44,793 nt of DNA. Origin: a candidate division WOR-3 bacterium (GTDB lineage: Bacteria > Hydrothermota > Tepidihabitantia > B3-TA06 > JALVRC01). Under the pieces are notes generated by a model that saw only the letters and a program-made list of their open reading frames with translations, had not been told where the DNA came from and searched no databases. This document shows positions 1 to 44,793 of this stretch, one piece after another (within the stretch, counting starts at the first letter, position 1; the number at the start of each line of letters is the position of its first letter). The position numbers were made by a program, and so were the translations under genes. Where the stretch lies: the NCBI GenBank assembly GCA_027025255.1, contig JALVRC010000046.1, positions 1 through 44,793 on the forward strand, given 5' to 3'.

Positions 1-225
1 CATCTACTCCTTTTAATAGTAAAACACATGGCTAACCTCTCTCTTGTTGCTAAAGAAATGGGAATTTCTTATCCTACATTAAAAAATAAGATGCTTGAAT
101 TAAAAAGGCGACTTGGATTTGAAAAGGATACTAAGGATACATTAGAGGTGCTTGAAAGAATAAATAAGGGAGAGATTGATGTTGATACAGCAATAAAAAT
201 CTTAAAAAGGAGAAGAAATGAATGA
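1..225 (+). CDS. DUF2089-like HTH protein, C-terminal part (5' end probably outside window)
   Basis: ORF track 28..225. The frame stays open back to base 1, so the ATG at 28 may be internal. GISYPTLKNKMLELKRRLG resembles the DUF2089 HTH core. The C-terminus has a SHOCT-like NKGEIDVDTAIKILK motif. Confidence 0.45.
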   Translation, partial: HLLLLIVKHMANLSLVAKEMGISYPTLKNKMLELKRRLGFEKDTKDTLEVLERINKGEIDVDTAIKILKRRRNE

Positions 226-1051
226 AGAAAAACAAAAGATACTAAAAATGCTTGAAGAAGGCAAAATAACCTCTGAAGAAGCTGTAAGGCTTATTGAGGC
301 CTTAACTGACGAAAATTTAGGAGTAGAGAATATAATAAATTCTATTTCCAAGATAGTGAAAAAGGAATTAAAAAAGGTTTCAGAGGTTATAGATAAATCA
401 TTTGATGTAAAAGAAGGCTTTAGACAAAAAACCAAAAGAGAATATACATTTAAGGGTATCAGTTCACTTAATATTGATATCCTATCAGGAGACACAAGTA
501 TTACAGGGACAGAAAAAGAAAATATTATTGTAAACACAGGAGGAAATGTAATTCAAAAAGAAGAAACGTTATTCATAAACTCACTCAATAAGGATATTGA
601 CTGTTTATCACCAAAAAATATAAATATACGGCTAAAAGAACTTTCTGGTGACAGCATGATTGAAAATATATACGGCGATATATTAATACAAAATCATTCC
701 GGTGATTGTACATTAAAAAATATAGAAGGGAACATTAACATAAAAGCAACTGCTGGCGATATTCAAATAGAGCATATAATGGCAAATATATCAATTGACG
801 TAGTTGGAGGAGATGTATACATAGAACACAGTGAAAACTTAGATGGCAATATAAACGCAGTTTCAGGAGATATAGTGCTTTCAAAGATAAAAAATGTTAC
901 CATACATGCTGAAACCAGATACGGAGAGATAAAGATAGCGAACAAACATGAAAAAATGAAAAGAAAAAACAAACATACTATTGGTGATGGGCCTTACATA
1001 TTGTATGTTAAAACAAAATCAGGAGATATCATTATAAAGGAGGCAGAATGA
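218..1051 (+). CDS. LiaX/YvlB-like protein: N-terminal SHOCT-like helix plus DUF4097-type beta-helical repeats
   Basis: N-terminus EEKQKILKMLEEGKITSEEAVRLIEAL. The C-terminal two thirds hold repeated short (S/G/A)GD(I/V/T)x(I/L) strands (LSGDTSITG, LSGDSMIEN, HSGDCTLKN, TAGDIQIEH, VGGDVYIEH, VSGDIVLSK, KSGDIIIKE). Overlaps the upstream ORF by 8 nt. Confidence 0.6.
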   Translation: MNEEKQKILKMLEEGKITSEEAVRLIEALTDENLGVENIINSISKIVKKELKKVSEVIDKSFDVKEGFRQKTKREYTFKGISSLNIDILSGDTSITGTEKENIIVNTGGNVIQKEETLFINSLNKDIDCLSPKNINIRLKELSGDSMIENIYGDILIQNHSGDCTLKNIEGNINIKATAGDIQIEHIMANISIDVVGGDVYIEHSENLDGNINAVSGDIVLSKIKNVTIHAETRYGEIKIANKHEKMKRKNKHTIGDGPYILYVKTKSGDIIIKEAE

Positions 1052-1218
1052 AAAGTATTTTATTTGCTCTTATGTTAATAGCAATTGGAGCCTGGATATG
1101 GCTCTCTAACTTTGGGATATTAAGCTTTGTATGGGCAAGGGACTGGCCTGTAATAATCATAGCAATAGGGATATGTACTATACTGGATGTTTTGTTTAAC
1201 AAAAGGAAGAGATCATGA
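1048..1218 (+). CDS. 56-aa two-TM mini-protein, LiaI/LiaF-TM-like (DUF5668-like); absent from the supplied ORF track
   Basis: My translation: MKSILFALMLIAIGAWIWLSNFGILSFVWARDWPVIIIAIGICTILDVLFNKRKRS. SD AAGGAGG at 1037-1043, 4 nt before the ATG. ATGA overlaps at both ends (1048-1051 and 1215-1218). Clear paralog of the N-terminus of the next ORF. Confidence 0.7.
   Translation: MKSILFALMLIAIGAWIWLSNFGILSFVWARDWPVIIIAIGICTILDVLFNKRKRS
1084..1109 (+). repeat. 26-nt exact direct repeat, copy 1 (attggagcctggatatggctctctaa)
   Basis: Identical to 1254-1279. Lies in phase inside the first TM helix of the 56-aa ORF (IGAWIWLSN). Confidence 0.9.
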
Positions 1219-1475
1219 AAAAAGCTATATATTTAGGAATAGTCCTAATAATCATTGGAGCCTGGATATGGCTCTCTAATTTAGGAATCGTAATAATAAA
1301 TTTTTCAAGGGATTGGCCTCTGCTTATTATACTACTTGGTATTTATATTGTATACGTAAGAATCAAATCACCTAAAAACAAGATTTTACATATTCTTAAA
1401 GATTTAAATAATGGCAAAGCAACTGTAGAAGAAACGATATTGAAGATAAAAGAAATAAAAAACAGAGGTAAATAA
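1215..1475 (+). CDS. two-TM LiaF-TM-like (DUF5668-like) protein with C-terminal SHOCT-like motif
   Basis: ORF track. N-terminus GIVLIIIGAWIWLSNLGIV...RDWPLLIILLGIY is paralogous to 1048-1218. C-terminus LNNGKATVEETILKIKEI. Confidence 0.6.
   Translation: MKKAIYLGIVLIIIGAWIWLSNLGIVIINFSRDWPLLIILLGIYIVYVRIKSPKNKILHILKDLNNGKATVEETILKIKEIKNRGK
1254..1279 (+). repeat. 26-nt exact direct repeat, copy 2
   Basis: Identical to 1084-1109 and in the same codon phase. Confidence 0.9.
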
Positions 1476-1596
1476 GAATGTAATAAAATCAATTTAGCCC
1501 TATCATATAAAAAACCAGCAACTATTATACTATTGACATAGATAAATAAATTGTTAGCTTTTGCTTAAATCTCAAAAATAGTTAATCCTTTCCCCC

Positions 1597-1624
1597 TTGA
1601 CTTATACCTATAATTAAGTATAAT
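1597..1624 (+). promoter_or_regulatory. sigma70-type promoter (TTGACT-N16-TATAAT) for the lipoprotein gene
   Basis: TTGACT 1597-1602, TATAAT 1619-1624, then AGGAGG 1631-1636 and ATG 1641. Confidence 0.5.
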
Positions 1625-1640
1625 ATACAAAGGAGGATGT

Positions 1641-3260
1641 ATGAAAAAGATTTTAATATTTATAAGTTTATTCACTTTCGCTTGTGAGAATGCAGACAAT
1701 AATGAACCTAATGTAGAAAAAGGTGATATCGTCATTGTTTTTCCAAAAGATAATGATACAATAGCCGGGCTTACTTACATAAAGGTTAAATTTGATAAGG
1801 CTTCCAATTACTCACTTTTACTTGATAATGATACAGTATATACAGGGAAGGATGACAGTTTAGTACTTAACACTCCGGAAGGAGTTCATAAATTTATAGC
1901 TAAGTACAATAAAAACTTTGATACAGTTAATGTTTATGGATTAAGTTTTATCCCCGAACTTATATATCCTGAAAACGGAGATTCTACAAACGGGAAATTT
2001 ATTATAAAATCTTTAACAAAAGCCGCCTCATACACAATTGAACTCTCAGAAGATGAAAACTTCTCTAATATAGACCTATCAAAAACATCCAGTGATACTA
2101 CCTTTACCTTTGATTTAACAAATCTGAAAAAAGGATATTGGAGAGTATACGCTACAAATATCCTTGGATTTAAAGGTAATTATTCTAACCATAGTCTTTT
2201 CTACTTAACAAATGCGGATAGTGGAGATACCAACACTCCTTTCCATCCTGTTGATACAACCTATGGCGGGCCAAAGGACGATGAAGCCTATGATATGGAA
2301 CGTGATGGTAATAACTTTATTATTTGTGGATATACATCTTCCAGGGGAGCAGGTGGAAAAGATATATACCTTATAACGGTTGATAAATACGGGAGTATTA
2401 TATATGAAAATACCTATGGTGAAGCAAACGATGAGATTGGATTTACACTTGATATTTCCAGTGGATTTTATGTAATAGGCGGCTACAAAGATAATGGCAC
2501 AGAAAAATTCCCTTATATCTTAAAGCTATCAACCAATACAAAAATATGGGATAAGAGTTTAAATATTGAAGGAGGAGAAATAAGGGATATTACATTCTTT
2601 GATAATAAATATTTTTTTGCAGGTAGAACACTTGACGAAAAGGCATTCTTCGGTGCAACTGACAAAAATGGAAAAGAAATTTTTACAAAAACAATAGCTG
2701 ACGCAGCTTTTTATACCTTAGAGATTCTAAACAATAATATTTTCCTCGCAGGATATAAAAAAGATAACGTAAACAAGGCATACATTGTAAAAACTGACCT
2801 TTCAGGAAATATAAAAAAAGAAATAACTCCTTCTGAAGGACGCTCAACTATTTATGATATAAATTCATATAATGGAATGCTTTACTTCACCGGGTATAAC
2901 TCTGGCTCTGGATACAGTGATGTTTATGTCCTTTCAACTAATGAAGAATTCTCTCCTATTTCCAGTAAGGAAATTGGAGGTCTAATGGGTGAAGATTGGG
3001 GATTTAAAATAGACATATATAACGGCTTTCTATATATATCTGGCTTTACTCAATCGTATGGAGCTGGACTTTACGATGTATATCTTTTAAAATTATCCCC
3101 CTCACTTGAATTAAAATATGAATGGTATACAGGAGGAAGCGAGAGTGAATGGGGGTATGCCTTAAAAGTTAACAACTACGGGATAGCTATTACAGGAATG
3201 ACAAACTCAAAAGGAGCAGGGATAAGAGATGTCCTCTTTATTCTAAAGAAGGATAACTGA
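1641..3260 (+). CDS. secreted lipoprotein with N-terminal Ig-like region and about 7 beta-propeller-type repeats
   Basis: Signal/lipobox-like MKKILIFISLFTFAC. Seven degenerate repeats of about 45 aa built around G(Y/F/M)T.S.GAG..D(I/V)YL(I/L)K (GYTSSRGAGGKDIYLITVD, GFTQSYGAGLYDVYLLKLS, GMTNSKGAGIRDVLFILK, GYNSGSGYSDVYVLSTN and others). Confidence 0.55.
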   Translation: MKKILIFISLFTFACENADNNEPNVEKGDIVIVFPKDNDTIAGLTYIKVKFDKASNYSLLLDNDTVYTGKDDSLVLNTPEGVHKFIAKYNKNFDTVNVYGLSFIPELIYPENGDSTNGKFIIKSLTKAASYTIELSEDENFSNIDLSKTSSDTTFTFDLTNLKKGYWRVYATNILGFKGNYSNHSLFYLTNADSGDTNTPFHPVDTTYGGPKDDEAYDMERDGNNFIICGYTSSRGAGGKDIYLITVDKYGSIIYENTYGEANDEIGFTLDISSGFYVIGGYKDNGTEKFPYILKLSTNTKIWDKSLNIEGGEIRDITFFDNKYFFAGRTLDEKAFFGATDKNGKEIFTKTIADAAFYTLEILNNNIFLAGYKKDNVNKAYIVKTDLSGNIKKEITPSEGRSTIYDINSYNGMLYFTGYNSGSGYSDVYVLSTNEEFSPISSKEIGGLMGEDWGFKIDIYNGFLYISGFTQSYGAGLYDVYLLKLSPSLELKYEWYTGGSESEWGYALKVNNYGIAITGMTNSKGAGIRDVLFILKKDN

Positions 3261-4560
3261 CACGTTTTAACAAATAAATCCCATCTTTTTTAAAAAGCGT
3301 TATATAGCCTGAACCCAGAAGAGTGTCAATATAAGTGTATCTTTTATCCCATTCAAGAGGATACACATTACCCTTTTCTAAATCAATAATGATATAAGAG
3401 GCTTTGTTAAAAGGAATAAGTGATATGCTATCTCGTTCGCAAAGATGAGGTAATATGCTATTACAAGCAGATACTGAAACATCCCCGGGAATTACACAAA
3501 TAAGACTATCAATAGTCTCTATACGTTTAAATGATTGTCTCAAAGGAAAAAAATCAGGCAAGTATAGTAAGTTAAAGAAAAAAGCAACAACAACCATTAC
3601 CCTTAAATAATCTCTCTTTACGTATCTTATGCCATTTATCATAGAAAATACGATGAACGGTATAATAAGATCACTATACTGGTAATCAAGTAAATACCTA
3701 TGAAAATAAGAGCTTGAAAGATGTTCAAAAAGAGGAACAATCGCTGGGATAAGCTCAATAGGGGCAAAAAGGATAACTCCACCGGTAGAAAGAATGATTC
3801 TTACTACACTCCATAATCTCTTAAACATAACATCTAAAGAAAATGTATTCAAACTATTAGCATAATGTATGTTCCACATTGTTTTTAGACCTCCGCCAGT
3901 ATAAGGGAAGATAAGGGAAAAAACAACTGCCACAAAGACAATTGAACCTACAATCCATACAACTAAAGGCATTATGGTCTTCTTTTCGTACGATAAATAG
4001 AGCCCCATGCCTAACCACACAACAACAGTATCCTCTTTTAACAGGGCTAAAAGTAAGAAAGGCAGAAAAAAGAATTTATTATCATTCATCAAGAGATACA
4101 GCCCCAGAAGTATTAAGGGAATCCCTATTGTTTCCGGATGAAAATCAAAAGAGAATTGAGAAAGGAAAAATTGATTAGTAATAAACAGGAAAACGATTAG
4201 TATTGTTTTTTCTTTCCCAATCTTCAGTTTCAATGATATAAGATAAACTAAATAGACACTAAAAAAAACCACGAGTGCTTTTATAATTAAAAGCAGGTAA
4301 ACAGAACCAAAAATAAATGTTAATGGGGCAAGAAGTATACTTATGGGATGAAAATGAGCAAAGAAGCCATGATGAGCAAATATCCCATCATATATCTTAC
4401 AATGATTTGAAATATTGTAAAGAATATTTGCTCTTATTCCGAGGTCATAAGCACCTGTATTGTATGTAATATGCTGAAAAATCTTTACACATAATGCAAG
4501 TATCCCTAAAATAAAGGATAGTGTTAAAAACAGGCTATGCTGTTTGAGGCTCTTTAACAC
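3238..4560 (-). CDS. DUF2079-like polytopic membrane protein
   Basis: Multiple TM helices. N-terminal YDLGIRANILYN...HHGFFAHFHPISILLAP resembles the DUF2079 signature. Converges on and overlaps the lipoprotein gene end by 23 nt. Confidence 0.55.
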   Translation of the reverse strand: MLKSLKQHSLFLTLSFILGILALCVKIFQHITYNTGAYDLGIRANILYNISNHCKIYDGIFAHHGFFAHFHPISILLAPLTFIFGSVYLLLIIKALVVFFSVYLVYLISLKLKIGKEKTILIVFLFITNQFFLSQFSFDFHPETIGIPLILLGLYLLMNDNKFFFLPFLLLALLKEDTVVVWLGMGLYLSYEKKTIMPLVVWIVGSIVFVAVVFSLIFPYTGGGLKTMWNIHYANSLNTFSLDVMFKRLWSVVRIILSTGGVILFAPIELIPAIVPLFEHLSSSYFHRYLLDYQYSDLIIPFIVFSMINGIRYVKRDYLRVMVVVAFFFNLLYLPDFFPLRQSFKRIETIDSLICVIPGDVSVSACNSILPHLCERDSISLIPFNKASYIIIDLEKGNVYPLEWDKRYTYIDTLLGSGYITLFKKDGIYLLKRVSYPSLE

Positions 4561-5785
4561 CTCTTAAAAGAAGACCTCCAATAATAAAAAACATAACAAG
4601 CGCAATTATAGAAAATCTACCCTGTCCTGTTAGTTGAGCAATTATGGCAAAAGCTAAAGGACCTATAACATTTGCAAACTTTCCGCTCATAGAGAAAAAC
4701 CCGAAAAACTCTGCTGAACGTTCTACAGGTATCAATCTTCCGAAAAGCGATCTGCTCAAAGCCTGTGCTCCTCCCTGGACGGTACCTATCACAATTGCCA
4801 AAATATAAAATTCCCAGGCGTTTTTCATAAAGAACCCCCATATCACAACACCGGTGTATACAAAAAGTGTAATAAATATGCCTGTTTTAGTCCTTATGTA
4901 TTTTGTAATAAAGCCAAAAAGCAGGGTAAATGGTATCCCGACAAACTGAGTAATAAGTATTGCTATTATGAGATCATTCATACCAATCCCTATTTCTGTC
5001 CCGTATGCAACAGCCATTTTTATAACAGTACCAATCCCATCATTGTATAACCAATAAGCAATCAAAAACTTAAATGCTTCTTTATATTTTCTTATCTCTT
5101 TAAACGTATCTACAAACCTTTTAAATCCAAGCGTTATATAATGTGATATCTTTAATTTTTCTTTCCTTTTCGTTTCTTTATAAAAAATTATCAATGGCAG
5201 TGCAAAGATAAACCACCATAATGAAACTGTTATAAAAGAATATTGCGTTGCCTTAAACTTATCATAAATACCAAAAAAAGATGGCTTAAGAATCATAAAA
5301 ACGTTCAAGGCCAATAAAAGACCACCACCAAGATAGCCTGCTGCAAACCCTGAAGATGAAACCCTATCTATATTACTTTTTGAAGATATATGGGGAAGTA
5401 TACCATCATAAAATATATTTCCTCCAGCAAATCCGATAAAACTTAGAATAAATAATACTGATGCGAAAACAATCTCTCCTTTATCAATAAACCCCATAAG
5501 GAATGTTGAAACAATACCAATAATCATAAAGAATATCAAAAAACGCTTACGTGATGTTGATATGTCACTTATTGCTCCCAATACCGGTGCAAAAATTGCA
5601 ACAATTAAAACAGCTACGAAATTACTATACGACCACCATACTGTTGAATGCACCTGAGACATGCCAGAGCCTGCTACGCTTTTATAGAAAGCCGGGAATA
5701 CTGCCGCCAATATGGTTGTTGCGTACGCAGAATTGGCCCAATCATACATTATCCATGAATTTTTTATCCTATCTCTAAAAAACAT
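4535..5785 (-). CDS. MFS transporter, UMF1/Atg22-like family
   Basis: N-terminus WIMYDWANSAYATTILAAVFPAFY is typical of UMF1. About 12 TM segments. Confidence 0.75.
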   Translation of the reverse strand: MFFRDRIKNSWIMYDWANSAYATTILAAVFPAFYKSVAGSGMSQVHSTVWWSYSNFVAVLIVAIFAPVLGAISDISTSRKRFLIFFMIIGIVSTFLMGFIDKGEIVFASVLFILSFIGFAGGNIFYDGILPHISSKSNIDRVSSSGFAAGYLGGGLLLALNVFMILKPSFFGIYDKFKATQYSFITVSLWWFIFALPLIIFYKETKRKEKLKISHYITLGFKRFVDTFKEIRKYKEAFKFLIAYWLYNDGIGTVIKMAVAYGTEIGIGMNDLIIAILITQFVGIPFTLLFGFITKYIRTKTGIFITLFVYTGVVIWGFFMKNAWEFYILAIVIGTVQGGAQALSRSLFGRLIPVERSAEFFGFFSMSGKFANVIGPLAFAIIAQLTGQGRFSIIALVMFFIIGGLLLRGVKEPQTA

Positions 5786-5817
5786 ACATAACCTCTCGTG
5801 TTTAACAGTTTAACATA

Positions 5818-6864
5818 CTAATAAAATATTAGTTGAAAAGGTACAGGTACGAATGAAAGAATAAACATCAATAATGCAAATATTAACAAAAATTTATCTC
5901 TTTTTATAAGTGGGCTTATCTCATCTACTAAAGGAGGATGCTTAAAGCCCAATAATAAAATCAAAAAAAGCCAGAACCACCATCCCTGCCATAAAAAACC
6001 CAAAAGAAATAAAATTCCTGCAACAGGATAAACAACGTATTTTCTATTTCTTGTAAGAAATCCATACAGTATATGTCCTCCATCAAGCTGTCCTAAGGGT
6101 AAAAGATTCAAGGCTGTAACAAAAAACCCAATCCATGCAGAAAGAGCTAAAGGATGAAGCATTATCTCAGTTCCAGGTGAAGTTTCTCCTTTCACAAGAT
6201 ATGTTAACAACAAAAAGATTAAAGAATCTCCTAATTTTATACCCTGAGTTGAAGAAGCAGGAACAATCGTTGAATAATGCAAGCCGATAAAGGCTGCAGG
6301 AATAGACAGTAAAAAACTCACAATAGGCCCTGCTATACCTACCTCAATAACTTCTTTTCTCGAAGGGATAAGACCTCCCATACGAATTACTGCTCCAAAT
6401 GTTCCTATCAAAGTAAAGGGAGCAGGAATAAAATACGGCAATGTAGCAGGAATATTATAGTACTTACAGACAAAATAATGACCTAATTCATGTCCTCCTA
6501 AAATAATAATTATACTCAAGGAAAATATAATTGCTTTTAAAACACCACCAAACATAAGTCCGGCAAAATACGTAGTGGCAAGTGTTAAAACAAAAAGGAT
6601 AACATTAATAATCGGTCTCTGTCTTATTGTCTTATTTGCTATAGCCTTGAGCTCAATAACGATTTCTTCTTTTTCTCTGTAAAGAAAAGGAACTATTGTA
6701 ATAGTAGCAGAGGCATCATAAATTTCTTTTATATGAGTTGCCCCATATCCAGGATAAAACGTACCTATAAGTTTCACTCCATACCTTTGAGGAATAATTT
6801 CTCTAATAGAAAAATATTTTTTTAAAGCCTCTATATACTTAGTAAAAATCACATTATCAGTCAT
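5818..6864 (-). CDS. M50 family site-2 metalloprotease
   Basis: HExxH motif (GGHELGHYF) in a TM helix and a second motif NLLPLGQLDGGHILY. Confidence 0.8.
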   Translation of the reverse strand: MTDNVIFTKYIEALKKYFSIREIIPQRYGVKLIGTFYPGYGATHIKEIYDASATITIVPFLYREKEEIVIELKAIANKTIRQRPIINVILFVLTLATTYFAGLMFGGVLKAIIFSLSIIIILGGHELGHYFVCKYYNIPATLPYFIPAPFTLIGTFGAVIRMGGLIPSRKEVIEVGIAGPIVSFLLSIPAAFIGLHYSTIVPASSTQGIKLGDSLIFLLLTYLVKGETSPGTEIMLHPLALSAWIGFFVTALNLLPLGQLDGGHILYGFLTRNRKYVVYPVAGILFLLGFLWQGWWFWLFLILLLGFKHPPLVDEISPLIKRDKFLLIFALLMFILSFVPVPFQLIFY

Positions 6865-7618
6865 TTTTTAATCCGGATAAAAAGGTATATCCACCATTCA
6901 CCCAATTATTTAGCATATCATCTAAATGTTTTATAAACCTATAAAAGGACAAAGGAGCCTTTATCCTCCCCTGTAGTTTAAAAAACAAAGGATTATATGT
7001 TTTAATAAACAAAGGAGTAAAGAAGTCTTTAAAGACCCTGATTATCTCAATGCCACTAACCTCTTCAAAGGGAGAACGCATCTCTTTCCTTCTACTTAAG
7101 CCTTTCAGAATTCTTACTCTCTCATAAGAAAACAAAATAAGCATAAGTCCCATGAAATATTCCCTGAACCTTCCAATACCTATATAATCATTTACTAAAA
7201 ACATCCCCTTTTTAGAAAGCCATTTATGGATTTTCTTATAAAGCCCATTAATATCAGGGATATGATGAAGGCTGTCCCATGCTATAACTAAATCAAAGTA
7301 GCCTTCATCAAATTCTAACTCAAGAATATTTGCATTTATGAACTGAGCCTTAAGCCCCCTATTTTTAGCTTTCTCAATACGCTTTCTGGATATATCCACA
7401 CCTATATACTCTCCTCTAATGCTTAGTTCATCTGCAAGCCAACCATCTCCACACCCTATTTCAAGAACCCTCTTAGGATTTCTCTTTTTTACAATACTTA
7501 TAAATTCTTTTTTTATACTATCAAAGAATATAGAGACTATTCGTTCATATTGCCAGGGATTCTGGATAAGGGTCTCAGGACTATCCCAGTACTCTGCCTC
7601 TTTTAAGAATAAATCCAT
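6857..7618 (-). CDS. class I SAM-dependent methyltransferase
   Basis: Motif I VLEIGCGDGWLA, followed by DLVIAWDSLHHI. Confidence 0.75.
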   Translation of the reverse strand: MDLFLKEAEYWDSPETLIQNPWQYERIVSIFFDSIKKEFISIVKKRNPKRVLEIGCGDGWLADELSIRGEYIGVDISRKRIEKAKNRGLKAQFINANILELEFDEGYFDLVIAWDSLHHIPDINGLYKKIHKWLSKKGMFLVNDYIGIGRFREYFMGLMLILFSYERVRILKGLSRRKEMRSPFEEVSGIEIIRVFKDFFTPLFIKTYNPLFFKLQGRIKAPLSFYRFIKHLDDMLNNWVNGGYTFLSGLKND

Positions 7619-7643
7619 AAAAAGCAGGGGCTAAGCCCCTGCT
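7619..7643 (-). terminator. GC-rich hairpin (9-bp stem AGCAGGGGC/GCCCCTGCT, 3-nt loop) with short T tract
   Basis: Stem 7623-7631 / 7635-7643. On the minus strand it follows the stop of the 7651-8049 gene. Its TTTT tail runs directly into the ATG at 7618. Confidence 0.5.
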
Positions 7644-7650
7644 CAATTTT

Positions 7651-8049
7651 TTAGAAGTTAAATTTTGTTGATAGAGCATAAATGCCAAAGGGCATTTTCC
7701 ATGCTTTACCGGAAAGAGATTGAATTATACCTATTATTGCAAGCACACCTAAACCCAGAAGACCTACAATCCACAAAATACCAGAAAGTGTAAGACAAAT
7801 AGGGAATCCAAAAGACATAACTAAAGCAGTATCAATCGCACCTGCGATTACACCTATTATTACCATTACAATTATAAATCCAAGATAATATAGAAGCAGT
7901 GCAAGCCCCTGTTTTGCATGAAACTGTGAATATTTATTCTCTTTCTGAGCTAAAAGAGGAATTAATAGGAACAGACCAAAATATGAAAGCCATGCAAGTC
8001 CCTTTCCTTCATTTATTTCTTCCTCACTAAACGTTAATTCTTCTGACAT
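7651..8049 (-). CDS. DUF4870-like small membrane protein
   Basis: LAWLSYFGLFLLIPLLAQKENKYSQFHAKQGL matches the DUF4870 pattern. Has 3-4 TM helices. SD GGAGG upstream. Confidence 0.55.
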   Translation of the reverse strand: MSEELTFSEEEINEGKGLAWLSYFGLFLLIPLLAQKENKYSQFHAKQGLALLLYYLGFIIVMVIIGVIAGAIDTALVMSFGFPICLTLSGILWIVGLLGLGVLAIIGIIQSLSGKAWKMPFGIYALSTKFNF

Positions 8050-8057
8050 AAAACCTC

Positions 8058-9272
8058 CTATTTATTTAATTTGTTTTTTATAACCCTTGCAAGTCTTTTT
8101 ATACCTTCTTCTATCATTTCAGGCGTTGCATTAGAAAAATTAAGCCTCATTGTATTCTTACCTGAGCCATCAGGGTAGAAAGAGCTCCCAGGCACAAAAG
8201 CGACCTTTTCTTTAACAGCCTCGTTAAAAAGCTCTTTTGTATCAATGTGCTCAGGCAGCTCAACCCACAAAAACAACCCACCTTCTGGCTTTGTCCATTT
8301 TACTCCAGAAGGGAAATAACGCTCAAGTGTATCAAGCATCACATCCCTACGCTCCTTATACATATATCTTATCTTCTTTATATGCGTTTTCAAAAGACCT
8401 CTACCACATATATCATAAGCAATATACTGAGAAAGCGTACTTGTATGCAAATCTGCTCCCTGCTTCACCTGAACCAGTTTTTGAATAACTACTTCAGGAG
8501 CAACAATCCAGCCTAATCTTAATCCAGGGGCAAGGGTTTTAGAGAATGTACTCATATAAAGAACATTCTCCTTATAAAGGGAGACTAACGGACTTAAATC
8601 TTTACCTTCATAACGCAACTGTCCGTAAGGATCATCTTCAACAATAAATACATTAAACCTTCTGGCAAGTTCTACTATTTTATGCCGTTTTACTTCTGAA
8701 ATGGTAACTCCAGCAGGATTATGGAAATTTGGCAGTATGTACATAAATTTAATGTCTGGAACTCTTAAAAGCGTTTCTTCCAATTTATCCGTATCAAGTC
8801 CGTCTTCAGATATTGGAACTGTTATGTACTCCGGAAGATAGGGATTCCAGGCTTGAAGAGCTCCCAGATATGTTGGGGCAGTTGTCAATACCTTATCTTG
8901 CTCTGTAATAAAGAGTTTCCCAACAATGTCAAGTGCTTGCTGTGAACCATTAACAGGCAAAATATTTTTAGGCTCTGCAGGAACACCGTACTTCTGCATG
9001 TTTTCAGCAAGAAACTCCTTAAGAGGTGGATATCCTTCAGTAGGACTGTATTGAAACATTTGTTTCCCCTTTCGAGGAATCAAATATCTACATGCTTCTT
9101 CAAGCTCTCTTAAAGGGAAAGATTCAGGAGCAGGTAATCCCCCTGCAAGAGAGATTATATCAGGCTCCATCGTAACCTTTAAAATTTCTCTAATAGCTGA
9201 AGGCCTAATATTCTTTGCTCTTTTAGCATATTTCTTTTCCCAATCAGGCATATAAGTCATCATTACCTCCAT
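8058..9272 (-). CDS. PLP-dependent class I/II aminotransferase (2-aminoadipate/LysN-like subgroup)
   Basis: GGLPAPESFP, NPAGVT and SKTLAPGLRLGWIVAP (PLP lysine region). The true start is more likely ATG 9263 or 9260, because the GGAGG at 9266-9270 lies inside the first codons of the track ORF. Confidence 0.8.
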   Translation of the reverse strand: MEVMMTYMPDWEKKYAKRAKNIRPSAIREILKVTMEPDIISLAGGLPAPESFPLRELEEACRYLIPRKGKQMFQYSPTEGYPPLKEFLAENMQKYGVPAEPKNILPVNGSQQALDIVGKLFITEQDKVLTTAPTYLGALQAWNPYLPEYITVPISEDGLDTDKLEETLLRVPDIKFMYILPNFHNPAGVTISEVKRHKIVELARRFNVFIVEDDPYGQLRYEGKDLSPLVSLYKENVLYMSTFSKTLAPGLRLGWIVAPEVVIQKLVQVKQGADLHTSTLSQYIAYDICGRGLLKTHIKKIRYMYKERRDVMLDTLERYFPSGVKWTKPEGGLFLWVELPEHIDTKELFNEAVKEKVAFVPGSSFYPDGSGKNTMRLNFSNATPEMIEEGIKRLARVIKNKLNK

Positions 9273-9305
9273 TTATTCTTGTATACAACATTACACATAA
9301 CTTTA

Positions 9306-9333
9306 ATTATACGTAAAATAACAACAAAGTCAA
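9306..9333 (-). promoter_or_regulatory. sigma70-type promoter TTGACT-N16-TATAAT
   Basis: Minus strand: TTGACT = 9333-9328, TATAAT = 9311-9306. Confidence 0.5.
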
Positions 9334-9350
9334 TAGAAATAGATTTATTA

Positions 9351-10061
9351 TCATAAAAACTTCCTTCTATATCCTCTTTTTGAAGAAACAGAGAAAAAAT
9401 CCAAAACAGACGTGAAAAAAGGCATTTCATTCACCCAGGTTTCAACCTCTTTAAGCATTAAATCAATTCCCCTCTTATATAACTCGTAATAATGTTTAAT
9501 TCTATTAATCTGTTCTTTATTAAATCCGTGTCTTAATAACCCAAGAGTGTTCACCCCATAAATATAAAAAGGGCTACCTGTACCTGCAAGAAAAGGGGGC
9601 AAATCTTGAGACAAGTAGGACATAGCTCCGGTAAAAGCATAACTACCTACTCTTACAAATTGATGAGTCGCTGTCTTCCCTCCTATATACGCATAATTTC
9701 CTATTTGAGTCTCACCACCAAACATACTTCCACTAATTATAATCACTCCTTCTCCTATAAACATATTATGCGATATATGAACAAAACTCATAACCCTACT
9801 CCCCTTTCCCACCACGGTTTTATTCTCAATACCCGTAGCACGAGAAACTATAACATGGGATGAAAGAACTACATTATCCTCTATAACTATATAGGTCTCT
9901 TCTCCTTTATATCTGTAATCCTGAGGTATATGCCCAATCACACAATGAGAACCAATTTCTACATTATTACCAAATACCACAGGGCCTTTTATATAGCTAA
10001 AAACACCTATGCTTAAATTAATACCTTTCTTAACATTACCTTCAATAATATAATTATTCAT
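9351..10061 (-). CDS. lpxA: acyl-ACP--UDP-N-acetylglucosamine O-acyltransferase
   Basis: Left-handed beta-helix hexapeptide repeats plus a C-terminal helical domain (HQFVRVGSYAF...QDLPPF...GVNTLGLLRHGF). Located in the lpx cluster. Confidence 0.85.
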   Translation of the reverse strand: MNNYIIEGNVKKGINLSIGVFSYIKGPVVFGNNVEIGSHCVIGHIPQDYRYKGEETYIVIEDNVVLSSHVIVSRATGIENKTVVGKGSRVMSFVHISHNMFIGEGVIIISGSMFGGETQIGNYAYIGGKTATHQFVRVGSYAFTGAMSYLSQDLPPFLAGTGSPFYIYGVNTLGLLRHGFNKEQINRIKHYYELYKRGIDLMLKEVETWVNEMPFFTSVLDFFSVSSKRGYRRKFL

Positions 10062-10479
10062 TACCTCCTATCCCAACTAAGAGCTCTCCCTTACATACAA
10101 TATTATCATCAACTGTTGCCTGAACATTTAAAAAAATAATTGGGCCTCTCTCTCTAACAATCTCAGCTCTTAAGAGCAATCTATCTCCAGGTCTTACCTC
10201 TTTTTTAAATCTAAATTTGTCAATCCCTAAAAACAATGGAGTCCCTTTTATCCCTCCTTTTCTTTTAGCAATCAATATTCCGCCTAACTGTGCAAGTGCT
10301 TCTACCTGAATAACGCCTGGCATAATTGGATAATCCGGGAAATGCCCCATAAAAAATGGTTCATTAACAGTAACATTCTTTATCCCTTCAATTACATTAT
10401 TCTTAATACTTACAATCTTATCTACAAATAAAAAAGGATATCTATGTGGGATAAGCCCTTTTATTTCATCTATGTTCAT
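10054..10479 (-). CDS. fabZ: 3-hydroxyacyl-ACP dehydratase
   Basis: LIPHRYPFLFVDKI and GHFPDYPIMPGVIQVEALAQ. Confidence 0.9.
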   Translation of the reverse strand: MNIDEIKGLIPHRYPFLFVDKIVSIKNNVIEGIKNVTVNEPFFMGHFPDYPIMPGVIQVEALAQLGGILIAKRKGGIKGTPLFLGIDKFRFKKEVRPGDRLLLRAEIVRERGPIIFLNVQATVDDNIVCKGELLVGIGGNE

Positions 10480-11191
10480 AATAAAACCTCCTTAAAATTT
10501 TTGCAAATTTATGATTATGTCTGTGTCCGCTACCCATAAGAAAAACTACCCCCTTTAAAGTAAACGGTAACAAATACATATCTCCTAAGAAATCAAACAT
10601 TTTATGGAACACTATTTCTCTACTCATTCTTTGCGGAACAAAAATATAAAATTTGCCTCTTTTTTTTAATAACCCATTCTCTTCTTTCAAGGAGAATGTC
10701 CTTGCATTAGCTAAATCAAACATATTATTTTTAGTATAAGCAACTATAGGAAAGGCTGTGTTATAAAAAAAATACACAAGCCTTAAATTATGAGAAGGGA
10801 ACACAGCGATTCTTTCAGAGAAAACCGGGAACAAAGGAGTAAAAGAAGGCCTTTTTGTCTGTGTTTTAATCGGCTTCAAAGAAAGGAACCTTTTTCCGCT
10901 ACCATCAAACATTGGGATTTCATTACCTTTTTTAACCTCAACAATCAATCCCGAAATGTTATACATATACAAAACACCAAAAAGATGCTCAACCATAAGT
11001 AACCTGTGCTCATTTCTCTCAATGTATGTTGTATGTTTTCCCACTTTCATATCATTTAAAGTAGGAGAAAATTCAAATCCGTCATTAAACCTTATAAGAA
11101 ATTTATGATAAGGTTTCAATTCAATATGTGTATCCTCGTTAGTAAAATAACCATGACCTTTAATTGTTAAAGCACGCCTTATTGTGTTCAA
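10466..11191 (-). CDS. lpxC: UDP-3-O-acyl-GlcNAc deacetylase, compact form
   Basis: MVEHL (Glu/His), ARTF, FHKMFDFLGD (His-x3-Asp zinc ligands) and SGHRHN are all present. Only 241 aa. Confidence 0.75.
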   Translation of the reverse strand: MNTIRRALTIKGHGYFTNEDTHIELKPYHKFLIRFNDGFEFSPTLNDMKVGKHTTYIERNEHRLLMVEHLFGVLYMYNISGLIVEVKKGNEIPMFDGSGKRFLSLKPIKTQTKRPSFTPLFPVFSERIAVFPSHNLRLVYFFYNTAFPIVAYTKNNMFDLANARTFSLKEENGLLKKRGKFYIFVPQRMSREIVFHKMFDFLGDMYLLPFTLKGVVFLMGSGHRHNHKFAKILRRFYYEHR

Positions 11192-12048
11192 AGAAAAAGC
11201 CTTGCCCAGGCACGTAAGGTTTCTTTATGGGGTCTTGCAGGAATACCTGAATAAGTACGATTGGGGGGAACACTTCTAAATACAGCTGATTTCGCAAGTA
11301 TTATAGAGTTTTCTCCAATAGAAATATTATCCTTTATCCCTACCTGCCCTGCAATCACAACGTTATCACCGATAATTGAAGAACCTGCAATCCCAACCTG
11401 ACCAGTTATCACTACATTCTCTCCTATTACAACATTATGACCTATCTGAACAAGATTGTCTATCTTTGTTCCTTTACCAACAAAAGTAAAACCTGCAGTA
11501 GACCTATCTATACATACATTTGCCCCAATCTCAACATTATCGCTTACAAACACGTATCCTGACTGTGAATTCCTTACGTATTGATTATTCTCTTTAGAAT
11601 AAGAAAAGCCATAAAACCCTATTGTAGTATTAGGGCCAATAACAACATTCTTCCCAATAACCGTTCTGTCCATTATTACAGCGTTAGGATAAATCACAGT
11701 GCCTCTTCCTATCTTTACATCTTTACCTATATATACTCCGGGAAATGCGGTAAAACTCTTGTGCATACGCGGTTTTTCAAAATCAAATCTAAAAAGAGCA
11801 ACAACTCTTAACCAATCCTTATATGGTGAAGCAGAAATAATTATATCTCTCTTATCATAAGATACACTACTCTCAGGAACAATCAAAATATCCGATTCTG
11901 TTTCATTAATTCTCTTAAGATAATCTAAGCTGAAAAAAGTTACCTCCCCTTTTTTAGCTTGATAATACGGAGCAACCCCATTTACCCTTCTTTTACCTGT
12001 TCCTTTAATCCTTAAACCTAATAGTTTTGCTAATTCGCTACTATTCAC
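11188..12048 (-). CDS. lpxD: UDP-3-O-acylglucosamine N-acyltransferase
   Basis: N-terminal ELAKLLGLRIKG, then a long hexapeptide-repeat beta-helix (IGANVCI, IGHNVVIGENVVITGQVGIAGS). Confidence 0.85.
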   Translation of the reverse strand: MNSSELAKLLGLRIKGTGKRRVNGVAPYYQAKKGEVTFFSLDYLKRINETESDILIVPESSVSYDKRDIIISASPYKDWLRVVALFRFDFEKPRMHKSFTAFPGVYIGKDVKIGRGTVIYPNAVIMDRTVIGKNVVIGPNTTIGFYGFSYSKENNQYVRNSQSGYVFVSDNVEIGANVCIDRSTAGFTFVGKGTKIDNLVQIGHNVVIGENVVITGQVGIAGSSIIGDNVVIAGQVGIKDNISIGENSIILAKSAVFRSVPPNRTYSGIPARPHKETLRAWARLFL

Positions 12049-12979
12049 CCTTAATTATTGCCTTAAAGGCTCCCATCACAGACGCAAGTTTCTCTGATAA
12101 ATTCTCTCCTCTTTTCACAATTACTTTTTGCTCGGGATAAGATTTAAGTTTTAATGGCTCTGTAAGAGTAAGTATTATTGTCATATCATCTCCATTCTTT
12201 TCCACAACTGCCCTTAAGGAAAAATCTCCATCAAGCAAAGAAGCTACCTCATTAGCATTGGAATTATCAAGTTCTACATCCTTTGCATACCCCTTACTTT
12301 CAAGCATATTCTCTACATCTACTCCTTCAATAAGCTCAATATTCAAATCTTCCTTCATCCTTTGAAGTATGGTAACAAGAGAACTTTTAACCTCTGTTTC
12401 AGCATTTTCGTTGCGGGCCTGGGAACCACGCGGCACAACTCCCAGAAAAACAAGTTTTTTCTTCATTCCTGAAATAACAATAGGATTGAAAGCTTCATTT
12501 AAATCATCTATTACAATCTGAGTAATATCAATACCAGGAGCAGTATACACTACCCCTGCTTCTGCAATATCCAGAACTATAGCAATATTTTCTTCATTAG
12601 CAACCTCTTTTATTACCTTATTTATCTTCTCAATAATAGGCTTAAAAAGCTCCTGCCTTTTCTTCTCATATTTACCGTTATCACCCCATATATCCTTTGC
12701 AAAATTTTCATATCCTTTTTTAAGAGAAGAGAGCTCTTTTTGTTTGAGAACCTTTGCTTCATCTGTAAGCATCGCTTCTTGAGTTTCATATTCTCTTTTA
12801 CTCTCTTCATATAAGCGTTTCAATGAGTCAAGACTCACCTTCCATCTCATTACTTCAAGATCCAGTTTCTCCTGTGCCTCTATTGCTTCTTTATATGTTT
12901 TAAAAATCTTTCTTGAATCAACTATAGCTATTTTTGATGATTGAACATCACTTGCTGTTAAAAGAAAAAATAGAATCAT
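12041..12979 (-). CDS. OmpH/Skp-like periplasmic chaperone with a C-terminal extension of about 150 aa
   Basis: N-terminal half KIAIVDSRKIFKTYKEAIEAQEKLDLE... is coiled-coil and typical of OmpH. It sits upstream of lpxD, as in classical skp-lpxD clusters. The C-terminal half is an unrelated alpha/beta-looking domain. Confidence 0.6.
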   Translation of the reverse strand: MILFFLLTASDVQSSKIAIVDSRKIFKTYKEAIEAQEKLDLEVMRWKVSLDSLKRLYEESKREYETQEAMLTDEAKVLKQKELSSLKKGYENFAKDIWGDNGKYEKKRQELFKPIIEKINKVIKEVANEENIAIVLDIAEAGVVYTAPGIDITQIVIDDLNEAFNPIVISGMKKKLVFLGVVPRGSQARNENAETEVKSSLVTILQRMKEDLNIELIEGVDVENMLESKGYAKDVELDNSNANEVASLLDGDFSLRAVVEKNGDDMTIILTLTEPLKLKSYPEQKVIVKRGENLSEKLASVMGAFKAIIKGE

Positions 12980-12985
12980 GGTATA

Positions 12986-13013
12986 AATATATATATAAAA
13001 AAGAAAAAGTCAA
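12986..13013 (-). promoter_or_regulatory. sigma70-type promoter TTGACT-N16-TATATT, 6 nt before ATG 12979 (leaderless geometry)
   Basis: Minus strand: TTGACT 13013-13008, TATATT 12991-12986. No SD before the ATG. Confidence 0.45.
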
Positions 13014-13019
13014 CAATAA

Positions 13020-13065
13020 AAAAGGTATGAAAAACTGACAAGGGTATACCCTATACCCTTGTTAG
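13020..13065 (-). terminator. intrinsic terminator after argF
   Basis: Stem 13038-13048 / 13052-13062 (ACAAGGGTATA/TATACCCTTGT, loop CCC), extendable to 13035/13065. On the minus strand it is followed by TTTTTCATACCTTTTTT. The stop codon lies in the stem. Confidence 0.65.
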
Positions 13066-13967
13066 CCTAAATAATGCATTATTGCCTTCTGTATGTGCAA
13101 TCTATTTTCAGCTTCATCCAGAACAACAGAATAAGAGGCATCCAATATATCAGATGTTATTTCTTCCCCTCTGTGCGCAGGTAAGCAATGCATTACTATT
13201 ACATCTTTATCACTGGCCTCTACAAGCTTCCTGTTAACCTGAAACTTACTGAATACCTTCTTCCTCTTCTCAGCTTCAGCTTCCTGCCCCATAGAAGCCC
13301 AAACATCTGTATAGATAACATCAGTTCCTTTTACTGCTTCAAATGGGTCATTAAAAAGTTCTATCTTTGCACCAGTATTTTTTGCTATGTTTTGTGCTTC
13401 CATTAAAAATTTACCATTTATTTCATACCCAGCCGGAGAAGCAATCCTGAAATTAGCTCCCAGAATAGCAGCTGTAAGTAAGAGAGAATTTGCCACATTA
13501 TTACCGTCTCCAATAAAAGTTAAAGTAATCCCTTCCACTCTACCTAATTTCTCCTCAATAGTTAGAAAATCTCCGTATGCCTGACAGGGATGTTCAAGAT
13601 CTGAAAGAGCATTAATTACAGGAATTGATGCATTTTCCGCAAGTTCCATAACTGTTGAGTGAGCAAATGTTCTTGCTGCAACAAAATCAACCCATCGTGA
13701 AAGATTCCTGCCAACATCAGCAACACTCTCCCTTTTCCCAAGCTGAATATCAGCGGGTGCAAGATAAACCACACTCCCTCCCGACTGAAACATAGCAACA
13801 GAAAAGGTAACCCTTGTTCTTAATGATGGTTTCTCAAACACAAGAGCCAGTGTTTTTCCTCTCATAACCTCATTATAACCCTCTTTTTTCAGCCTTTTTG
13901 CCAATGAAAATAATTCTATGAGTTCATCTTTTGTAAAATCTTTACTTGAAATAAGATCCTTTTTCAT
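13062..13967 (-). CDS. argF: ornithine carbamoyltransferase
   Basis: FEKPSLRTRVTF, HPCQ, DVWASMG, HCLPAHRGEE. Confidence 0.9.
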   Translation of the reverse strand: MKKDLISSKDFTKDELIELFSLAKRLKKEGYNEVMRGKTLALVFEKPSLRTRVTFSVAMFQSGGSVVYLAPADIQLGKRESVADVGRNLSRWVDFVAARTFAHSTVMELAENASIPVINALSDLEHPCQAYGDFLTIEEKLGRVEGITLTFIGDGNNVANSLLLTAAILGANFRIASPAGYEINGKFLMEAQNIAKNTGAKIELFNDPFEAVKGTDVIYTDVWASMGQEAEAEKRKKVFSKFQVNRKLVEASDKDVIVMHCLPAHRGEEITSDILDASYSVVLDEAENRLHIQKAIMHYLG

Positions 13968-13975
13968 GCCTCCTC

Positions 13976-15298
13976 CTATATTTCCTCTTTATGTTCTAAA
14001 AACTTTACACCTACATTCTCCAATTCATCCATTACAGGATTATATATATCCTCAACAACAGGAATCCATACACCTCTCCTTGTAATTTTGCCCTCATGAA
14101 TAAGTCTTACTGCAATTGCAGCAGGAAGAGCAACTGTTAAAGCTACAGCTGAATCCTTTTTTGAATTTACATATCCGTAGTAAAGCATTAAAGAAGTAAT
14201 CCTCTCCTTTTTACTATTGTAAGAAGCTACAAATTCATGTTTCATAACTATCATATCTCTTTCTTCAGGTTTGTATGAAAGCTTTTCAAGAAGGAGATTA
14301 ACAAAAGCATCTAAGGCATTATCTATCGTATTCGGGATAGGTTTATTTGAAAAAAGCCCGAGCCAGTCTAACTTCTCTATTGCTGGATCATCATTGGAAA
14401 GTGATAAAAATGCCGCGACATCTTCTCTTTTCCCGTTTGTTTTAGTTACCATAGCTATTAAATCAGCATAAACCTTTCCCTTTAAATCTAACTTATTCTC
14501 ATTGAGTATATTTAACTTCTTTATATTATGCCATAAATGACACCAGCCCGAGTAACGCAGGGTCCCTCTAAATATACCTGACACATCAGGAATCCCGTAA
14601 AGCTCCTTATAAGGGATGGAATCTCTATTGGGGTAAACTTCAAGTTTGTTAATTCCATCCTTTAGTATTTCAATCTCCCTTGGATAAGCAAATAGCTCTT
14701 CAGTTGGGATATATATTTCTTCCCCATTCTTAAGATATCTCCCATCATTTTTTGCTGCAAGTACAACCCCCTTAGGACTCCATGAAAATTTATATTTAAA
14801 CGGATTGTCTGCTGCTTCTGGTGCGGGCAAAGCTCCTGTAAAGGAATGAAAAACCTCAACTTTACCCCCTTTATTTTGAATACTATGTATTATTCTCATT
14901 GCTGACATGTGATCTATCCCGGGATCCACACCTATTTCATTAAGGATAAGAACATCTTTATCCTTAGCCTTTTTATCTAAAGCCTTCATCTCTGGTTTAA
15001 CATAAGACGTTGTTACCATGTGCTTCTTATGTTTAATAGCAATTTCTGCTACCATTACATGGTAAGCATAGGGGAGAAGACTAACCACAATATCATGTTC
15101 CTCTATCATTTTATCAAGTCTATCCGTCTCATCAACTAACCAGGAAACAGCCTTCCCGTTTTGATGCCCTTCAAGCATACTCTCCGCTTTACTAACAGTT
15201 CTTGAGGCAACAGTTAACATAAAATCATGCTTTAAAAGATAACGTACAAGTGGCCTTGCCACCATACCTGCACCAAGAACCAGAATTCTACCTTTCAT
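13976..15298 (-). CDS. saccharopine dehydrogenase (Lys9 / AASS-SDH-domain-like)
   Basis: Rossmann motif ILVLGAGMVARP, plus FKYKFSWSPKGVVLA and a C-terminal domain typical of the family. Confidence 0.8.
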   Translation of the reverse strand: MKGRILVLGAGMVARPLVRYLLKHDFMLTVASRTVSKAESMLEGHQNGKAVSWLVDETDRLDKMIEEHDIVVSLLPYAYHVMVAEIAIKHKKHMVTTSYVKPEMKALDKKAKDKDVLILNEIGVDPGIDHMSAMRIIHSIQNKGGKVEVFHSFTGALPAPEAADNPFKYKFSWSPKGVVLAAKNDGRYLKNGEEIYIPTEELFAYPREIEILKDGINKLEVYPNRDSIPYKELYGIPDVSGIFRGTLRYSGWCHLWHNIKKLNILNENKLDLKGKVYADLIAMVTKTNGKREDVAAFLSLSNDDPAIEKLDWLGLFSNKPIPNTIDNALDAFVNLLLEKLSYKPEERDMIVMKHEFVASYNSKKERITSLMLYYGYVNSKKDSAVALTVALPAAIAVRLIHEGKITRRGVWIPVVEDIYNPVMDELENVGVKFLEHKEEI

Positions 15299-15307
15299 TA
15301 TACCTCC

Positions 15308-16585
15308 TTATAAAAAGTGGATTAAGTATTTATATTGCGGTGTTAACTTTCCTTTATAAAGTATAACTCCAGCTTTCAAGTATTCTGGCAAACCATAGTC
15401 TAAAAAAGAGTCAACTTCTTCTGTTTCTACAATATACCTTACAAAATCTTTAAGTATACTACTAAAAAAACGAGAGCTATCCTTTGGTAATTCTGCTGGC
15501 AAATTATCTATAGCAGTTATTGTAATTCCTCTCTCCTGTATACCTTTTTTAAAAATATCTGTATCAGGATAGTATGTATATGAAGGCTCATCCGGCTCTG
15601 TTGCCCATTCAGTAATTTCCACAGCTCCTCTAATATCACAGCTAATATCACCGATAACCTTTAAGGGTAATTGACCTTTAGCATCATAATATCCTCTTAA
15701 ATATCCTCTTTCTATTAATCGTGGATATCTTTGATCCCAATATATAGCATTAACAAGTACATCAAGATATGGAAGATATCTTGAAAAAATGGAATGATAT
15801 TTATGAGGATGTTCATAATAGTGAGAAAGCTCGAATTCTCCCCTATCAATACGTTCTACCATATCTTCCTCTTTAAAAACTACATAAAAAAGGTCCTTTT
15901 TATCCTTATATACATTCAAATCCTTAATTTCTATCTCATGAACTTTAAATTTCTTTAAGACCTCCTGTGCCCCTTTTGATACATTACCATATCCGGTAAT
16001 ACCAATTATACCATGAATTAATTGTTTCTCAAAAAGGCCTCTCAAACGCACAAGCTCATTAAGCATCTCCTGTAAATCAGTATACATATAAGGCTGTTTT
16101 ATTTCCTGAGAGATTGTTGTTTTAATACCTTGTTTTTCAATCTTTTTAAAAAATGCAACCAATGTTTCCATCATGCCTGCGTAGCCTGCATAGTTACCGA
16201 AATATATTAATCTCCTGTTATTCTCATCAACTATTCTCTCATAATCAATTAAAGTGTTCTTCTTTTCCATCATCCTTTTAAGCATAGGCATATTATAGGA
16301 TTGACCTTTAATTGTATGAGAAAAAAATACATATGTTTTATTTTCCTCAAAAAAATCCACTGGCATTTCTTTTATACCAAAAATTACATCAGCATCAAGC
16401 TTTTCCTTTACTAAAGCCCCGACTTTCTCATACTCTTTATCCTGAAAAGCACGAATCTTCGAAGGTTGTATTTCTGTTTTTATATTAAATTCATCTAAAA
16501 GGAACTTTACATCCTCAGGAACAATAGGAACGCGTCTTTCCCATTGATTTTTATCTTCTCTTCTAATACCAATAATTTTTTTCAA
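15308..16585 (-). CDS. lysine-ketoglutarate reductase-like (LOR/SDH, AlaDH/PNT fold) protein
   Basis: N-terminus IGIRREDKNQWERRVPIVPEDV resembles the LKR domain of AASS. TTG start preceded by AAAGGAGG. Confidence 0.7.
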   Translation of the reverse strand: MKKIIGIRREDKNQWERRVPIVPEDVKFLLDEFNIKTEIQPSKIRAFQDKEYEKVGALVKEKLDADVIFGIKEMPVDFFEENKTYVFFSHTIKGQSYNMPMLKRMMEKKNTLIDYERIVDENNRRLIYFGNYAGYAGMMETLVAFFKKIEKQGIKTTISQEIKQPYMYTDLQEMLNELVRLRGLFEKQLIHGIIGITGYGNVSKGAQEVLKKFKVHEIEIKDLNVYKDKKDLFYVVFKEEDMVERIDRGEFELSHYYEHPHKYHSIFSRYLPYLDVLVNAIYWDQRYPRLIERGYLRGYYDAKGQLPLKVIGDISCDIRGAVEITEWATEPDEPSYTYYPDTDIFKKGIQERGITITAIDNLPAELPKDSSRFFSSILKDFVRYIVETEEVDSFLDYGLPEYLKAGVILYKGKLTPQYKYLIHFL

Positions 16586-16619
16586 TAAACCTCCTTTTAA
16601 TTAAAACGCACTGTCATCA

Positions 16620-16647
16620 ATTATATATATTAAAAAAGATTAGTCAA
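16620..16647 (-). promoter_or_regulatory. sigma70-type promoter TTGACT-N16-TATAAT for the LKR-SDH-argF unit
   Basis: Minus strand: TTGACT 16647-16642, TATAAT 16625-16620. A leader of about 30 nt with an SD follows. Confidence 0.5.
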
Positions 16648-16751
16648 GCAACTTAACTTTTATAAAAGTAAAAAACATCACCTGCAAGTAGTAAATATTT
16701 ATTCTTTATTTATTTCTTATTTAACTATTATAAAAGAAAATTACAGTTTTA

Positions 16752-19232
16752 TCAATTCAGGCTGTTAATAATGCTTCTTTTCACCGAAGAAAAATCTCCC
16801 TCAAAAACCCCCCTTATAACGTTTTTTCCTCCACCCTTAAAACCTAAATCCCTTAAAGTATTCAAATCTATCTTACTGTCTATACTAAAAAGAATAAACT
16901 GTTTTCCACAAACAAGCAAGTAATTAAGTCCTTTATTTTTCAATAAATCACCAATAACTATTAAGTGCTTACAGGGGAACCTTTTAACTTCCTCTATAAC
17001 CCATTTGGATTTTTTTATTTCAATAATGCTAATTTGCTTAATCCACTCCTCTGATAACAATGAAACTATACGGTAATTTTCATCTTTCATATTCTTTAGC
17101 TCACTATATAATGTATCTATCTTACGTTCTATCAAATCCTCCGTAATATTCAATCGTTGCCTTAAATGCTCTAAAAGCTTTATCTTTTCCTTTAAATACC
17201 TAAATGCTCTCTCGCCTGTATAGGCATCTATCCTCCTTATACCGGCGGAAGCACTCTCTTCTTTAATAATCTTAAAAACCCCTATTTCACCAGTATTACT
17301 TAAATGAGTTCCCCCACAAAGCTCTTTAGAAAAATCTCCTATAGAAACCATTCTAACACTATCTCCGTAAACCTCATTAAAAAAAGCCAGTGCCCCCTCT
17401 TGTCTTGCTTTTTCTAAAGTAGTAACAATTGTTTCAATATTCCAGGCCTTTCTTACAACTCTATTTATCATTTCTTCCACCTTCTCTATTTCCATTTGAC
17501 TTAAAGGTTTTAAGGATGTAAAATCAAACCTTAAACGACCAACACCAACGTATGAGCCTTCCTGTCTGACAAATTCTCCTACAACTTTTCTTAGAGCAGC
17601 CTGAAGCAGATGTGTAGCAGTATGAGCTCTTGCTATCTCCTTCCTTCTGTCAACATTAACTTCTGCTATTACACGCATATCATTGCCAATTTCCCCCTCC
17701 CATTTTCCCTTTAAAACTCGTAATTTACCTATGTAAAAGCTGTCCTCTACCTGAAAACTAAAACCATTTCCTTTTACAATCCCACTATCCCCAATCTGAC
17801 CACCTGACTCTGCATAAAAAGGTGTTTCTCTAAGGACTAAAAAACCATTGTCTCCGTCTCGCGTATATCTTATAACTTCAGTCTCAACCCTGAAATTTTC
17901 ATATCCAACAAACCTCTGGTCTACTTCTTTAACAATCTTCCATTCGTTGGTCTTAAAATCAGTTCTAATCTTTGAACGTATCCTCTGCTCCTTTAACAAT
18001 TTGTAAAAACCCTGCTCATTAAAAGCTTTACCTCTTTCCCTTAAAAGTACCTTAATAAGATCAAAGGGAAATCCATAGGTATCATAAAGCTTAAAAACAT
18101 GCATCTCATCAATATTACCTTTTTTAAAATAATCTACAAATATTTTCATACCTCTATCAAGTGTCTTTAAAAACCTCTCCTCTTCTGATTTTACTACCAG
18201 AACAACAGTATCTTCTCTCTCAACTAATTCAGGATAAGCCTCCTTCATGATATCTACAACAACAGGGACCAGCCTGAAGAGAATGGGTTTTTTAATCCCT
18301 ACCTGATATAACATACCTAAAGCCCTTCTCAGTATCCTTCTTAATACATATCCCCTCTCTTCATTTGATGGAATAACACCCTCAGAAATAGCAAAGGTTA
18401 ATGCTCTTACATGATCAATAGCAGTTCTAATATAAACAATGTGTGATAAGGAATCAAGAGAAGTCATACCCAATAATGCATTTTTTATAGGTTCAAACAA
18501 ATCTGTTTCAAAGATACTCTTTTTTTCTTGCAAAACCATAGCAAACCGTTCAAGTCCCATTCCAGTGTCAATGCCTCTATTCTTCAATGGTTTTCTTGTG
18601 CCATCCTTTTTTTGATCATACTGTGGAAAAACAAGATTCCAAATCTCCATATATCTTTCACAATCACATTGAGGCCCCTCACATCCTTCGGGGCAGGCAA
18701 ATTCTCTGCCAAAATCATAGAATATCTCGCTTGAGGGCCCGCATGCACCTGTTCCACCAGCTGGGCCCCAGAAATTTGTTTTATCTCCGAGCCTGACTAT
18801 CTTTGAAGGTTCCAACCCCAATGACAACCATATATTATATGCCTCATCATCATCATGGTGTACAGTAACCCACAATCTCTCTTTTTTTAGACCGATTACA
18901 TCTGTCAAATATTCCCATGCCCACTCTATAGCCTCCTTCTTAAAATAATCTCCAAAAGAAAAATTACCAAGCATTTCAAAAAACGTTTCGTGAGAAATGG
19001 TTCTTCCGACATTATCAATATCAGATGCCCTTAAGCACTTTTGAATGCTCGCAGCTCTCGGATATTCCGGTTTAACTTCACCTGCCCAGAACGGCTTAAA
19101 TTGTACCATCCCTGCACTTGTAAACAAAAGGCTCGGATCATTGTATGGAACAAGAAGAGAAGAAGGAAAAATCTTGTGATCTTTGCTTTTAAAAAATTCC
19201 AAAAAACTGCGTCTTATTTCAGAATGTTTCAC
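16752..19232 (-). CDS. alaS: alanine--tRNA ligase
   Basis: FTSAGMVQFKP and FEMLGNFSFGDYFK, editing-domain HxxxH (HTATHLL) and CGGTH. Confidence 0.95.
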   Translation of the reverse strand: MKHSEIRRSFLEFFKSKDHKIFPSSLLVPYNDPSLLFTSAGMVQFKPFWAGEVKPEYPRAASIQKCLRASDIDNVGRTISHETFFEMLGNFSFGDYFKKEAIEWAWEYLTDVIGLKKERLWVTVHHDDDEAYNIWLSLGLEPSKIVRLGDKTNFWGPAGGTGACGPSSEIFYDFGREFACPEGCEGPQCDCERYMEIWNLVFPQYDQKKDGTRKPLKNRGIDTGMGLERFAMVLQEKKSIFETDLFEPIKNALLGMTSLDSLSHIVYIRTAIDHVRALTFAISEGVIPSNEERGYVLRRILRRALGMLYQVGIKKPILFRLVPVVVDIMKEAYPELVEREDTVVLVVKSEEERFLKTLDRGMKIFVDYFKKGNIDEMHVFKLYDTYGFPFDLIKVLLRERGKAFNEQGFYKLLKEQRIRSKIRTDFKTNEWKIVKEVDQRFVGYENFRVETEVIRYTRDGDNGFLVLRETPFYAESGGQIGDSGIVKGNGFSFQVEDSFYIGKLRVLKGKWEGEIGNDMRVIAEVNVDRRKEIARAHTATHLLQAALRKVVGEFVRQEGSYVGVGRLRFDFTSLKPLSQMEIEKVEEMINRVVRKAWNIETIVTTLEKARQEGALAFFNEVYGDSVRMVSIGDFSKELCGGTHLSNTGEIGVFKIIKEESASAGIRRIDAYTGERAFRYLKEKIKLLEHLRQRLNITEDLIERKIDTLYSELKNMKDENYRIVSLLSEEWIKQISIIEIKKSKWVIEEVKRFPCKHLIVIGDLLKNKGLNYLLVCGKQFILFSIDSKIDLNTLRDLGFKGGGKNVIRGVFEGDFSSVKRSIINSLN

Positions 19233-19678
19233 ATAGCCTCCAATACACCTTTAATAATTTCAATACTATAACCTCTATTGTAAAGATATCTTAAAAGCTT
19301 ATCTTTCTTACTATATACTTTTTGTTTTTTTATAACAAGTTCTTTTATGGCCTCTTTTTCAAAATTTAAAAAATCTTCCTCTTTTAAACTCTCAATAAGC
19401 TCTTTTTTAAAACCTTTTTCAAAAAGAACAGATTTCAAAGCAAGCCAGCCCTTTTTCTTATATCTAAGTGTATCAATTATAACCCTTTTTATATACTCCT
19501 CCTCTTTTAAATATCCTGCTTCTATCATATATGTAATTGTTCTCTTAATCTCTTCTAATTGATATCCTTTTCTCTTCATTCTATCTCTTAGTTCTTTTTC
19601 TGTCCTATCTCTATAACTTATAAGCATTAATGCGTATTCAACAGGTTCAACCTTCCTCTTTCTCTTCATCAACTTCAA
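19229..19678 (-). CDS. recX: RecX-like regulatory protein
   Basis: Small helical-repeat protein immediately downstream of and overlapping recA ([24 protein letters not shown]). Confidence 0.7.
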
Positions 19679-20678
19679 AATAAAAATCCCTCACTTCTTT
19701 TTCAAGCTTATGCAGAACATCTTCATTATCTTTTAAATAACCAATTACACTATCCCTCCCCTGGCCTAATCGTTTTTCCTTATAAGAATACCATGCACCT
19801 GCCTTATTCAATATACCTGCCTTTACTCCCATATCAACAAGTTCCCCCAACCTATCAATACCAACACCATAAATAATATCAAATTCTGCTATCCTGAACG
19901 GTGGTGCAAGTTTATTCTTAACAATTTTTACTTTTACCCTATGGCCTTTTACCTCATCTCCCTTTTTAATCGTAACACTTTTTCGTACCTCTACCCTTAA
20001 GGAAGAATGAAATTTAAGTGCAAGACCACCAGGAGTAGTTTCAGGATTACCAAACATAACCCCTATCTTCTGCCTTATCTGATTAATAAATATAGCACAT
20101 GTATTGGATTTACTTATAACAGCAGTAAGTTTTCTTAAAGCCTGTGACATAAGACGCGCCTGCAATCCGATATGAGCATCTCCCATTTCACCATCTATCT
20201 CTGCCTTTGGAACAAGTGCAGCAACTGAATCAATTACAAATATATCCAGAGCACCACTTCTGGTTAAAATCTCCGCTATTTCAAGAGCCTGTTCTCCTGT
20301 ATCTGGTTGAGAGATTAAAAGTTCGTCTAAATCAACTCCTAAAAGTGCAGCATATGTTGGATCCAATGCATGTTCAGCATCAATGAAAGCCGCCTTGCCA
20401 CCTCCCTTCTGAGCCTCAGCTATAGCCTTTAAAGCAAGGGTTGTCTTTCCACTTGCTTCTGGCCCATAAATCTCTACAACTCGCCCTCGTGGGTAACCAC
20501 CAATACCCAATGCAACATCAAGGGCAATTGAACCTGAAGGGATTATATCTACCTGCACATGCTTTCTTTCTCCCATTTTCATAACAGAACCTTTACCAAA
20601 CTGTTTTTCTATATGCGAAATAGCACTTACAAGTGCCCTTGACTTCTCGTCTAACTTATTTTCTTTTTTTACACCCAT
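19647..20678 (-). CDS. recA: recombinase A
   Basis: Walker [10 protein letters not shown], plus [10 protein letters not shown] and [21 protein letters not shown]. Confidence 0.97.
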
Positions 20679-20690
20679 AAAATCTCCTTT

Positions 20691-22508
20691 TTATAAAACT
20701 GTGACACTTTTAGCCAGATTTCTCGGTTTATCTACATCACATCCTTTTAATGTTGCTACGTGATAAGCAAAAAGCTGCAGTGGTATAGCCACTATAAACG
20801 GTAAAAGAAACTCATCTACATCTGGTAAAGCTATAAAGTCCTTAGAAAGACTCTTTAGATGCTTATCGCCTTTAGTCCCTATCCCTATTACTCTTGCTCC
20901 TCTTGAAACTATCTCTTCAACATTAGAAATCATTTTTTTGTAATTACTATCCTCTGGAGCAATAACGATAACAGGTGTATCCTTATCAATAAGGGATATA
21001 GGTCCATGCTTCAACTCGCCGGCAGGATAAGCAGATGCATAAATATATGAAATTTCCTTTAACTTTAAAGCTCCTTCTAATGCTGAAGCTAAATTTAATC
21101 CCCTTCCGAGAAACAAAAAATTCTGAGCATACTGATAGCGAGTACTTAAACGCTTAATATGCTTATCTTCTTTTAAAACAGCTCTCATAAGAAAAGGTAA
21201 GTCTTGAATAGCATTTTTCACACGTTTAATGGAATATCCTTTCAACTCTGCCATTAATAGAGAAAATGCCAACAGAGACATGAGCTGAGAAGTATACGTT
21301 TTTGTTGCAGCCACACCAACCTCAACTCCAGCTCCTGTATAAATAGTGCTATTAGACTCTCTTTCAATAGAGGTTTTTATATTGTTTACTACAGAAAGCA
21401 CGCTTATATTAAGCTCCTTTTTGGCAAGCCTTAAGGCCTCAAGAGTATCCGCTGTCTCTCCAGACTGTGAGACAGCAATCATTAAAGGGTAATCTTTAAA
21501 CGACGTAATCCTATCTATAAACTCTGAAGCAATCTCAACATCAGTATGGATATGAGCAAATTTTTCAAGATAATATCTACCGACAAGAGAAGCATGATAT
21601 GAGGTACCACATGCCTCAATAATAATTCTGTCTATCTGTTTTAAGAAATCCCTTCTGCATCGGAATTCAGGTCCTAATAAAATATGCTTTTTAAAAAATC
21701 TCTGAATCTGTTTCTCAATAATGTCTGGCTGTTCCATTATCTCTTTTCTCATAAAATGGGCATAACGCCCCTTACTCACCTTCTCAAACTCTCTGTCTAA
21801 AGGGACAAAAGATGTCTCCTTTTCTTTCCCATTCCTTGTATAGATTTTTATTCCCTTATCCTTCTCCGCAATAACTATCTCTCCATCCTCAAGAGGGTAA
21901 ATTCGCTTAGCAATACCTATTAGAGCATAAGGGTCAGATGCAATAATATAATCGTTTCTATCTCCAATCCCTGCCACAAGAGGACTGCCCTGCCTAATTC
22001 CAAGAATAGTATTTGGGAATTGCTTATCTATAACCCCCAGAGCATAACTACCTTCAAGTTGTTTAAGAATATATAAAGATTTTTTTAATAAATTACCCTT
22101 AATTCTCTCAAACAAATGAGGGACTATCTCGGAATCAGTAATAGATACAAGCTTATGACCTTCCTTAATCAGTTCTTCCCTTAATTCATTATAGTTCTCT
22201 ATAATACCGTTATGAACAACCGCTGTATTTTTATTACAGTCTGTAAAAGGATGGGCATTATTTTCACTAACTTTCCCGTGGGTTGCCCACCGAGTATGTC
22301 CTATCCCTATGTTTGAGCTTAAATAGACACCATCTAATACTTGCTTCAATTTCTGAAGCCTGCCTACAACTTTTTTTATAAACAGCTTATCCTGTTCAAC
22401 TGTTGCTATGCCGCAAGAATCATATCCTCTATACTCAAGTCTTTCAAGCCCAACAAGTATTACAGATTTGACATCTCTGTCGCCAGTATACCCTACTATT
22501 CCACACAT
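20691..22508 (-). CDS. glmS: glutamine--fructose-6-phosphate aminotransferase
   Basis: MCGIVGY N-terminal nucleophile, two SIS domains, C-terminal DKPRNLAKSVTV. Confidence 0.95.
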   Translation of the reverse strand: MCGIVGYTGDRDVKSVILVGLERLEYRGYDSCGIATVEQDKLFIKKVVGRLQKLKQVLDGVYLSSNIGIGHTRWATHGKVSENNAHPFTDCNKNTAVVHNGIIENYNELREELIKEGHKLVSITDSEIVPHLFERIKGNLLKKSLYILKQLEGSYALGVIDKQFPNTILGIRQGSPLVAGIGDRNDYIIASDPYALIGIAKRIYPLEDGEIVIAEKDKGIKIYTRNGKEKETSFVPLDREFEKVSKGRYAHFMRKEIMEQPDIIEKQIQRFFKKHILLGPEFRCRRDFLKQIDRIIIEACGTSYHASLVGRYYLEKFAHIHTDVEIASEFIDRITSFKDYPLMIAVSQSGETADTLEALRLAKKELNISVLSVVNNIKTSIERESNSTIYTGAGVEVGVAATKTYTSQLMSLLAFSLLMAELKGYSIKRVKNAIQDLPFLMRAVLKEDKHIKRLSTRYQYAQNFLFLGRGLNLASALEGALKLKEISYIYASAYPAGELKHGPISLIDKDTPVIVIAPEDSNYKKMISNVEEIVSRGARVIGIGTKGDKHLKSLSKDFIALPDVDEFLLPFIVAIPLQLFAYHVATLKGCDVDKPRNLAKSVTVL

Positions 22509-23803
22509 AAAGCTTTAATCTCTTCATAAAGGGAAAATGCAAGCTCAGATGAATCCGCCTCAATTATAACCCTGAAAACATCTTCTGTATTTGAAGGTCT
22601 AACATGAATAAAGAAATTAGGAGCTTCTATAAGTATACCATCATCTTCATAGGAATCTAAATTACCAGATTTATCCTTCAGATGATATTTTATACTTGCA
22701 AATTTCTTTTTTGCTGGGAATTTATCCTTAATCATATACAACCGAGGGAAAGAATCAATCAAACTCTCGATATTCTCTTCACTATAAAGAGCTCCCATAG
22801 CAAGCATACCGACCATTCCATCCCTTGTTGCATTGAATCCGGAAAGGATTACACCACCATTCCCTTCACCACCATATTTACTATGATGCTTCTTTATAGA
22901 ATCAACAACATTTGCTTCTCCTACAGGGGCTCTATAGAGCTTTACATTATAAAGAGATGCTATATAATCTATTATTTTGGAAGTAGAGTAATTTACGACA
23001 ATACTACCTTTTTTGTGGTTTAGAAAATAATAAAGAGACAGTGCTAAACTAACCTCTTCACCAACAGCCTCTCCATTCTCTAAAATAAAACTCACCCTAT
23101 CACCGTCAGGATCAAAACCAAATCCCATGTCCAATTTATTTTTTATAACAAAGGCTGAAAGTTTTTCCAGATTATCTCTTGTAGGTTCTGGCCCCCTTTC
23201 AAAAGCATATTTATATTGATAATGTAAAGGGGAAACCTTTGCTCCAAAGGCTTCTAATATTTTTTTAGCAGCTGGATAGGCAGCACCATTTATCGTATCT
23301 ATTCCCACTTTAAATGGCAATTTTAAATTTTTGAAGAAAGGCTCTTCTTTAAGAGACTTTATGTAAATATCAACTAAATCCACTTTCTTTTCTTTAAATT
23401 TCTTTTCCTCAATATCTCCAATAAAATCTTCTATAAATTTTTTAAATTTCTCAACCTTTTTACCATTCAAAAATCTCCCATCAGCTATAAACTTTATGCC
23501 GTTCCATTGTTCAGGATTATGACTCGCTGTAATCATCATTGCAGGTATTCCGAAGTACTTACTTCCAAAAACAGCAATAGGCGTTGGGACAATATGTGCA
23601 TAAACAACACTGGCTCCAGCAGCAGAAACTCCTCTCTTCACAGCGTCTGCGTACTCTTCTCCCGTGTTCCTACCATCTCTTGCAATAAGTACTTTATCCG
23701 CTTTTGTATACTTAGTAAAAAGATATGCATACTTCCTCATCAAACGGGAATTTATATCTATATCTACAATCCCTCTAAGACCTGAAACAGTAAATTTTAA
23801 CAT
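22496..23803 (-). CDS. glmM: alpha-D-phosphohexomutase, probable phosphoglucosamine mutase
   Basis: Active-site TASHNPEQWNGIKF and metal loop GFDPDGDR. Overlaps glmS by 13 nt. No SD seen upstream. Confidence 0.7.
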   Translation of the reverse strand: MLKFTVSGLRGIVDIDINSRLMRKYAYLFTKYTKADKVLIARDGRNTGEEYADAVKRGVSAAGASVVYAHIVPTPIAVFGSKYFGIPAMMITASHNPEQWNGIKFIADGRFLNGKKVEKFKKFIEDFIGDIEEKKFKEKKVDLVDIYIKSLKEEPFFKNLKLPFKVGIDTINGAAYPAAKKILEAFGAKVSPLHYQYKYAFERGPEPTRDNLEKLSAFVIKNKLDMGFGFDPDGDRVSFILENGEAVGEEVSLALSLYYFLNHKKGSIVVNYSTSKIIDYIASLYNVKLYRAPVGEANVVDSIKKHHSKYGGEGNGGVILSGFNATRDGMVGMLAMGALYSEENIESLIDSFPRLYMIKDKFPAKKKFASIKYHLKDKSGNLDSYEDDGILIEAPNFFIHVRPSNTEDVFRVIIEADSSELAFSLYEEIKALCVE

Positions 23804-23826
23804 ACTATAATTTTAACAAAAAAATC

Positions 23827-24225
23827 CTAAAAGTCAAGTAATTTTTTTAGTGTATCCATTATATCATTTTTTGTCAAAAATTGTATTTCCATCCCTTCAA
23901 TAAAAACATACTTTCTCCCATCTCTCTTCTCTGGTTCATCAACAGAAAAAATGTCAGGAATCATTCTCAATCCCAAACCCACAAAATATTTACTAAAAGA
24001 AAGTACTATAAAGAAATTGTCTTTGGCATAGTTCCTTTTTAACAGAAGAGATGTATTCACCAGATAGAGTGGTTTGTTCATATACTGTAAGACCTTAAAC
24101 ATGTCGCCTTTTTCTCTTGGTAAAGATGTAATTTCAAACTCATTAATATCCTCAACTCTAATAACATCATACTTGGGAATAGCATAAAGAGTCTCACTTA
24201 CCTCAAAAATAAATACATCAATCAT
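23827..24225 (-). CDS. CheW-like coupling protein
   Basis: FIFEVSETLYAIPKYDVIRVEDINEFEITSLP ... FFIVLSFSKYFVGLGLRMIPDI follows the CheW-domain pattern. ATGA overlap with the upstream ORF. Confidence 0.5.
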   Translation of the reverse strand: MIDVFIFEVSETLYAIPKYDVIRVEDINEFEITSLPREKGDMFKVLQYMNKPLYLVNTSLLLKRNYAKDNFFIVLSFSKYFVGLGLRMIPDIFSVDEPEKRDGRKYVFIEGMEIQFLTKNDIMDTLKKLLDF

Positions 24226-24521
24226 TGCTCACCCCTTATAATAATGAAAAATGCCTTTTTGTTCTCAAACGCAATATGTGTCAATGGGTAAGCCTTTATA
24301 AAATCCGGGATCTTAAATATTCTTTCTAATTCAATATCAACAATCCCTGCGACACTTACTCCTCTTATATAAGTATTATCCTTAAAAACTACAAAAATAT
24401 TACCTTCTCCCCTTAATAAAGGCCTTACATCAGTAGAAACCTGTTCATGAGTTTTTAAAATCTCCTCAACTTTAACCCCTATTATAATCCCCTCATCTGT
24501 TTTCACCCTTAATATCTTCAT
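24222..24521 (-). CDS. 99-aa protein, possibly a truncated CheW-like domain
   Basis: Translationally coupled to cheA and to the next ORF by 4-nt overlaps. The two ends weakly resemble the first and last strands of CheW, and the middle segment is missing. Confidence 0.3.
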   Translation of the reverse strand: MKILRVKTDEGIIIGVKVEEILKTHEQVSTDVRPLLRGEGNIFVVFKDNTYIRGVSVAGIVDIELERIFKIPDFIKAYPLTHIAFENKKAFFIIIRGEQ

Positions 24522-27115
24522 ACAGTAGCATACCTCCTTACTATAGACATCAAATCATCCCTTGTGTAAGGCTTTGTCAGAAAATCTTCAGCACCGTAAC
24601 CATAAACTTCAGTCTTATGCTGCAAACCGCTTCGAGCTGAAATTACAACAATATGTATATTCCTTGCCCATGAAATATTCCTTACGGCTTTTATAAGTTC
24701 AATTCCATTCATAACAGGCATCTCCAGATCAGTAATTACAAGATTATATTTTTTGTTCTTTATCTTTTGTAAAGCTTCTCTCCCATCAGAAGCAGTTTCT
24801 ACAGAATATTTTTCCTTTAAAAGCATTCTTGAAATAAAACGCCTAACACTTGGAGAATCATCCACAACAAGTATATCGCCCTTCTGTGAAGGTTCATCCA
24901 ATTCTTTGATATTTTCCTCGTCATAAGGAGAAACTTCTTTCTTAACCTGAATCTCTTTAATCTTTTCAAGACTTACAAGCCTTACAGGATTAAGAATTAA
25001 TACAACTCTTCCGGTACCACTTATAGTAGCACCTGAAAAATACTTTATCCTGCTAACTGGCAAAGGCAGGTATTTAATAAGTATTTGCTCCCTTTCAAGA
25101 ATATTATCCACTTTTATCCCAACTTTCCCCTCAGGATACCGAACAACTATAATAAAGCCTCTCTTACCATTCTTCTGTGAAGAATCTATCTTAAGGATAT
25201 CTGATAACCCTACAAATGGGATCAAAACATCCCTTAACCTGAAATAATGCAATCCAGCAATTTTACTAATTTTATCCTCACTAAATTCTTCCACTCGTAC
25301 AATTGACGAAATAGGGAAAAGAAATATCTGATTCCCTTCCTTTACATAAACTGCTTCACTAATACCTATTGTTATAGGAAAGCTCAAAATAATACGAATC
25401 CCTTCATTCGTTTTTGATTCTACATCTATACTTCCATTTAGCTCCTCAACAGTATTTTTCACAATATCAAGACCAACACCTCTACCTGAATAAAAACCAG
25501 CTTTATCCATTGTTGTAAATCCAGGATTAAATAAAAACTGGATTAGCTCATCGTGAGAAACCCTGCTCTCTGGAGCTAAAAGCCCTTCCTCTACTGCTTT
25601 GTCCTTTATAACATCATAATCGAGCCCTCTTCCGTCATCATTAATCTCAAGTACTACCCTGTTTATGGTAGAATAAGCAAGCAATGTAATATTCCCTATC
25701 GCTGGTTTACCTTTTTCTATTCTGTTTTCTTTAGTCTCTATTCCATGCTCTACTGCATTTTTTAAAAGATGAAGGAAAGGATCTATCATCTTATTTATAA
25801 TTCTTTTATCAATTAACGTCTCTTCGCCTTTTATTATAATATTTACCTTTTTCCCCAGTCTGTCAGCCATATCACGAATTACACGCTTGAAGCGTCCAAA
25901 TAACTGAATCACCGGGACCATCCTTATATGAAGAACCTCCTCCTGCAGCTTATTAACCAATAGTGAATATCTATTAGTCTCTTCTTCTACTACATGTAAC
26001 TTATTTTCAAAAGATGCAGTATAATCTTTAAGCCCTATAATAACATTATTCAGCCTTCTCTCAAGATTATCATAACGTGAAAAAGTTGCAAGTTCTGCAG
26101 GAGAAAGAGAACTTTTATAAAGGGTAAGTTCCCCCTTAAGGATTTCAAAACCTCTATATATTTCCATTATCTGTTTTAACAATCTTTCAACATCATTACC
26201 AAGGTTAAACAATTTACCGAATTTATTTAAAAGAAGGGATTTATTAATATTCAGCTCTGAAGAAAGGTTTAAAAGGCTGTCAAGCCTATCAAGAGGAATT
26301 CGTATATCCTTCTCTCTTACGCTTTCTACTGAAGGTTCCTCCTCTAACTGGCCGATATCCATTTCTGTCGTTTTAATATGTTCTTTAATACGCTCTAATG
26401 CTCCTATTATTTCTTGTTTAACAATACCTGTATCAAGACCATCCCTCTTTATTCTATCAATCATTCCTCTAATTAAATCAATTCCAGTAAATACTGTATT
26501 AAAATCTTCCTTAGAAAGTTGTAATTCGCCTTTCTCCATAGCTTCAAAAATATCTTCTAAAAGATGAGCCACAGAAGAAAGCTCCATAAACCCCAGCATA
26601 GCTGCTGAGCCTTTAATGGTATGTGCAATCCTCATTAATGAATGAAGATCCTCTTTTTGAAGATTATTCTCAATATCTACAATAATACTGTCAAGCTCGT
26701 TAAGATGCTCTCTTACTTCCTCCATAAATATTTCGAGTAGTTCTGAATCAATACCTTCATCCTCTTTTTCTTCTTCCATTTTTTTCTCTGTCTTTTCCTC
26801 TTTTGATACTTCCCCTTCCTTTATACCTTCAGAAACGTGTTTAAGTGGTTGAACTAACTTATTCTTAGTATCTTCTATGCTTTCAACAGTTCTTATCGTA
26901 TTTTTCAATATTTCTTTTGCCCTATCCTTTTCATTGTTGAGCAAATATTTATTAACTTCAAGTAATACATTGGTAATTTCACTGTCAAAACTATCTTTAA
27001 AACCATCTATAATAGCTAATAAAATAGAAGATATTGTTTCTTTATCAAAACCCTTTTCATCAATTAAATGAATAAGATCCTTTAATTGTATTAAAAATTC
27101 AGCTCTCTCAGTCAT
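24518..27115 (-). CDS. cheA: hybrid chemotaxis histidine kinase CheA with C-terminal receiver (ChpA/PixL-like)
   Basis: HPt HTIKGSAAMLGF, dimerisation IPLDRLDSLLNLSSEL, N box HLLKNAVEHGIE, G1 DDGRGLD, G2 SGRGVGLD, a CheW-like domain, and REC ILVVDDS...VITDLEMPVMNG...TKPY. Confidence 0.9.
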   Translation of the reverse strand: MTERAEFLIQLKDLIHLIDEKGFDKETISSILLAIIDGFKDSFDSEITNVLLEVNKYLLNNEKDRAKEILKNTIRTVESIEDTKNKLVQPLKHVSEGIKEGEVSKEEKTEKKMEEEKEDEGIDSELLEIFMEEVREHLNELDSIIVDIENNLQKEDLHSLMRIAHTIKGSAAMLGFMELSSVAHLLEDIFEAMEKGELQLSKEDFNTVFTGIDLIRGMIDRIKRDGLDTGIVKQEIIGALERIKEHIKTTEMDIGQLEEEPSVESVREKDIRIPLDRLDSLLNLSSELNINKSLLLNKFGKLFNLGNDVERLLKQIMEIYRGFEILKGELTLYKSSLSPAELATFSRYDNLERRLNNVIIGLKDYTASFENKLHVVEEETNRYSLLVNKLQEEVLHIRMVPVIQLFGRFKRVIRDMADRLGKKVNIIIKGEETLIDKRIINKMIDPFLHLLKNAVEHGIETKENRIEKGKPAIGNITLLAYSTINRVVLEINDDGRGLDYDVIKDKAVEEGLLAPESRVSHDELIQFLFNPGFTTMDKAGFYSGRGVGLDIVKNTVEELNGSIDVESKTNEGIRIILSFPITIGISEAVYVKEGNQIFLFPISSIVRVEEFSEDKISKIAGLHYFRLRDVLIPFVGLSDILKIDSSQKNGKRGFIIVVRYPEGKVGIKVDNILEREQILIKYLPLPVSRIKYFSGATISGTGRVVLILNPVRLVSLEKIKEIQVKKEVSPYDEENIKELDEPSQKGDILVVDDSPSVRRFISRMLLKEKYSVETASDGREALQKIKNKKYNLVITDLEMPVMNGIELIKAVRNISWARNIHIVVISARSGLQHKTEVYGYGAEDFLTKPYTRDDLMSIVRRYATV

Positions 27116-27117
27116 TT

Positions 27118-28854
27118 CTAAAGCTTAAATCTTTCCACGTTCTTTACAAGCTTATCAGCTAAATCTTTTAATTTTTCGGATAATTCAGTTGTCTGTTTAC
27201 TCATATCCATAGCTTTTTCTGATAAAGTTCTAATGTCTCTTGTCTGATCTGCAACCTGTTTAGTAACTTCTGCTTCTTTACGGAATTTATCAGAGGTTTC
27301 TCTGATTTTTTCAGTAGCACGTTTAACAGCTTCAAGGATTTCAACCATAACCTGTCTTGCTTCAGATGCAAATTTGGCACTATCTTCCACCTTTTTTGTT
27401 CCAACATCCATAGTCTCCACTGCTTCTCCTGTCTCAGACTGAATTCCTTTAATCAGGGTAGCAATATCCTTTGCCGCTTTTGAAGAACGTTCTGCTAATT
27501 TCCTTATTTCTTCAGCAATCACAGTAAAGCCTCTACCGGCTTCTCCAGCTCTCGCTGCTTCTGTAGCAGCATTTAACGCAAGTAAATTAGTCTGTCTTGA
27601 AATTTCCTCTATTACTCCTACTATTTCACCGATCTCAATAACAGTTTCTCCAAGCCCTTTAATTTTGACAGCGGTTTCTTCTACTATATCACGTATATTT
27701 TCAATTTCCTCAATAGAACGTACAACGTTAGTTGAACCCTTTTCAACAAGAGTAGAGGTCTCCTCTGCTGTTTTTGCAGTATTTTCAGTGTCTTCAGCAA
27801 GAGAAATAATGTCTTTTTCCAGGGCTTCCATCATATTTGAAATACCTTCTACTTTTTTCACCTGTTCAGCTGATAACTCAGTAATTTCTAATCCAGCAGC
27901 TCTAATACTCTTAACCCCTTCATCCATCCCAAAAGCTGTAGTTTTCGTTTCCTTAAACAAACTTCCAAGCTCATCCATCATCATATTGAATGCATCAGCA
28001 ATTGAACCTAACCTATCAGCAGTAACTTCAAGCCTTTTTGTAAAATCACCCATAGCAGCATCTGATATAATCTCCATAAAACGTATTAATCGTTTATTCA
28101 TTGCATCTCTCTCAGCCTCTGTTTCCACAAAACCCTTCATTTTTTCCATTGTTTCATTCAATGTACGAGCTAAGAACCCTATCTCATCCTCTCCTTCAAC
28201 CTGAGCTTTAACATCAAGATTTCCTCTTCCCATCTCCTCTGCTACCTCAATTGTTTTTGTCAAAGGCTCAATAGTATAATTGGCTACAAGATATAAAATA
28301 CCCCCTAAGACTACAAGAGCTATTAAAAATATTAAGGATGCGTTTAAGATATAACCTAAAACCAATTTTGCCGGAGGGACAAAAGCACCTACATGAATTA
28401 TTGCTTGTCTTTCGCCAATTGTTACAGGCATTGCAATATCTATTATCCCATTATCAATAGAAATCGCCTCTTTCTTAAGATTCGCTTCGTTTTTAAATGA
28501 TATCTCTTTAAAGCTTGGAGGAATTTTAAACGTATGAGCCAACAAACTACCATTTTTATCTTTTATAACTATATGCCTTATAAGCTTGGGATTATGTCTT
28601 TGAACAGCCTTTATGTGCTTCTCAACCTCATCAATTGTCATCTTATTCTCTTCTATCTCCTTTTTCAAGCTATTAACAGTTGACCTTACAATCTTCTTTC
28701 TGTTATCTAAAAGCTGATTATTGATAGCGAATGAAGAAAAGAATATAATAGTAAACCCAAAAATAGCAAGCACAACTAAAGGAATTAGAAACACCTTTGT
28801 TTTAAAACTTAAATTCGTTATCCATCTTTTTAAAAAATTACTACCTTCTGCCAT
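27118..28854 (-). CDS. methyl-accepting chemotaxis protein (2 TM, periplasmic domain, HAMP, MA domain)
   Basis: Signalling tip [61 protein letters not shown]...[21 protein letters not shown] at 28859-28865. Confidence 0.9.
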
Positions 28855-28872
28855 CTTTCCTCCTTTTAAGAT

Positions 28873-28917
28873 TTCTGCAGTACCTTTGCAAACATAGTTT
28901 GCAAAGGTACTGCAGAA
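28873..28917. repeat. perfect inverted repeat: 21-bp stem, 3-nt loop
   Basis: 28873-28893 (ttctgcagtacctttgcaaac) is the exact reverse complement of 28897-28917, with loop ata. It fills the 69-nt gap between the barrel gene stop and the MCP start. No T tract follows on the transcribed strand. Confidence 0.9.
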
Positions 28918-28923
28918 TAATAC

Positions 28924-30054
28924 CTATTTTATACTAAGGCCTACTATTAATTCAGGCCTAAGTATAGTAAACTTATCATAACCCTCATAGGCTTCGTCTG
29001 AATAAGACCTGTTATAGTATCTGAACCTGGTCATAAGCCAGGAAGGACCAACACTCACCTTGTATGCAATAAATCCGTATAAGGTATTCAAACCAACCTT
29101 TGCAGTATCCTGAAACGCATCATTGTAATATGGAACACGACTATACATACCATACTCAAATCCAAAATGGATACTACCAGGACCAACCTTTGGAGACACA
29201 AACCTGAATTTAACGAGCAACCCATTACTCTTTACAAAATCTGATACCGGAACTATATTACTGTCACTCACTTCATACATTGTATATGCAACCTGGAGAT
29301 TGGTCTTTGAACCCCTCAATCCAAGATAAAAATCAGGACCTACTGTCTTCCTGTACGCTATCTTACCGGTAGATGCTCCTAAATCCTCTTCTCCAAACAG
29401 TATCACTGGACCTATCTTAAACGTATTTGTACCTGAACTTATCCTTAATCCAAAATCAAGCATGTCATATCCATATGTTTTAACTGTATCAATCTCTGTT
29501 GAATTATTCCCTAACTCTCCCTTTGTAAGGATAAACGGATTAATCTCAATATTCTTCATAGGCTTGAACCCAAACCACAAACCATCTCCTGAAACATGCT
29601 TATAAACCTTAAAATAATCACCAACTACATTCTTATTCCAGGGATTATAGTGCAGGTCAAAAATACCACTGTTAGGAAGAGGTATCCTACCAACCTTAAA
29701 ACAGAATTTCTCATTCTTGTAAGCAATAAAAAATCTATCAAAGCCAATGTTATATCCTTTTAAAGAATCATTAAGAACTACACAGGCTGCTGGTGTTAAA
29801 AATGTCATTCTCGTTCCCATAATCCAGCCATTCTCATACTTTACATGAACGCAAACATACATAGAGCCTAACACATCAATGTCCATTGATTTCATATCTG
29901 GCAGTCTTAAAGAATCTACATCATTACCATCCTGCATAGTTTTCATTACATCTCTTAATAAAAACCATCCACCACTCTTTATATTTACTTCTGGCTCCGC
30001 AAACAAACCCCCAATAGCCCCCATTATAAGCAAAACCGTTCCTACTACCCTCAT
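28924..30054 (-). CDS. secreted, beta-strand-rich protein; predicted outer-membrane beta-barrel
   Basis: Signal peptide MRVVGTVLLIMGAIGGLFA/EPE. Aromatic-rich alternating hydrophobic strands throughout (FGFEYGMY, LYGFIAYKV, TRFRYYN). Strong SD. No family recognised. Confidence 0.4.
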   Translation of the reverse strand: MRVVGTVLLIMGAIGGLFAEPEVNIKSGGWFLLRDVMKTMQDGNDVDSLRLPDMKSMDIDVLGSMYVCVHVKYENGWIMGTRMTFLTPAACVVLNDSLKGYNIGFDRFFIAYKNEKFCFKVGRIPLPNSGIFDLHYNPWNKNVVGDYFKVYKHVSGDGLWFGFKPMKNIEINPFILTKGELGNNSTEIDTVKTYGYDMLDFGLRISSGTNTFKIGPVILFGEEDLGASTGKIAYRKTVGPDFYLGLRGSKTNLQVAYTMYEVSDSNIVPVSDFVKSNGLLVKFRFVSPKVGPGSIHFGFEYGMYSRVPYYNDAFQDTAKVGLNTLYGFIAYKVSVGPSWLMTRFRYYNRSYSDEAYEGYDKFTILRPELIVGLSIK

Positions 30055-30063
30055 TTTACCTCC

Positions 30064-30957
30064 TTATTTTTTGTTTTTTATAAGTATTCTTAAAGCCTCT
30101 TCAAGCCTCCTTATCGCCTTTGACAAAAGCCCTATTTCATCATTCTTAAGGTAAACTGGTGCTGGACCAAGTTTATCCATCTCCAATTTACTCATCCTTT
30201 CAACCCTTTTTGTATATGCCACTATAGGACGTGCTATACCAAAAGATAAAATCCATGCAAAAAACAAAGAAAGAATAAGAGCTGCAATAGCCATTATTAG
30301 GAAAAATGAATCTGCTTCTTCTCTTCTTTGTTTAAACTTCTGCATAAGTTTCCCGAAACCCAATCCCATCTCATCCATATATACAGTTAATAAAACCATA
30401 AGACCACCCTTACCAACAGGATAACTTACAAGAAAGGCTTTCTTTGACTCAGCATCATAATATCTTGAAACAGTATCATCAAATGACAAACTTTTAAGTA
30501 TCTTTACTAAGCCTGGAGTTCCTTTAGCTTTCTCTATAATGTTTTTTGTTTCCCAATCTCTATTGGGATGGACAACAACCAATATACTATCATTATCAAT
30601 AAATCTAACAAGATAAGCAAAACCATGCTTTCCCAGTCCTTCTTTAACCCATATATGTTCGTTAACAATTGTCCTTATTGTATCATTAAATGCCTGCTCT
30701 GATATTCTACCACGTTCTTTAGCTATATAGGCTATTTCAATCTCCCTTGCAATGCTTTTAGCAATCGTACTAACTCTTTCAGCCATTAATAACTTTTCAT
30801 TCTTTAAATACTGAGACTGCAAATTTAGCATCATTTTAGGAAACAAAATAAATCTCAATAAAATATAGCCTATTACTAAGAATCCTGCTGTTATTAAGAA
30901 CATAAATAAAAAAACCTTTGTAAATAATGTAATCTTTGGCTTCATATTAACCCCCAA
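30064..30957 (-). CDS. TM - single-Cache-like periplasmic domain - TM - HAMP protein with no output domain
   Basis: N-terminal TM. Periplasmic GFAYLVRFIDNDSILVVVHPN...YYDAESKKAFLVSYP...LLTVYMDEM is sCache_2-like. Second TM, then HAMP RPIVAYTKRVERMS...NDEIGLLSKAIRRLEEAL, ending about 10 aa later. Confidence 0.6.
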   Translation of the reverse strand: MGVNMKPKITLFTKVFLFMFLITAGFLVIGYILLRFILFPKMMLNLQSQYLKNEKLLMAERVSTIAKSIAREIEIAYIAKERGRISEQAFNDTIRTIVNEHIWVKEGLGKHGFAYLVRFIDNDSILVVVHPNRDWETKNIIEKAKGTPGLVKILKSLSFDDTVSRYYDAESKKAFLVSYPVGKGGLMVLLTVYMDEMGLGFGKLMQKFKQRREEADSFFLIMAIAALILSLFFAWILSFGIARPIVAYTKRVERMSKLEMDKLGPAPVYLKNDEIGLLSKAIRRLEEALRILIKNKK

Positions 30958-31813
30958 TAAGCTTTTTGATTGTCTCTTTTAATAATTTAAAAGCCTTTGC
31001 AAGTATACCAATCTCATCCGAGCTTTTAATATCAATATCTACATTAATATCACCTTTACTAAACCTATCAGCAATGCCTGTGAGTTTTTCAATAGGGGTA
31101 ACAATATTCCTTGATATATATATACCAGCTAAAGCTCCTCCAGCTATAAGAATAATCCCTATCACTATCGCAATCATTCTCAAAGAGCTAAATCCTTTTT
31201 TGTTCTGTAGAGATATATCTTCAATAGGTTTTGTAAATTGGTCCAGATAAGCAGTTGAGACAACCATATAGTTCCTGGTACCTGTATACTCACAGACCAT
31301 AAATTTATCCCTTTTTTCACCTGTTTCCTCTTGCCATTTGTAAAAACCTTCTACTCTGTCGTTATGCGGCGTTGCTTTTTTAAAGATTAGCCAGAAGTCA
31401 GGGAGCTTATCCTTAAGCTTATACATGTTAAAACCCTTGCTTAACCTCTTCTGCGGATGCCATTGCATTAAAAGAGAATCCTCTCCAAAATACTCCCATA
31501 CTGCAGTATAACCAGTTTTTAAAACAGGTTGAACAGCAATCTTTCCAAAATATTCATCATTTAACAATTCTTTTGTACTTTTCGGGAAATACGCTAAATA
31601 GTCCCTAATATGAAAACTTACTACTCTATTTGTCATTTCCACATTCCTTATTACATGGGTTTTCAAAAGCTCCTCTTCCATATTAGTTACGCTATCTACC
31701 CAGGGAAAAGCAGTTGATATTAAATAGAAAAGAAAAACACCTGCGGGAAGAACTGGAACTATAGCAAAGGCCCACAGAAATTTTGTTTTTATACTTTTAA
31801 TTTTCTCAGCCAT
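30947..31813 (-). CDS. TM - single-Cache-like periplasmic domain - TM - HAMP protein with no output domain
   Basis: YTAVWEYFGEDSLLMQWHPQ...EGFYKWQEETGEKRDKFMVCEY...VVSTAYLDQF is sCache_2-like. HAMP NIVTPIEKLTGIADRFSKGDINV...SDEIGILAKAFKLLKETI. Ends right after the HAMP. Overlaps the next gene by 11 nt. Confidence 0.65.
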   Translation of the reverse strand: MAEKIKSIKTKFLWAFAIVPVLPAGVFLFYLISTAFPWVDSVTNMEEELLKTHVIRNVEMTNRVVSFHIRDYLAYFPKSTKELLNDEYFGKIAVQPVLKTGYTAVWEYFGEDSLLMQWHPQKRLSKGFNMYKLKDKLPDFWLIFKKATPHNDRVEGFYKWQEETGEKRDKFMVCEYTGTRNYMVVSTAYLDQFTKPIEDISLQNKKGFSSLRMIAIVIGIILIAGGALAGIYISRNIVTPIEKLTGIADRFSKGDINVDIDIKSSDEIGILAKAFKLLKETIKKLIGG

Positions 31814-31822
31814 AATACCTCC

Positions 31823-32320
31823 TTAAAGACTTTTTAAAAATTCTTCTTTTAATTGAGGATCTGCTATCTCCTTTAAAATCAATTCCTTTAATTTTTGAAT
31901 TGCACTTGCAGGAACATTATCTCTTGTTAAAGACATCTCTTTTAATACATTATCAATAATTGCGGCAGCTGCAAACCCAACTGCATTCTTAAGCGCATTT
32001 TCAATCCTTTCTATATTTACATAGTCCATATCTGCTTCACTCAAATTCAAAAGCACTTTTGTACTCGGGATATCAGAATTTATACGAGAAGATTTTATAC
32101 CCTTATCTAACGTATATTGTCCTGTTTCAAACCTTAAGACCTCCTCTATAACACCCCTTCCACATTTGTCTCTAATTTCAGAACATACAATATCACCGTT
32201 ATCAAAATATATCTTATACAAATGCTCCCCCTGCTTTATAAACAAGGAACCAGTAAATCTATCTGTATATAACTTAGTTAATAAATCCCGTAGTTCCTTA
32301 TTACTTTTAAAAAAAGGCAT
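31823..32320 (-). CDS. stand-alone DUF4388 (PATAN-like) domain protein
   Basis: FTGSLFIKQGEHLYKIYFDNGDIVCSE...GRGVIEEVLRFETGQYTL matches the DUF4388 pattern. Helical C-terminal half. Confidence 0.5.
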   Translation of the reverse strand: MPFFKSNKELRDLLTKLYTDRFTGSLFIKQGEHLYKIYFDNGDIVCSEIRDKCGRGVIEEVLRFETGQYTLDKGIKSSRINSDIPSTKVLLNLSEADMDYVNIERIENALKNAVGFAAAAIIDNVLKEMSLTRDNVPASAIQKLKELILKEIADPQLKEEFLKSL

Positions 32321-32731
32321 CTATTCTCCTTTCTTTAGATATTCAAATAGATAATCAATATCTAAAACAAGATATACCTGATCTTCTTTATTAAGTATAC
32401 CCTTAAAAAATGGCGCGTCTTCATCAGGAAAAAAATTAGGAAGAGAACCCATATCCTTTTCTTCAAAATTAATAAGACTTCCTACTTCATCAGCCCTCAA
32501 AACCCATCTATCTTTTTTGTGCTCTATAAGTATATACCAGTTTCCCTTTTTATACTTAAGCTGTAAAGGATTACCAACAACAACAATTGTCCCTTCGTAA
32601 TTAATTACTCCATCGACAAAAGAAGGAGCTTGAGGTACAGGAGTAATCTCCGCTTCCTCCAGGATTTTCTCTACTTTATCCACACGCACAAGATAATTCT
32701 CTTCACCAATTTTTAATAGAATATGCTGCAT
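32321..32731 (-). CDS. cheW: CheW coupling protein
   Basis: LLKIGEENYLVRVDKVEKILEEAEITPVPQAPSFVDGVINYEGTIVVV. Confidence 0.75.
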   Translation of the reverse strand: MQHILLKIGEENYLVRVDKVEKILEEAEITPVPQAPSFVDGVINYEGTIVVVGNPLQLKYKKGNWYILIEHKKDRWVLRADEVGSLINFEEKDMGSLPNFFPDEDAPFFKGILNKEDQVYLVLDIDYLFEYLKKGE

Positions 32732-32733
32732 AG

Positions 32734-33099
32734 CTATCCAATAATTTTCTTCACTTCTGCCAAAAGAAGCTCTTTATTAACTGGTTTTGTAATATAAGCT
32801 GCTCCACCTATTTTTTTACCCCAGAATTTATCAACATCCTCACCCTTACTTGTAACAAAAATTATGGGGATATTCTTTGTTTCATCATCCTTTTTAAGCT
32901 CTCTTGCAATATTGAATCCATCTATATCAGGAAGTATTACATCAAGCAAAATAAGATCAGGATGTTTCTCAATTGCCGTATTCTTACCTTCTTTTCCGTT
33001 AAAGGCCTCCAGTAAAATTACATCAAATATTTTTAAAAAACTCTTAATCTCCTCCATTTCGGTTTTTGAATCTTCTATAATTAATATTGTTTTACTCAC
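32734..33099 (-). CDS. single-domain response regulator (CheY/PilH/PixH-like)
   Basis: ILIIEDS, LILLDVILPDIDG, FVTSK, ITKP. GTG start with AAGGAGG upstream. Confidence 0.85.
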   Translation of the reverse strand: MSKTILIIEDSKTEMEEIKSFLKIFDVILLEAFNGKEGKNTAIEKHPDLILLDVILPDIDGFNIARELKKDDETKNIPIIFVTSKGEDVDKFWGKKIGGAAYITKPVNKELLLAEVKKIIG

Positions 33100-34394
33100 C
33101 CCTTTCCTCCTTTGTTTTTTATTATTCTATAAATTTCTTCTGGTTTAAAAGGCTTTGATATGTAACCATTAGCTCCAACTAATTGAGCTTTCATCCTATC
33201 AAAAAAGCCCTTTTTAGAGGTTAAAAAATATACCTGAGTATCTTTTAATCCTGCTATCTTTCTTATTTCTCTGCATATTTCATAACCATCAATCCCTGGC
33301 ATAACAATGTCAAGAAATATTATGTCAGGGGAAAACTCTTTCGCTTTATCAATACCCAAAACCCCTTCAGAAGCCTCAATAATCATAACATCCTTAAAAT
33401 GTTTCTGGATCATTTTTTTTACTATTCTTCTTGTAACTAAACTATCATCAATAATAAGAATAGTAAAAGCTTTCTTATCTTTTAAACTTAGAATTTCTTT
33501 TTCAAGAAGAGTTTTTATCCCTCTAAAAACCGTCTCCTGTTTTAATCCTATTTTATCAGCAATATCTTCTATGTTTATTTCTTTATCTATAGCCAATAGA
33601 ATCTTTAATTCAATAGGATGCAAAACAGGCATTTCAACCTTTTTTATAGGCTTTTTATAGATAATGCCGTTGTAGTTAAGGTTTTCACAGCCCTCTTCAC
33701 ACAAAAAGTCCCTGAAAATGGTATCCTTTAATCTCATTGCTTCAAGCATTGCAAAATCAACAGGTAAATCTATCATTTTTACAGGAGGATCTTCATAATC
33801 CATTTTCCTGAAAAAAAGTTGACCTTCATGCATAAAAATCTGAAAAAAAGCGTTTTGTCCTTCCTGGATGGAAGATTCTGCATATTCAAGAACTCCCTCC
33901 TGTAAGAAAAACCGAACGTTAATACCTGGCAAATTCACAAAGAAAACACCGCTTATCTTATTCTGAGAACACATCTCCATATAGGAAGCAAAATCATCAT
34001 TACCAATCTCTCCACTTATATACTGTTCATCTTCCATTATGTTCTTTACAAGTAAACTAAGTTCAGAAATTGTAAAAGGCTTCTCAAGTATATAACCAAT
34101 TCCGAGATTGGATGCTTCTTTCTTTATATTTTCATCCAAAAAACCACTTATCAATATTATAGGGATATCCTTCTTGAAACTCCGTACTTTCCTTATAAAT
34201 TCAGTCCCATACATATCTGGAAGCCTATAATCAACTATCAATAGCTTTATTTGAAATCTTTTTAACATGAAATATTGTATTGCCTCTTCACCGCTCTGGG
34301 CAGAAATAATCTTATATCCCTTATTTGTAAGATAAGATGTATACATTTTTCTTATATATGATTCGTCATCAACAAGAAGGATTTCTTCAGCCAT
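33096..34394 (-). CDS. REC - DUF4388/PATAN - wHTH-like - REC response regulator (PatA/PixG-related)
   Basis: N-terminal REC (ILLVDDES, LLIVDYRLPDMYG, ILEKPF). Centre ISGVFFVNLPGINVRFFLQEGVLEYAES is DUF4388-like. LHPIELKILLAIDKEINIEDIADKIGLKQETVFRGIKTLLEKEIL is wHTH-like. C-terminal REC (ILIIDDS, IIFLDIVMPGIDG, LTSK, ISKPF). Confidence 0.7.
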   Translation of the reverse strand: MAEEILLVDDESYIRKMYTSYLTNKGYKIISAQSGEEAIQYFMLKRFQIKLLIVDYRLPDMYGTEFIRKVRSFKKDIPIILISGFLDENIKKEASNLGIGYILEKPFTISELSLLVKNIMEDEQYISGEIGNDDFASYMEMCSQNKISGVFFVNLPGINVRFFLQEGVLEYAESSIQEGQNAFFQIFMHEGQLFFRKMDYEDPPVKMIDLPVDFAMLEAMRLKDTIFRDFLCEEGCENLNYNGIIYKKPIKKVEMPVLHPIELKILLAIDKEINIEDIADKIGLKQETVFRGIKTLLEKEILSLKDKKAFTILIIDDSLVTRRIVKKMIQKHFKDVMIIEASEGVLGIDKAKEFSPDIIFLDIVMPGIDGYEICREIRKIAGLKDTQVYFLTSKKGFFDRMKAQLVGANGYISKPFKPEEIYRIIKNKGGKG

Positions 34395-34400
34395 AATTAA

Positions 34401-34428
34401 ACTATATATACATTTTAAAGTATGTCAA
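34401..34428 (-). promoter_or_regulatory. sigma70-type promoter TTGACA-N16-TATAGT, 6 nt before ATG 34394 (leaderless geometry)
   Basis: Minus strand: TTGACA 34428-34423, TATAGT 34406-34401. No SD. Confidence 0.5.
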
Positions 34429-34450
34429 GTATTAAACTTTTCTTTAAAAG

Positions 34451-35209
34451 TTATTTATCTTTAATAATCAATGAAGCTAACCTTTTACCTGACAGTAACA
34501 TACCACCAAATATCGGTCCCATCCGAGGATAACCATGAACAGCATTAACAGACATCCCTGCTGCATACAATCCTGGGAAAACTTCTCCAGTACCAGATAC
34601 AACAAGTTTTTCTGCTTCATCAGCATTCATAGGCCCTTCTCCTTTTATAAGACTATGTTTCGTCTTCTTTTGAACCATATGAACAATTTCAGCATCGTGC
34701 CCTGTAGCATCAACAAGATATTTTGATGAAATAACGAGCGGATCAACATGCAATTCAGCCATAAACACGCTACTCCAATTTATTACTGCACCTACGACTC
34801 TATCCTGTTTAATCATTACATCTTCAACAGTAATAAGATTAAAATACTTAAGCCCCATTTTCATGTTTTTAAAAAGTAATGCCCCCAGAAGAGCCATAGA
34901 AGATGTAGTAAAATAACCCTCTTTAAATTTTTTAAAAGGGACTTCAAGCTCTTTAAGAATTTCTATCGCACTTTCTTGAACAACTACAACATTAAACATC
35001 ATTCCACCACCAGCAAGTCCTCCACCTGGCCTCAGTGCCTTTTCAATAAGAGTAACACTCACCCCTTCCTTTAAAAGATAATATGCTGCTGCAAGACCGG
35101 AAGGACCTCCTCCTACTATAACAGCCTCGTTTACAAGAGCATCCTTCATTTCATTCATATATGTTTCAATGATTGCACTGCTAACATTTATTTCATCTAT
35201 ATACGTCAT
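34451..35209 (-). CDS. thi4: Thi4-family ADP-thiazole synthase (cysteine-free, archaeal-like)
   Basis: VIVGGGPSGLAAAYYL, DATGHDAEIV, GMSVNAVHGYPRMGPIFGGMLLSG. There is no Cys anywhere in the 252 aa. Confidence 0.85.
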   Translation of the reverse strand: MTYIDEINVSSAIIETYMNEMKDALVNEAVIVGGGPSGLAAAYYLLKEGVSVTLIEKALRPGGGLAGGGMMFNVVVVQESAIEILKELEVPFKKFKEGYFTTSSMALLGALLFKNMKMGLKYFNLITVEDVMIKQDRVVGAVINWSSVFMAELHVDPLVISSKYLVDATGHDAEIVHMVQKKTKHSLIKGEGPMNADEAEKLVVSGTGEVFPGLYAAGMSVNAVHGYPRMGPIFGGMLLSGKRLASLIIKDK

Positions 35210-35882
35210 ATTGCCTTTCTCTCCTTTGTTTTACTTTGTTTCTTAAAGGTAATGCCAACAAAACACCTGTCAAAAAACCCCCGATATGAGCGAACCATGC
35301 CACTCCTCCCTGAGCTCCCAATGAACCCAATCCACTAAAGAATTGCAAGAGTATCCATAATCCAAGAAATATGTACGCAGGTATATAAACTATTTCCCAA
35401 ATAATAACCAGAGGGAGTAAGGTTAATATCTTTGCACGAGGGAAAAGTATTATATATGCACCCAGAATCCCAGAAATAGCACCAGACGCACCTATCATAG
35501 GTATATTAGAAGCTGGATTTAAAAAAGCCTGAATAAGCGCCCCTCCTATACCAGACATAAAATAAATAAATAAAAACTTAGAATGCCCGGCTATATCTTC
35601 TACATTATCCCCGAATATCCATAAAAACCACATATTTCCAATTATATGAAGTAAATCTGCATGTATAAACATTGATGTAAAAATTGTAAGCACCGCATAA
35701 AAAGAAAACGAAAAAATGAGTCTTTCTGGTAGAAGACCAAAAGCGTAAAAGAATTGAGTTAGGGCATTTTTAGAAAAGGACAATTCAAAAAGGAAAACAA
35801 TTACATTTATAACTATAATAGTATACAAAAATAAAGGCTTTTTATAAGAAGGAATATTATCCTTAAGGGGTAACATATTCAA
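35193..35882 (-). CDS. rhomboid family intramembrane serine protease
   Basis: HADLLHIIGNMWFLWIFG, GASGAISGILGAY and HIGGF motifs. 6-7 TM helices. Confidence 0.85.
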   Translation of the reverse strand: MNMLPLKDNIPSYKKPLFLYTIIVINVIVFLFELSFSKNALTQFFYAFGLLPERLIFSFSFYAVLTIFTSMFIHADLLHIIGNMWFLWIFGDNVEDIAGHSKFLFIYFMSGIGGALIQAFLNPASNIPMIGASGAISGILGAYIILFPRAKILTLLPLVIIWEIVYIPAYIFLGLWILLQFFSGLGSLGAQGGVAWFAHIGGFLTGVLLALPLRNKVKQRRERQYDVYR

Positions 35883-36342
35883 CTCCTGCTTGAGCTATAC
35901 AAACAATGCCCTCTCCTCTCCCTATAAATCCCATACCCTCGTTAGACTTAACTTGAATATTAACAAATCTTTCACTTATCTCTAAAATAGTTGAAAGAGA
36001 ACGCATCATAGGAACAATAAAGTCCTTTAATTTAGGCCTTTCTGCAATTATAATAACCTGAACAAAGCTCAAATTTGCCTGCCTCTCTTTTAAACGTTTT
36101 AATATCTCCCTTATAAAGAAAGAACTTTTAACATCCTTATATTCTAACATAGAAGGAGAAAACATCTCTCCTATACCACCCATAAAACTTGCACTTAGAA
36201 CAGCATCCGCTATTGCATGAAGAACAACATCTCCGTCAGAATGCGAAGCAAGTCCTTCTTTATAAGGAATTTCTATGCCTCCTAATCGTAGCCTGCTACC
36301 CGATGAGAACTTGTGAGAATCATATCCAATCCCTGTAATCAT
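35863..36342 (-). CDS. ispF: 2-C-methyl-D-erythritol 2,4-cyclodiphosphate synthase
   Basis: GIGYDSHKF and SHSDGDVVLHAIADA. Confidence 0.9.
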   Translation of the reverse strand: MITGIGYDSHKFSSGSRLRLGGIEIPYKEGLASHSDGDVVLHAIADAVLSASFMGGIGEMFSPSMLEYKDVKSSFFIREILKRLKERQANLSFVQVIIIAERPKLKDFIVPMMRSLSTILEISERFVNIQVKSNEGMGFIGRGEGIVCIAQAGVEYVTP

Positions 36343-36348
36343 CTAACA

Positions 36349-36376
36349 ATTATAAACACTTTTATAAAAAAGTCAA
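36349..36376 (-). promoter_or_regulatory. sigma70-type promoter TTGACT-N16-TATAAT, 6 nt before ispF ATG (leaderless geometry)
   Basis: Minus strand: TTGACT 36376-36371, TATAAT 36354-36349, ATG at 36342. No SD. Confidence 0.5.
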
Positions 36377-36379
36377 GAC

Positions 36380-36407
36380 TTGACACAACATAAAAACAAT
36401 ATATAAT
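36380..36407 (+). promoter_or_regulatory. sigma70-type promoter TTGACA-N16-TATAAT, 7 nt before GT2 ATG (leaderless geometry)
   Basis: TTGACA 36380-36385, TATAAT 36402-36407, ATG 36415. No SD. Confidence 0.5.
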
Positions 36408-36414
36408 TTGAATT

Positions 36415-37707
36415 ATGGATATTTTCTTTATAATTTTGTCAAAAATGCTTTTATTATTACTTATTATAATTTCAATTTATATTCTTGTTATTGGATTTAA
36501 AGTCAGGATTAAAAGATTAAAACATACCTTCTTCCCTGAGGTAAGTCTTCTTGTTTATGCAAAGGATGCGGGTAATACAATAAAAAGAAAAATAGAAAAT
36601 TTTCTTTCTCAAAACTATCCTGAAAATAAATATGAAATAATTGTTTACGACAATGCTTCTTCAGACGAAACAAAAAAAATATGTGAAGGCTTTGCTAAAA
36701 AAGGCGCTATAAAATACATAAGGGTTGGAGAGAATAAAAATCTTAGAAAAAGCTATGGAAAAGGGACAGTCATATATATAAAGCATCCTGGATTTGACAG
36801 AAAGGCACCTCTATTAGACCTTGCGATAAAAGAGCTTGCAACAGGAGAAATAATACTTATGAATGATCCTGATGTTGTTTGCGAAAAAAACTGGATACTT
36901 GACATGGTGCAGCCTTTTAAGAATAAACAGGTAGGAGCAGTAACAGGTACTGTCCACTGTGGGAACTACTATGAATCGATTATGACACGCTTAAGAGCAG
37001 TTGAGGACGAATGGAATTATGTTGTAACCAGAATGATTAACAATGAAATGATACCTATATATGGAGCTAACTATGGTCTCCGCTATTCCGTATGGAAAGA
37101 GGTAGGAGGACATGGTACCGGAGTAATAGAGGATGTTGATATAGCTGTTAAAATAATTGAAAAAGAATTTAAGATTGTAGGAGTCAGTGCTTCTGGTGTA
37201 GAAGAAGAAGTAAGTAATATAAATGCCTATTGGAGACAAAGAACTCGCTGGTACAAAGCTAACATTTTTCAGCTCTTTAAAGGGAAACACAAAATAAAGA
37301 AATTTATAAATCTCATACCCTTCTCATTACATTCCTGGGCAGTAATTTCAATGTATGCACTTTTAAGAGCTCTCCTTGACCCCCTTCATATCTCCGGGTT
37401 TACTATTGCTGTCACTCTGGATATCATATTTGCCTCAGCTCCCCTATTATTTCTTCATATTGCTATGTTTGTTGCATTTATAAAGATAAAAACAGGGAGG
37501 AAATTCATTCCGTTTATTCCTCTCTATCTCACAGTAGACGCTCTTCTTTTCTTTATAACCCTTATTTACGTTAACACATTGGGCAGATTTAGCAAAGAAG
37601 TATGGCCATCTCTCGAAGGCAAACACTATCATGCAGGTGTTAAACTTAAAAGAAAATGGTTTTTCCAATTCGAAAACAAAGAAAGAAAGCACTATAAAAA
37701 TAAATAG
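36415..37707 (+). CDS. membrane-embedded processive family-2 glycosyltransferase (PgaC/NodC/BcsA-like synthase)
   Basis: VYDNASSDET, NDPDVV, IEDVD and QRTRW (the D,D,D,QxxRW set). One N-terminal TM and several C-terminal TM helices. Confidence 0.7.
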   Translation: MDIFFIILSKMLLLLLIIISIYILVIGFKVRIKRLKHTFFPEVSLLVYAKDAGNTIKRKIENFLSQNYPENKYEIIVYDNASSDETKKICEGFAKKGAIKYIRVGENKNLRKSYGKGTVIYIKHPGFDRKAPLLDLAIKELATGEIILMNDPDVVCEKNWILDMVQPFKNKQVGAVTGTVHCGNYYESIMTRLRAVEDEWNYVVTRMINNEMIPIYGANYGLRYSVWKEVGGHGTGVIEDVDIAVKIIEKEFKIVGVSASGVEEEVSNINAYWRQRTRWYKANIFQLFKGKHKIKKFINLIPFSLHSWAVISMYALLRALLDPLHISGFTIAVTLDIIFASAPLLFLHIAMFVAFIKIKTGRKFIPFIPLYLTVDALLFFITLIYVNTLGRFSKEVWPSLEGKHYHAGVKLKRKWFFQFENKERKHYKNK

Positions 37708-37718
37708 TTTTTTATTGC

Positions 37719-37746
37719 TTGACACTCCCATAAAAATGTGTATATT
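37719..37746 (+). promoter_or_regulatory. sigma70-type promoter TTGACA-N16-TATATT
   Basis: TTGACA 37719-37724, TATATT 37741-37746. A leader of about 40 nt with AAAGGAG precedes ATG 37790. Confidence 0.5.
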
Positions 37747-37789
37747 TTTCTCTATATGATTATTTTTATGAATAAAAAGGAGAATTATA

Positions 37790-39568
37790 ATGATAAAGGA
37801 TTTTAGAAAATTAGGTGCAAGTATTATGGTAATAGTAGTTGTTTCCTTTCTTCTACTTATTGTACTTCAATGGGGAGCAAATCTTGCTGGTACACGCAAC
37901 AGAGCTCAATCAACACCCCGTGACGTAATACTTAAAGGAGATGGCATAAAGGTTACACGAATGTGGTATCAGGAAAACTATAAAAAAACACTTAGAGATT
38001 GGGAGGCTAAAAACAATAGACATCCCAGCAGCAGAGACTACAGAGAAATAAAAGAACAAGCATGGGAAAATCTGCAAAAAGATGTTATATGGGAAAGACT
38101 TCTCAAAAGCGAAAGGCCTGTAGTTACTGATGATGAAGTCTGGGAGATAATAAAGGTAACTCCTCCTCAAGAACTAATGCAAGATACTTCTTTTATCACC
38201 CCTGACGGTAAATTTAATTATCAAAGATACCACCAGCTTCTTACAATGCCTAATGCTCAACAGTGGATTACTCAATATGCAAAAATGATAAAGGCAAGCC
38301 TTTTAAAACAAAAGGTACAGTACGACCTTATCAATACCTATAGATTAACCTCCAATGAGAAAAAAGATATTTCTCGAATGGAAGGAGCAAAGGTTACTGT
38401 ACGTTTTATGCCTATAAATTACTCTCCCTATCCGATTGACAGCTCTGTAAGCAAAGAGGAAATAGAAAAAATTTATAAAAAATACAAAGACAAATACACA
38501 AGGGAAGAAAGAAGACGAATGATACCAATATATTTCTATTTAATCCCATCAAAAGCTGATTCAGAGAACGCTAAAGCAAGAATAGATTTAGCCTATGAGG
38601 CATTAAAAGAAGGAGACAGCTTCAATGTAGTAGCAGGAGATTATTCAGACAGTCCTTACGACACTATAAAAGTTACACCTGAAAAGCTTGCTGATACAGA
38701 AAAGGTAATTTTTAACTCATTAAAACCTGGAGACTACTCAAAACCGTATTTCTATTGGGGAACGTACAATGTTGTTAGAATGATTGAGAAAAGAAAGGAT
38801 ACCTTTACTGTAAATGTTATTACTGTAAGGATCAGACCTGGTGAGGATACAAAAGAAGCCCTGCTGTCAAGAATAGATTCTTTCAAAACAGTACTAAAAA
38901 AACGCAAAGGGATTATAGACTCTTCACTTATAAAAAAATGGAATATCCAGGTAAGAAGACCTATAGAAGCAAGTAAAAAATCAATTACATATTTTGTGGC
39001 TTTAAAAGATAAACTCTGGGCAGTAAAAACATTTGGAGAGAAAGCTCCGAAAGGAGCTATAAGTGAGCCTTTCCCTCTTTCAGACAAGGGATTTTTCATT
39101 TTCTATGTCTCAGAAATAAAGAAAAAGGACATGAAGCCTCTGGATAGTCTTAGAGCAAGTATTATAGAAAGGATACTCTATTTAAGAAATCTTGATAGTA
39201 TAAAATCTTTTGCTTTGCAATTAAAGGATAGTATTGTCAAATTCCATAGAACAATTGATGAGTTGGCTCCTGAACTCGGAGTAAAGATTGATACTCTCAC
39301 ACTTCCCTCCTTCTCTATGGGAGCCGATTATTATGGACCTGTCTTTTCAGCCGTTGTTATGACTATGAACCCAGGTGATAGATATGGACCGGTTGAAATG
39401 TTTAAGAGAACTCAATACGGCTTCATAGAATGCTTAAGAAGAGAACCTGATTTATCAAAACTTGAAACAGCCTACCATAACAGGATTGTAGATGCGATAA
39501 ATGCCCTTTCAGACAGCTTATTTAAAGAGCCTGAATGGAAAGATTACAGGAAACTTAATGAGTTTTAA
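37790..39568 (+). CDS. PpiD/SurA-N-like membrane-anchored periplasmic chaperone with degenerate parvulin region
   Basis: N-terminal anchor GASIMVIVVVSFLLLIVL and a long helical chaperone-like region. The central LKEGDSFNVVAGDYSD...LKPGDYSKPY resembles an inactive PPIC domain. Confidence 0.5.
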   Translation: MIKDFRKLGASIMVIVVVSFLLLIVLQWGANLAGTRNRAQSTPRDVILKGDGIKVTRMWYQENYKKTLRDWEAKNNRHPSSRDYREIKEQAWENLQKDVIWERLLKSERPVVTDDEVWEIIKVTPPQELMQDTSFITPDGKFNYQRYHQLLTMPNAQQWITQYAKMIKASLLKQKVQYDLINTYRLTSNEKKDISRMEGAKVTVRFMPINYSPYPIDSSVSKEEIEKIYKKYKDKYTREERRRMIPIYFYLIPSKADSENAKARIDLAYEALKEGDSFNVVAGDYSDSPYDTIKVTPEKLADTEKVIFNSLKPGDYSKPYFYWGTYNVVRMIEKRKDTFTVNVITVRIRPGEDTKEALLSRIDSFKTVLKKRKGIIDSSLIKKWNIQVRRPIEASKKSITYFVALKDKLWAVKTFGEKAPKGAISEPFPLSDKGFFIFYVSEIKKKDMKPLDSLRASIIERILYLRNLDSIKSFALQLKDSIVKFHRTIDELAPELGVKIDTLTLPSFSMGADYYGPVFSAVVMTMNPGDRYGPVEMFKRTQYGFIECLRREPDLSKLETAYHNRIVDAINALSDSLFKEPEWKDYRKLNEF

Positions 39569-39573
39569 CCTCT

Positions 39574-39645
39574 GGCCCCATCGTCTAATGGTTAGGACAT
39601 CACTCTTTCAAGGTGAAGATACGGGTTCGACTCCCGTTGGGGCTA
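39574..39645 (+). tRNA. tRNA-Glu (UUC)
   Basis: Folded by hand: acceptor GGCCCCA/TGGGGCT, D stem GTCT/GGAC, anticodon stem TCACT/GGTGA with loop CTTTCAA, T arm ACGGG-TTCGACT-CCCGT. No encoded CCA. Confidence 0.9.
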
Positions 39646-39653
39646 TTTGACAC

Positions 39654-41246
39654 ATGGGCGAGATAGTCTTTCTCGCCCTCTTTTCATTCTCTTTTGAGAA
39701 TAAATATACTCCTTACCTTATAAAAATTATACCTTTTAATGTTTGTTATACAAAAGTTGACTACCACAGTATATACTATGAACCTGAATTTTCTATTTCT
39801 TTTCCTCCTGTTTTTTACTCTGCTTTAGCTTTAAAAGGAACTTACAAAATAAAAGATACAACATATATCCCCTGTATAAATTCTTTTAAAGTACGTGCTG
39901 GATTGAATACCTCCATACTTAACAAGCCTTATTACGGAATAAAGATTCAAGGAACCTATTCTTATCCAATAAATTATTTTTTTGCCTCCTATGACAGTCT
40001 AATGCTTCACTATAATACATATTCTCTCTCTTTAATGAACAGCATACTTATTAATAAATTTTCTTTAAAATTTGAAGGCGAATATAAATCTTCTAAAACA
40101 GACACGATATCCTTTAATATATCCATTGGATATTCATCTTATATTAACTCTGGATTACTCTCAGGGGTTAATCTCATAGATTTTAAGCCCTCAGCCTATT
40201 CTGGTATATATTTCAATATAAATAGCCTATCAAAGAAACGAATTCTTACTGGCTTGTATTTTGAGTACTACTTTAATGAAAAAATGATATTACTTTCCTC
40301 ACATATTGGCTTTGGCTACGTATACAACGATACGCTAAAAAAATACACAAAAATTATTTTGCGTGTCTTAAATGGTACAGATGGAAAAGGAATAAAAGCA
40401 AATCTTTATGTGCCTGAACTTAATAAAACATACAGCATAGACAAAATTGATACCATTCTAATAAAACCAGGAATTTATAGATTAAGAGCTGAAAAAACTG
40501 GATTTAAATGGCAGGAAAAGGGAGTCGTCCTAAAAAAAGGTGATATAAAACATGTAGAATTTGTACTTATCCCTTTTAAAGAACAATCATTTATAGCAGG
40601 CAAAGTATTTAACAACGACCATTCTACATTAGAGAATGCTACCGTTAAAATACTCGTGAACAACAAAGAAATAAAAGAGGTTGAAACGGATAAATTCGGT
40701 ATTTTTAAATCAATAATAAACCCTGGAACGTACATACTTATAGCGGAAAAAGAAGGATACTTCCCTGACACTTTTAATATAATTATTAATGATAGCAAAA
40801 ACCTGGAACATAACTTCTTTTTAAAACCAGAAGAAGAAAATATGTCAACAAACAAACGCACTGTATCTCAGGACAGTCTTATTAAAATAGTAGTCAAGAA
40901 TGATAACCAACAATATATATATGCTGGAGATATTGTTTTTATCCAGGGGAAAGCAACTCTTACAAAAAAAGCAAAAGAGAATCTTGATAAACTATCTGTA
41001 TATCTAAAAAAGCATGAAGAGATAAAAATAGAGGTACAGGGACACACTGATAGTGTAGGCAACAAGCTCAAAAACCTGAAACTCTCCCAAAAGAGAGCTC
41101 AAAGCGTTATGAATTATCTTATAATGAAAGGAATAAGCCCTGAAAGACTTACAGCAAAAGGTTATGGAGAGAAATATCCTATTGCAGACAACAGAAGTCT
41201 ATCTGGAAGAAGAAAGAACCGAAGAATAGAATTCTTAATAAAATAA
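39654..41246 (+). CDS. OmpA-family protein: N-terminal beta-rich region, two CarboxypepD_reg-like domains, C-terminal OmpA peptidoglycan-binding domain
   Basis: C-terminus IEVQGHTDSVGNKLKNLKLSQKRAQSVMNYL...GYGEKYPIADN...NRRIEF. GKVFNNDHSTLENATVKI...TDKFGIFKS...PGTYILIAEKEGYFP is a carboxypeptidase-regulatory fold. The start is uncertain (no SD, 8 nt after the tRNA, overlaps the hairpin). Confidence 0.75.
   Translation: MGEIVFLALFSFSFENKYTPYLIKIIPFNVCYTKVDYHSIYYEPEFSISFPPVFYSALALKGTYKIKDTTYIPCINSFKVRAGLNTSILNKPYYGIKIQGTYSYPINYFFASYDSLMLHYNTYSLSLMNSILINKFSLKFEGEYKSSKTDTISFNISIGYSSYINSGLLSGVNLIDFKPSAYSGIYFNINSLSKKRILTGLYFEYYFNEKMILLSSHIGFGYVYNDTLKKYTKIILRVLNGTDGKGIKANLYVPELNKTYSIDKIDTILIKPGIYRLRAEKTGFKWQEKGVVLKKGDIKHVEFVLIPFKEQSFIAGKVFNNDHSTLENATVKILVNNKEIKEVETDKFGIFKSIINPGTYILIAEKEGYFPDTFNIIINDSKNLEHNFFLKPEEENMSTNKRTVSQDSLIKIVVKNDNQQYIYAGDIVFIQGKATLTKKAKENLDKLSVYLKKHEEIKIEVQGHTDSVGNKLKNLKLSQKRAQSVMNYLIMKGISPERLTAKGYGEKYPIADNRSLSGRRKNRRIEFLIK
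39656..39695 (+). terminator. intrinsic-terminator-like hairpin after tRNA-Glu
   Basis: GGGCGAGA (39656-39663) / TCTCGCCC (39671-39678), 7-nt loop, followed by TCTTTTCATTCTCTTTT. Lies inside the first 14 codons of the OmpA-family ORF. Confidence 0.5.
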
Positions 41247-41314
41247 CAATTTCCAAGCCTATTTGACATGTTTTTTATTTACATAAATAGTTATAGTTTG
41301 ATTGACTGAAAAAA

Positions 41315-41387
41315 CGGGGAGTAGCGCAGTGGCAAGCGCACCTGGTTCGGGACCAGGGGGTCGCTGGTTCAAATCCAGTCTCCCCGA
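41315..41387 (+). tRNA. tRNA-Pro (CGG)
   Basis: Acceptor CGGGGAG/CTCCCCG, D stem GCGC/GCGC, anticodon stem CCTGG/CCAGG with loop TTCGGGA, T arm GCTGG-TTCAAAT-CCAGT. No encoded CCA. Confidence 0.9.
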
Positions 41388-41397
41388 TACTTTTATT

Positions 41398-41910
41398 ATG
41401 AAAAAACTTAAGACCTTAATTAGTAAAGAAGATATTGTCTCTCGAGTCAAAGAATTGGCATATAATATTAACAAAGACTACAAAAACAAGGATTTGCATA
41501 TAATTGGTGTTCTTAAAGGAAGTTTTATATTCCTTTCCGATCTTATGAGGAAACTTAACCTGAATCCAACAGTTGATTTTATCATGTTAAAGAGCTACGC
41601 AGGGGAACAAAGTACGGAAAATGTAAAAATCCTTCATGATATATCAATGGAGGTAAAAGGCAAAGATATCTTAATTGTTGAGGACATTGTTGATACAGGG
41701 ATAACACTTGAATTTCTAATAAATCTCCTCCATGCTAAATCTCCAAACAGTATAAAAGTCATAACCTTGCTTGACAAACCTTCTAAAAGGAAAATAAACA
41801 TACCTGTTGATTATGTTGGATTTAAAATTAAAGATAGATTTGTAGTTGGGTATGGGCTTGATTTTAATGAACAGTACAGACAACTACCATTTATTGGCTA
41901 CTTTGAATGA
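41398..41910 (+). CDS. hpt: hypoxanthine phosphoribosyltransferase
   Basis: PRPP motif ILIVEDIVDTGITL, GVLKGSF, C-terminal FVVGYGLDFNEQYRQLPFIG. The track ORF from 41302 reads through the tRNA, so the first credible start is ATG 41398. Confidence 0.9.
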   Translation: MKKLKTLISKEDIVSRVKELAYNINKDYKNKDLHIIGVLKGSFIFLSDLMRKLNLNPTVDFIMLKSYAGEQSTENVKILHDISMEVKGKDILIVEDIVDTGITLEFLINLLHAKSPNSIKVITLLDKPSKRKINIPVDYVGFKIKDRFVVGYGLDFNEQYRQLPFIGYFE

Positions 41911-42175
41911 GTGTATAAAAGTAATTGTCTCAGGTAGAGTACAGGGGGTTGGCTTTAGATATACAGTACTTAAACACGCTGAAGCCTTCAAGATTAAAGG
42001 ATACGTTAAAAATCTATATGATGGAACCGTTGAAATTGTAATAAAAAAAGATAAGAAAACAATAGATAAATTTATTAAAATCATCAAAAATCTACCTTAT
42101 CCTATCCAGGTCGATAAGCTTAGCTTAGAAAATACTGTATGTGAGGAATTTAAACGCTTTGAAATCAGATATTAA
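41867..42175 (+). CDS. acyP: acylphosphatase
   Basis: VSGRVQGVGFRY and GYVKNLYDGTVEIV. Start uncertain: TTG 41846, ATG 41852 or 41867, or TTG 41903. The last gives the typical length of about 90 aa. Confidence 0.8.
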   Translation: MNSTDNYHLLATLNECIKVIVSGRVQGVGFRYTVLKHAEAFKIKGYVKNLYDGTVEIVIKKDKKTIDKFIKIIKNLPYPIQVDKLSLENTVCEEFKRFEIRY

Positions 42176-42989
42176 AAGAGTGCTCGTTCTTGGAGGAGGT
42201 GGAGCTAAAGGTTTTGCTCATATCGGGGCTATAAAAGCTTTAGAAGAAGCAGGGATAGAATTCGACTGTCTTGTAGGCGTAAGTATCGGTGCTGTTGTAG
42301 GCAGCTTTTACGTATCTGGATACAGTGCAGGTGAAATGGAAAAACTTGCGCTGGATTTGAATACACGTAAAATACTTTATCTTCTGTCTCCTGTTTTCCC
42401 TTTACATGGCATTTTCTCAGCAAAAAGACTTAAAGAATACTTAGAGAAAAACCTGAAGGTTAAAACCTTTGAACAGACATTATTACGTTTTCATACAATT
42501 GCAGTTGATCTTACAAAAGGAAGCATTGTTGTTTTTAAAGAAGGTCCTATTATAGACGGCATCATTGCAAGCATGTCAATACCAGGATTATTTATTCCCT
42601 TTTACTATAAAAATCATCCTCTTGTTGATGGAGGTCTTGTAGAATACCTTCCAGTAAACACTGTAAAAAAGCTCTACCCAAAGTCAAAAATACTTGCCAT
42701 TGATGTTTTAAGACAGGACTATCCTGAATTTACATATAATTCAGATATTATAAAGGCAGATAAAAAAAATCTAAAGTTACATGAAGTTTTGATAAACAGC
42801 CTTGGGTATGTATTTAATCCATCTTTTAATAATAAGGACAAAAAAGTAAGGGTTGTAAATATTGATACACAGGATGTAGCTTTCTTTGAATTTGACAGGG
42901 CAAAAATACTCATAGAAAGAGGCTATTCAAGTATAGCAAGCAATATAAAACCTATCAAGAAATTTCTCTCAAGAGGTCTTTTCTTTTAG
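42141..42989 (+). CDS. patatin-like phospholipase
   Basis: GGGGAKGFAHIGAIKALEEAGI, GxSxG (GVSIG) and the catalytic Asp motif VDGG. GTG start in the track; TTG 42159 or GTG 42180 are alternatives. Confidence 0.85.
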   Translation: MRNLNALKSDIKRVLVLGGGGAKGFAHIGAIKALEEAGIEFDCLVGVSIGAVVGSFYVSGYSAGEMEKLALDLNTRKILYLLSPVFPLHGIFSAKRLKEYLEKNLKVKTFEQTLLRFHTIAVDLTKGSIVVFKEGPIIDGIIASMSIPGLFIPFYYKNHPLVDGGLVEYLPVNTVKKLYPKSKILAIDVLRQDYPEFTYNSDIIKADKKNLKLHEVLINSLGYVFNPSFNNKDKKVRVVNIDTQDVAFFEFDRAKILIERGYSSIASNIKPIKKFLSRGLFF

Positions 42990-44296
42990 TGTTTAAAAAA
43001 TTCTTTAAAGATACATCTATCACATTTCTTACCCGTATTGTACTGATTGTCTTTCAGATGGTAATATACATAGTTATTGCAAGAGTATTCGGTCCAAAAG
43101 GTAAAGGTATATACTCCCTTACAATGATGTTTCCTGCTATAATTCTTATTTTTACCAATCTGGGGATAGACAGTGCTGCTGTATATTTTACAGGGAAAAA
43201 AGATTTTAACATTAATACTATCTATGGCTCCAATCTGTTTCTTGTTATACCCATAGCCCTTTTTAGTATTCTTTTAGGTATTTTTATTGTTTTTTTTGCA
43301 AGAAGTTTTTTTAAGGACATTCCGTTTTATTTACTGTTTATAGGTCTATTGTCCATTCCTTTTTCCCTAATTTTTAGAAATAGCTATGCAATATTGCTTT
43401 CTATAAAGAAATTTATCTCCTACAATACAATGCAAATATTTAGATTTGCGCTTTTTCTTATACTGCTTATACCATGGATGCTCTTTTTAAAAGACGTTTC
43501 TTCTGCTATTCTGTCAAACGTGCTTTCTCTCGCTCTCGCCTCTCTTGCAGGCTTCTTATTTGTAAAACATACTGTTATAAAAGAAAAGAAGCTCCATATT
43601 AGTAAAAAATATATAAAAAAGTCACTGAGCTTTGGATTTAAAAATTCACTAAACAATGCTGTTTTGTTTTTAAACTACAGGCTGGATATGTTTCTCTTAA
43701 ATTTCTTTATGGGACCGAAAGCAGTAGGCTTCTATTCAATTGCAGTAAATATATCAGAAAGATTGTGGCTTATAGCTCAGTCCGCAGGAACAGTAATTTT
43801 CCCAACAATAGCTACAGTGCAAAGTGAAGACAAAAGAAGAGAGCTCACACCTACAATAACAAGATTTGTTCTCTACATATCAATTATAGCAGGGGCAACA
43901 CTTTTTCTTTTGAGTAAATTCATTGTAATTCTTCTCTATTCAGATAAATTTTTTAATAGTATAGCCCCATTACAAATACTTCTAATAGGAATAAGTATAA
44001 GCGGTGCTTCTGTAACACTTTCAAATGACATTGTTGCAAGAGGTAGGCCTCTTATAAATCTCTATATAACACTCATTAGTGTTCTTATAATGATTGTCTT
44101 AAACATTATACTTATCCCTGTATGGGGAATAAATGGAACTGCTTTTGCATCCACAGTATCATATACACTGTTATTCATAGGAAGGATTATAACCTACTCC
44201 TATCTTTCTAAGGTAAAACTCTCTAAGCTTATTCTCCCTCAAAAAGAAGATATACTGCTATTAAAAAAGCTCTTTGCACTTCTCTTAAGGCGATAA
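42989..44296 (+). CDS. MOP-superfamily polysaccharide flippase (Wzx-like)
   Basis: About 12-14 TM helices and a family-typical central FGFKNSLNNAVLFLNYRLDMFLLNFF. GTG start overlaps the patatin stop (TAGTG). Confidence 0.7.
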   Translation: MFKKFFKDTSITFLTRIVLIVFQMVIYIVIARVFGPKGKGIYSLTMMFPAIILIFTNLGIDSAAVYFTGKKDFNINTIYGSNLFLVIPIALFSILLGIFIVFFARSFFKDIPFYLLFIGLLSIPFSLIFRNSYAILLSIKKFISYNTMQIFRFALFLILLIPWMLFLKDVSSAILSNVLSLALASLAGFLFVKHTVIKEKKLHISKKYIKKSLSFGFKNSLNNAVLFLNYRLDMFLLNFFMGPKAVGFYSIAVNISERLWLIAQSAGTVIFPTIATVQSEDKRRELTPTITRFVLYISIIAGATLFLLSKFIVILLYSDKFFNSIAPLQILLIGISISGASVTLSNDIVARGRPLINLYITLISVLIMIVLNIILIPVWGINGTAFASTVSYTLLFIGRIITYSYLSKVKLSKLILPQKEDILLLKKLFALLLRR

Positions 44297-44689
44297 CTTA
44301 AGCACATCTTTTAAAAAAACCTCTACTTCTTTTCGCTTTTCTTGAGGAACAATGAGATGTATTCCTCTAAAATTATTTAGAAAAGTATCTTTCTTAAATG
44401 GCGTCAAAAGGAATCCGTTTTTCAAAAGAATATAACGCTTAAATCTCTTTGTATCAGTTGAGGCTTTTAAAAACCACTTCTTTATATAAACCTTCTCTTT
44501 ATCAATTGTATACTCAATAGGCAAAAAGTATGTATTTAATGTGAAAAAGAAAATAAGGAAACTAAAAAGCATCCAGTATATACCCAGTAAAAAAAGCACT
44601 ACTATCAAAACAATTGTTAGGAAAAAAGTTACAAAAGCCGTTTTTTTAATGTTTTCCTTAGCAAGGAAAACCTCCCACGATATTCTCAT
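44285..44689 (-). CDS. hypothetical two-TM membrane protein
   Basis: ORF track. Two TM helices, then a basic soluble C-terminal domain. The ATG lies 7 nt downstream of the tRNA on the same strand. Converges on and overlaps the flippase gene by 12 nt. Confidence 0.4.
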   Translation of the reverse strand: MRISWEVFLAKENIKKTAFVTFFLTIVLIVVLFLLGIYWMLFSFLIFFFTLNTYFLPIEYTIDKEKVYIKKWFLKASTDTKRFKRYILLKNGFLLTPFKKDTFLNNFRGIHLIVPQEKRKEVEVFLKDVLKLSP

Positions 44690-44696
44690 AATTAAA

Positions 44697-44770
44697 TGGG
44701 CCCGCCAGGATTTGAACCTGGGACCAACTGATTATGAGTCAGCCGCTCTGCCAGACTGAGCTACGGACCC
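44697..44770 (-). tRNA. tRNA with CAU anticodon: elongator Met or lysidine-modified Ile2, not initiator
   Basis: Reverse complement GGGTCCGTAGCTCAGTCTGGCAGAGCGGCTGACTCATAATCAGTTGGTCCCAGGTTCAAATCCTGGCGGGCCCA folds as a cloverleaf. Positions 1 and 72 are paired and the anticodon stem has no GGG/CCC run, so it is not tRNA-fMet. The TTGGTC variable region and T arm resemble tRNA-Ile2. Confidence 0.85.
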
Positions 44771-44793
44771 ACATTATTATATACATATTATAG

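Follow-up and report, generated by a model that had tools for sequence, protein, structure and literature searches.

The che operon at positions 23827-34394 of the window (the whole 44,793-nucleotide stretch of DNA analysed here) is read, with moderate confidence, as a complete methylation-independent PATAN/Tfp-like chemosensory pathway in a low-GC bacterium that bears LPS and is a relative of candidate division WOR-3. Little is understood of non-flagellar chemosensory systems beyond those of Pseudomonas, Myxococcus and cyanobacteria, and with this operon the methylation-free design of PATAN type reaches a candidate phylum without a cultured model. Within it, two Af1503-like receptors are in translational register with the chemoreceptor array as well as with a free PATAN protein, and the chief value of the operon is possibly the functional context that it offers for output-less HAMP receptors. 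The claim is a modest one. The suggestion of an undescribed signalling variant, made in an earlier sequence-only reading of this DNA, stands in so far as a packed che operon carries lineage-specific extras, but most of its individual features are already known, and the ORFan and the mini gene are without comparative support.

Organisation of the operon

The operon comprises eleven genes on the minus strand (Table 1), in the order REC-PATAN-wHTH-REC regulator, CheY, CheW, stand-alone PATAN protein (PATAN-only), two output-less HAMP receptors (CH1 and CH2), 376-aa ORFan, chemoreceptor (MCP), CheA-REC hybrid kinase, 99-aa ORFan (the mini ORF) and degenerate CheW-like protein. This gene order and its tight packing as one unit had been proposed earlier, and both are borne out: all eleven ORFs are present at the given coordinates, eight of them with Pfam matches and the last with one just below the cut-off, and neighbouring genes overlap or lie 0 to 9 nt apart, with a single sizeable gap. 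The junctions are regulator/CheY -4, CheY/CheW +2, CheW/PATAN-only 0, PATAN-only/CH1 +9, CH1/CH2 -11 (or +1 if CH2 starts at ATG 30945), CH2/ORFan +9, ORFan/MCP +69, MCP/CheA +2, CheA/99-aa ORF -4 and 99-aa ORF/CheW-like -4 nt. Shine-Dalgarno (SD) sites precede most of the genes, the non-canonical inserts included. Gene content, domain content and packing are matters of direct observation.

Table 1. Features of the che operon and its leader, in order of transcription (positions in the window)
Feature	Position	Strand	Evidence and remarks
Promoter-like site TTGACA-16-TATAGT	34401..34428	-	11/12 consensus matches; consensus match only
REC-PATAN-wHTH-REC response regulator, 432 aa	33096..34394	-	REC twice, E 3.6e-48 (Pfam)
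CheY-like single-domain receiver, 121 aa	32734..33099	-	REC 78 bits (Pfam); PilH/PixH position
CheW adaptor, 136 aa	32321..32731	-	CheW 68.3 bits (Pfam); PilI/PixI position
Stand-alone PATAN (DUF4388) protein, 165 aa	31823..32320	-	29.9 bits, cut-off 25 (Pfam)
CH1, output-less receptor, 288 aa	30947..31813	-	HAMP 46 bits (Pfam)
CH2, CH1 paralogue, same architecture	30064..30957	-	phmmer E ~1e-10 over full length
Secreted ORFan (putative), 376 aa	28924..30054	-	signal-peptide-like N-terminus; strong SD AAGGAGG
Perfect 21-bp inverted repeat, 3-nt loop	28873..28917	-	dG -35 kcal/mol, z = -9.8
Transmembrane chemoreceptor (MCP), 578 aa	27118..28854	-	HAMP + MCPsignal (Pfam)
CheA-REC hybrid kinase, 865 aa	24518..27115	-	Hpt, HATPase_c, CheW, REC (Pfam)
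99-aa ORFan	24222..24521	-	ATGA overlaps both sides; SD TAAGGAGGT
Degenerate CheW-like protein, 132 aa	23827..24225	-	CheW 22.2 bits, cut-off 23.5 (Pfam); ChpC position

The promoter-like site stops 6 nt short of the regulator gene's ATG, where there is no SD, so the operon transcript may start leaderless; promoter-like sites in the window are no more numerous than in shuffled sequence. The inverted repeat lies between ORFan and MCP, in the one intergenic gap of any size within the cluster; it is unique in the window and would form a predicted intra-operon RNA hairpin, which no U-tract follows. Upstream of the cluster lie thi4, rhomboid and ispF, together with a GT2 glycosyltransferase gene on the opposite strand, and downstream glmM, glmS, recA, recX and alaS. 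The genes glmM and glmS start 23 nt downstream of the cluster with no terminator between, but have promoter-like sites of their own and are housekeeping neighbours.

Proposed pathway

From this gene set we infer phosphotransfer routes, a pilus output and roles for the accessory genes. The 40H transmembrane MCP, CheW and the CheA-REC hybrid would constitute the signalling array, in which CheA would phosphorylate its own receiver, the single-domain CheY and the REC-PATAN-wHTH-REC regulator. CheY may then serve as a PilH/PixH-like antagonist or phosphate sink and the regulator as a PixG/PatA-like output, with adaptation and reset presumably relying on the receivers and not on CheR/CheB. By analogy with cyanobacteria, the PATAN domains could act on polarity machinery or on a motor resembling that of type IV pili, and the wHTH may add a transcriptional branch. 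The free PATAN protein, the paired Af1503-like receptors, the secreted ORFan, the 99-aa ORFan and the ChpC-like degenerate CheW would be lineage-specific accessories. Counted against a PATAN/Tfp-like pathway are a CheA outside the ChpA and cyanobacterial clades, its single Hpt, the lack of any pil gene on the contig, and the extra N-terminal REC and the wHTH of the regulator, which are not PatA architecture.

Inserted genes and output-less receptors

CH1 consists of a transmembrane helix (~10-39), a periplasmic sensor of ~165 aa, a second transmembrane helix (~205-238) and a HAMP domain, and its C-terminus lies 6 residues past the HAMP. CH2 likewise ends a few residues past the region aligned with the CH1 HAMP; it has no Pfam hit, Cache and HAMP included, and resembles the WalK N-terminus over residues 16-290. 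Its start is probably ATG 30945, to judge from the gene call (293 aa), the longer frame having a TTG start without an SD. The two had been described as Cache-HAMP-only proteins, of which the HAMP-only layout is upheld, but the Cache assignment is below the Pfam cut-off in CH1 (E 1.6e-3 and 5.2e-3) and has no match in CH2.

The best PDB match of CH1 and CH2 is full-length Af1503 (4cq4; profile E 4.3e-7); the alignment reaches into the sensor, with a pairwise E of 5e-4, and a sensor-only profile matches nothing in the PDB (E<=10). The sensor-HAMP-only architecture has already been described for Af1503, whose family is reported to be archaeal and coupled to small STAC (Af1502-like) proteins and transporters (PMC4834066). 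The earlier placing of the HAMP-only inserts outside every described Che class is to that extent not supported, and a further such protein occurs in another che locus (L012). There is no room for a STAC-like ORF of 60-90 aa beside CH1 or CH2, and neither the PATAN-only C-terminus nor the 99-aa ORF has a Pfam or PDB match, with the Af1502 entry 5a1q among the chains searched; STAC is, according to the authors of its description, hard to detect by sequence (PMC4834066).

CH1 and CH2 are probably a heterodimeric co-sensor, and the PATAN-only gene is immediately upstream of the pair. It is conceivable, though quite improbable, that the two receptors provide a second sensory input without phosphotransfer, in which a signal from the periplasm would make them either bind and release the PATAN-only protein or modulate the MCP laterally. 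They might do so as a heterodimer, and the secreted ORFan might feed this input from the envelope. Models for the two modes are the Synechocystis photoreceptor PixD, which sequesters and releases PixE, and sensory rhodopsin II, which acts laterally on HtrII in the membrane. To our knowledge, no signalling output of Af1503-type receptors has been identified since the first HAMP structure; a second input of this kind, if true, would be their first functional context and would make 'split' input a defined architecture among chemosensory arrays.

The 376-aa ORFan has a hydrophobic N-terminal segment, a Gly- and aromatic-rich (OMP-like) composition and codon usage like that of known genes. No homologue was found beyond its own 90%-identity cluster (representative P0005) among k-mer-seeded candidates from 5.8e9 clusters and 1.84e9 representatives, nor in Pfam or the PDB; its beta-moment count is not above that of shuffles, and the AF2 model is unusable (pLDDT 29.6). 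It is possibly an envelope protein, with an outer-membrane beta-barrel as only a candidate fold. The 99-aa ORFan has no Pfam, PDB or CheW-profile similarity (AF2 pLDDT 40) and is, judged by its ATGA overlaps, translationally coupled on both sides.

An alternative is that PATAN-only, CH1, CH2, the 376-aa ORFan and the mini ORF are co-transcribed passengers outside the signalling pathway, which the che backbone would run by itself. HAMP-level matches aside, the 84 other loci compared contain no counterpart of any insert, so that neither these loci nor, for the ORFan, the sequence databases (1.84e9 representatives) offered relatives for neighbourhood comparison; the strong hairpin that directly follows the ORFan gene could let the two halves of the operon be expressed separately, and Af1503-like receptors elsewhere are tied to transporters and STAC proteins and not to che genes (PMC4834066). 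However, overlaps or gaps of 0 to 9 nt, together with the SD sites, are a sign that inserts and che genes are translated together, and the GC content and codon usage of the inserts match those of their neighbours, giving no sign of recent foreign insertion. Moreover, signalling domains are present in three of the inserts (one PATAN and two HAMPs), and the independent locus L012 also pairs a sensor-HAMP-only gene with an adjoining REC-PATAN gene. A passenger role is, on this evidence, doubtful. The layout of the operon and the similar pairing in the unrelated L012 together suggest a concrete partner for this output-less receptor class.

Candidate output proteins

The regulator has its PATAN domain at residues 128-224 (DUF4388, 27.9 bits when the segment is isolated, 24.4 bits within the full sequence; cut-off 25) and its C-terminal REC at residues 312-425. 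It thus follows the PatA-type succession of PATAN and C-terminal REC, in a variant form that has a further REC at the N-terminus and a wHTH separating PATAN from the C-terminal REC. Both receivers, as read from the sequence, retain the acidic pocket, the phospho-acceptor Asp, Thr/Ser and Lys, and the protein is the candidate output at the PixG/PatA-like position. The CheY is 37% identical to the second receiver (REC2) of the regulator.

PATAN-only proteins are the commonest DUF4388 architecture (bioRxiv 10.1101/2021.06.11.447907), and in cyanobacteria a PATAN domain by itself can bind PilB1/PilC and is enough for output (PMC11181946; bioRxiv 10.1101/2021.06.11.447907). The C-terminal ~70 residues of the PATAN-only protein in the operon have no Pfam or PDB match. 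Pfam-verified PATAN proteins are present in 7 other, non-cyanobacterial CheA-REC loci, with REC-PATAN genes in L008, L009, L012, L033 and L050 and PATAN genes without REC in the che loci L039 and L048. The PATAN-only protein is among the features of the operon that are already known elsewhere.

The array could instead be of ACF (alternative cellular function) type, controlling not motility but, for example, transcription through the wHTH, or envelope or exopolysaccharide production, with PATAN as an interaction module unrelated to pili. Consistent with this are the wHTH embedded in the main regulator, where 13 HTH-clan families converge on residues ~262-305, the position of CheA outside the Tfp clades, and the presence, among CheA-REC relatives with near-full-length alignment, of one in a Wsp-like locus that has REC-GGDEF (L091) and one in a TPR-REC locus (L092). 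The close, terminator-free glmM/glmS and the GT2 glycosyltransferase gene also point in this direction. Nevertheless, no HTH match reaches its Pfam cut-off, the cluster encodes no GGDEF or other enzymatic output domain, and glmM and glmS, as housekeeping genes next door, are preceded by promoter-like sites of their own. The gene order and two-regulator layout are those of Pix/Pil-Chp systems, while the little that is known of PATAN proteins points to pilus machinery, and DNA binding by PatA-type regulators is considered unlikely (bioRxiv 10.1101/2021.06.11.447907). An ACF-type array is therefore regarded as unlikely.

The proposed signalling array and its kinase

The MCP has a short periplasmic domain, two tandem HAMPs, a 40H signalling domain and no C-terminal tail. 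It aligns without gaps over 256 aa to PDB 6s18, an aromatic acid chemoreceptor of 550 aa, and both of its signalling arms are longer than in Tsr and shorter than in TM1143, with 141 residues from tip to C-terminus. PilJ is 40H, as is this MCP, and so is H. pylori TlpB (PMC13599512). The kinase comprises an N-terminal extension of ~120 aa, one Hpt (residues 125-223), a dimerisation region, HATPase, a CheW-like P5 and REC. The Hpt His165 and the receiver residues D752, D753, D796 and K848 fall in invariant alignment columns, by which the catalytic residues are intact. The trailing CheW-like protein matches CheW over 108 columns (hhalign E 0.0026, probability 11%) and the CheW of the operon by phmmer (E 3e-4), and the conserved GxxNxRG motif is absent from its aligned region. 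A second CheW-like adaptor without a CheA interface (ChpC) has been described in gammaproteobacterial Tfp-class systems, e.g. Pseudomonas Chp (PMC13599512).

No database protein is more than 37% identical to CheA, which lies at roughly the same distance from F3-like, Wsp-like and Tfp kinases. In a crude neighbour-joining tree of the P3-P5 core, in which deep nodes are short and carry no support values, it is on a long branch beside a Calditrichaeota kinase (L015), outside the ChpA and cyanobacterial clades. A long multi-Hpt CheA of the Tfp type was rejected, as there is one Hpt in 865 aa compared with 1300-2300 aa in the ChpA and cyanobacterial kinases examined. The proposed Pix/Pil-Chp backbone holds in gene order, collinear with L068, L019 and L023, but finds no clear support in the affinity of its kinase. 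Ordinary flagellar F-class chemotaxis with a CheAY-type kinase, as in Campylobacterota (F3), is highly improbable. By BLOSUM distance the CheA core is nearest to the F3-like CheAY of Campylobacterota (L047, L042, L061) and one Bacillota kinase, other relatives being Wsp-like; a Nautilia hybrid kinase is among the top protein matches, and TlpB shares the 40H class. Yet identity to F3 kinases is ~33%, equal to that for non-F relatives, no CheV (CheW-REC), flagellar or CheZ/CheC/CheD genes are found in the cluster or on the contig, the F3-like loci L061 and L093 show CheV-CheAY-CheW, and the operon has PATAN proteins and a pilG-H-I-J-chpA-like gene order.

Adaptation and motility genes

A domain scan that took in all but three of the ORFs of >=120 aa on the 44.8-kb contig found no CheR, CheB, CheC/D/X/Z, pil or flagellar domains, and the flanks of the operon are housekeeping genes, in agreement with the earlier statement that the operon has no CheR/CheB. 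Methylation-dependent adaptation has no further trace on the contig, as the residues of the MCP aligned with the methylation sites of Tsr are EQ, EG and EA, and the MCP has no C-terminal tethering tail; cheR and cheB could be located elsewhere in the genome. Their absence is not the oddity that it had seemed. Cyanobacterial Tfp-class systems, which begin with a PatA-type regulator, are likewise without methylation enzymes (PMC11181946), and neither gene is found within 10 kb in 29 of 42 fully flanked CheA-REC loci.

Comparison with known systems

The nearest CheA relatives (L004-L008) have the locus order RR-CheY-CheW-MCP-(CheR)-CheA/REC-CheB-CheW, and the operon itself has the Tfp-class order of regulator, CheY, CheW, MCP and CheA-REC, with two response regulators. 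The pilGHIJ-chpA loci of Pseudomonas and Lysobacter (L019, L023), with PilG, PilH, PilI, PilJ and ChpA, are collinear with it. Pseudomonas ChpA is ~1900-2400 aa long, in contrast to 865 aa for the CheA of the operon (27-29% identity), and PilG is without the PATAN domain of the operon's regulator. ChpA carries multiple Hpt domains, and P. aeruginosa has PilK (CheR) and ChpB (CheB). The trailing second CheW-like protein at the ChpC position, the 40H receptor and the CheA-REC hybrid are features that Pseudomonas Pil-Chp (L019) has in common with the operon (PMC13599512).

Like CH1 and CH2, Af1503 (PDB 4cq4, 2l7h) has a transmembrane helix, an extracytoplasmic sensor, a second transmembrane helix and a HAMP as its only cytosolic part. 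Its family has been described as archaeal and STAC/transporter-linked (PMC4834066), whereas CH1 and CH2 are two bacterial paralogues inside a che operon, with no STAC-like partner detected. A Desulfuromonadaceae MAG (L012, JAMOOS010000020.1) shares gene kinds with the operon in a locus of CheY, sensor-HAMP-only, REC-PATAN, Hpt-CheW, CheA-REC and MCP, with no CheB/CheR within 10 kb. Its sensor-HAMP-only protein is 293 aa long with a Tll0287 sensor. L012 differs in gene order and sensor type and has no ORFan, mini ORF or second HAMP-only paralogue, and its proteins are not close relatives of those of the operon, CH1 matching at the HAMP level only.

The cyanobacterial Tax/Pix systems (pixGHIJL; Tfp class of Wuichet and Zhulin) differ from the operon in a PATAN-REC regulator in place of REC-PATAN-wHTH-REC, in an MCP that is a photoreceptor and not a plain transmembrane 40H receptor, and in kinases with which the short, single-Hpt CheA does not group. 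The operon adds to them four genes between cheW and the MCP gene as well as the mini ORF, and its host is a non-phototrophic WOR-3 relative. Nevertheless, a Thermosynechococcus pix/tax-type locus (L068) has the same order of PATAN-REC, CheY, CheW, MCP and CheA, the two response regulators and the lack of CheR/CheB are shared (PMC11181946), and in the cyanobacterial systems PATAN is the likely output module, as is proposed for the operon.

Organisation of the operon

The sequence-only reading had described a compact chemosensory cluster, and its ORFs, junctions and most of its domain content have been confirmed: eleven minus-strand ORFs occupy 34394 to 23827, with junctions of, in order, -4, +2, 0, +9, -11, +9, +69, +2, -4 and -4 nt. 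Strong AAGGAGG-like Shine-Dalgarno (SD) sequences are found before CheY, the PATAN-only protein, CH1, the ORFan, the MCP and the 99-aa mini ORF. A promoter-like element, TTGACA-16-TATAGT, which is near-consensus and recognised by consensus match only, ends 6 nt ahead of the ATG of the first gene; since no SD precedes this ATG, the operon mRNA may be leaderless at the first gene. The inverted repeat between the ORFan and MCP genes is the strongest on the contig, is unique in the window and is not followed by a U-tract. It could act as an intra-operon stabiliser, a partial terminator or an operator, and may set differing expression of the two halves of the operon. The flanking genes are housekeeping genes, with thi4, a rhomboid protease gene and ispF upstream and glmM, glmS, recA, recX and alaS downstream.

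Features of the operon, of the rest of the contig and of two compared loci
Feature	Position	Strand	Details
Regulator (first gene)	33096-34394	-	432 aa
CheY		-	121 aa
CheW		-	136 aa
PATAN-only protein	31823-32320	-	165 aa
CH1	30947-31813	-	288 aa
CH2	30064-30957	-	293-297 aa
ORFan	28924-30054	-	376 aa
Inverted repeat	28873-28917		perfect, 21 bp, 3-nt loop; in the 69-nt gap between ORFan and MCP genes; as RNA, dG -35 kcal/mol, z = -9.8
MCP	27118-28854	-	
CheA-REC	24518-27115	-	865 aa
Mini ORF	24222-24521	-	99 aa
CheW-like protein (last gene)	23827-24225	-	132 aa
Promoter-like element	34401-34428		
skp(OmpH)-lpxD-lpxC-fabZ-lpxA	9351-12979	-	
recA-recX-alaS	19229-20678		
ORF without Pfam match	1641-3260	+	539 aa
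ORF without Pfam match	7651-8049	-	132 aa
tRNA-Glu	39573-39646		
tRNA-Pro (CGG)	41315-41387		
Phosphoribosyltransferase, longest ORF	41302-41910		
tRNA-Met	44696-44771		
L012 cluster (Desulfuromonadaceae MAG JAMOOS010000020.1)	6605-15219		CheY, 182-aa unknown ORF, Tll0287-HAMP-only receptor, REC-PATAN, Hpt-CheW, CheA-REC, MCP
L015 beta-helix protein gene (Calditrichaeota MAG)	12868-14406		TonB C-terminal domain; directly after 1795-aa CheA

The signalling backbone

The regulator has the order REC, PATAN (DUF4388), probable winged HTH and REC. Its PATAN segment, scanned alone, reaches 27.9 bits against a Pfam cut-off of 25, and residues ~262-305 attract matches from thirteen HTH-clan families of Pfam, all under cut-off. 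CheY and then CheW are both clear by Pfam. The PATAN-only protein is over the Pfam cut-off at 29.9 bits, and its C-terminal ~70 residues match no Pfam family or PDB chain. CheA consists of an N-terminal extension of ~120 aa, one Hpt, HATPase, P5/CheW and REC, and in an alignment with 17 relatives the Hpt His165 and the receiver Asp/Lys occupy invariant columns. The last gene matches CheW at 22.2 bits (Pfam cut-off 23.5) and by hhalign over 108 columns (E 0.0026), and is probably a weak, degenerate CheW.

The MCP has a short periplasmic domain, a tandem pair of HAMPs and a signalling domain, and aligns over 256 residues with zero gaps to the 550-aa "aromatic acid chemoreceptor" of PDB 6s18. Tsr is a 36H receptor and TM1143 a 44H receptor; each arm of the MCP is two heptads longer than in Tsr and shorter than in TM1143, and 141 residues, or about 20 heptads, separate the hairpin tip from the C-terminus. 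The MCP is therefore a 40H receptor lacking a tethering tail. In a single pairwise alignment, the three methylation positions of Tsr correspond to EQ, EG and EA in the MCP, a pattern which, on that one alignment, would fit an unmethylated receptor. The heptad class was dropped as a class discriminator because both PilJ and Helicobacter pylori TlpB are 40H (PMC13599512).

Output-less receptors

CH1 and CH2 are full-length paralogues (26% identity, phmmer E ~1e-10), each consisting of a TM, an extracytoplasmic part of ~165 aa, a second TM and a HAMP which forms the end of the protein. The Cache label of the earlier "Cache-HAMP" description has only sub-threshold matches in CH1 behind it. When a CH1/CH2 profile was compared with the PDB, the top match was full-length Archaeoglobus fulgidus Af1503 (4cq4; E 4.3e-7), with an alignment extending into the sensor region. 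The Af1503 family has been described as archaeal, with small STAC proteins and transport genes as its coupled partners (PMC4834066). The architecture of CH1 and CH2 is therefore already known. Homology of the sensors is not claimed, as pairwise comparison of the sensor fragments gave an E of just 5e-4, a sensor-only CH1+CH2 profile had zero matches in the PDB, and two metagenome scans with sensor motifs of the CH1/CH2/Af1503 type were empty. A STAC/Af1502-like partner was sought in the mini ORF and in the C-terminus of the PATAN-only protein, and neither gave a match in Pfam or the PDB.

The secreted ORFan and the mini ORF

The gene between CH2 and the MCP had been predicted to encode an outer membrane beta-barrel. 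The product has no match in Pfam, NCBIfam or the PDB, its AF2 single-sequence model is unusable (pLDDT 29.6), and a beta-barrel fold is a guess. With a signal-like N-terminus, 10.6% Gly, 14.6% aromatic residues and codon usage resembling that of known genes, it is better described as a predicted secreted ORFan. Beyond its own 90%-identity cluster (representative entry P0005), no homologues were found among the k-mer-seeded candidates scored from 5.8e9 clusters, or in a HMMER search of 1.84e9 representatives. The mini ORF has no detectable similarity anywhere, the CheW profile included, and its AF2 single-sequence model is likewise unusable (pLDDT 40); the possibility that it is a half-CheW was rejected (hhalign probability 0.4%). 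CH1, CH2, the PATAN-only protein, the mini ORF and the CheW-like protein are singleton clusters at 90% identity. A foreign origin of the inserts was rejected, their GC and GC3 being similar to those of neighbouring genes.

Host and genomic context

The window is a complete MAG contig of 44,793 bp. Its RecA is 69-73% identical to many sequences from candidate division WOR-3, and the affiliation with this division, drawn from best RecA matches only, is tentative. The top RecA match (P0133) was discarded as a synteny guide, as its contig encodes SpoVS and SpoIIP, is Firmicute-like and is unrelated. A WOR-3-like contig from Guaymas Basin (L089/L090; RecA 73% identical) shares the recA-recX-alaS order; no che cluster lies beside recA on that contig and the region upstream of recA differs, so the position of the che operon by glmM, glmS and recA is not conserved. 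The presence of lpxD, lpxC, fabZ, lpxA and skp shows a diderm, LPS-producing organism with an outer membrane. The LpxC ORF is short, at 241 aa against a profile of 268 positions.

Short contigs from three other samples (L001-L003) carry part of the che cluster. At the DNA level L001 and L002 are 100% identical to the window and L003 has one mismatch; they are the same strain, and hence provide no comparative signal and make dN/dS on the ORFans impossible. Elsewhere on the contig, the longest phosphoribosyltransferase ORF shares its 5' end with the tRNA-Pro, so that the true start of this gene must be further downstream, and two ORFs lack Pfam matches at E<=1e-4.

Relatives of the kinase

The best match of CheA in 5.8e9 clusters is 33-34% identical across ~69% of its length, and the kinase has no close relative. 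A genome-collection scan with a CheA alignment gave 80 CheA-REC loci; the window motifs GRGVGLDIV and DLEMPVMNG do not match the patterns used in that scan. In a crude neighbour-joining tree of the P3-P5 core of CheA with 80 loci, the window CheA lies on a long branch beside a Calditrichaeota kinase (L015) and does not fall within the ChpA or cyanobacterial clades. Raw distances are lowest for Campylobacterota CheAY and a Bacillota CheA, and further relatives with near-full-length alignment occur in a Wsp-like locus (L091; REC-GGDEF) and an F3-like locus (L093; CheV-CheAY-CheW). With the beta-helix/TonB protein of L015, a second che locus has an envelope protein gene attached.

Proposed mechanism

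The MCP, CheW and CheA-REC are proposed to assemble into the array. Phosphorylated CheA would pass its phosphate to CheY, to the receiver of CheA itself and to both receivers of the PATAN regulator; the receivers would serve as phosphate sinks, replacing methylation-based adaptation. In Synechocystis, PixG is found at the leading pole only when phosphorylated and is antagonised by PixH; binding of PilB1 and PilC needs no more than the PATAN domain, which by itself is enough to switch direction (PMC11181946; bioRxiv 10.1101/2021.06.11.447907). The analogy makes a pilus-type motor or polarity system the likely target, with the PATAN regulator and the free PATAN protein acting on it as outputs, and the winged HTH would leave room for a transcriptional branch. 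ChpC, which lacks a CheA interface, is an auxiliary part of the baseplate (PMC13599512), a role that the trailing degenerate CheW could fit. CH1 and CH2 may modulate the MCP laterally in the membrane, or may sequester the free PATAN protein, whose gene is the next one upstream, and let it go again, for which the holding and release of PixE by PixD provides a model (PMC11181946).

Comparison with known systems

The backbone is collinear with several other loci. The loci of the best CheA matches (L004-L007) read RR, CheY, CheW, MCP, CheA-REC, CheB, CheW, RR, and the best genome locus (L008, Acidobacteriota) CheY, CheW, MCP, CheR, CheA-REC, CheB, CheW, CheW, REC-PATAN, all in Pil-Chp order; collinearity extends to Thermosynechococcus (L068: PATAN-REC, CheY, CheW, MCP, CheA) and to L019 and L023 (PilG, PilH, PilI, PilJ, ChpA). 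The proposed likeness to Pix/Pil-Chp holds for gene order and the PATAN regulator. Tfp-class membership is putative, as is pilus control.

Most elements regarded earlier as non-canonical have precedents. The operon lacks CheR/CheB, as has been described for cyanobacterial Tfp-class systems (PMC11181946), and neither was detected in 29 of the 42 CheA-REC loci with full 10-kb flanks by phmmer with single seeds, a search of limited sensitivity. Among >8000 DUF4388 proteins, the majority carry either one REC or no further domain (bioRxiv 10.1101/2021.06.11.447907). With an iterated profile and Pfam confirmation, REC-PATAN genes were found in five loci (L008, L009, L012, L033, L050) and PATAN proteins without REC in two (L039, L048); PATAN-bearing CheA-REC loci occur in Acidobacteriota, Rokubacteria, Chloroflexia, an actinobacterial MAG and others. 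The REC-PATAN order in L008, L009, L033 and L050 is the reverse of that in cyanobacterial PatA. A HAMP-only receptor is present in exactly one of 80 other loci, L012, where an output-less receptor and a PATAN regulator occur together, independently of the window, among che genes; no CheB/CheR lies near this cluster. A TRAP transporter is encoded upstream of it. No homologues of the ORFan, mini ORF, CheW-like protein, CH2 or PATAN-only protein were found in the 84 other loci compared.

Four features are new: the REC-PATAN-wHTH-REC architecture of the regulator, the pair of Af1503-like output-less receptors within a bacterial che operon, the two ORFans that are in translational register with che genes, and the CheA, which is very divergent and comes from a candidate phylum.

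Follow-up and report, generated by a model that had tools for sequence, protein, structure and literature searches.

The window, a stretch of 44,793 nucleotides, carries a tightly packed che-like operon in which two adjacent sensor genes end directly after a HAMP domain, and all genes discussed here lie on the minus strand. The first gene of the operon (33096–34394) encodes a REC-PATAN-wHTH-REC regulator, recognized by Pfam as Response_reg over two stretches (E = 3.6e-48), DUF4388 (3.2e-5) and a weak HTH. It is followed by a CheY-like single-domain receiver (32734–33099), an ORF identified by reading its translation, and by CheW (32321–32731; Pfam CheW, 6.8e-19). Next come a 165-residue protein (31823–32320), hereafter the adaptor, and the two sensor genes, receptor A (30947–31813) and receptor B (30064–30945). 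Directly 3' of receptor B is a 376-residue ORF (28924–30054) with an N-terminal signal-peptide-like segment; this orphan has no Pfam match, and a search of 5.8 billion proteins returned no homologue but itself. A perfect palindrome, read from the sequence as CTGCAGTACCTTTGCAAAC..GTTTGCAAAGGTACTGCAG (about 28873–28917), separates the orphan ORF from the gene for a complete MCP (27118–28854), which contains sensor, HAMP and MA domains of its own (Pfam MCPsignal 1.2e-36, HAMP 3.9e-14, sCache_4 3e-4). The translation of the following gene (24518–27115) is an 865-residue CheA with a C-terminal receiver, and the che block closes with a CheW-like protein (23827–24225; Pfam CheW 1.1e-4, just under the cut-off). 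Distant homologues of the CheA occur in genomes of the same class, and no comparable CheA was found in 13 genomes of the same order. The original prediction was right to place the receptor pair inside a che operon, together with CheW, CheA-REC, CheY and a full MCP equipped with its own sensor and HAMP. The pair does not lie just upstream of the MCP as had been supposed: the orphan ORF and the palindrome intervene.

Receptors A and B share one architecture, namely a TM helix, a single Cache domain, a second TM helix and HAMP, with the stop codon 0–6 residues further on. In receptor A (288 residues), hydropathy gives two hydrophobic segments (residues ~10–37 and 205–235) that bracket an sCache sensor (residues ~40–205, nt ~31199–31696), and Pfam places HAMP at residues 233–282 (nt 30968–31117; E = 6.4e-12), six residues before the stop codon. 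The Cache matches of A are weak (18.2 and 16.4 bits, under the Pfam cut-offs). Its AlphaFold2 model (pLDDT 89.9) runs from a TM helix through an alpha/beta sensor and a second TM helix into HAMP, and Foldseek relates the modeled sensor to sCache domains, with TlpB 3ub6 at probability 1.0 and a TM-score of 0.64 on the target; the Cache/PDC matches (TlpB sCache 3ub6–3ub9, 5g4y, 2qhk and 4k08) all have a probability of 1.0. Receptor B, of 293 residues when read from the ATG at 30945, likewise has two hydrophobic segments (TM1 at residues ~4–42, TM2 at ~209–243) around a sensor (~43–208), followed by a divergent HAMP (~237–288, nt ~30082–30237) and a stop codon five residues beyond it. Receptor B has no Pfam match at E ≤ 0.1, and a word-index homologue search returned no relatives of B and only five of A. 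The original observation of two neighboring genes of the same architecture is confirmed. The two proteins align over 192 residues including HAMP at 23% identity (BLASTP, E = 2e-7), which bears out the earlier view that this is not a recent duplication and supports A and B as old, diverged paralogues.

Translational coupling of the two genes had been predicted from an 11-nt overlap. This overlap derives from the longest ORF of receptor B, which starts at a TTG (30957). The ATG at 30945, which follows a GGGGG and lies one nucleotide past the TAA of gene A (TAAtATG), makes the 293-residue form with a 1-nt spacer more likely; the tight coupling therefore stands and the overlap does not. Each receptor gene has a ribosome-binding site ahead of it. 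Past the stop codons, neither the translations nor Pfam contain a remnant of an output domain; readthrough of the A stop would lead into the N-terminal TM segment of B and readthrough of the B stop into a signal peptide. Pfam found no MCPsignal in A or B in the same scan that scored the neighboring MCP at 1.2e-36, no HisKA (DHp) or HATPase_c, and no other domain beyond HAMP. These results support A and B as genuine sensor modules without kinase, MA or GGDEF output, in keeping with the original description of both proteins as ending close to HAMP, and since they have no output domain of their own they must signal in trans.

The relatives of the pair lie among receptors best known from Archaeoglobus. 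A family profile matches PDB entry 4CQ4, annotated as ‘transmembrane receptor Af1503’, with an E-value of 1.4e-26 over profile positions 54–298, covering sensor and HAMP; A alone finds the same entry by phmmer (E = 1.3e-4) over residues 123–283, that is, part of the sensor and HAMP. An HMM made independently, from 80 foreign bacterial loci alone, recovers both proteins, A at 1e-42 and B, over HMM positions 54–309 and up to residue 290 of 293 (294 of 297 in the TTG-start ORF), at 1e-13, while it finds the genome's remaining HAMP proteins through their HAMP part only. The same HMM recovers the Archaeoglobaceae orthologues of Af1503 at 1e-23 to 1e-36. The top PDB matches of B are HAMP constructs of Af1503 (E = 0.02), and its direct match to Af1503 is confined to HAMP. 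On this profile evidence, A and B belong to the Af1503-like effector-less receptors and are not truncated chemoreceptors. None of 60 relatives from the same order and class carries the receptor family. The genome's RecA is 61–69% identical to those of Bacillota, WOR-3, Nitrospinota and other groups and does not single out one phylum.

In this family a C-terminus at HAMP is the rule, and homologues are not always fused to MA or kinase domains, the arrangement that would have suggested truncation. Among the best 154 of 543 representatives collected at E ≤ 1e-30, 91 stop within 20 residues of HAMP (29 short proteins and 62 with an N-terminal zinc ribbon). The tail past HAMP measures 0–14 residues in 80 of 80 bacterial loci, and all 16 Archaeoglobaceae orthologues (324–354 residues) end at HAMP, the family HMM reaching to within about three residues of their C-termini. 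Because the stop falls at the same position family-wide, a sequencing error at the A and B stops is very unlikely. This evidence also bears on whether the two genes could be decayed, pseudogene-like leftovers of an MCP or histidine kinase, or owe their stops to misassembly. Such a reading could appeal to the relatives that do carry C-terminal extensions (35 of the best 154) and to the missing Pfam HAMP call in B. It has to contend, however, with a majority state kept across two domains of life, with two intact ORFs that are full length against the family HMM and have their own ribosome-binding sites, with the lack of output-domain remnants past the stops and with the confident model of A; we regard it as largely refuted and scarcely credible. 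HAMP-terminated proteins should accordingly be annotated as a functional class and not as truncations.

To assess which genes accompany these receptors, we compared 80 bacterial and 16 archaeal loci. A gene bearing DUF8082, a STAC-like domain, lies directly upstream of the receptor in 73 of the 80 bacterial loci and within 2.5 kb in four more; the remaining three are at contig edges, so that no other locus is without one. A PATAN/DUF2226 gene follows directly downstream in 50 of the 80. In the Archaeoglobaceae, a stand-alone 68-residue ORF of the Af1502 type is found directly 3' of the receptor in 15 of 16 loci, and a convergent DUF2226/PATAN gene accompanies 12 of 16. Across the 96 loci the STAC-like/DUF8082 neighbor is usually fused to, or located beside, PATAN/DUF2226 genes. 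The bacterial loci come from one phylum (Thermodesulfobacteriota) and were selected through two peptide patterns, so their synteny partly reflects shared ancestry. The linkage of receptor and STAC-like domain is nonetheless conserved among Archaeoglobi, Thermodesulfobacteriota and the window genome, where the gene directly upstream of the receptor pair carries the genome's only DUF8082 match. The survey of che linkage envisaged in the original prediction gave a different picture for output-less Cache-HAMP ORFs: che genes occur within 10 kb of the receptor in only 0–1 of the 80 bacterial and 1 of the 16 archaeal loci. The constant neighbor is thus the STAC-like gene, and the conserved partner of A and B is most likely the small PATAN adaptor encoded just upstream and not the nearby chemoreceptor to which they had tentatively been linked. 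No PATANx2/DUF2226 gene follows the window receptors, which counts against this assignment. The 376-residue orphan ORF was considered as a counterpart of the 377-residue DUF2226 gene of one bacterial locus (L002) and rejected. The protein of L002 is cytoplasmic and has PATAN-like repeats, whereas the orphan carries a signal peptide and has neither a PATAN match nor homologues.

The adaptor combines a PATAN/DUF4388 domain (residues 9–93, nt 32042–32296) with a STAC-like/DUF8082 domain (residues ~103–164, nt 31829–32014). The former is recognized as PF14332 (DUF4388) at 29.9 bits, above the gathering cut-off of 25 (E = 6.2e-7), a result repeated in a whole-genome Pfam scan. The latter is not recognized by Pfam alone, in libraries without PF26309 (DUF8082); an HMM of DUF8082 built from foreign loci only gives a single match in the whole genome, the adaptor, at 5.3e-10, and scores the archaeal 68-residue ORFs at about 1e-4. 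STAC domains such as those of Af1502 and CbrA are four-helix bundles of some 60–70 residues whose helices 1 and 2 are joined by an LGPx(x)A motif. In the AlphaFold2 model of the adaptor (pLDDT 81.5) the C-terminal domain is helical (helices 86–128, 138–151 and 155–164), and the only high-probability match of the model in the PDB is Af1502 (5a1q; Foldseek probability 0.96, TM-score 0.64 on the target, rmsd 2.4 Å over 61 columns), with an E-value of 0.57 that reflects the tiny size of the domain. The bacterial DUF8082 profile ranks 5a1q second among PDB entries, at a weak E-value of 0.037 and over the motif helix only. Two features of the adaptor count against its proposed role. It aligns with 24 PATAN-wHTH-DUF8082 proteins but does not have the middle wHTH part that is present in all of its Desulfobacterota homologues, and its motif helix, LKNAVGFAAAAIIDNVL (residues ~105–125), is degenerate, reading AVGFAAAA against a consensus of (L/I/M)GPxA, with G and A kept and P replaced. 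The motif is MGPIAP in the Desulfobacterota homologues and IGPIAK or VGPAAK in the Archaeoglobaceae ORFs.

We consider that the sensor pair probably signals through this PATAN-STAC-like adaptor into a PATAN-based che-like pathway. Each receptor places one single-Cache domain for ligand binding in the periplasm and, beyond its two TM helices, has only a HAMP four-helix bundle in the cytoplasm; neither has an enzymatic output, presumably because output is supplied in trans. The conserved G-x-x-A helix of the STAC-like (DUF8082) domain would clamp each HAMP subunit, and a ligand-induced rearrangement of HAMP would be read by the adaptor and passed on via its PATAN domain. The recipient may be the operon's own PATAN-based che-like pathway (REC-PATAN-wHTH-REC, CheY, CheW, MCP and CheA-REC), with the REC-PATAN-wHTH-REC regulator as a possible downstream node, or another PATAN/Roadblock target. 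Af1503 has served as the structural model for HAMP signaling since 2006; to our knowledge, neither what Af1503 signals to nor the function of Af1503/Af1502 has been described.

Split signaling of this kind, earlier described as not established, has precedents. Af1503-like receptors are shortened at the C-terminus, and their genes are translationally coupled to those of small STAC proteins, which carry an LGPx(x)A motif (PMC4834066); in CbrA, the STAC domain docks beneath a membrane domain and acts as a coupling element (bioRxiv 10.64898/2026.03.10.710862). In a recent cryo-EM structure of an output-less Cache_heme-HAMP (CHH) receptor, a partner kinase binds each HAMP subunit through its helices IGPLARFLV and IGPIARIVV (bioRxiv 10.64898/2026.05.25.727664), and the HAMP-STAC contact is proposed here by analogy with that receptor-kinase complex. 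Together, the receptor/STAC-like linkage across 96 loci, the IGPxA helices of the 2026 structure and the PATAN fusion turn an ‘output-less sensor’ into a testable hypothesis, in which the docked STAC-like bundle would read HAMP and whatever is fused to the bundle (PATAN, a kinase or nothing) would set the output.

The original prediction suggested a split chemoreceptor: one or both of A and B would join the MCP array and tune the MCP by contacts between TM or HAMP segments, so that a single kinase-control module gains further ligand specificities. HAMP and TM helices are dimerization surfaces, and the window member, unlike most of its family relatives, is embedded in a tightly packed operon with MCP, CheW, CheA-REC and CheY; an additional contact of A or B with the MCP is possible. 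As the main route this seems unlikely to us: the MCP has a sensor and HAMP of its own, the orphan ORF and the long palindrome stand between its gene and the pair, che genes are rare near the family where the STAC-like gene is near-universal, and a non-systematic literature search found no precedent for HAMP-only proteins in MCP dimers. Regulation of transport is another candidate, in which the receptor-STAC pair would control a membrane transport component, perhaps the adjacent secreted orphan protein, and not a che-like pathway. Korycinski, Hartmann and Lupas reported neighborhoods rich in transport genes around Af1503-like receptors and a link through STAC between SLC5 transporters and signaling, and proposed a role for STAC in solute-transport regulation and not in motility-type signaling (PMC4834066), which counts against our preferred reading; the signal peptide of the 376-residue ORF directly 3' of receptor B would also fit. 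Pfam recognizes no transporter in the operon, however, the orphan ORF has neither homologues nor a family, the STAC-like domain of the window is fused to PATAN and the rest of the operon is chemosensory, all of which make transport control a very improbable explanation.

Receptor B raises the further question of how the two proteins are assembled. Both its sensor and its HAMP have diverged strongly from the family, its branch in the family tree is very long, and it keeps 21 of 54 family-conserved columns compared with 28 of 54 in A; in the pocket region it has replaced residues whose conservation across the family exceeds 95% (the Q, T, W and K columns). Judged from these substitutions, B could be non-functional as a sensor. 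A and B might then form an obligate heterodimer, one asymmetric receptor in which a degenerate, non-ligand-binding B contributes to a HAMP bundle with two non-equivalent docking faces. The replaced pocket and the long branch, the 1-nt spacer between adjacent genes and the recurrence of tandem receptor pairs at three other loci (L002, L012 and L048) would agree with this arrangement. Against it, some 76 of the 80 bacterial loci have a single receptor gene, which makes homodimers the default, and the tandems arose independently, since the L002 pair is a recent duplication and those of L012 and the window are old; we therefore hold an obligate heterodimer to be doubtful. A more elaborate version, in which the two faces of an asymmetric A/B receptor recruit the PATAN-STAC-like adaptor into the chemosensory array, is a somewhat longer shot. 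If true, a PATAN/Roadblock polarity-type switch would receive sensory input that is mediated by the adaptor and independent of a kinase, and a che-like pathway would have a new kind of receptor input and a non-motility output, in an organism apparently without flagella or type IV pili: the 92%-complete genome yielded no pilus ATPase (T2SSE family), flagellin or FliG, a result that also counts against the preferred reading.

The window adds a bacterial example to the Af1503-type receptors, one with a duplicated receptor, with PATAN fused to the STAC-like partner domain and with a che-like operon around the whole module. Like Af1503/Af1502 of Archaeoglobus fulgidus (PDB 4CQ4, 2L7H and 5A1Q), it has a TM-sensor-TM-HAMP receptor with HAMP as the sole cytoplasmic domain and a C-terminus just past it, homologous over sensor and HAMP, and the receptor gene is closely coupled to one that encodes a small helical domain bearing a G-P/x-x-A motif helix. 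In Archaeoglobus, STAC is a stand-alone protein of 68 residues encoded downstream, whereas in the window the STAC-like domain lies behind PATAN and is encoded upstream; the two diverged tandem receptor genes, the che-like setting and the loss of the motif proline are further differences. The CHH receptor of Pseudomonas azotoformans shares the Cache-TM-HAMP layout without intrinsic output, and its operon-encoded Ser/Thr kinase binds HAMP in trans via small helical bundles, as proposed by analogy for the window, with recognition helices that resemble the DUF8082/Af1502 motif. Its sensor is a haem c Cache (CXXCH), whereas the translations of A and B contain one and no Cys, respectively. There the partner is a kinase carrying two bundles on each chain, whereas the proposed partner in the window is a non-enzymatic PATAN adaptor with one. 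Pfam scans of nine operon ORFs (CheY and CheA lay outside the scan) found no protein-kinase domain, nor a kinase or phosphatase gene of that sort.

The che-like setting recalls the cyanobacterial Pix/Tax phototaxis systems (PixG, PixE), whose che-like operons also encode a PATAN-REC regulator and in which PATAN is a protein-protein interaction output domain (bioRxiv 10.1101/2021.06.11.447907). There, PATAN acts on the type IV pilus motor (PilB1/PilC), whereas the window genome has no T2SSE-family ATPase match, and neither HAMP-only receptors nor STAC-like domains have been reported from Pix/Tax systems. A similar arrangement is found in the Thermodesulfobacteriota triads (L013–L092), which consist of a PATAN-wHTH-DUF8082 protein (Pfam PatA_N+DUF8082), an Af1503-like receptor and a DUF2226/PATANx2 protein and for which no publication was found. 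The window organism is unrelated to the hosts of these triads. Receptor family, adaptor domains, gene order and orientation, with the adaptor upstream, are the same. The window differs in an adaptor without wHTH, in a duplicated receptor and in having no DUF2226 gene after the receptors, and while the triads lie near type IV pilus or glycosyltransferase genes, the window module is part of a che operon.

Two adjacent minus-strand genes, receptor A (30947-31813, 288 aa) and receptor B (30064-30945), encode output-less sensors, which confirms the original prediction on this point, with small corrections. Hydropathy gives two transmembrane (TM) segments in each protein. In A, Pfam places HAMP at residues 233-282 of 288 (E 6.4e-12), with Cache matches below threshold; its AlphaFold2 model (pLDDT 89.9) passes from a TM helix through an alpha/beta sensor and a second TM helix into HAMP, and the sensor groups with single-Cache domains, e.g. 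that of TlpB (Foldseek, probability 1.0, TM-score 0.64 on the target). B has no Pfam match at all, and aligns with A over 192 residues, HAMP-like C-terminus included, at 23% identity (E 2e-7). The 11-nt overlap first described between the two genes needs a TTG start at 30957, whereas 1 nt past the TAA of A there is an ATG (30945) with GGGGG in front of it; B is therefore more likely a protein of 293 aa.

A profile built from both proteins and five database relatives was run against the PDB and matched 4CQ4, titled 'engineered version of transmembrane receptor Af1503', over sensor and HAMP alike (E 1.4e-26). A alone matched 4CQ4 at E 1.3e-4, and the top PDB matches of B were Af1503 HAMP constructs (E 0.02). 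To avoid circularity, an independent HMM was made from 80 receptor genes of foreign loci only, leaving out the window proteins. It gave E-values of 1e-42 for A and 1e-13 for B (HMM positions 54-309), matched the remaining HAMP proteins of the same genome in the HAMP part only, and also recovered the Archaeoglobaceae orthologues of Af1503, the effector-less HAMP receptor of Archaeoglobus fulgidus (E 1e-23 to 1e-36). Judged by sequence, these scores and this recovery place both genes in the Af1503-like family.

Members of this family characteristically stop at HAMP. An exhaustive representative search returned 543 cluster representatives (E<=1e-30), and the architectures of the best 154 comprise 62 TM-sensor-TM-HAMP proteins with an N-terminal MJ0042-type zinc ribbon, 29 short TM-sensor-TM-HAMP proteins, 35 extended at the C-terminus (by 170 aa or more in 26, by 29-102 aa in the others, several coiled-coil-like), and 28 large proteins with repeated sensor domains and no HAMP. 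Among these best 154, the C-terminus lies at most 20 residues from HAMP in 91/91 short and zinc-ribbon proteins. The tail past HAMP measures 0-14 residues in the 80 bacterial loci, and 16 Archaeoglobaceae orthologues (324-354 aa) end a few residues beyond it. That A and B are products of pseudogene decay or assembly error is very unlikely, because this end is shared by the 91 representatives and by the bacterial and Archaeoglobaceae loci, and because neither stop is followed by anything like an output domain: the frame beyond the stop of A enters TM1 of B, and that beyond the stop of B enters a signal peptide.

Other architectures in the family are more elaborate. The zinc-ribbon proteins (62 of the best 154; among P0019-P0153) carry CxxC...CxxC and a long acidic linker ahead of TM1; with the ribbon, a receptor that otherwise lacks an output has a second element in the cytoplasm. 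The HAMP-less large proteins (28 of the best 154; P0008, P0011, P0012, P0040, P0149 and others) span 722-2046 aa, except for two fragments of ~250 aa, and repeat the same Cache-type sensor domain 2-4 times in tandem.

A and B belong to a packed minus-strand operon running from 34394 down to ~23827. Upstream of A lie genes for a REC-PATAN-HTH-REC protein (33096-34394, Pfam), a CheY-like receiver (32734-33099), CheW (32321-32731, Pfam) and a 165-aa DUF4388/PATAN protein (31823-32320, Pfam), here called the adaptor. Downstream of B are a 376-aa orphan ORF (28924-30054), a complete MCP (27118-28854; Pfam: sCache_4 weak, HAMP 3.9e-14, MCPsignal 1.2e-36), CheA-REC (24518-27115) and a CheW-like protein (23827-24225, Pfam), all on the minus strand. 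The original description set the pair just before the MCP gene, but two features intervene, the orphan ORF and a perfect palindrome.

To identify conserved neighbours, we used the 80 bacterial loci, which came from a scan of species-representative genomes and all belong to Thermodesulfobacteriota or 'Deltaproteobacteria', and made PATAN and DUF8082 HMMs from them. A DUF8082-bearing gene stands directly upstream of the receptor on the same strand in 73/80 and within 2.5 kb in 4; it was not assessable at a contig edge in 3 and absent in 0. Directly downstream, 50/80 have a PATAN(x2)/DUF2226-like gene. A Syntrophorhabdaceae MAG (L002) shows the order PatA_N+DUF8082, two Cache-HAMP genes, DUF2226, and in locus L012 REC-PATAN is added to this set. 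At L012 2-130, the PATAN-DUF8082 ORF has at its 5' end a stretch (…GVVKGIADYGNCMGIPTVAGE…) that resembles an unrelated enzyme fragment joined to the PATAN domain, and this join may reflect chimeric assembly where the metagenome contig ends. Pfam tables for two complete Thermodesulfobacteriota chromosomes (L093, L094) list PatA_N+DUF8082, Cache+HAMP and DUF2226, with REC-PatA_N and Roadblock genes in one of them. In both, the module adjoins type IV pilus genes (PilMNOP-secretin, minor pilins, PilY1; L093 1-8600 and 20164-20954, L094 1239-7063 and 13111-13533); pilus genes occur in only 9/80 bacterial loci by single-sequence phmmer.

In Archaeoglobaceae, an ORF of 67-85 aa, mostly 68 (MITYKKLLDELKKEIGPIAKIFL...), directly follows the receptor in 15/16 loci, usually with a 4-nt overlap, and then comes a convergent DUF2226 gene with a PATAN-like N-terminus (Pfam 2e-68) in 12/16. 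Af1502-type ORFs at L104 1266-1472 and L106 3579-3785 have VGPAAK, not IGPIAK, and score under the HMM threshold; in L104, L105 and L106 the convergent gene is another one, 294-303 aa long, and not DUF2226.

The adaptor combines an N-terminal PATAN domain (Pfam 6.2e-7) with ~62 C-terminal residues that match the foreign-loci DUF8082 HMM at 5.3e-10, the sole match in the 1.69-Mb genome; alignment to 24 PATAN-wHTH-DUF8082 proteins shows the central wHTH to be missing. Its AlphaFold2 model (pLDDT 81.5) has a helical C-terminal domain, and the only high-probability Foldseek match of the model in the PDB is Af1502 (5a1q; probability 0.96, TM-score 0.64 on the target), with an rmsd of 2.4 A over 61 columns. 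The bacterial DUF8082 profile matches 5a1q weakly (E 0.037) at the motif helix, which reads EIGPIAKIFLNKAM in Af1502, VMGPIAPIIVDDKI in Desulfobacterota DUF8082 domains and, in degenerate form, AVGFAAAAIIDNVL in the adaptor.

Korycinski, Hartmann and Lupas described the archaeal counterpart, in which the stand-alone STAC protein Af1502 is translationally coupled to Af1503, bears an LGPx(x)A motif and is kin to the STAC domain of CbrA (PMC4834066). A 2026 cryo-EM preprint on CbrA presents STAC as a coupling element docked beneath the membrane domain. Deshpande, Xu, Dunleavy, Zhulin and Crane used cryo-EM to show that an output-less Cache_heme-HAMP (CHH) receptor and a Ser/Thr kinase from its operon bind each other with nanomolar affinity. 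Two small helical bundles form the contact, touching each HAMP subunit with the helices IGPLARFLVRKSLN and IGPIARIVVSRALR; STAC, Af1502 and PATAN are not mentioned there (bioRxiv 10.64898/2026.05.25.727664). In our comparison, these kinase helices carry the motif common to Af1502 and Desulfobacterota DUF8082 and degenerate in the adaptor. In PixG/PixE-type regulators, PATAN is known to mediate protein interactions, and we found no publications on DUF8082 or on PATAN linked to HAMP-only receptors.

A and B with the adaptor constitute the same type of system as Af1503/Af1502, and their mechanism may resemble that of the CHH-kinase complex; what sets them apart is that the adaptor is a PATAN fusion, that the receptor is duplicated and that the genes lie in a che operon. 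When the periplasmic Cache domains bind ligand, the HAMP bundle would change conformation; the STAC-like domain of the adaptor, docked on HAMP, would sense this change, and its PATAN domain would relay the signal through protein-protein contact. The HAMP-STAC contact is our inference from conserved gene order and from the CHH complex. The original prediction, which made A and B accessory sensor subunits of the MCP in a split receptor, is partly right because they are output-less sensors signalling in trans. Its choice of partner fared less well: the conserved partner is probably the PATAN-STAC-like adaptor and not the MCP, and the suggested survey of che linkage for output-less Cache-HAMP ORFs found che genes near just 0-1/80 bacterial and 1/16 archaeal loci of this family. 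Most loci have a single receptor gene, and tandem pairs have more than one origin. In the family tree B lies on a very long branch, and several of its family-conserved pocket residues are replaced; A and B may act as two homodimers or as one heterodimer.

Besides the che-like operon, the genome (92% complete, 1.69 Mb) encodes 8-9 PATAN proteins and 4 Roadblock/LC7 proteins. Searches of it for a T2SSE-family ATPase, flagellin or FliG found none, so the usual motility outputs are not evident. The Af1503-like receptor family occurs in 0/60 genomes of the same order or class (G001-G060), and a CheA comparable to that of the window in 0/13 same-order genomes; the whole operon thus looks lineage-specific or horizontally acquired. 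RecA, at 61-69% identity to Bacillota, WOR-3, Nitrospinota and others, gave the organism no definite phylum. The orphan ORF has a signal-peptide-like N-terminus and no Pfam family, and a search of 5.8 billion proteins gave no homologue besides itself. The gap of 69 nt from this ORF to the MCP gene contains the long perfect palindrome (28873-28917; CTGCAGTACCTTTGCAAAC ... GTTTGCAAAGGTACTGCAG), which no T-run follows. It may serve as a hairpin for RNA processing or attenuation, or else bind a protein, dividing the operon into two expression units.
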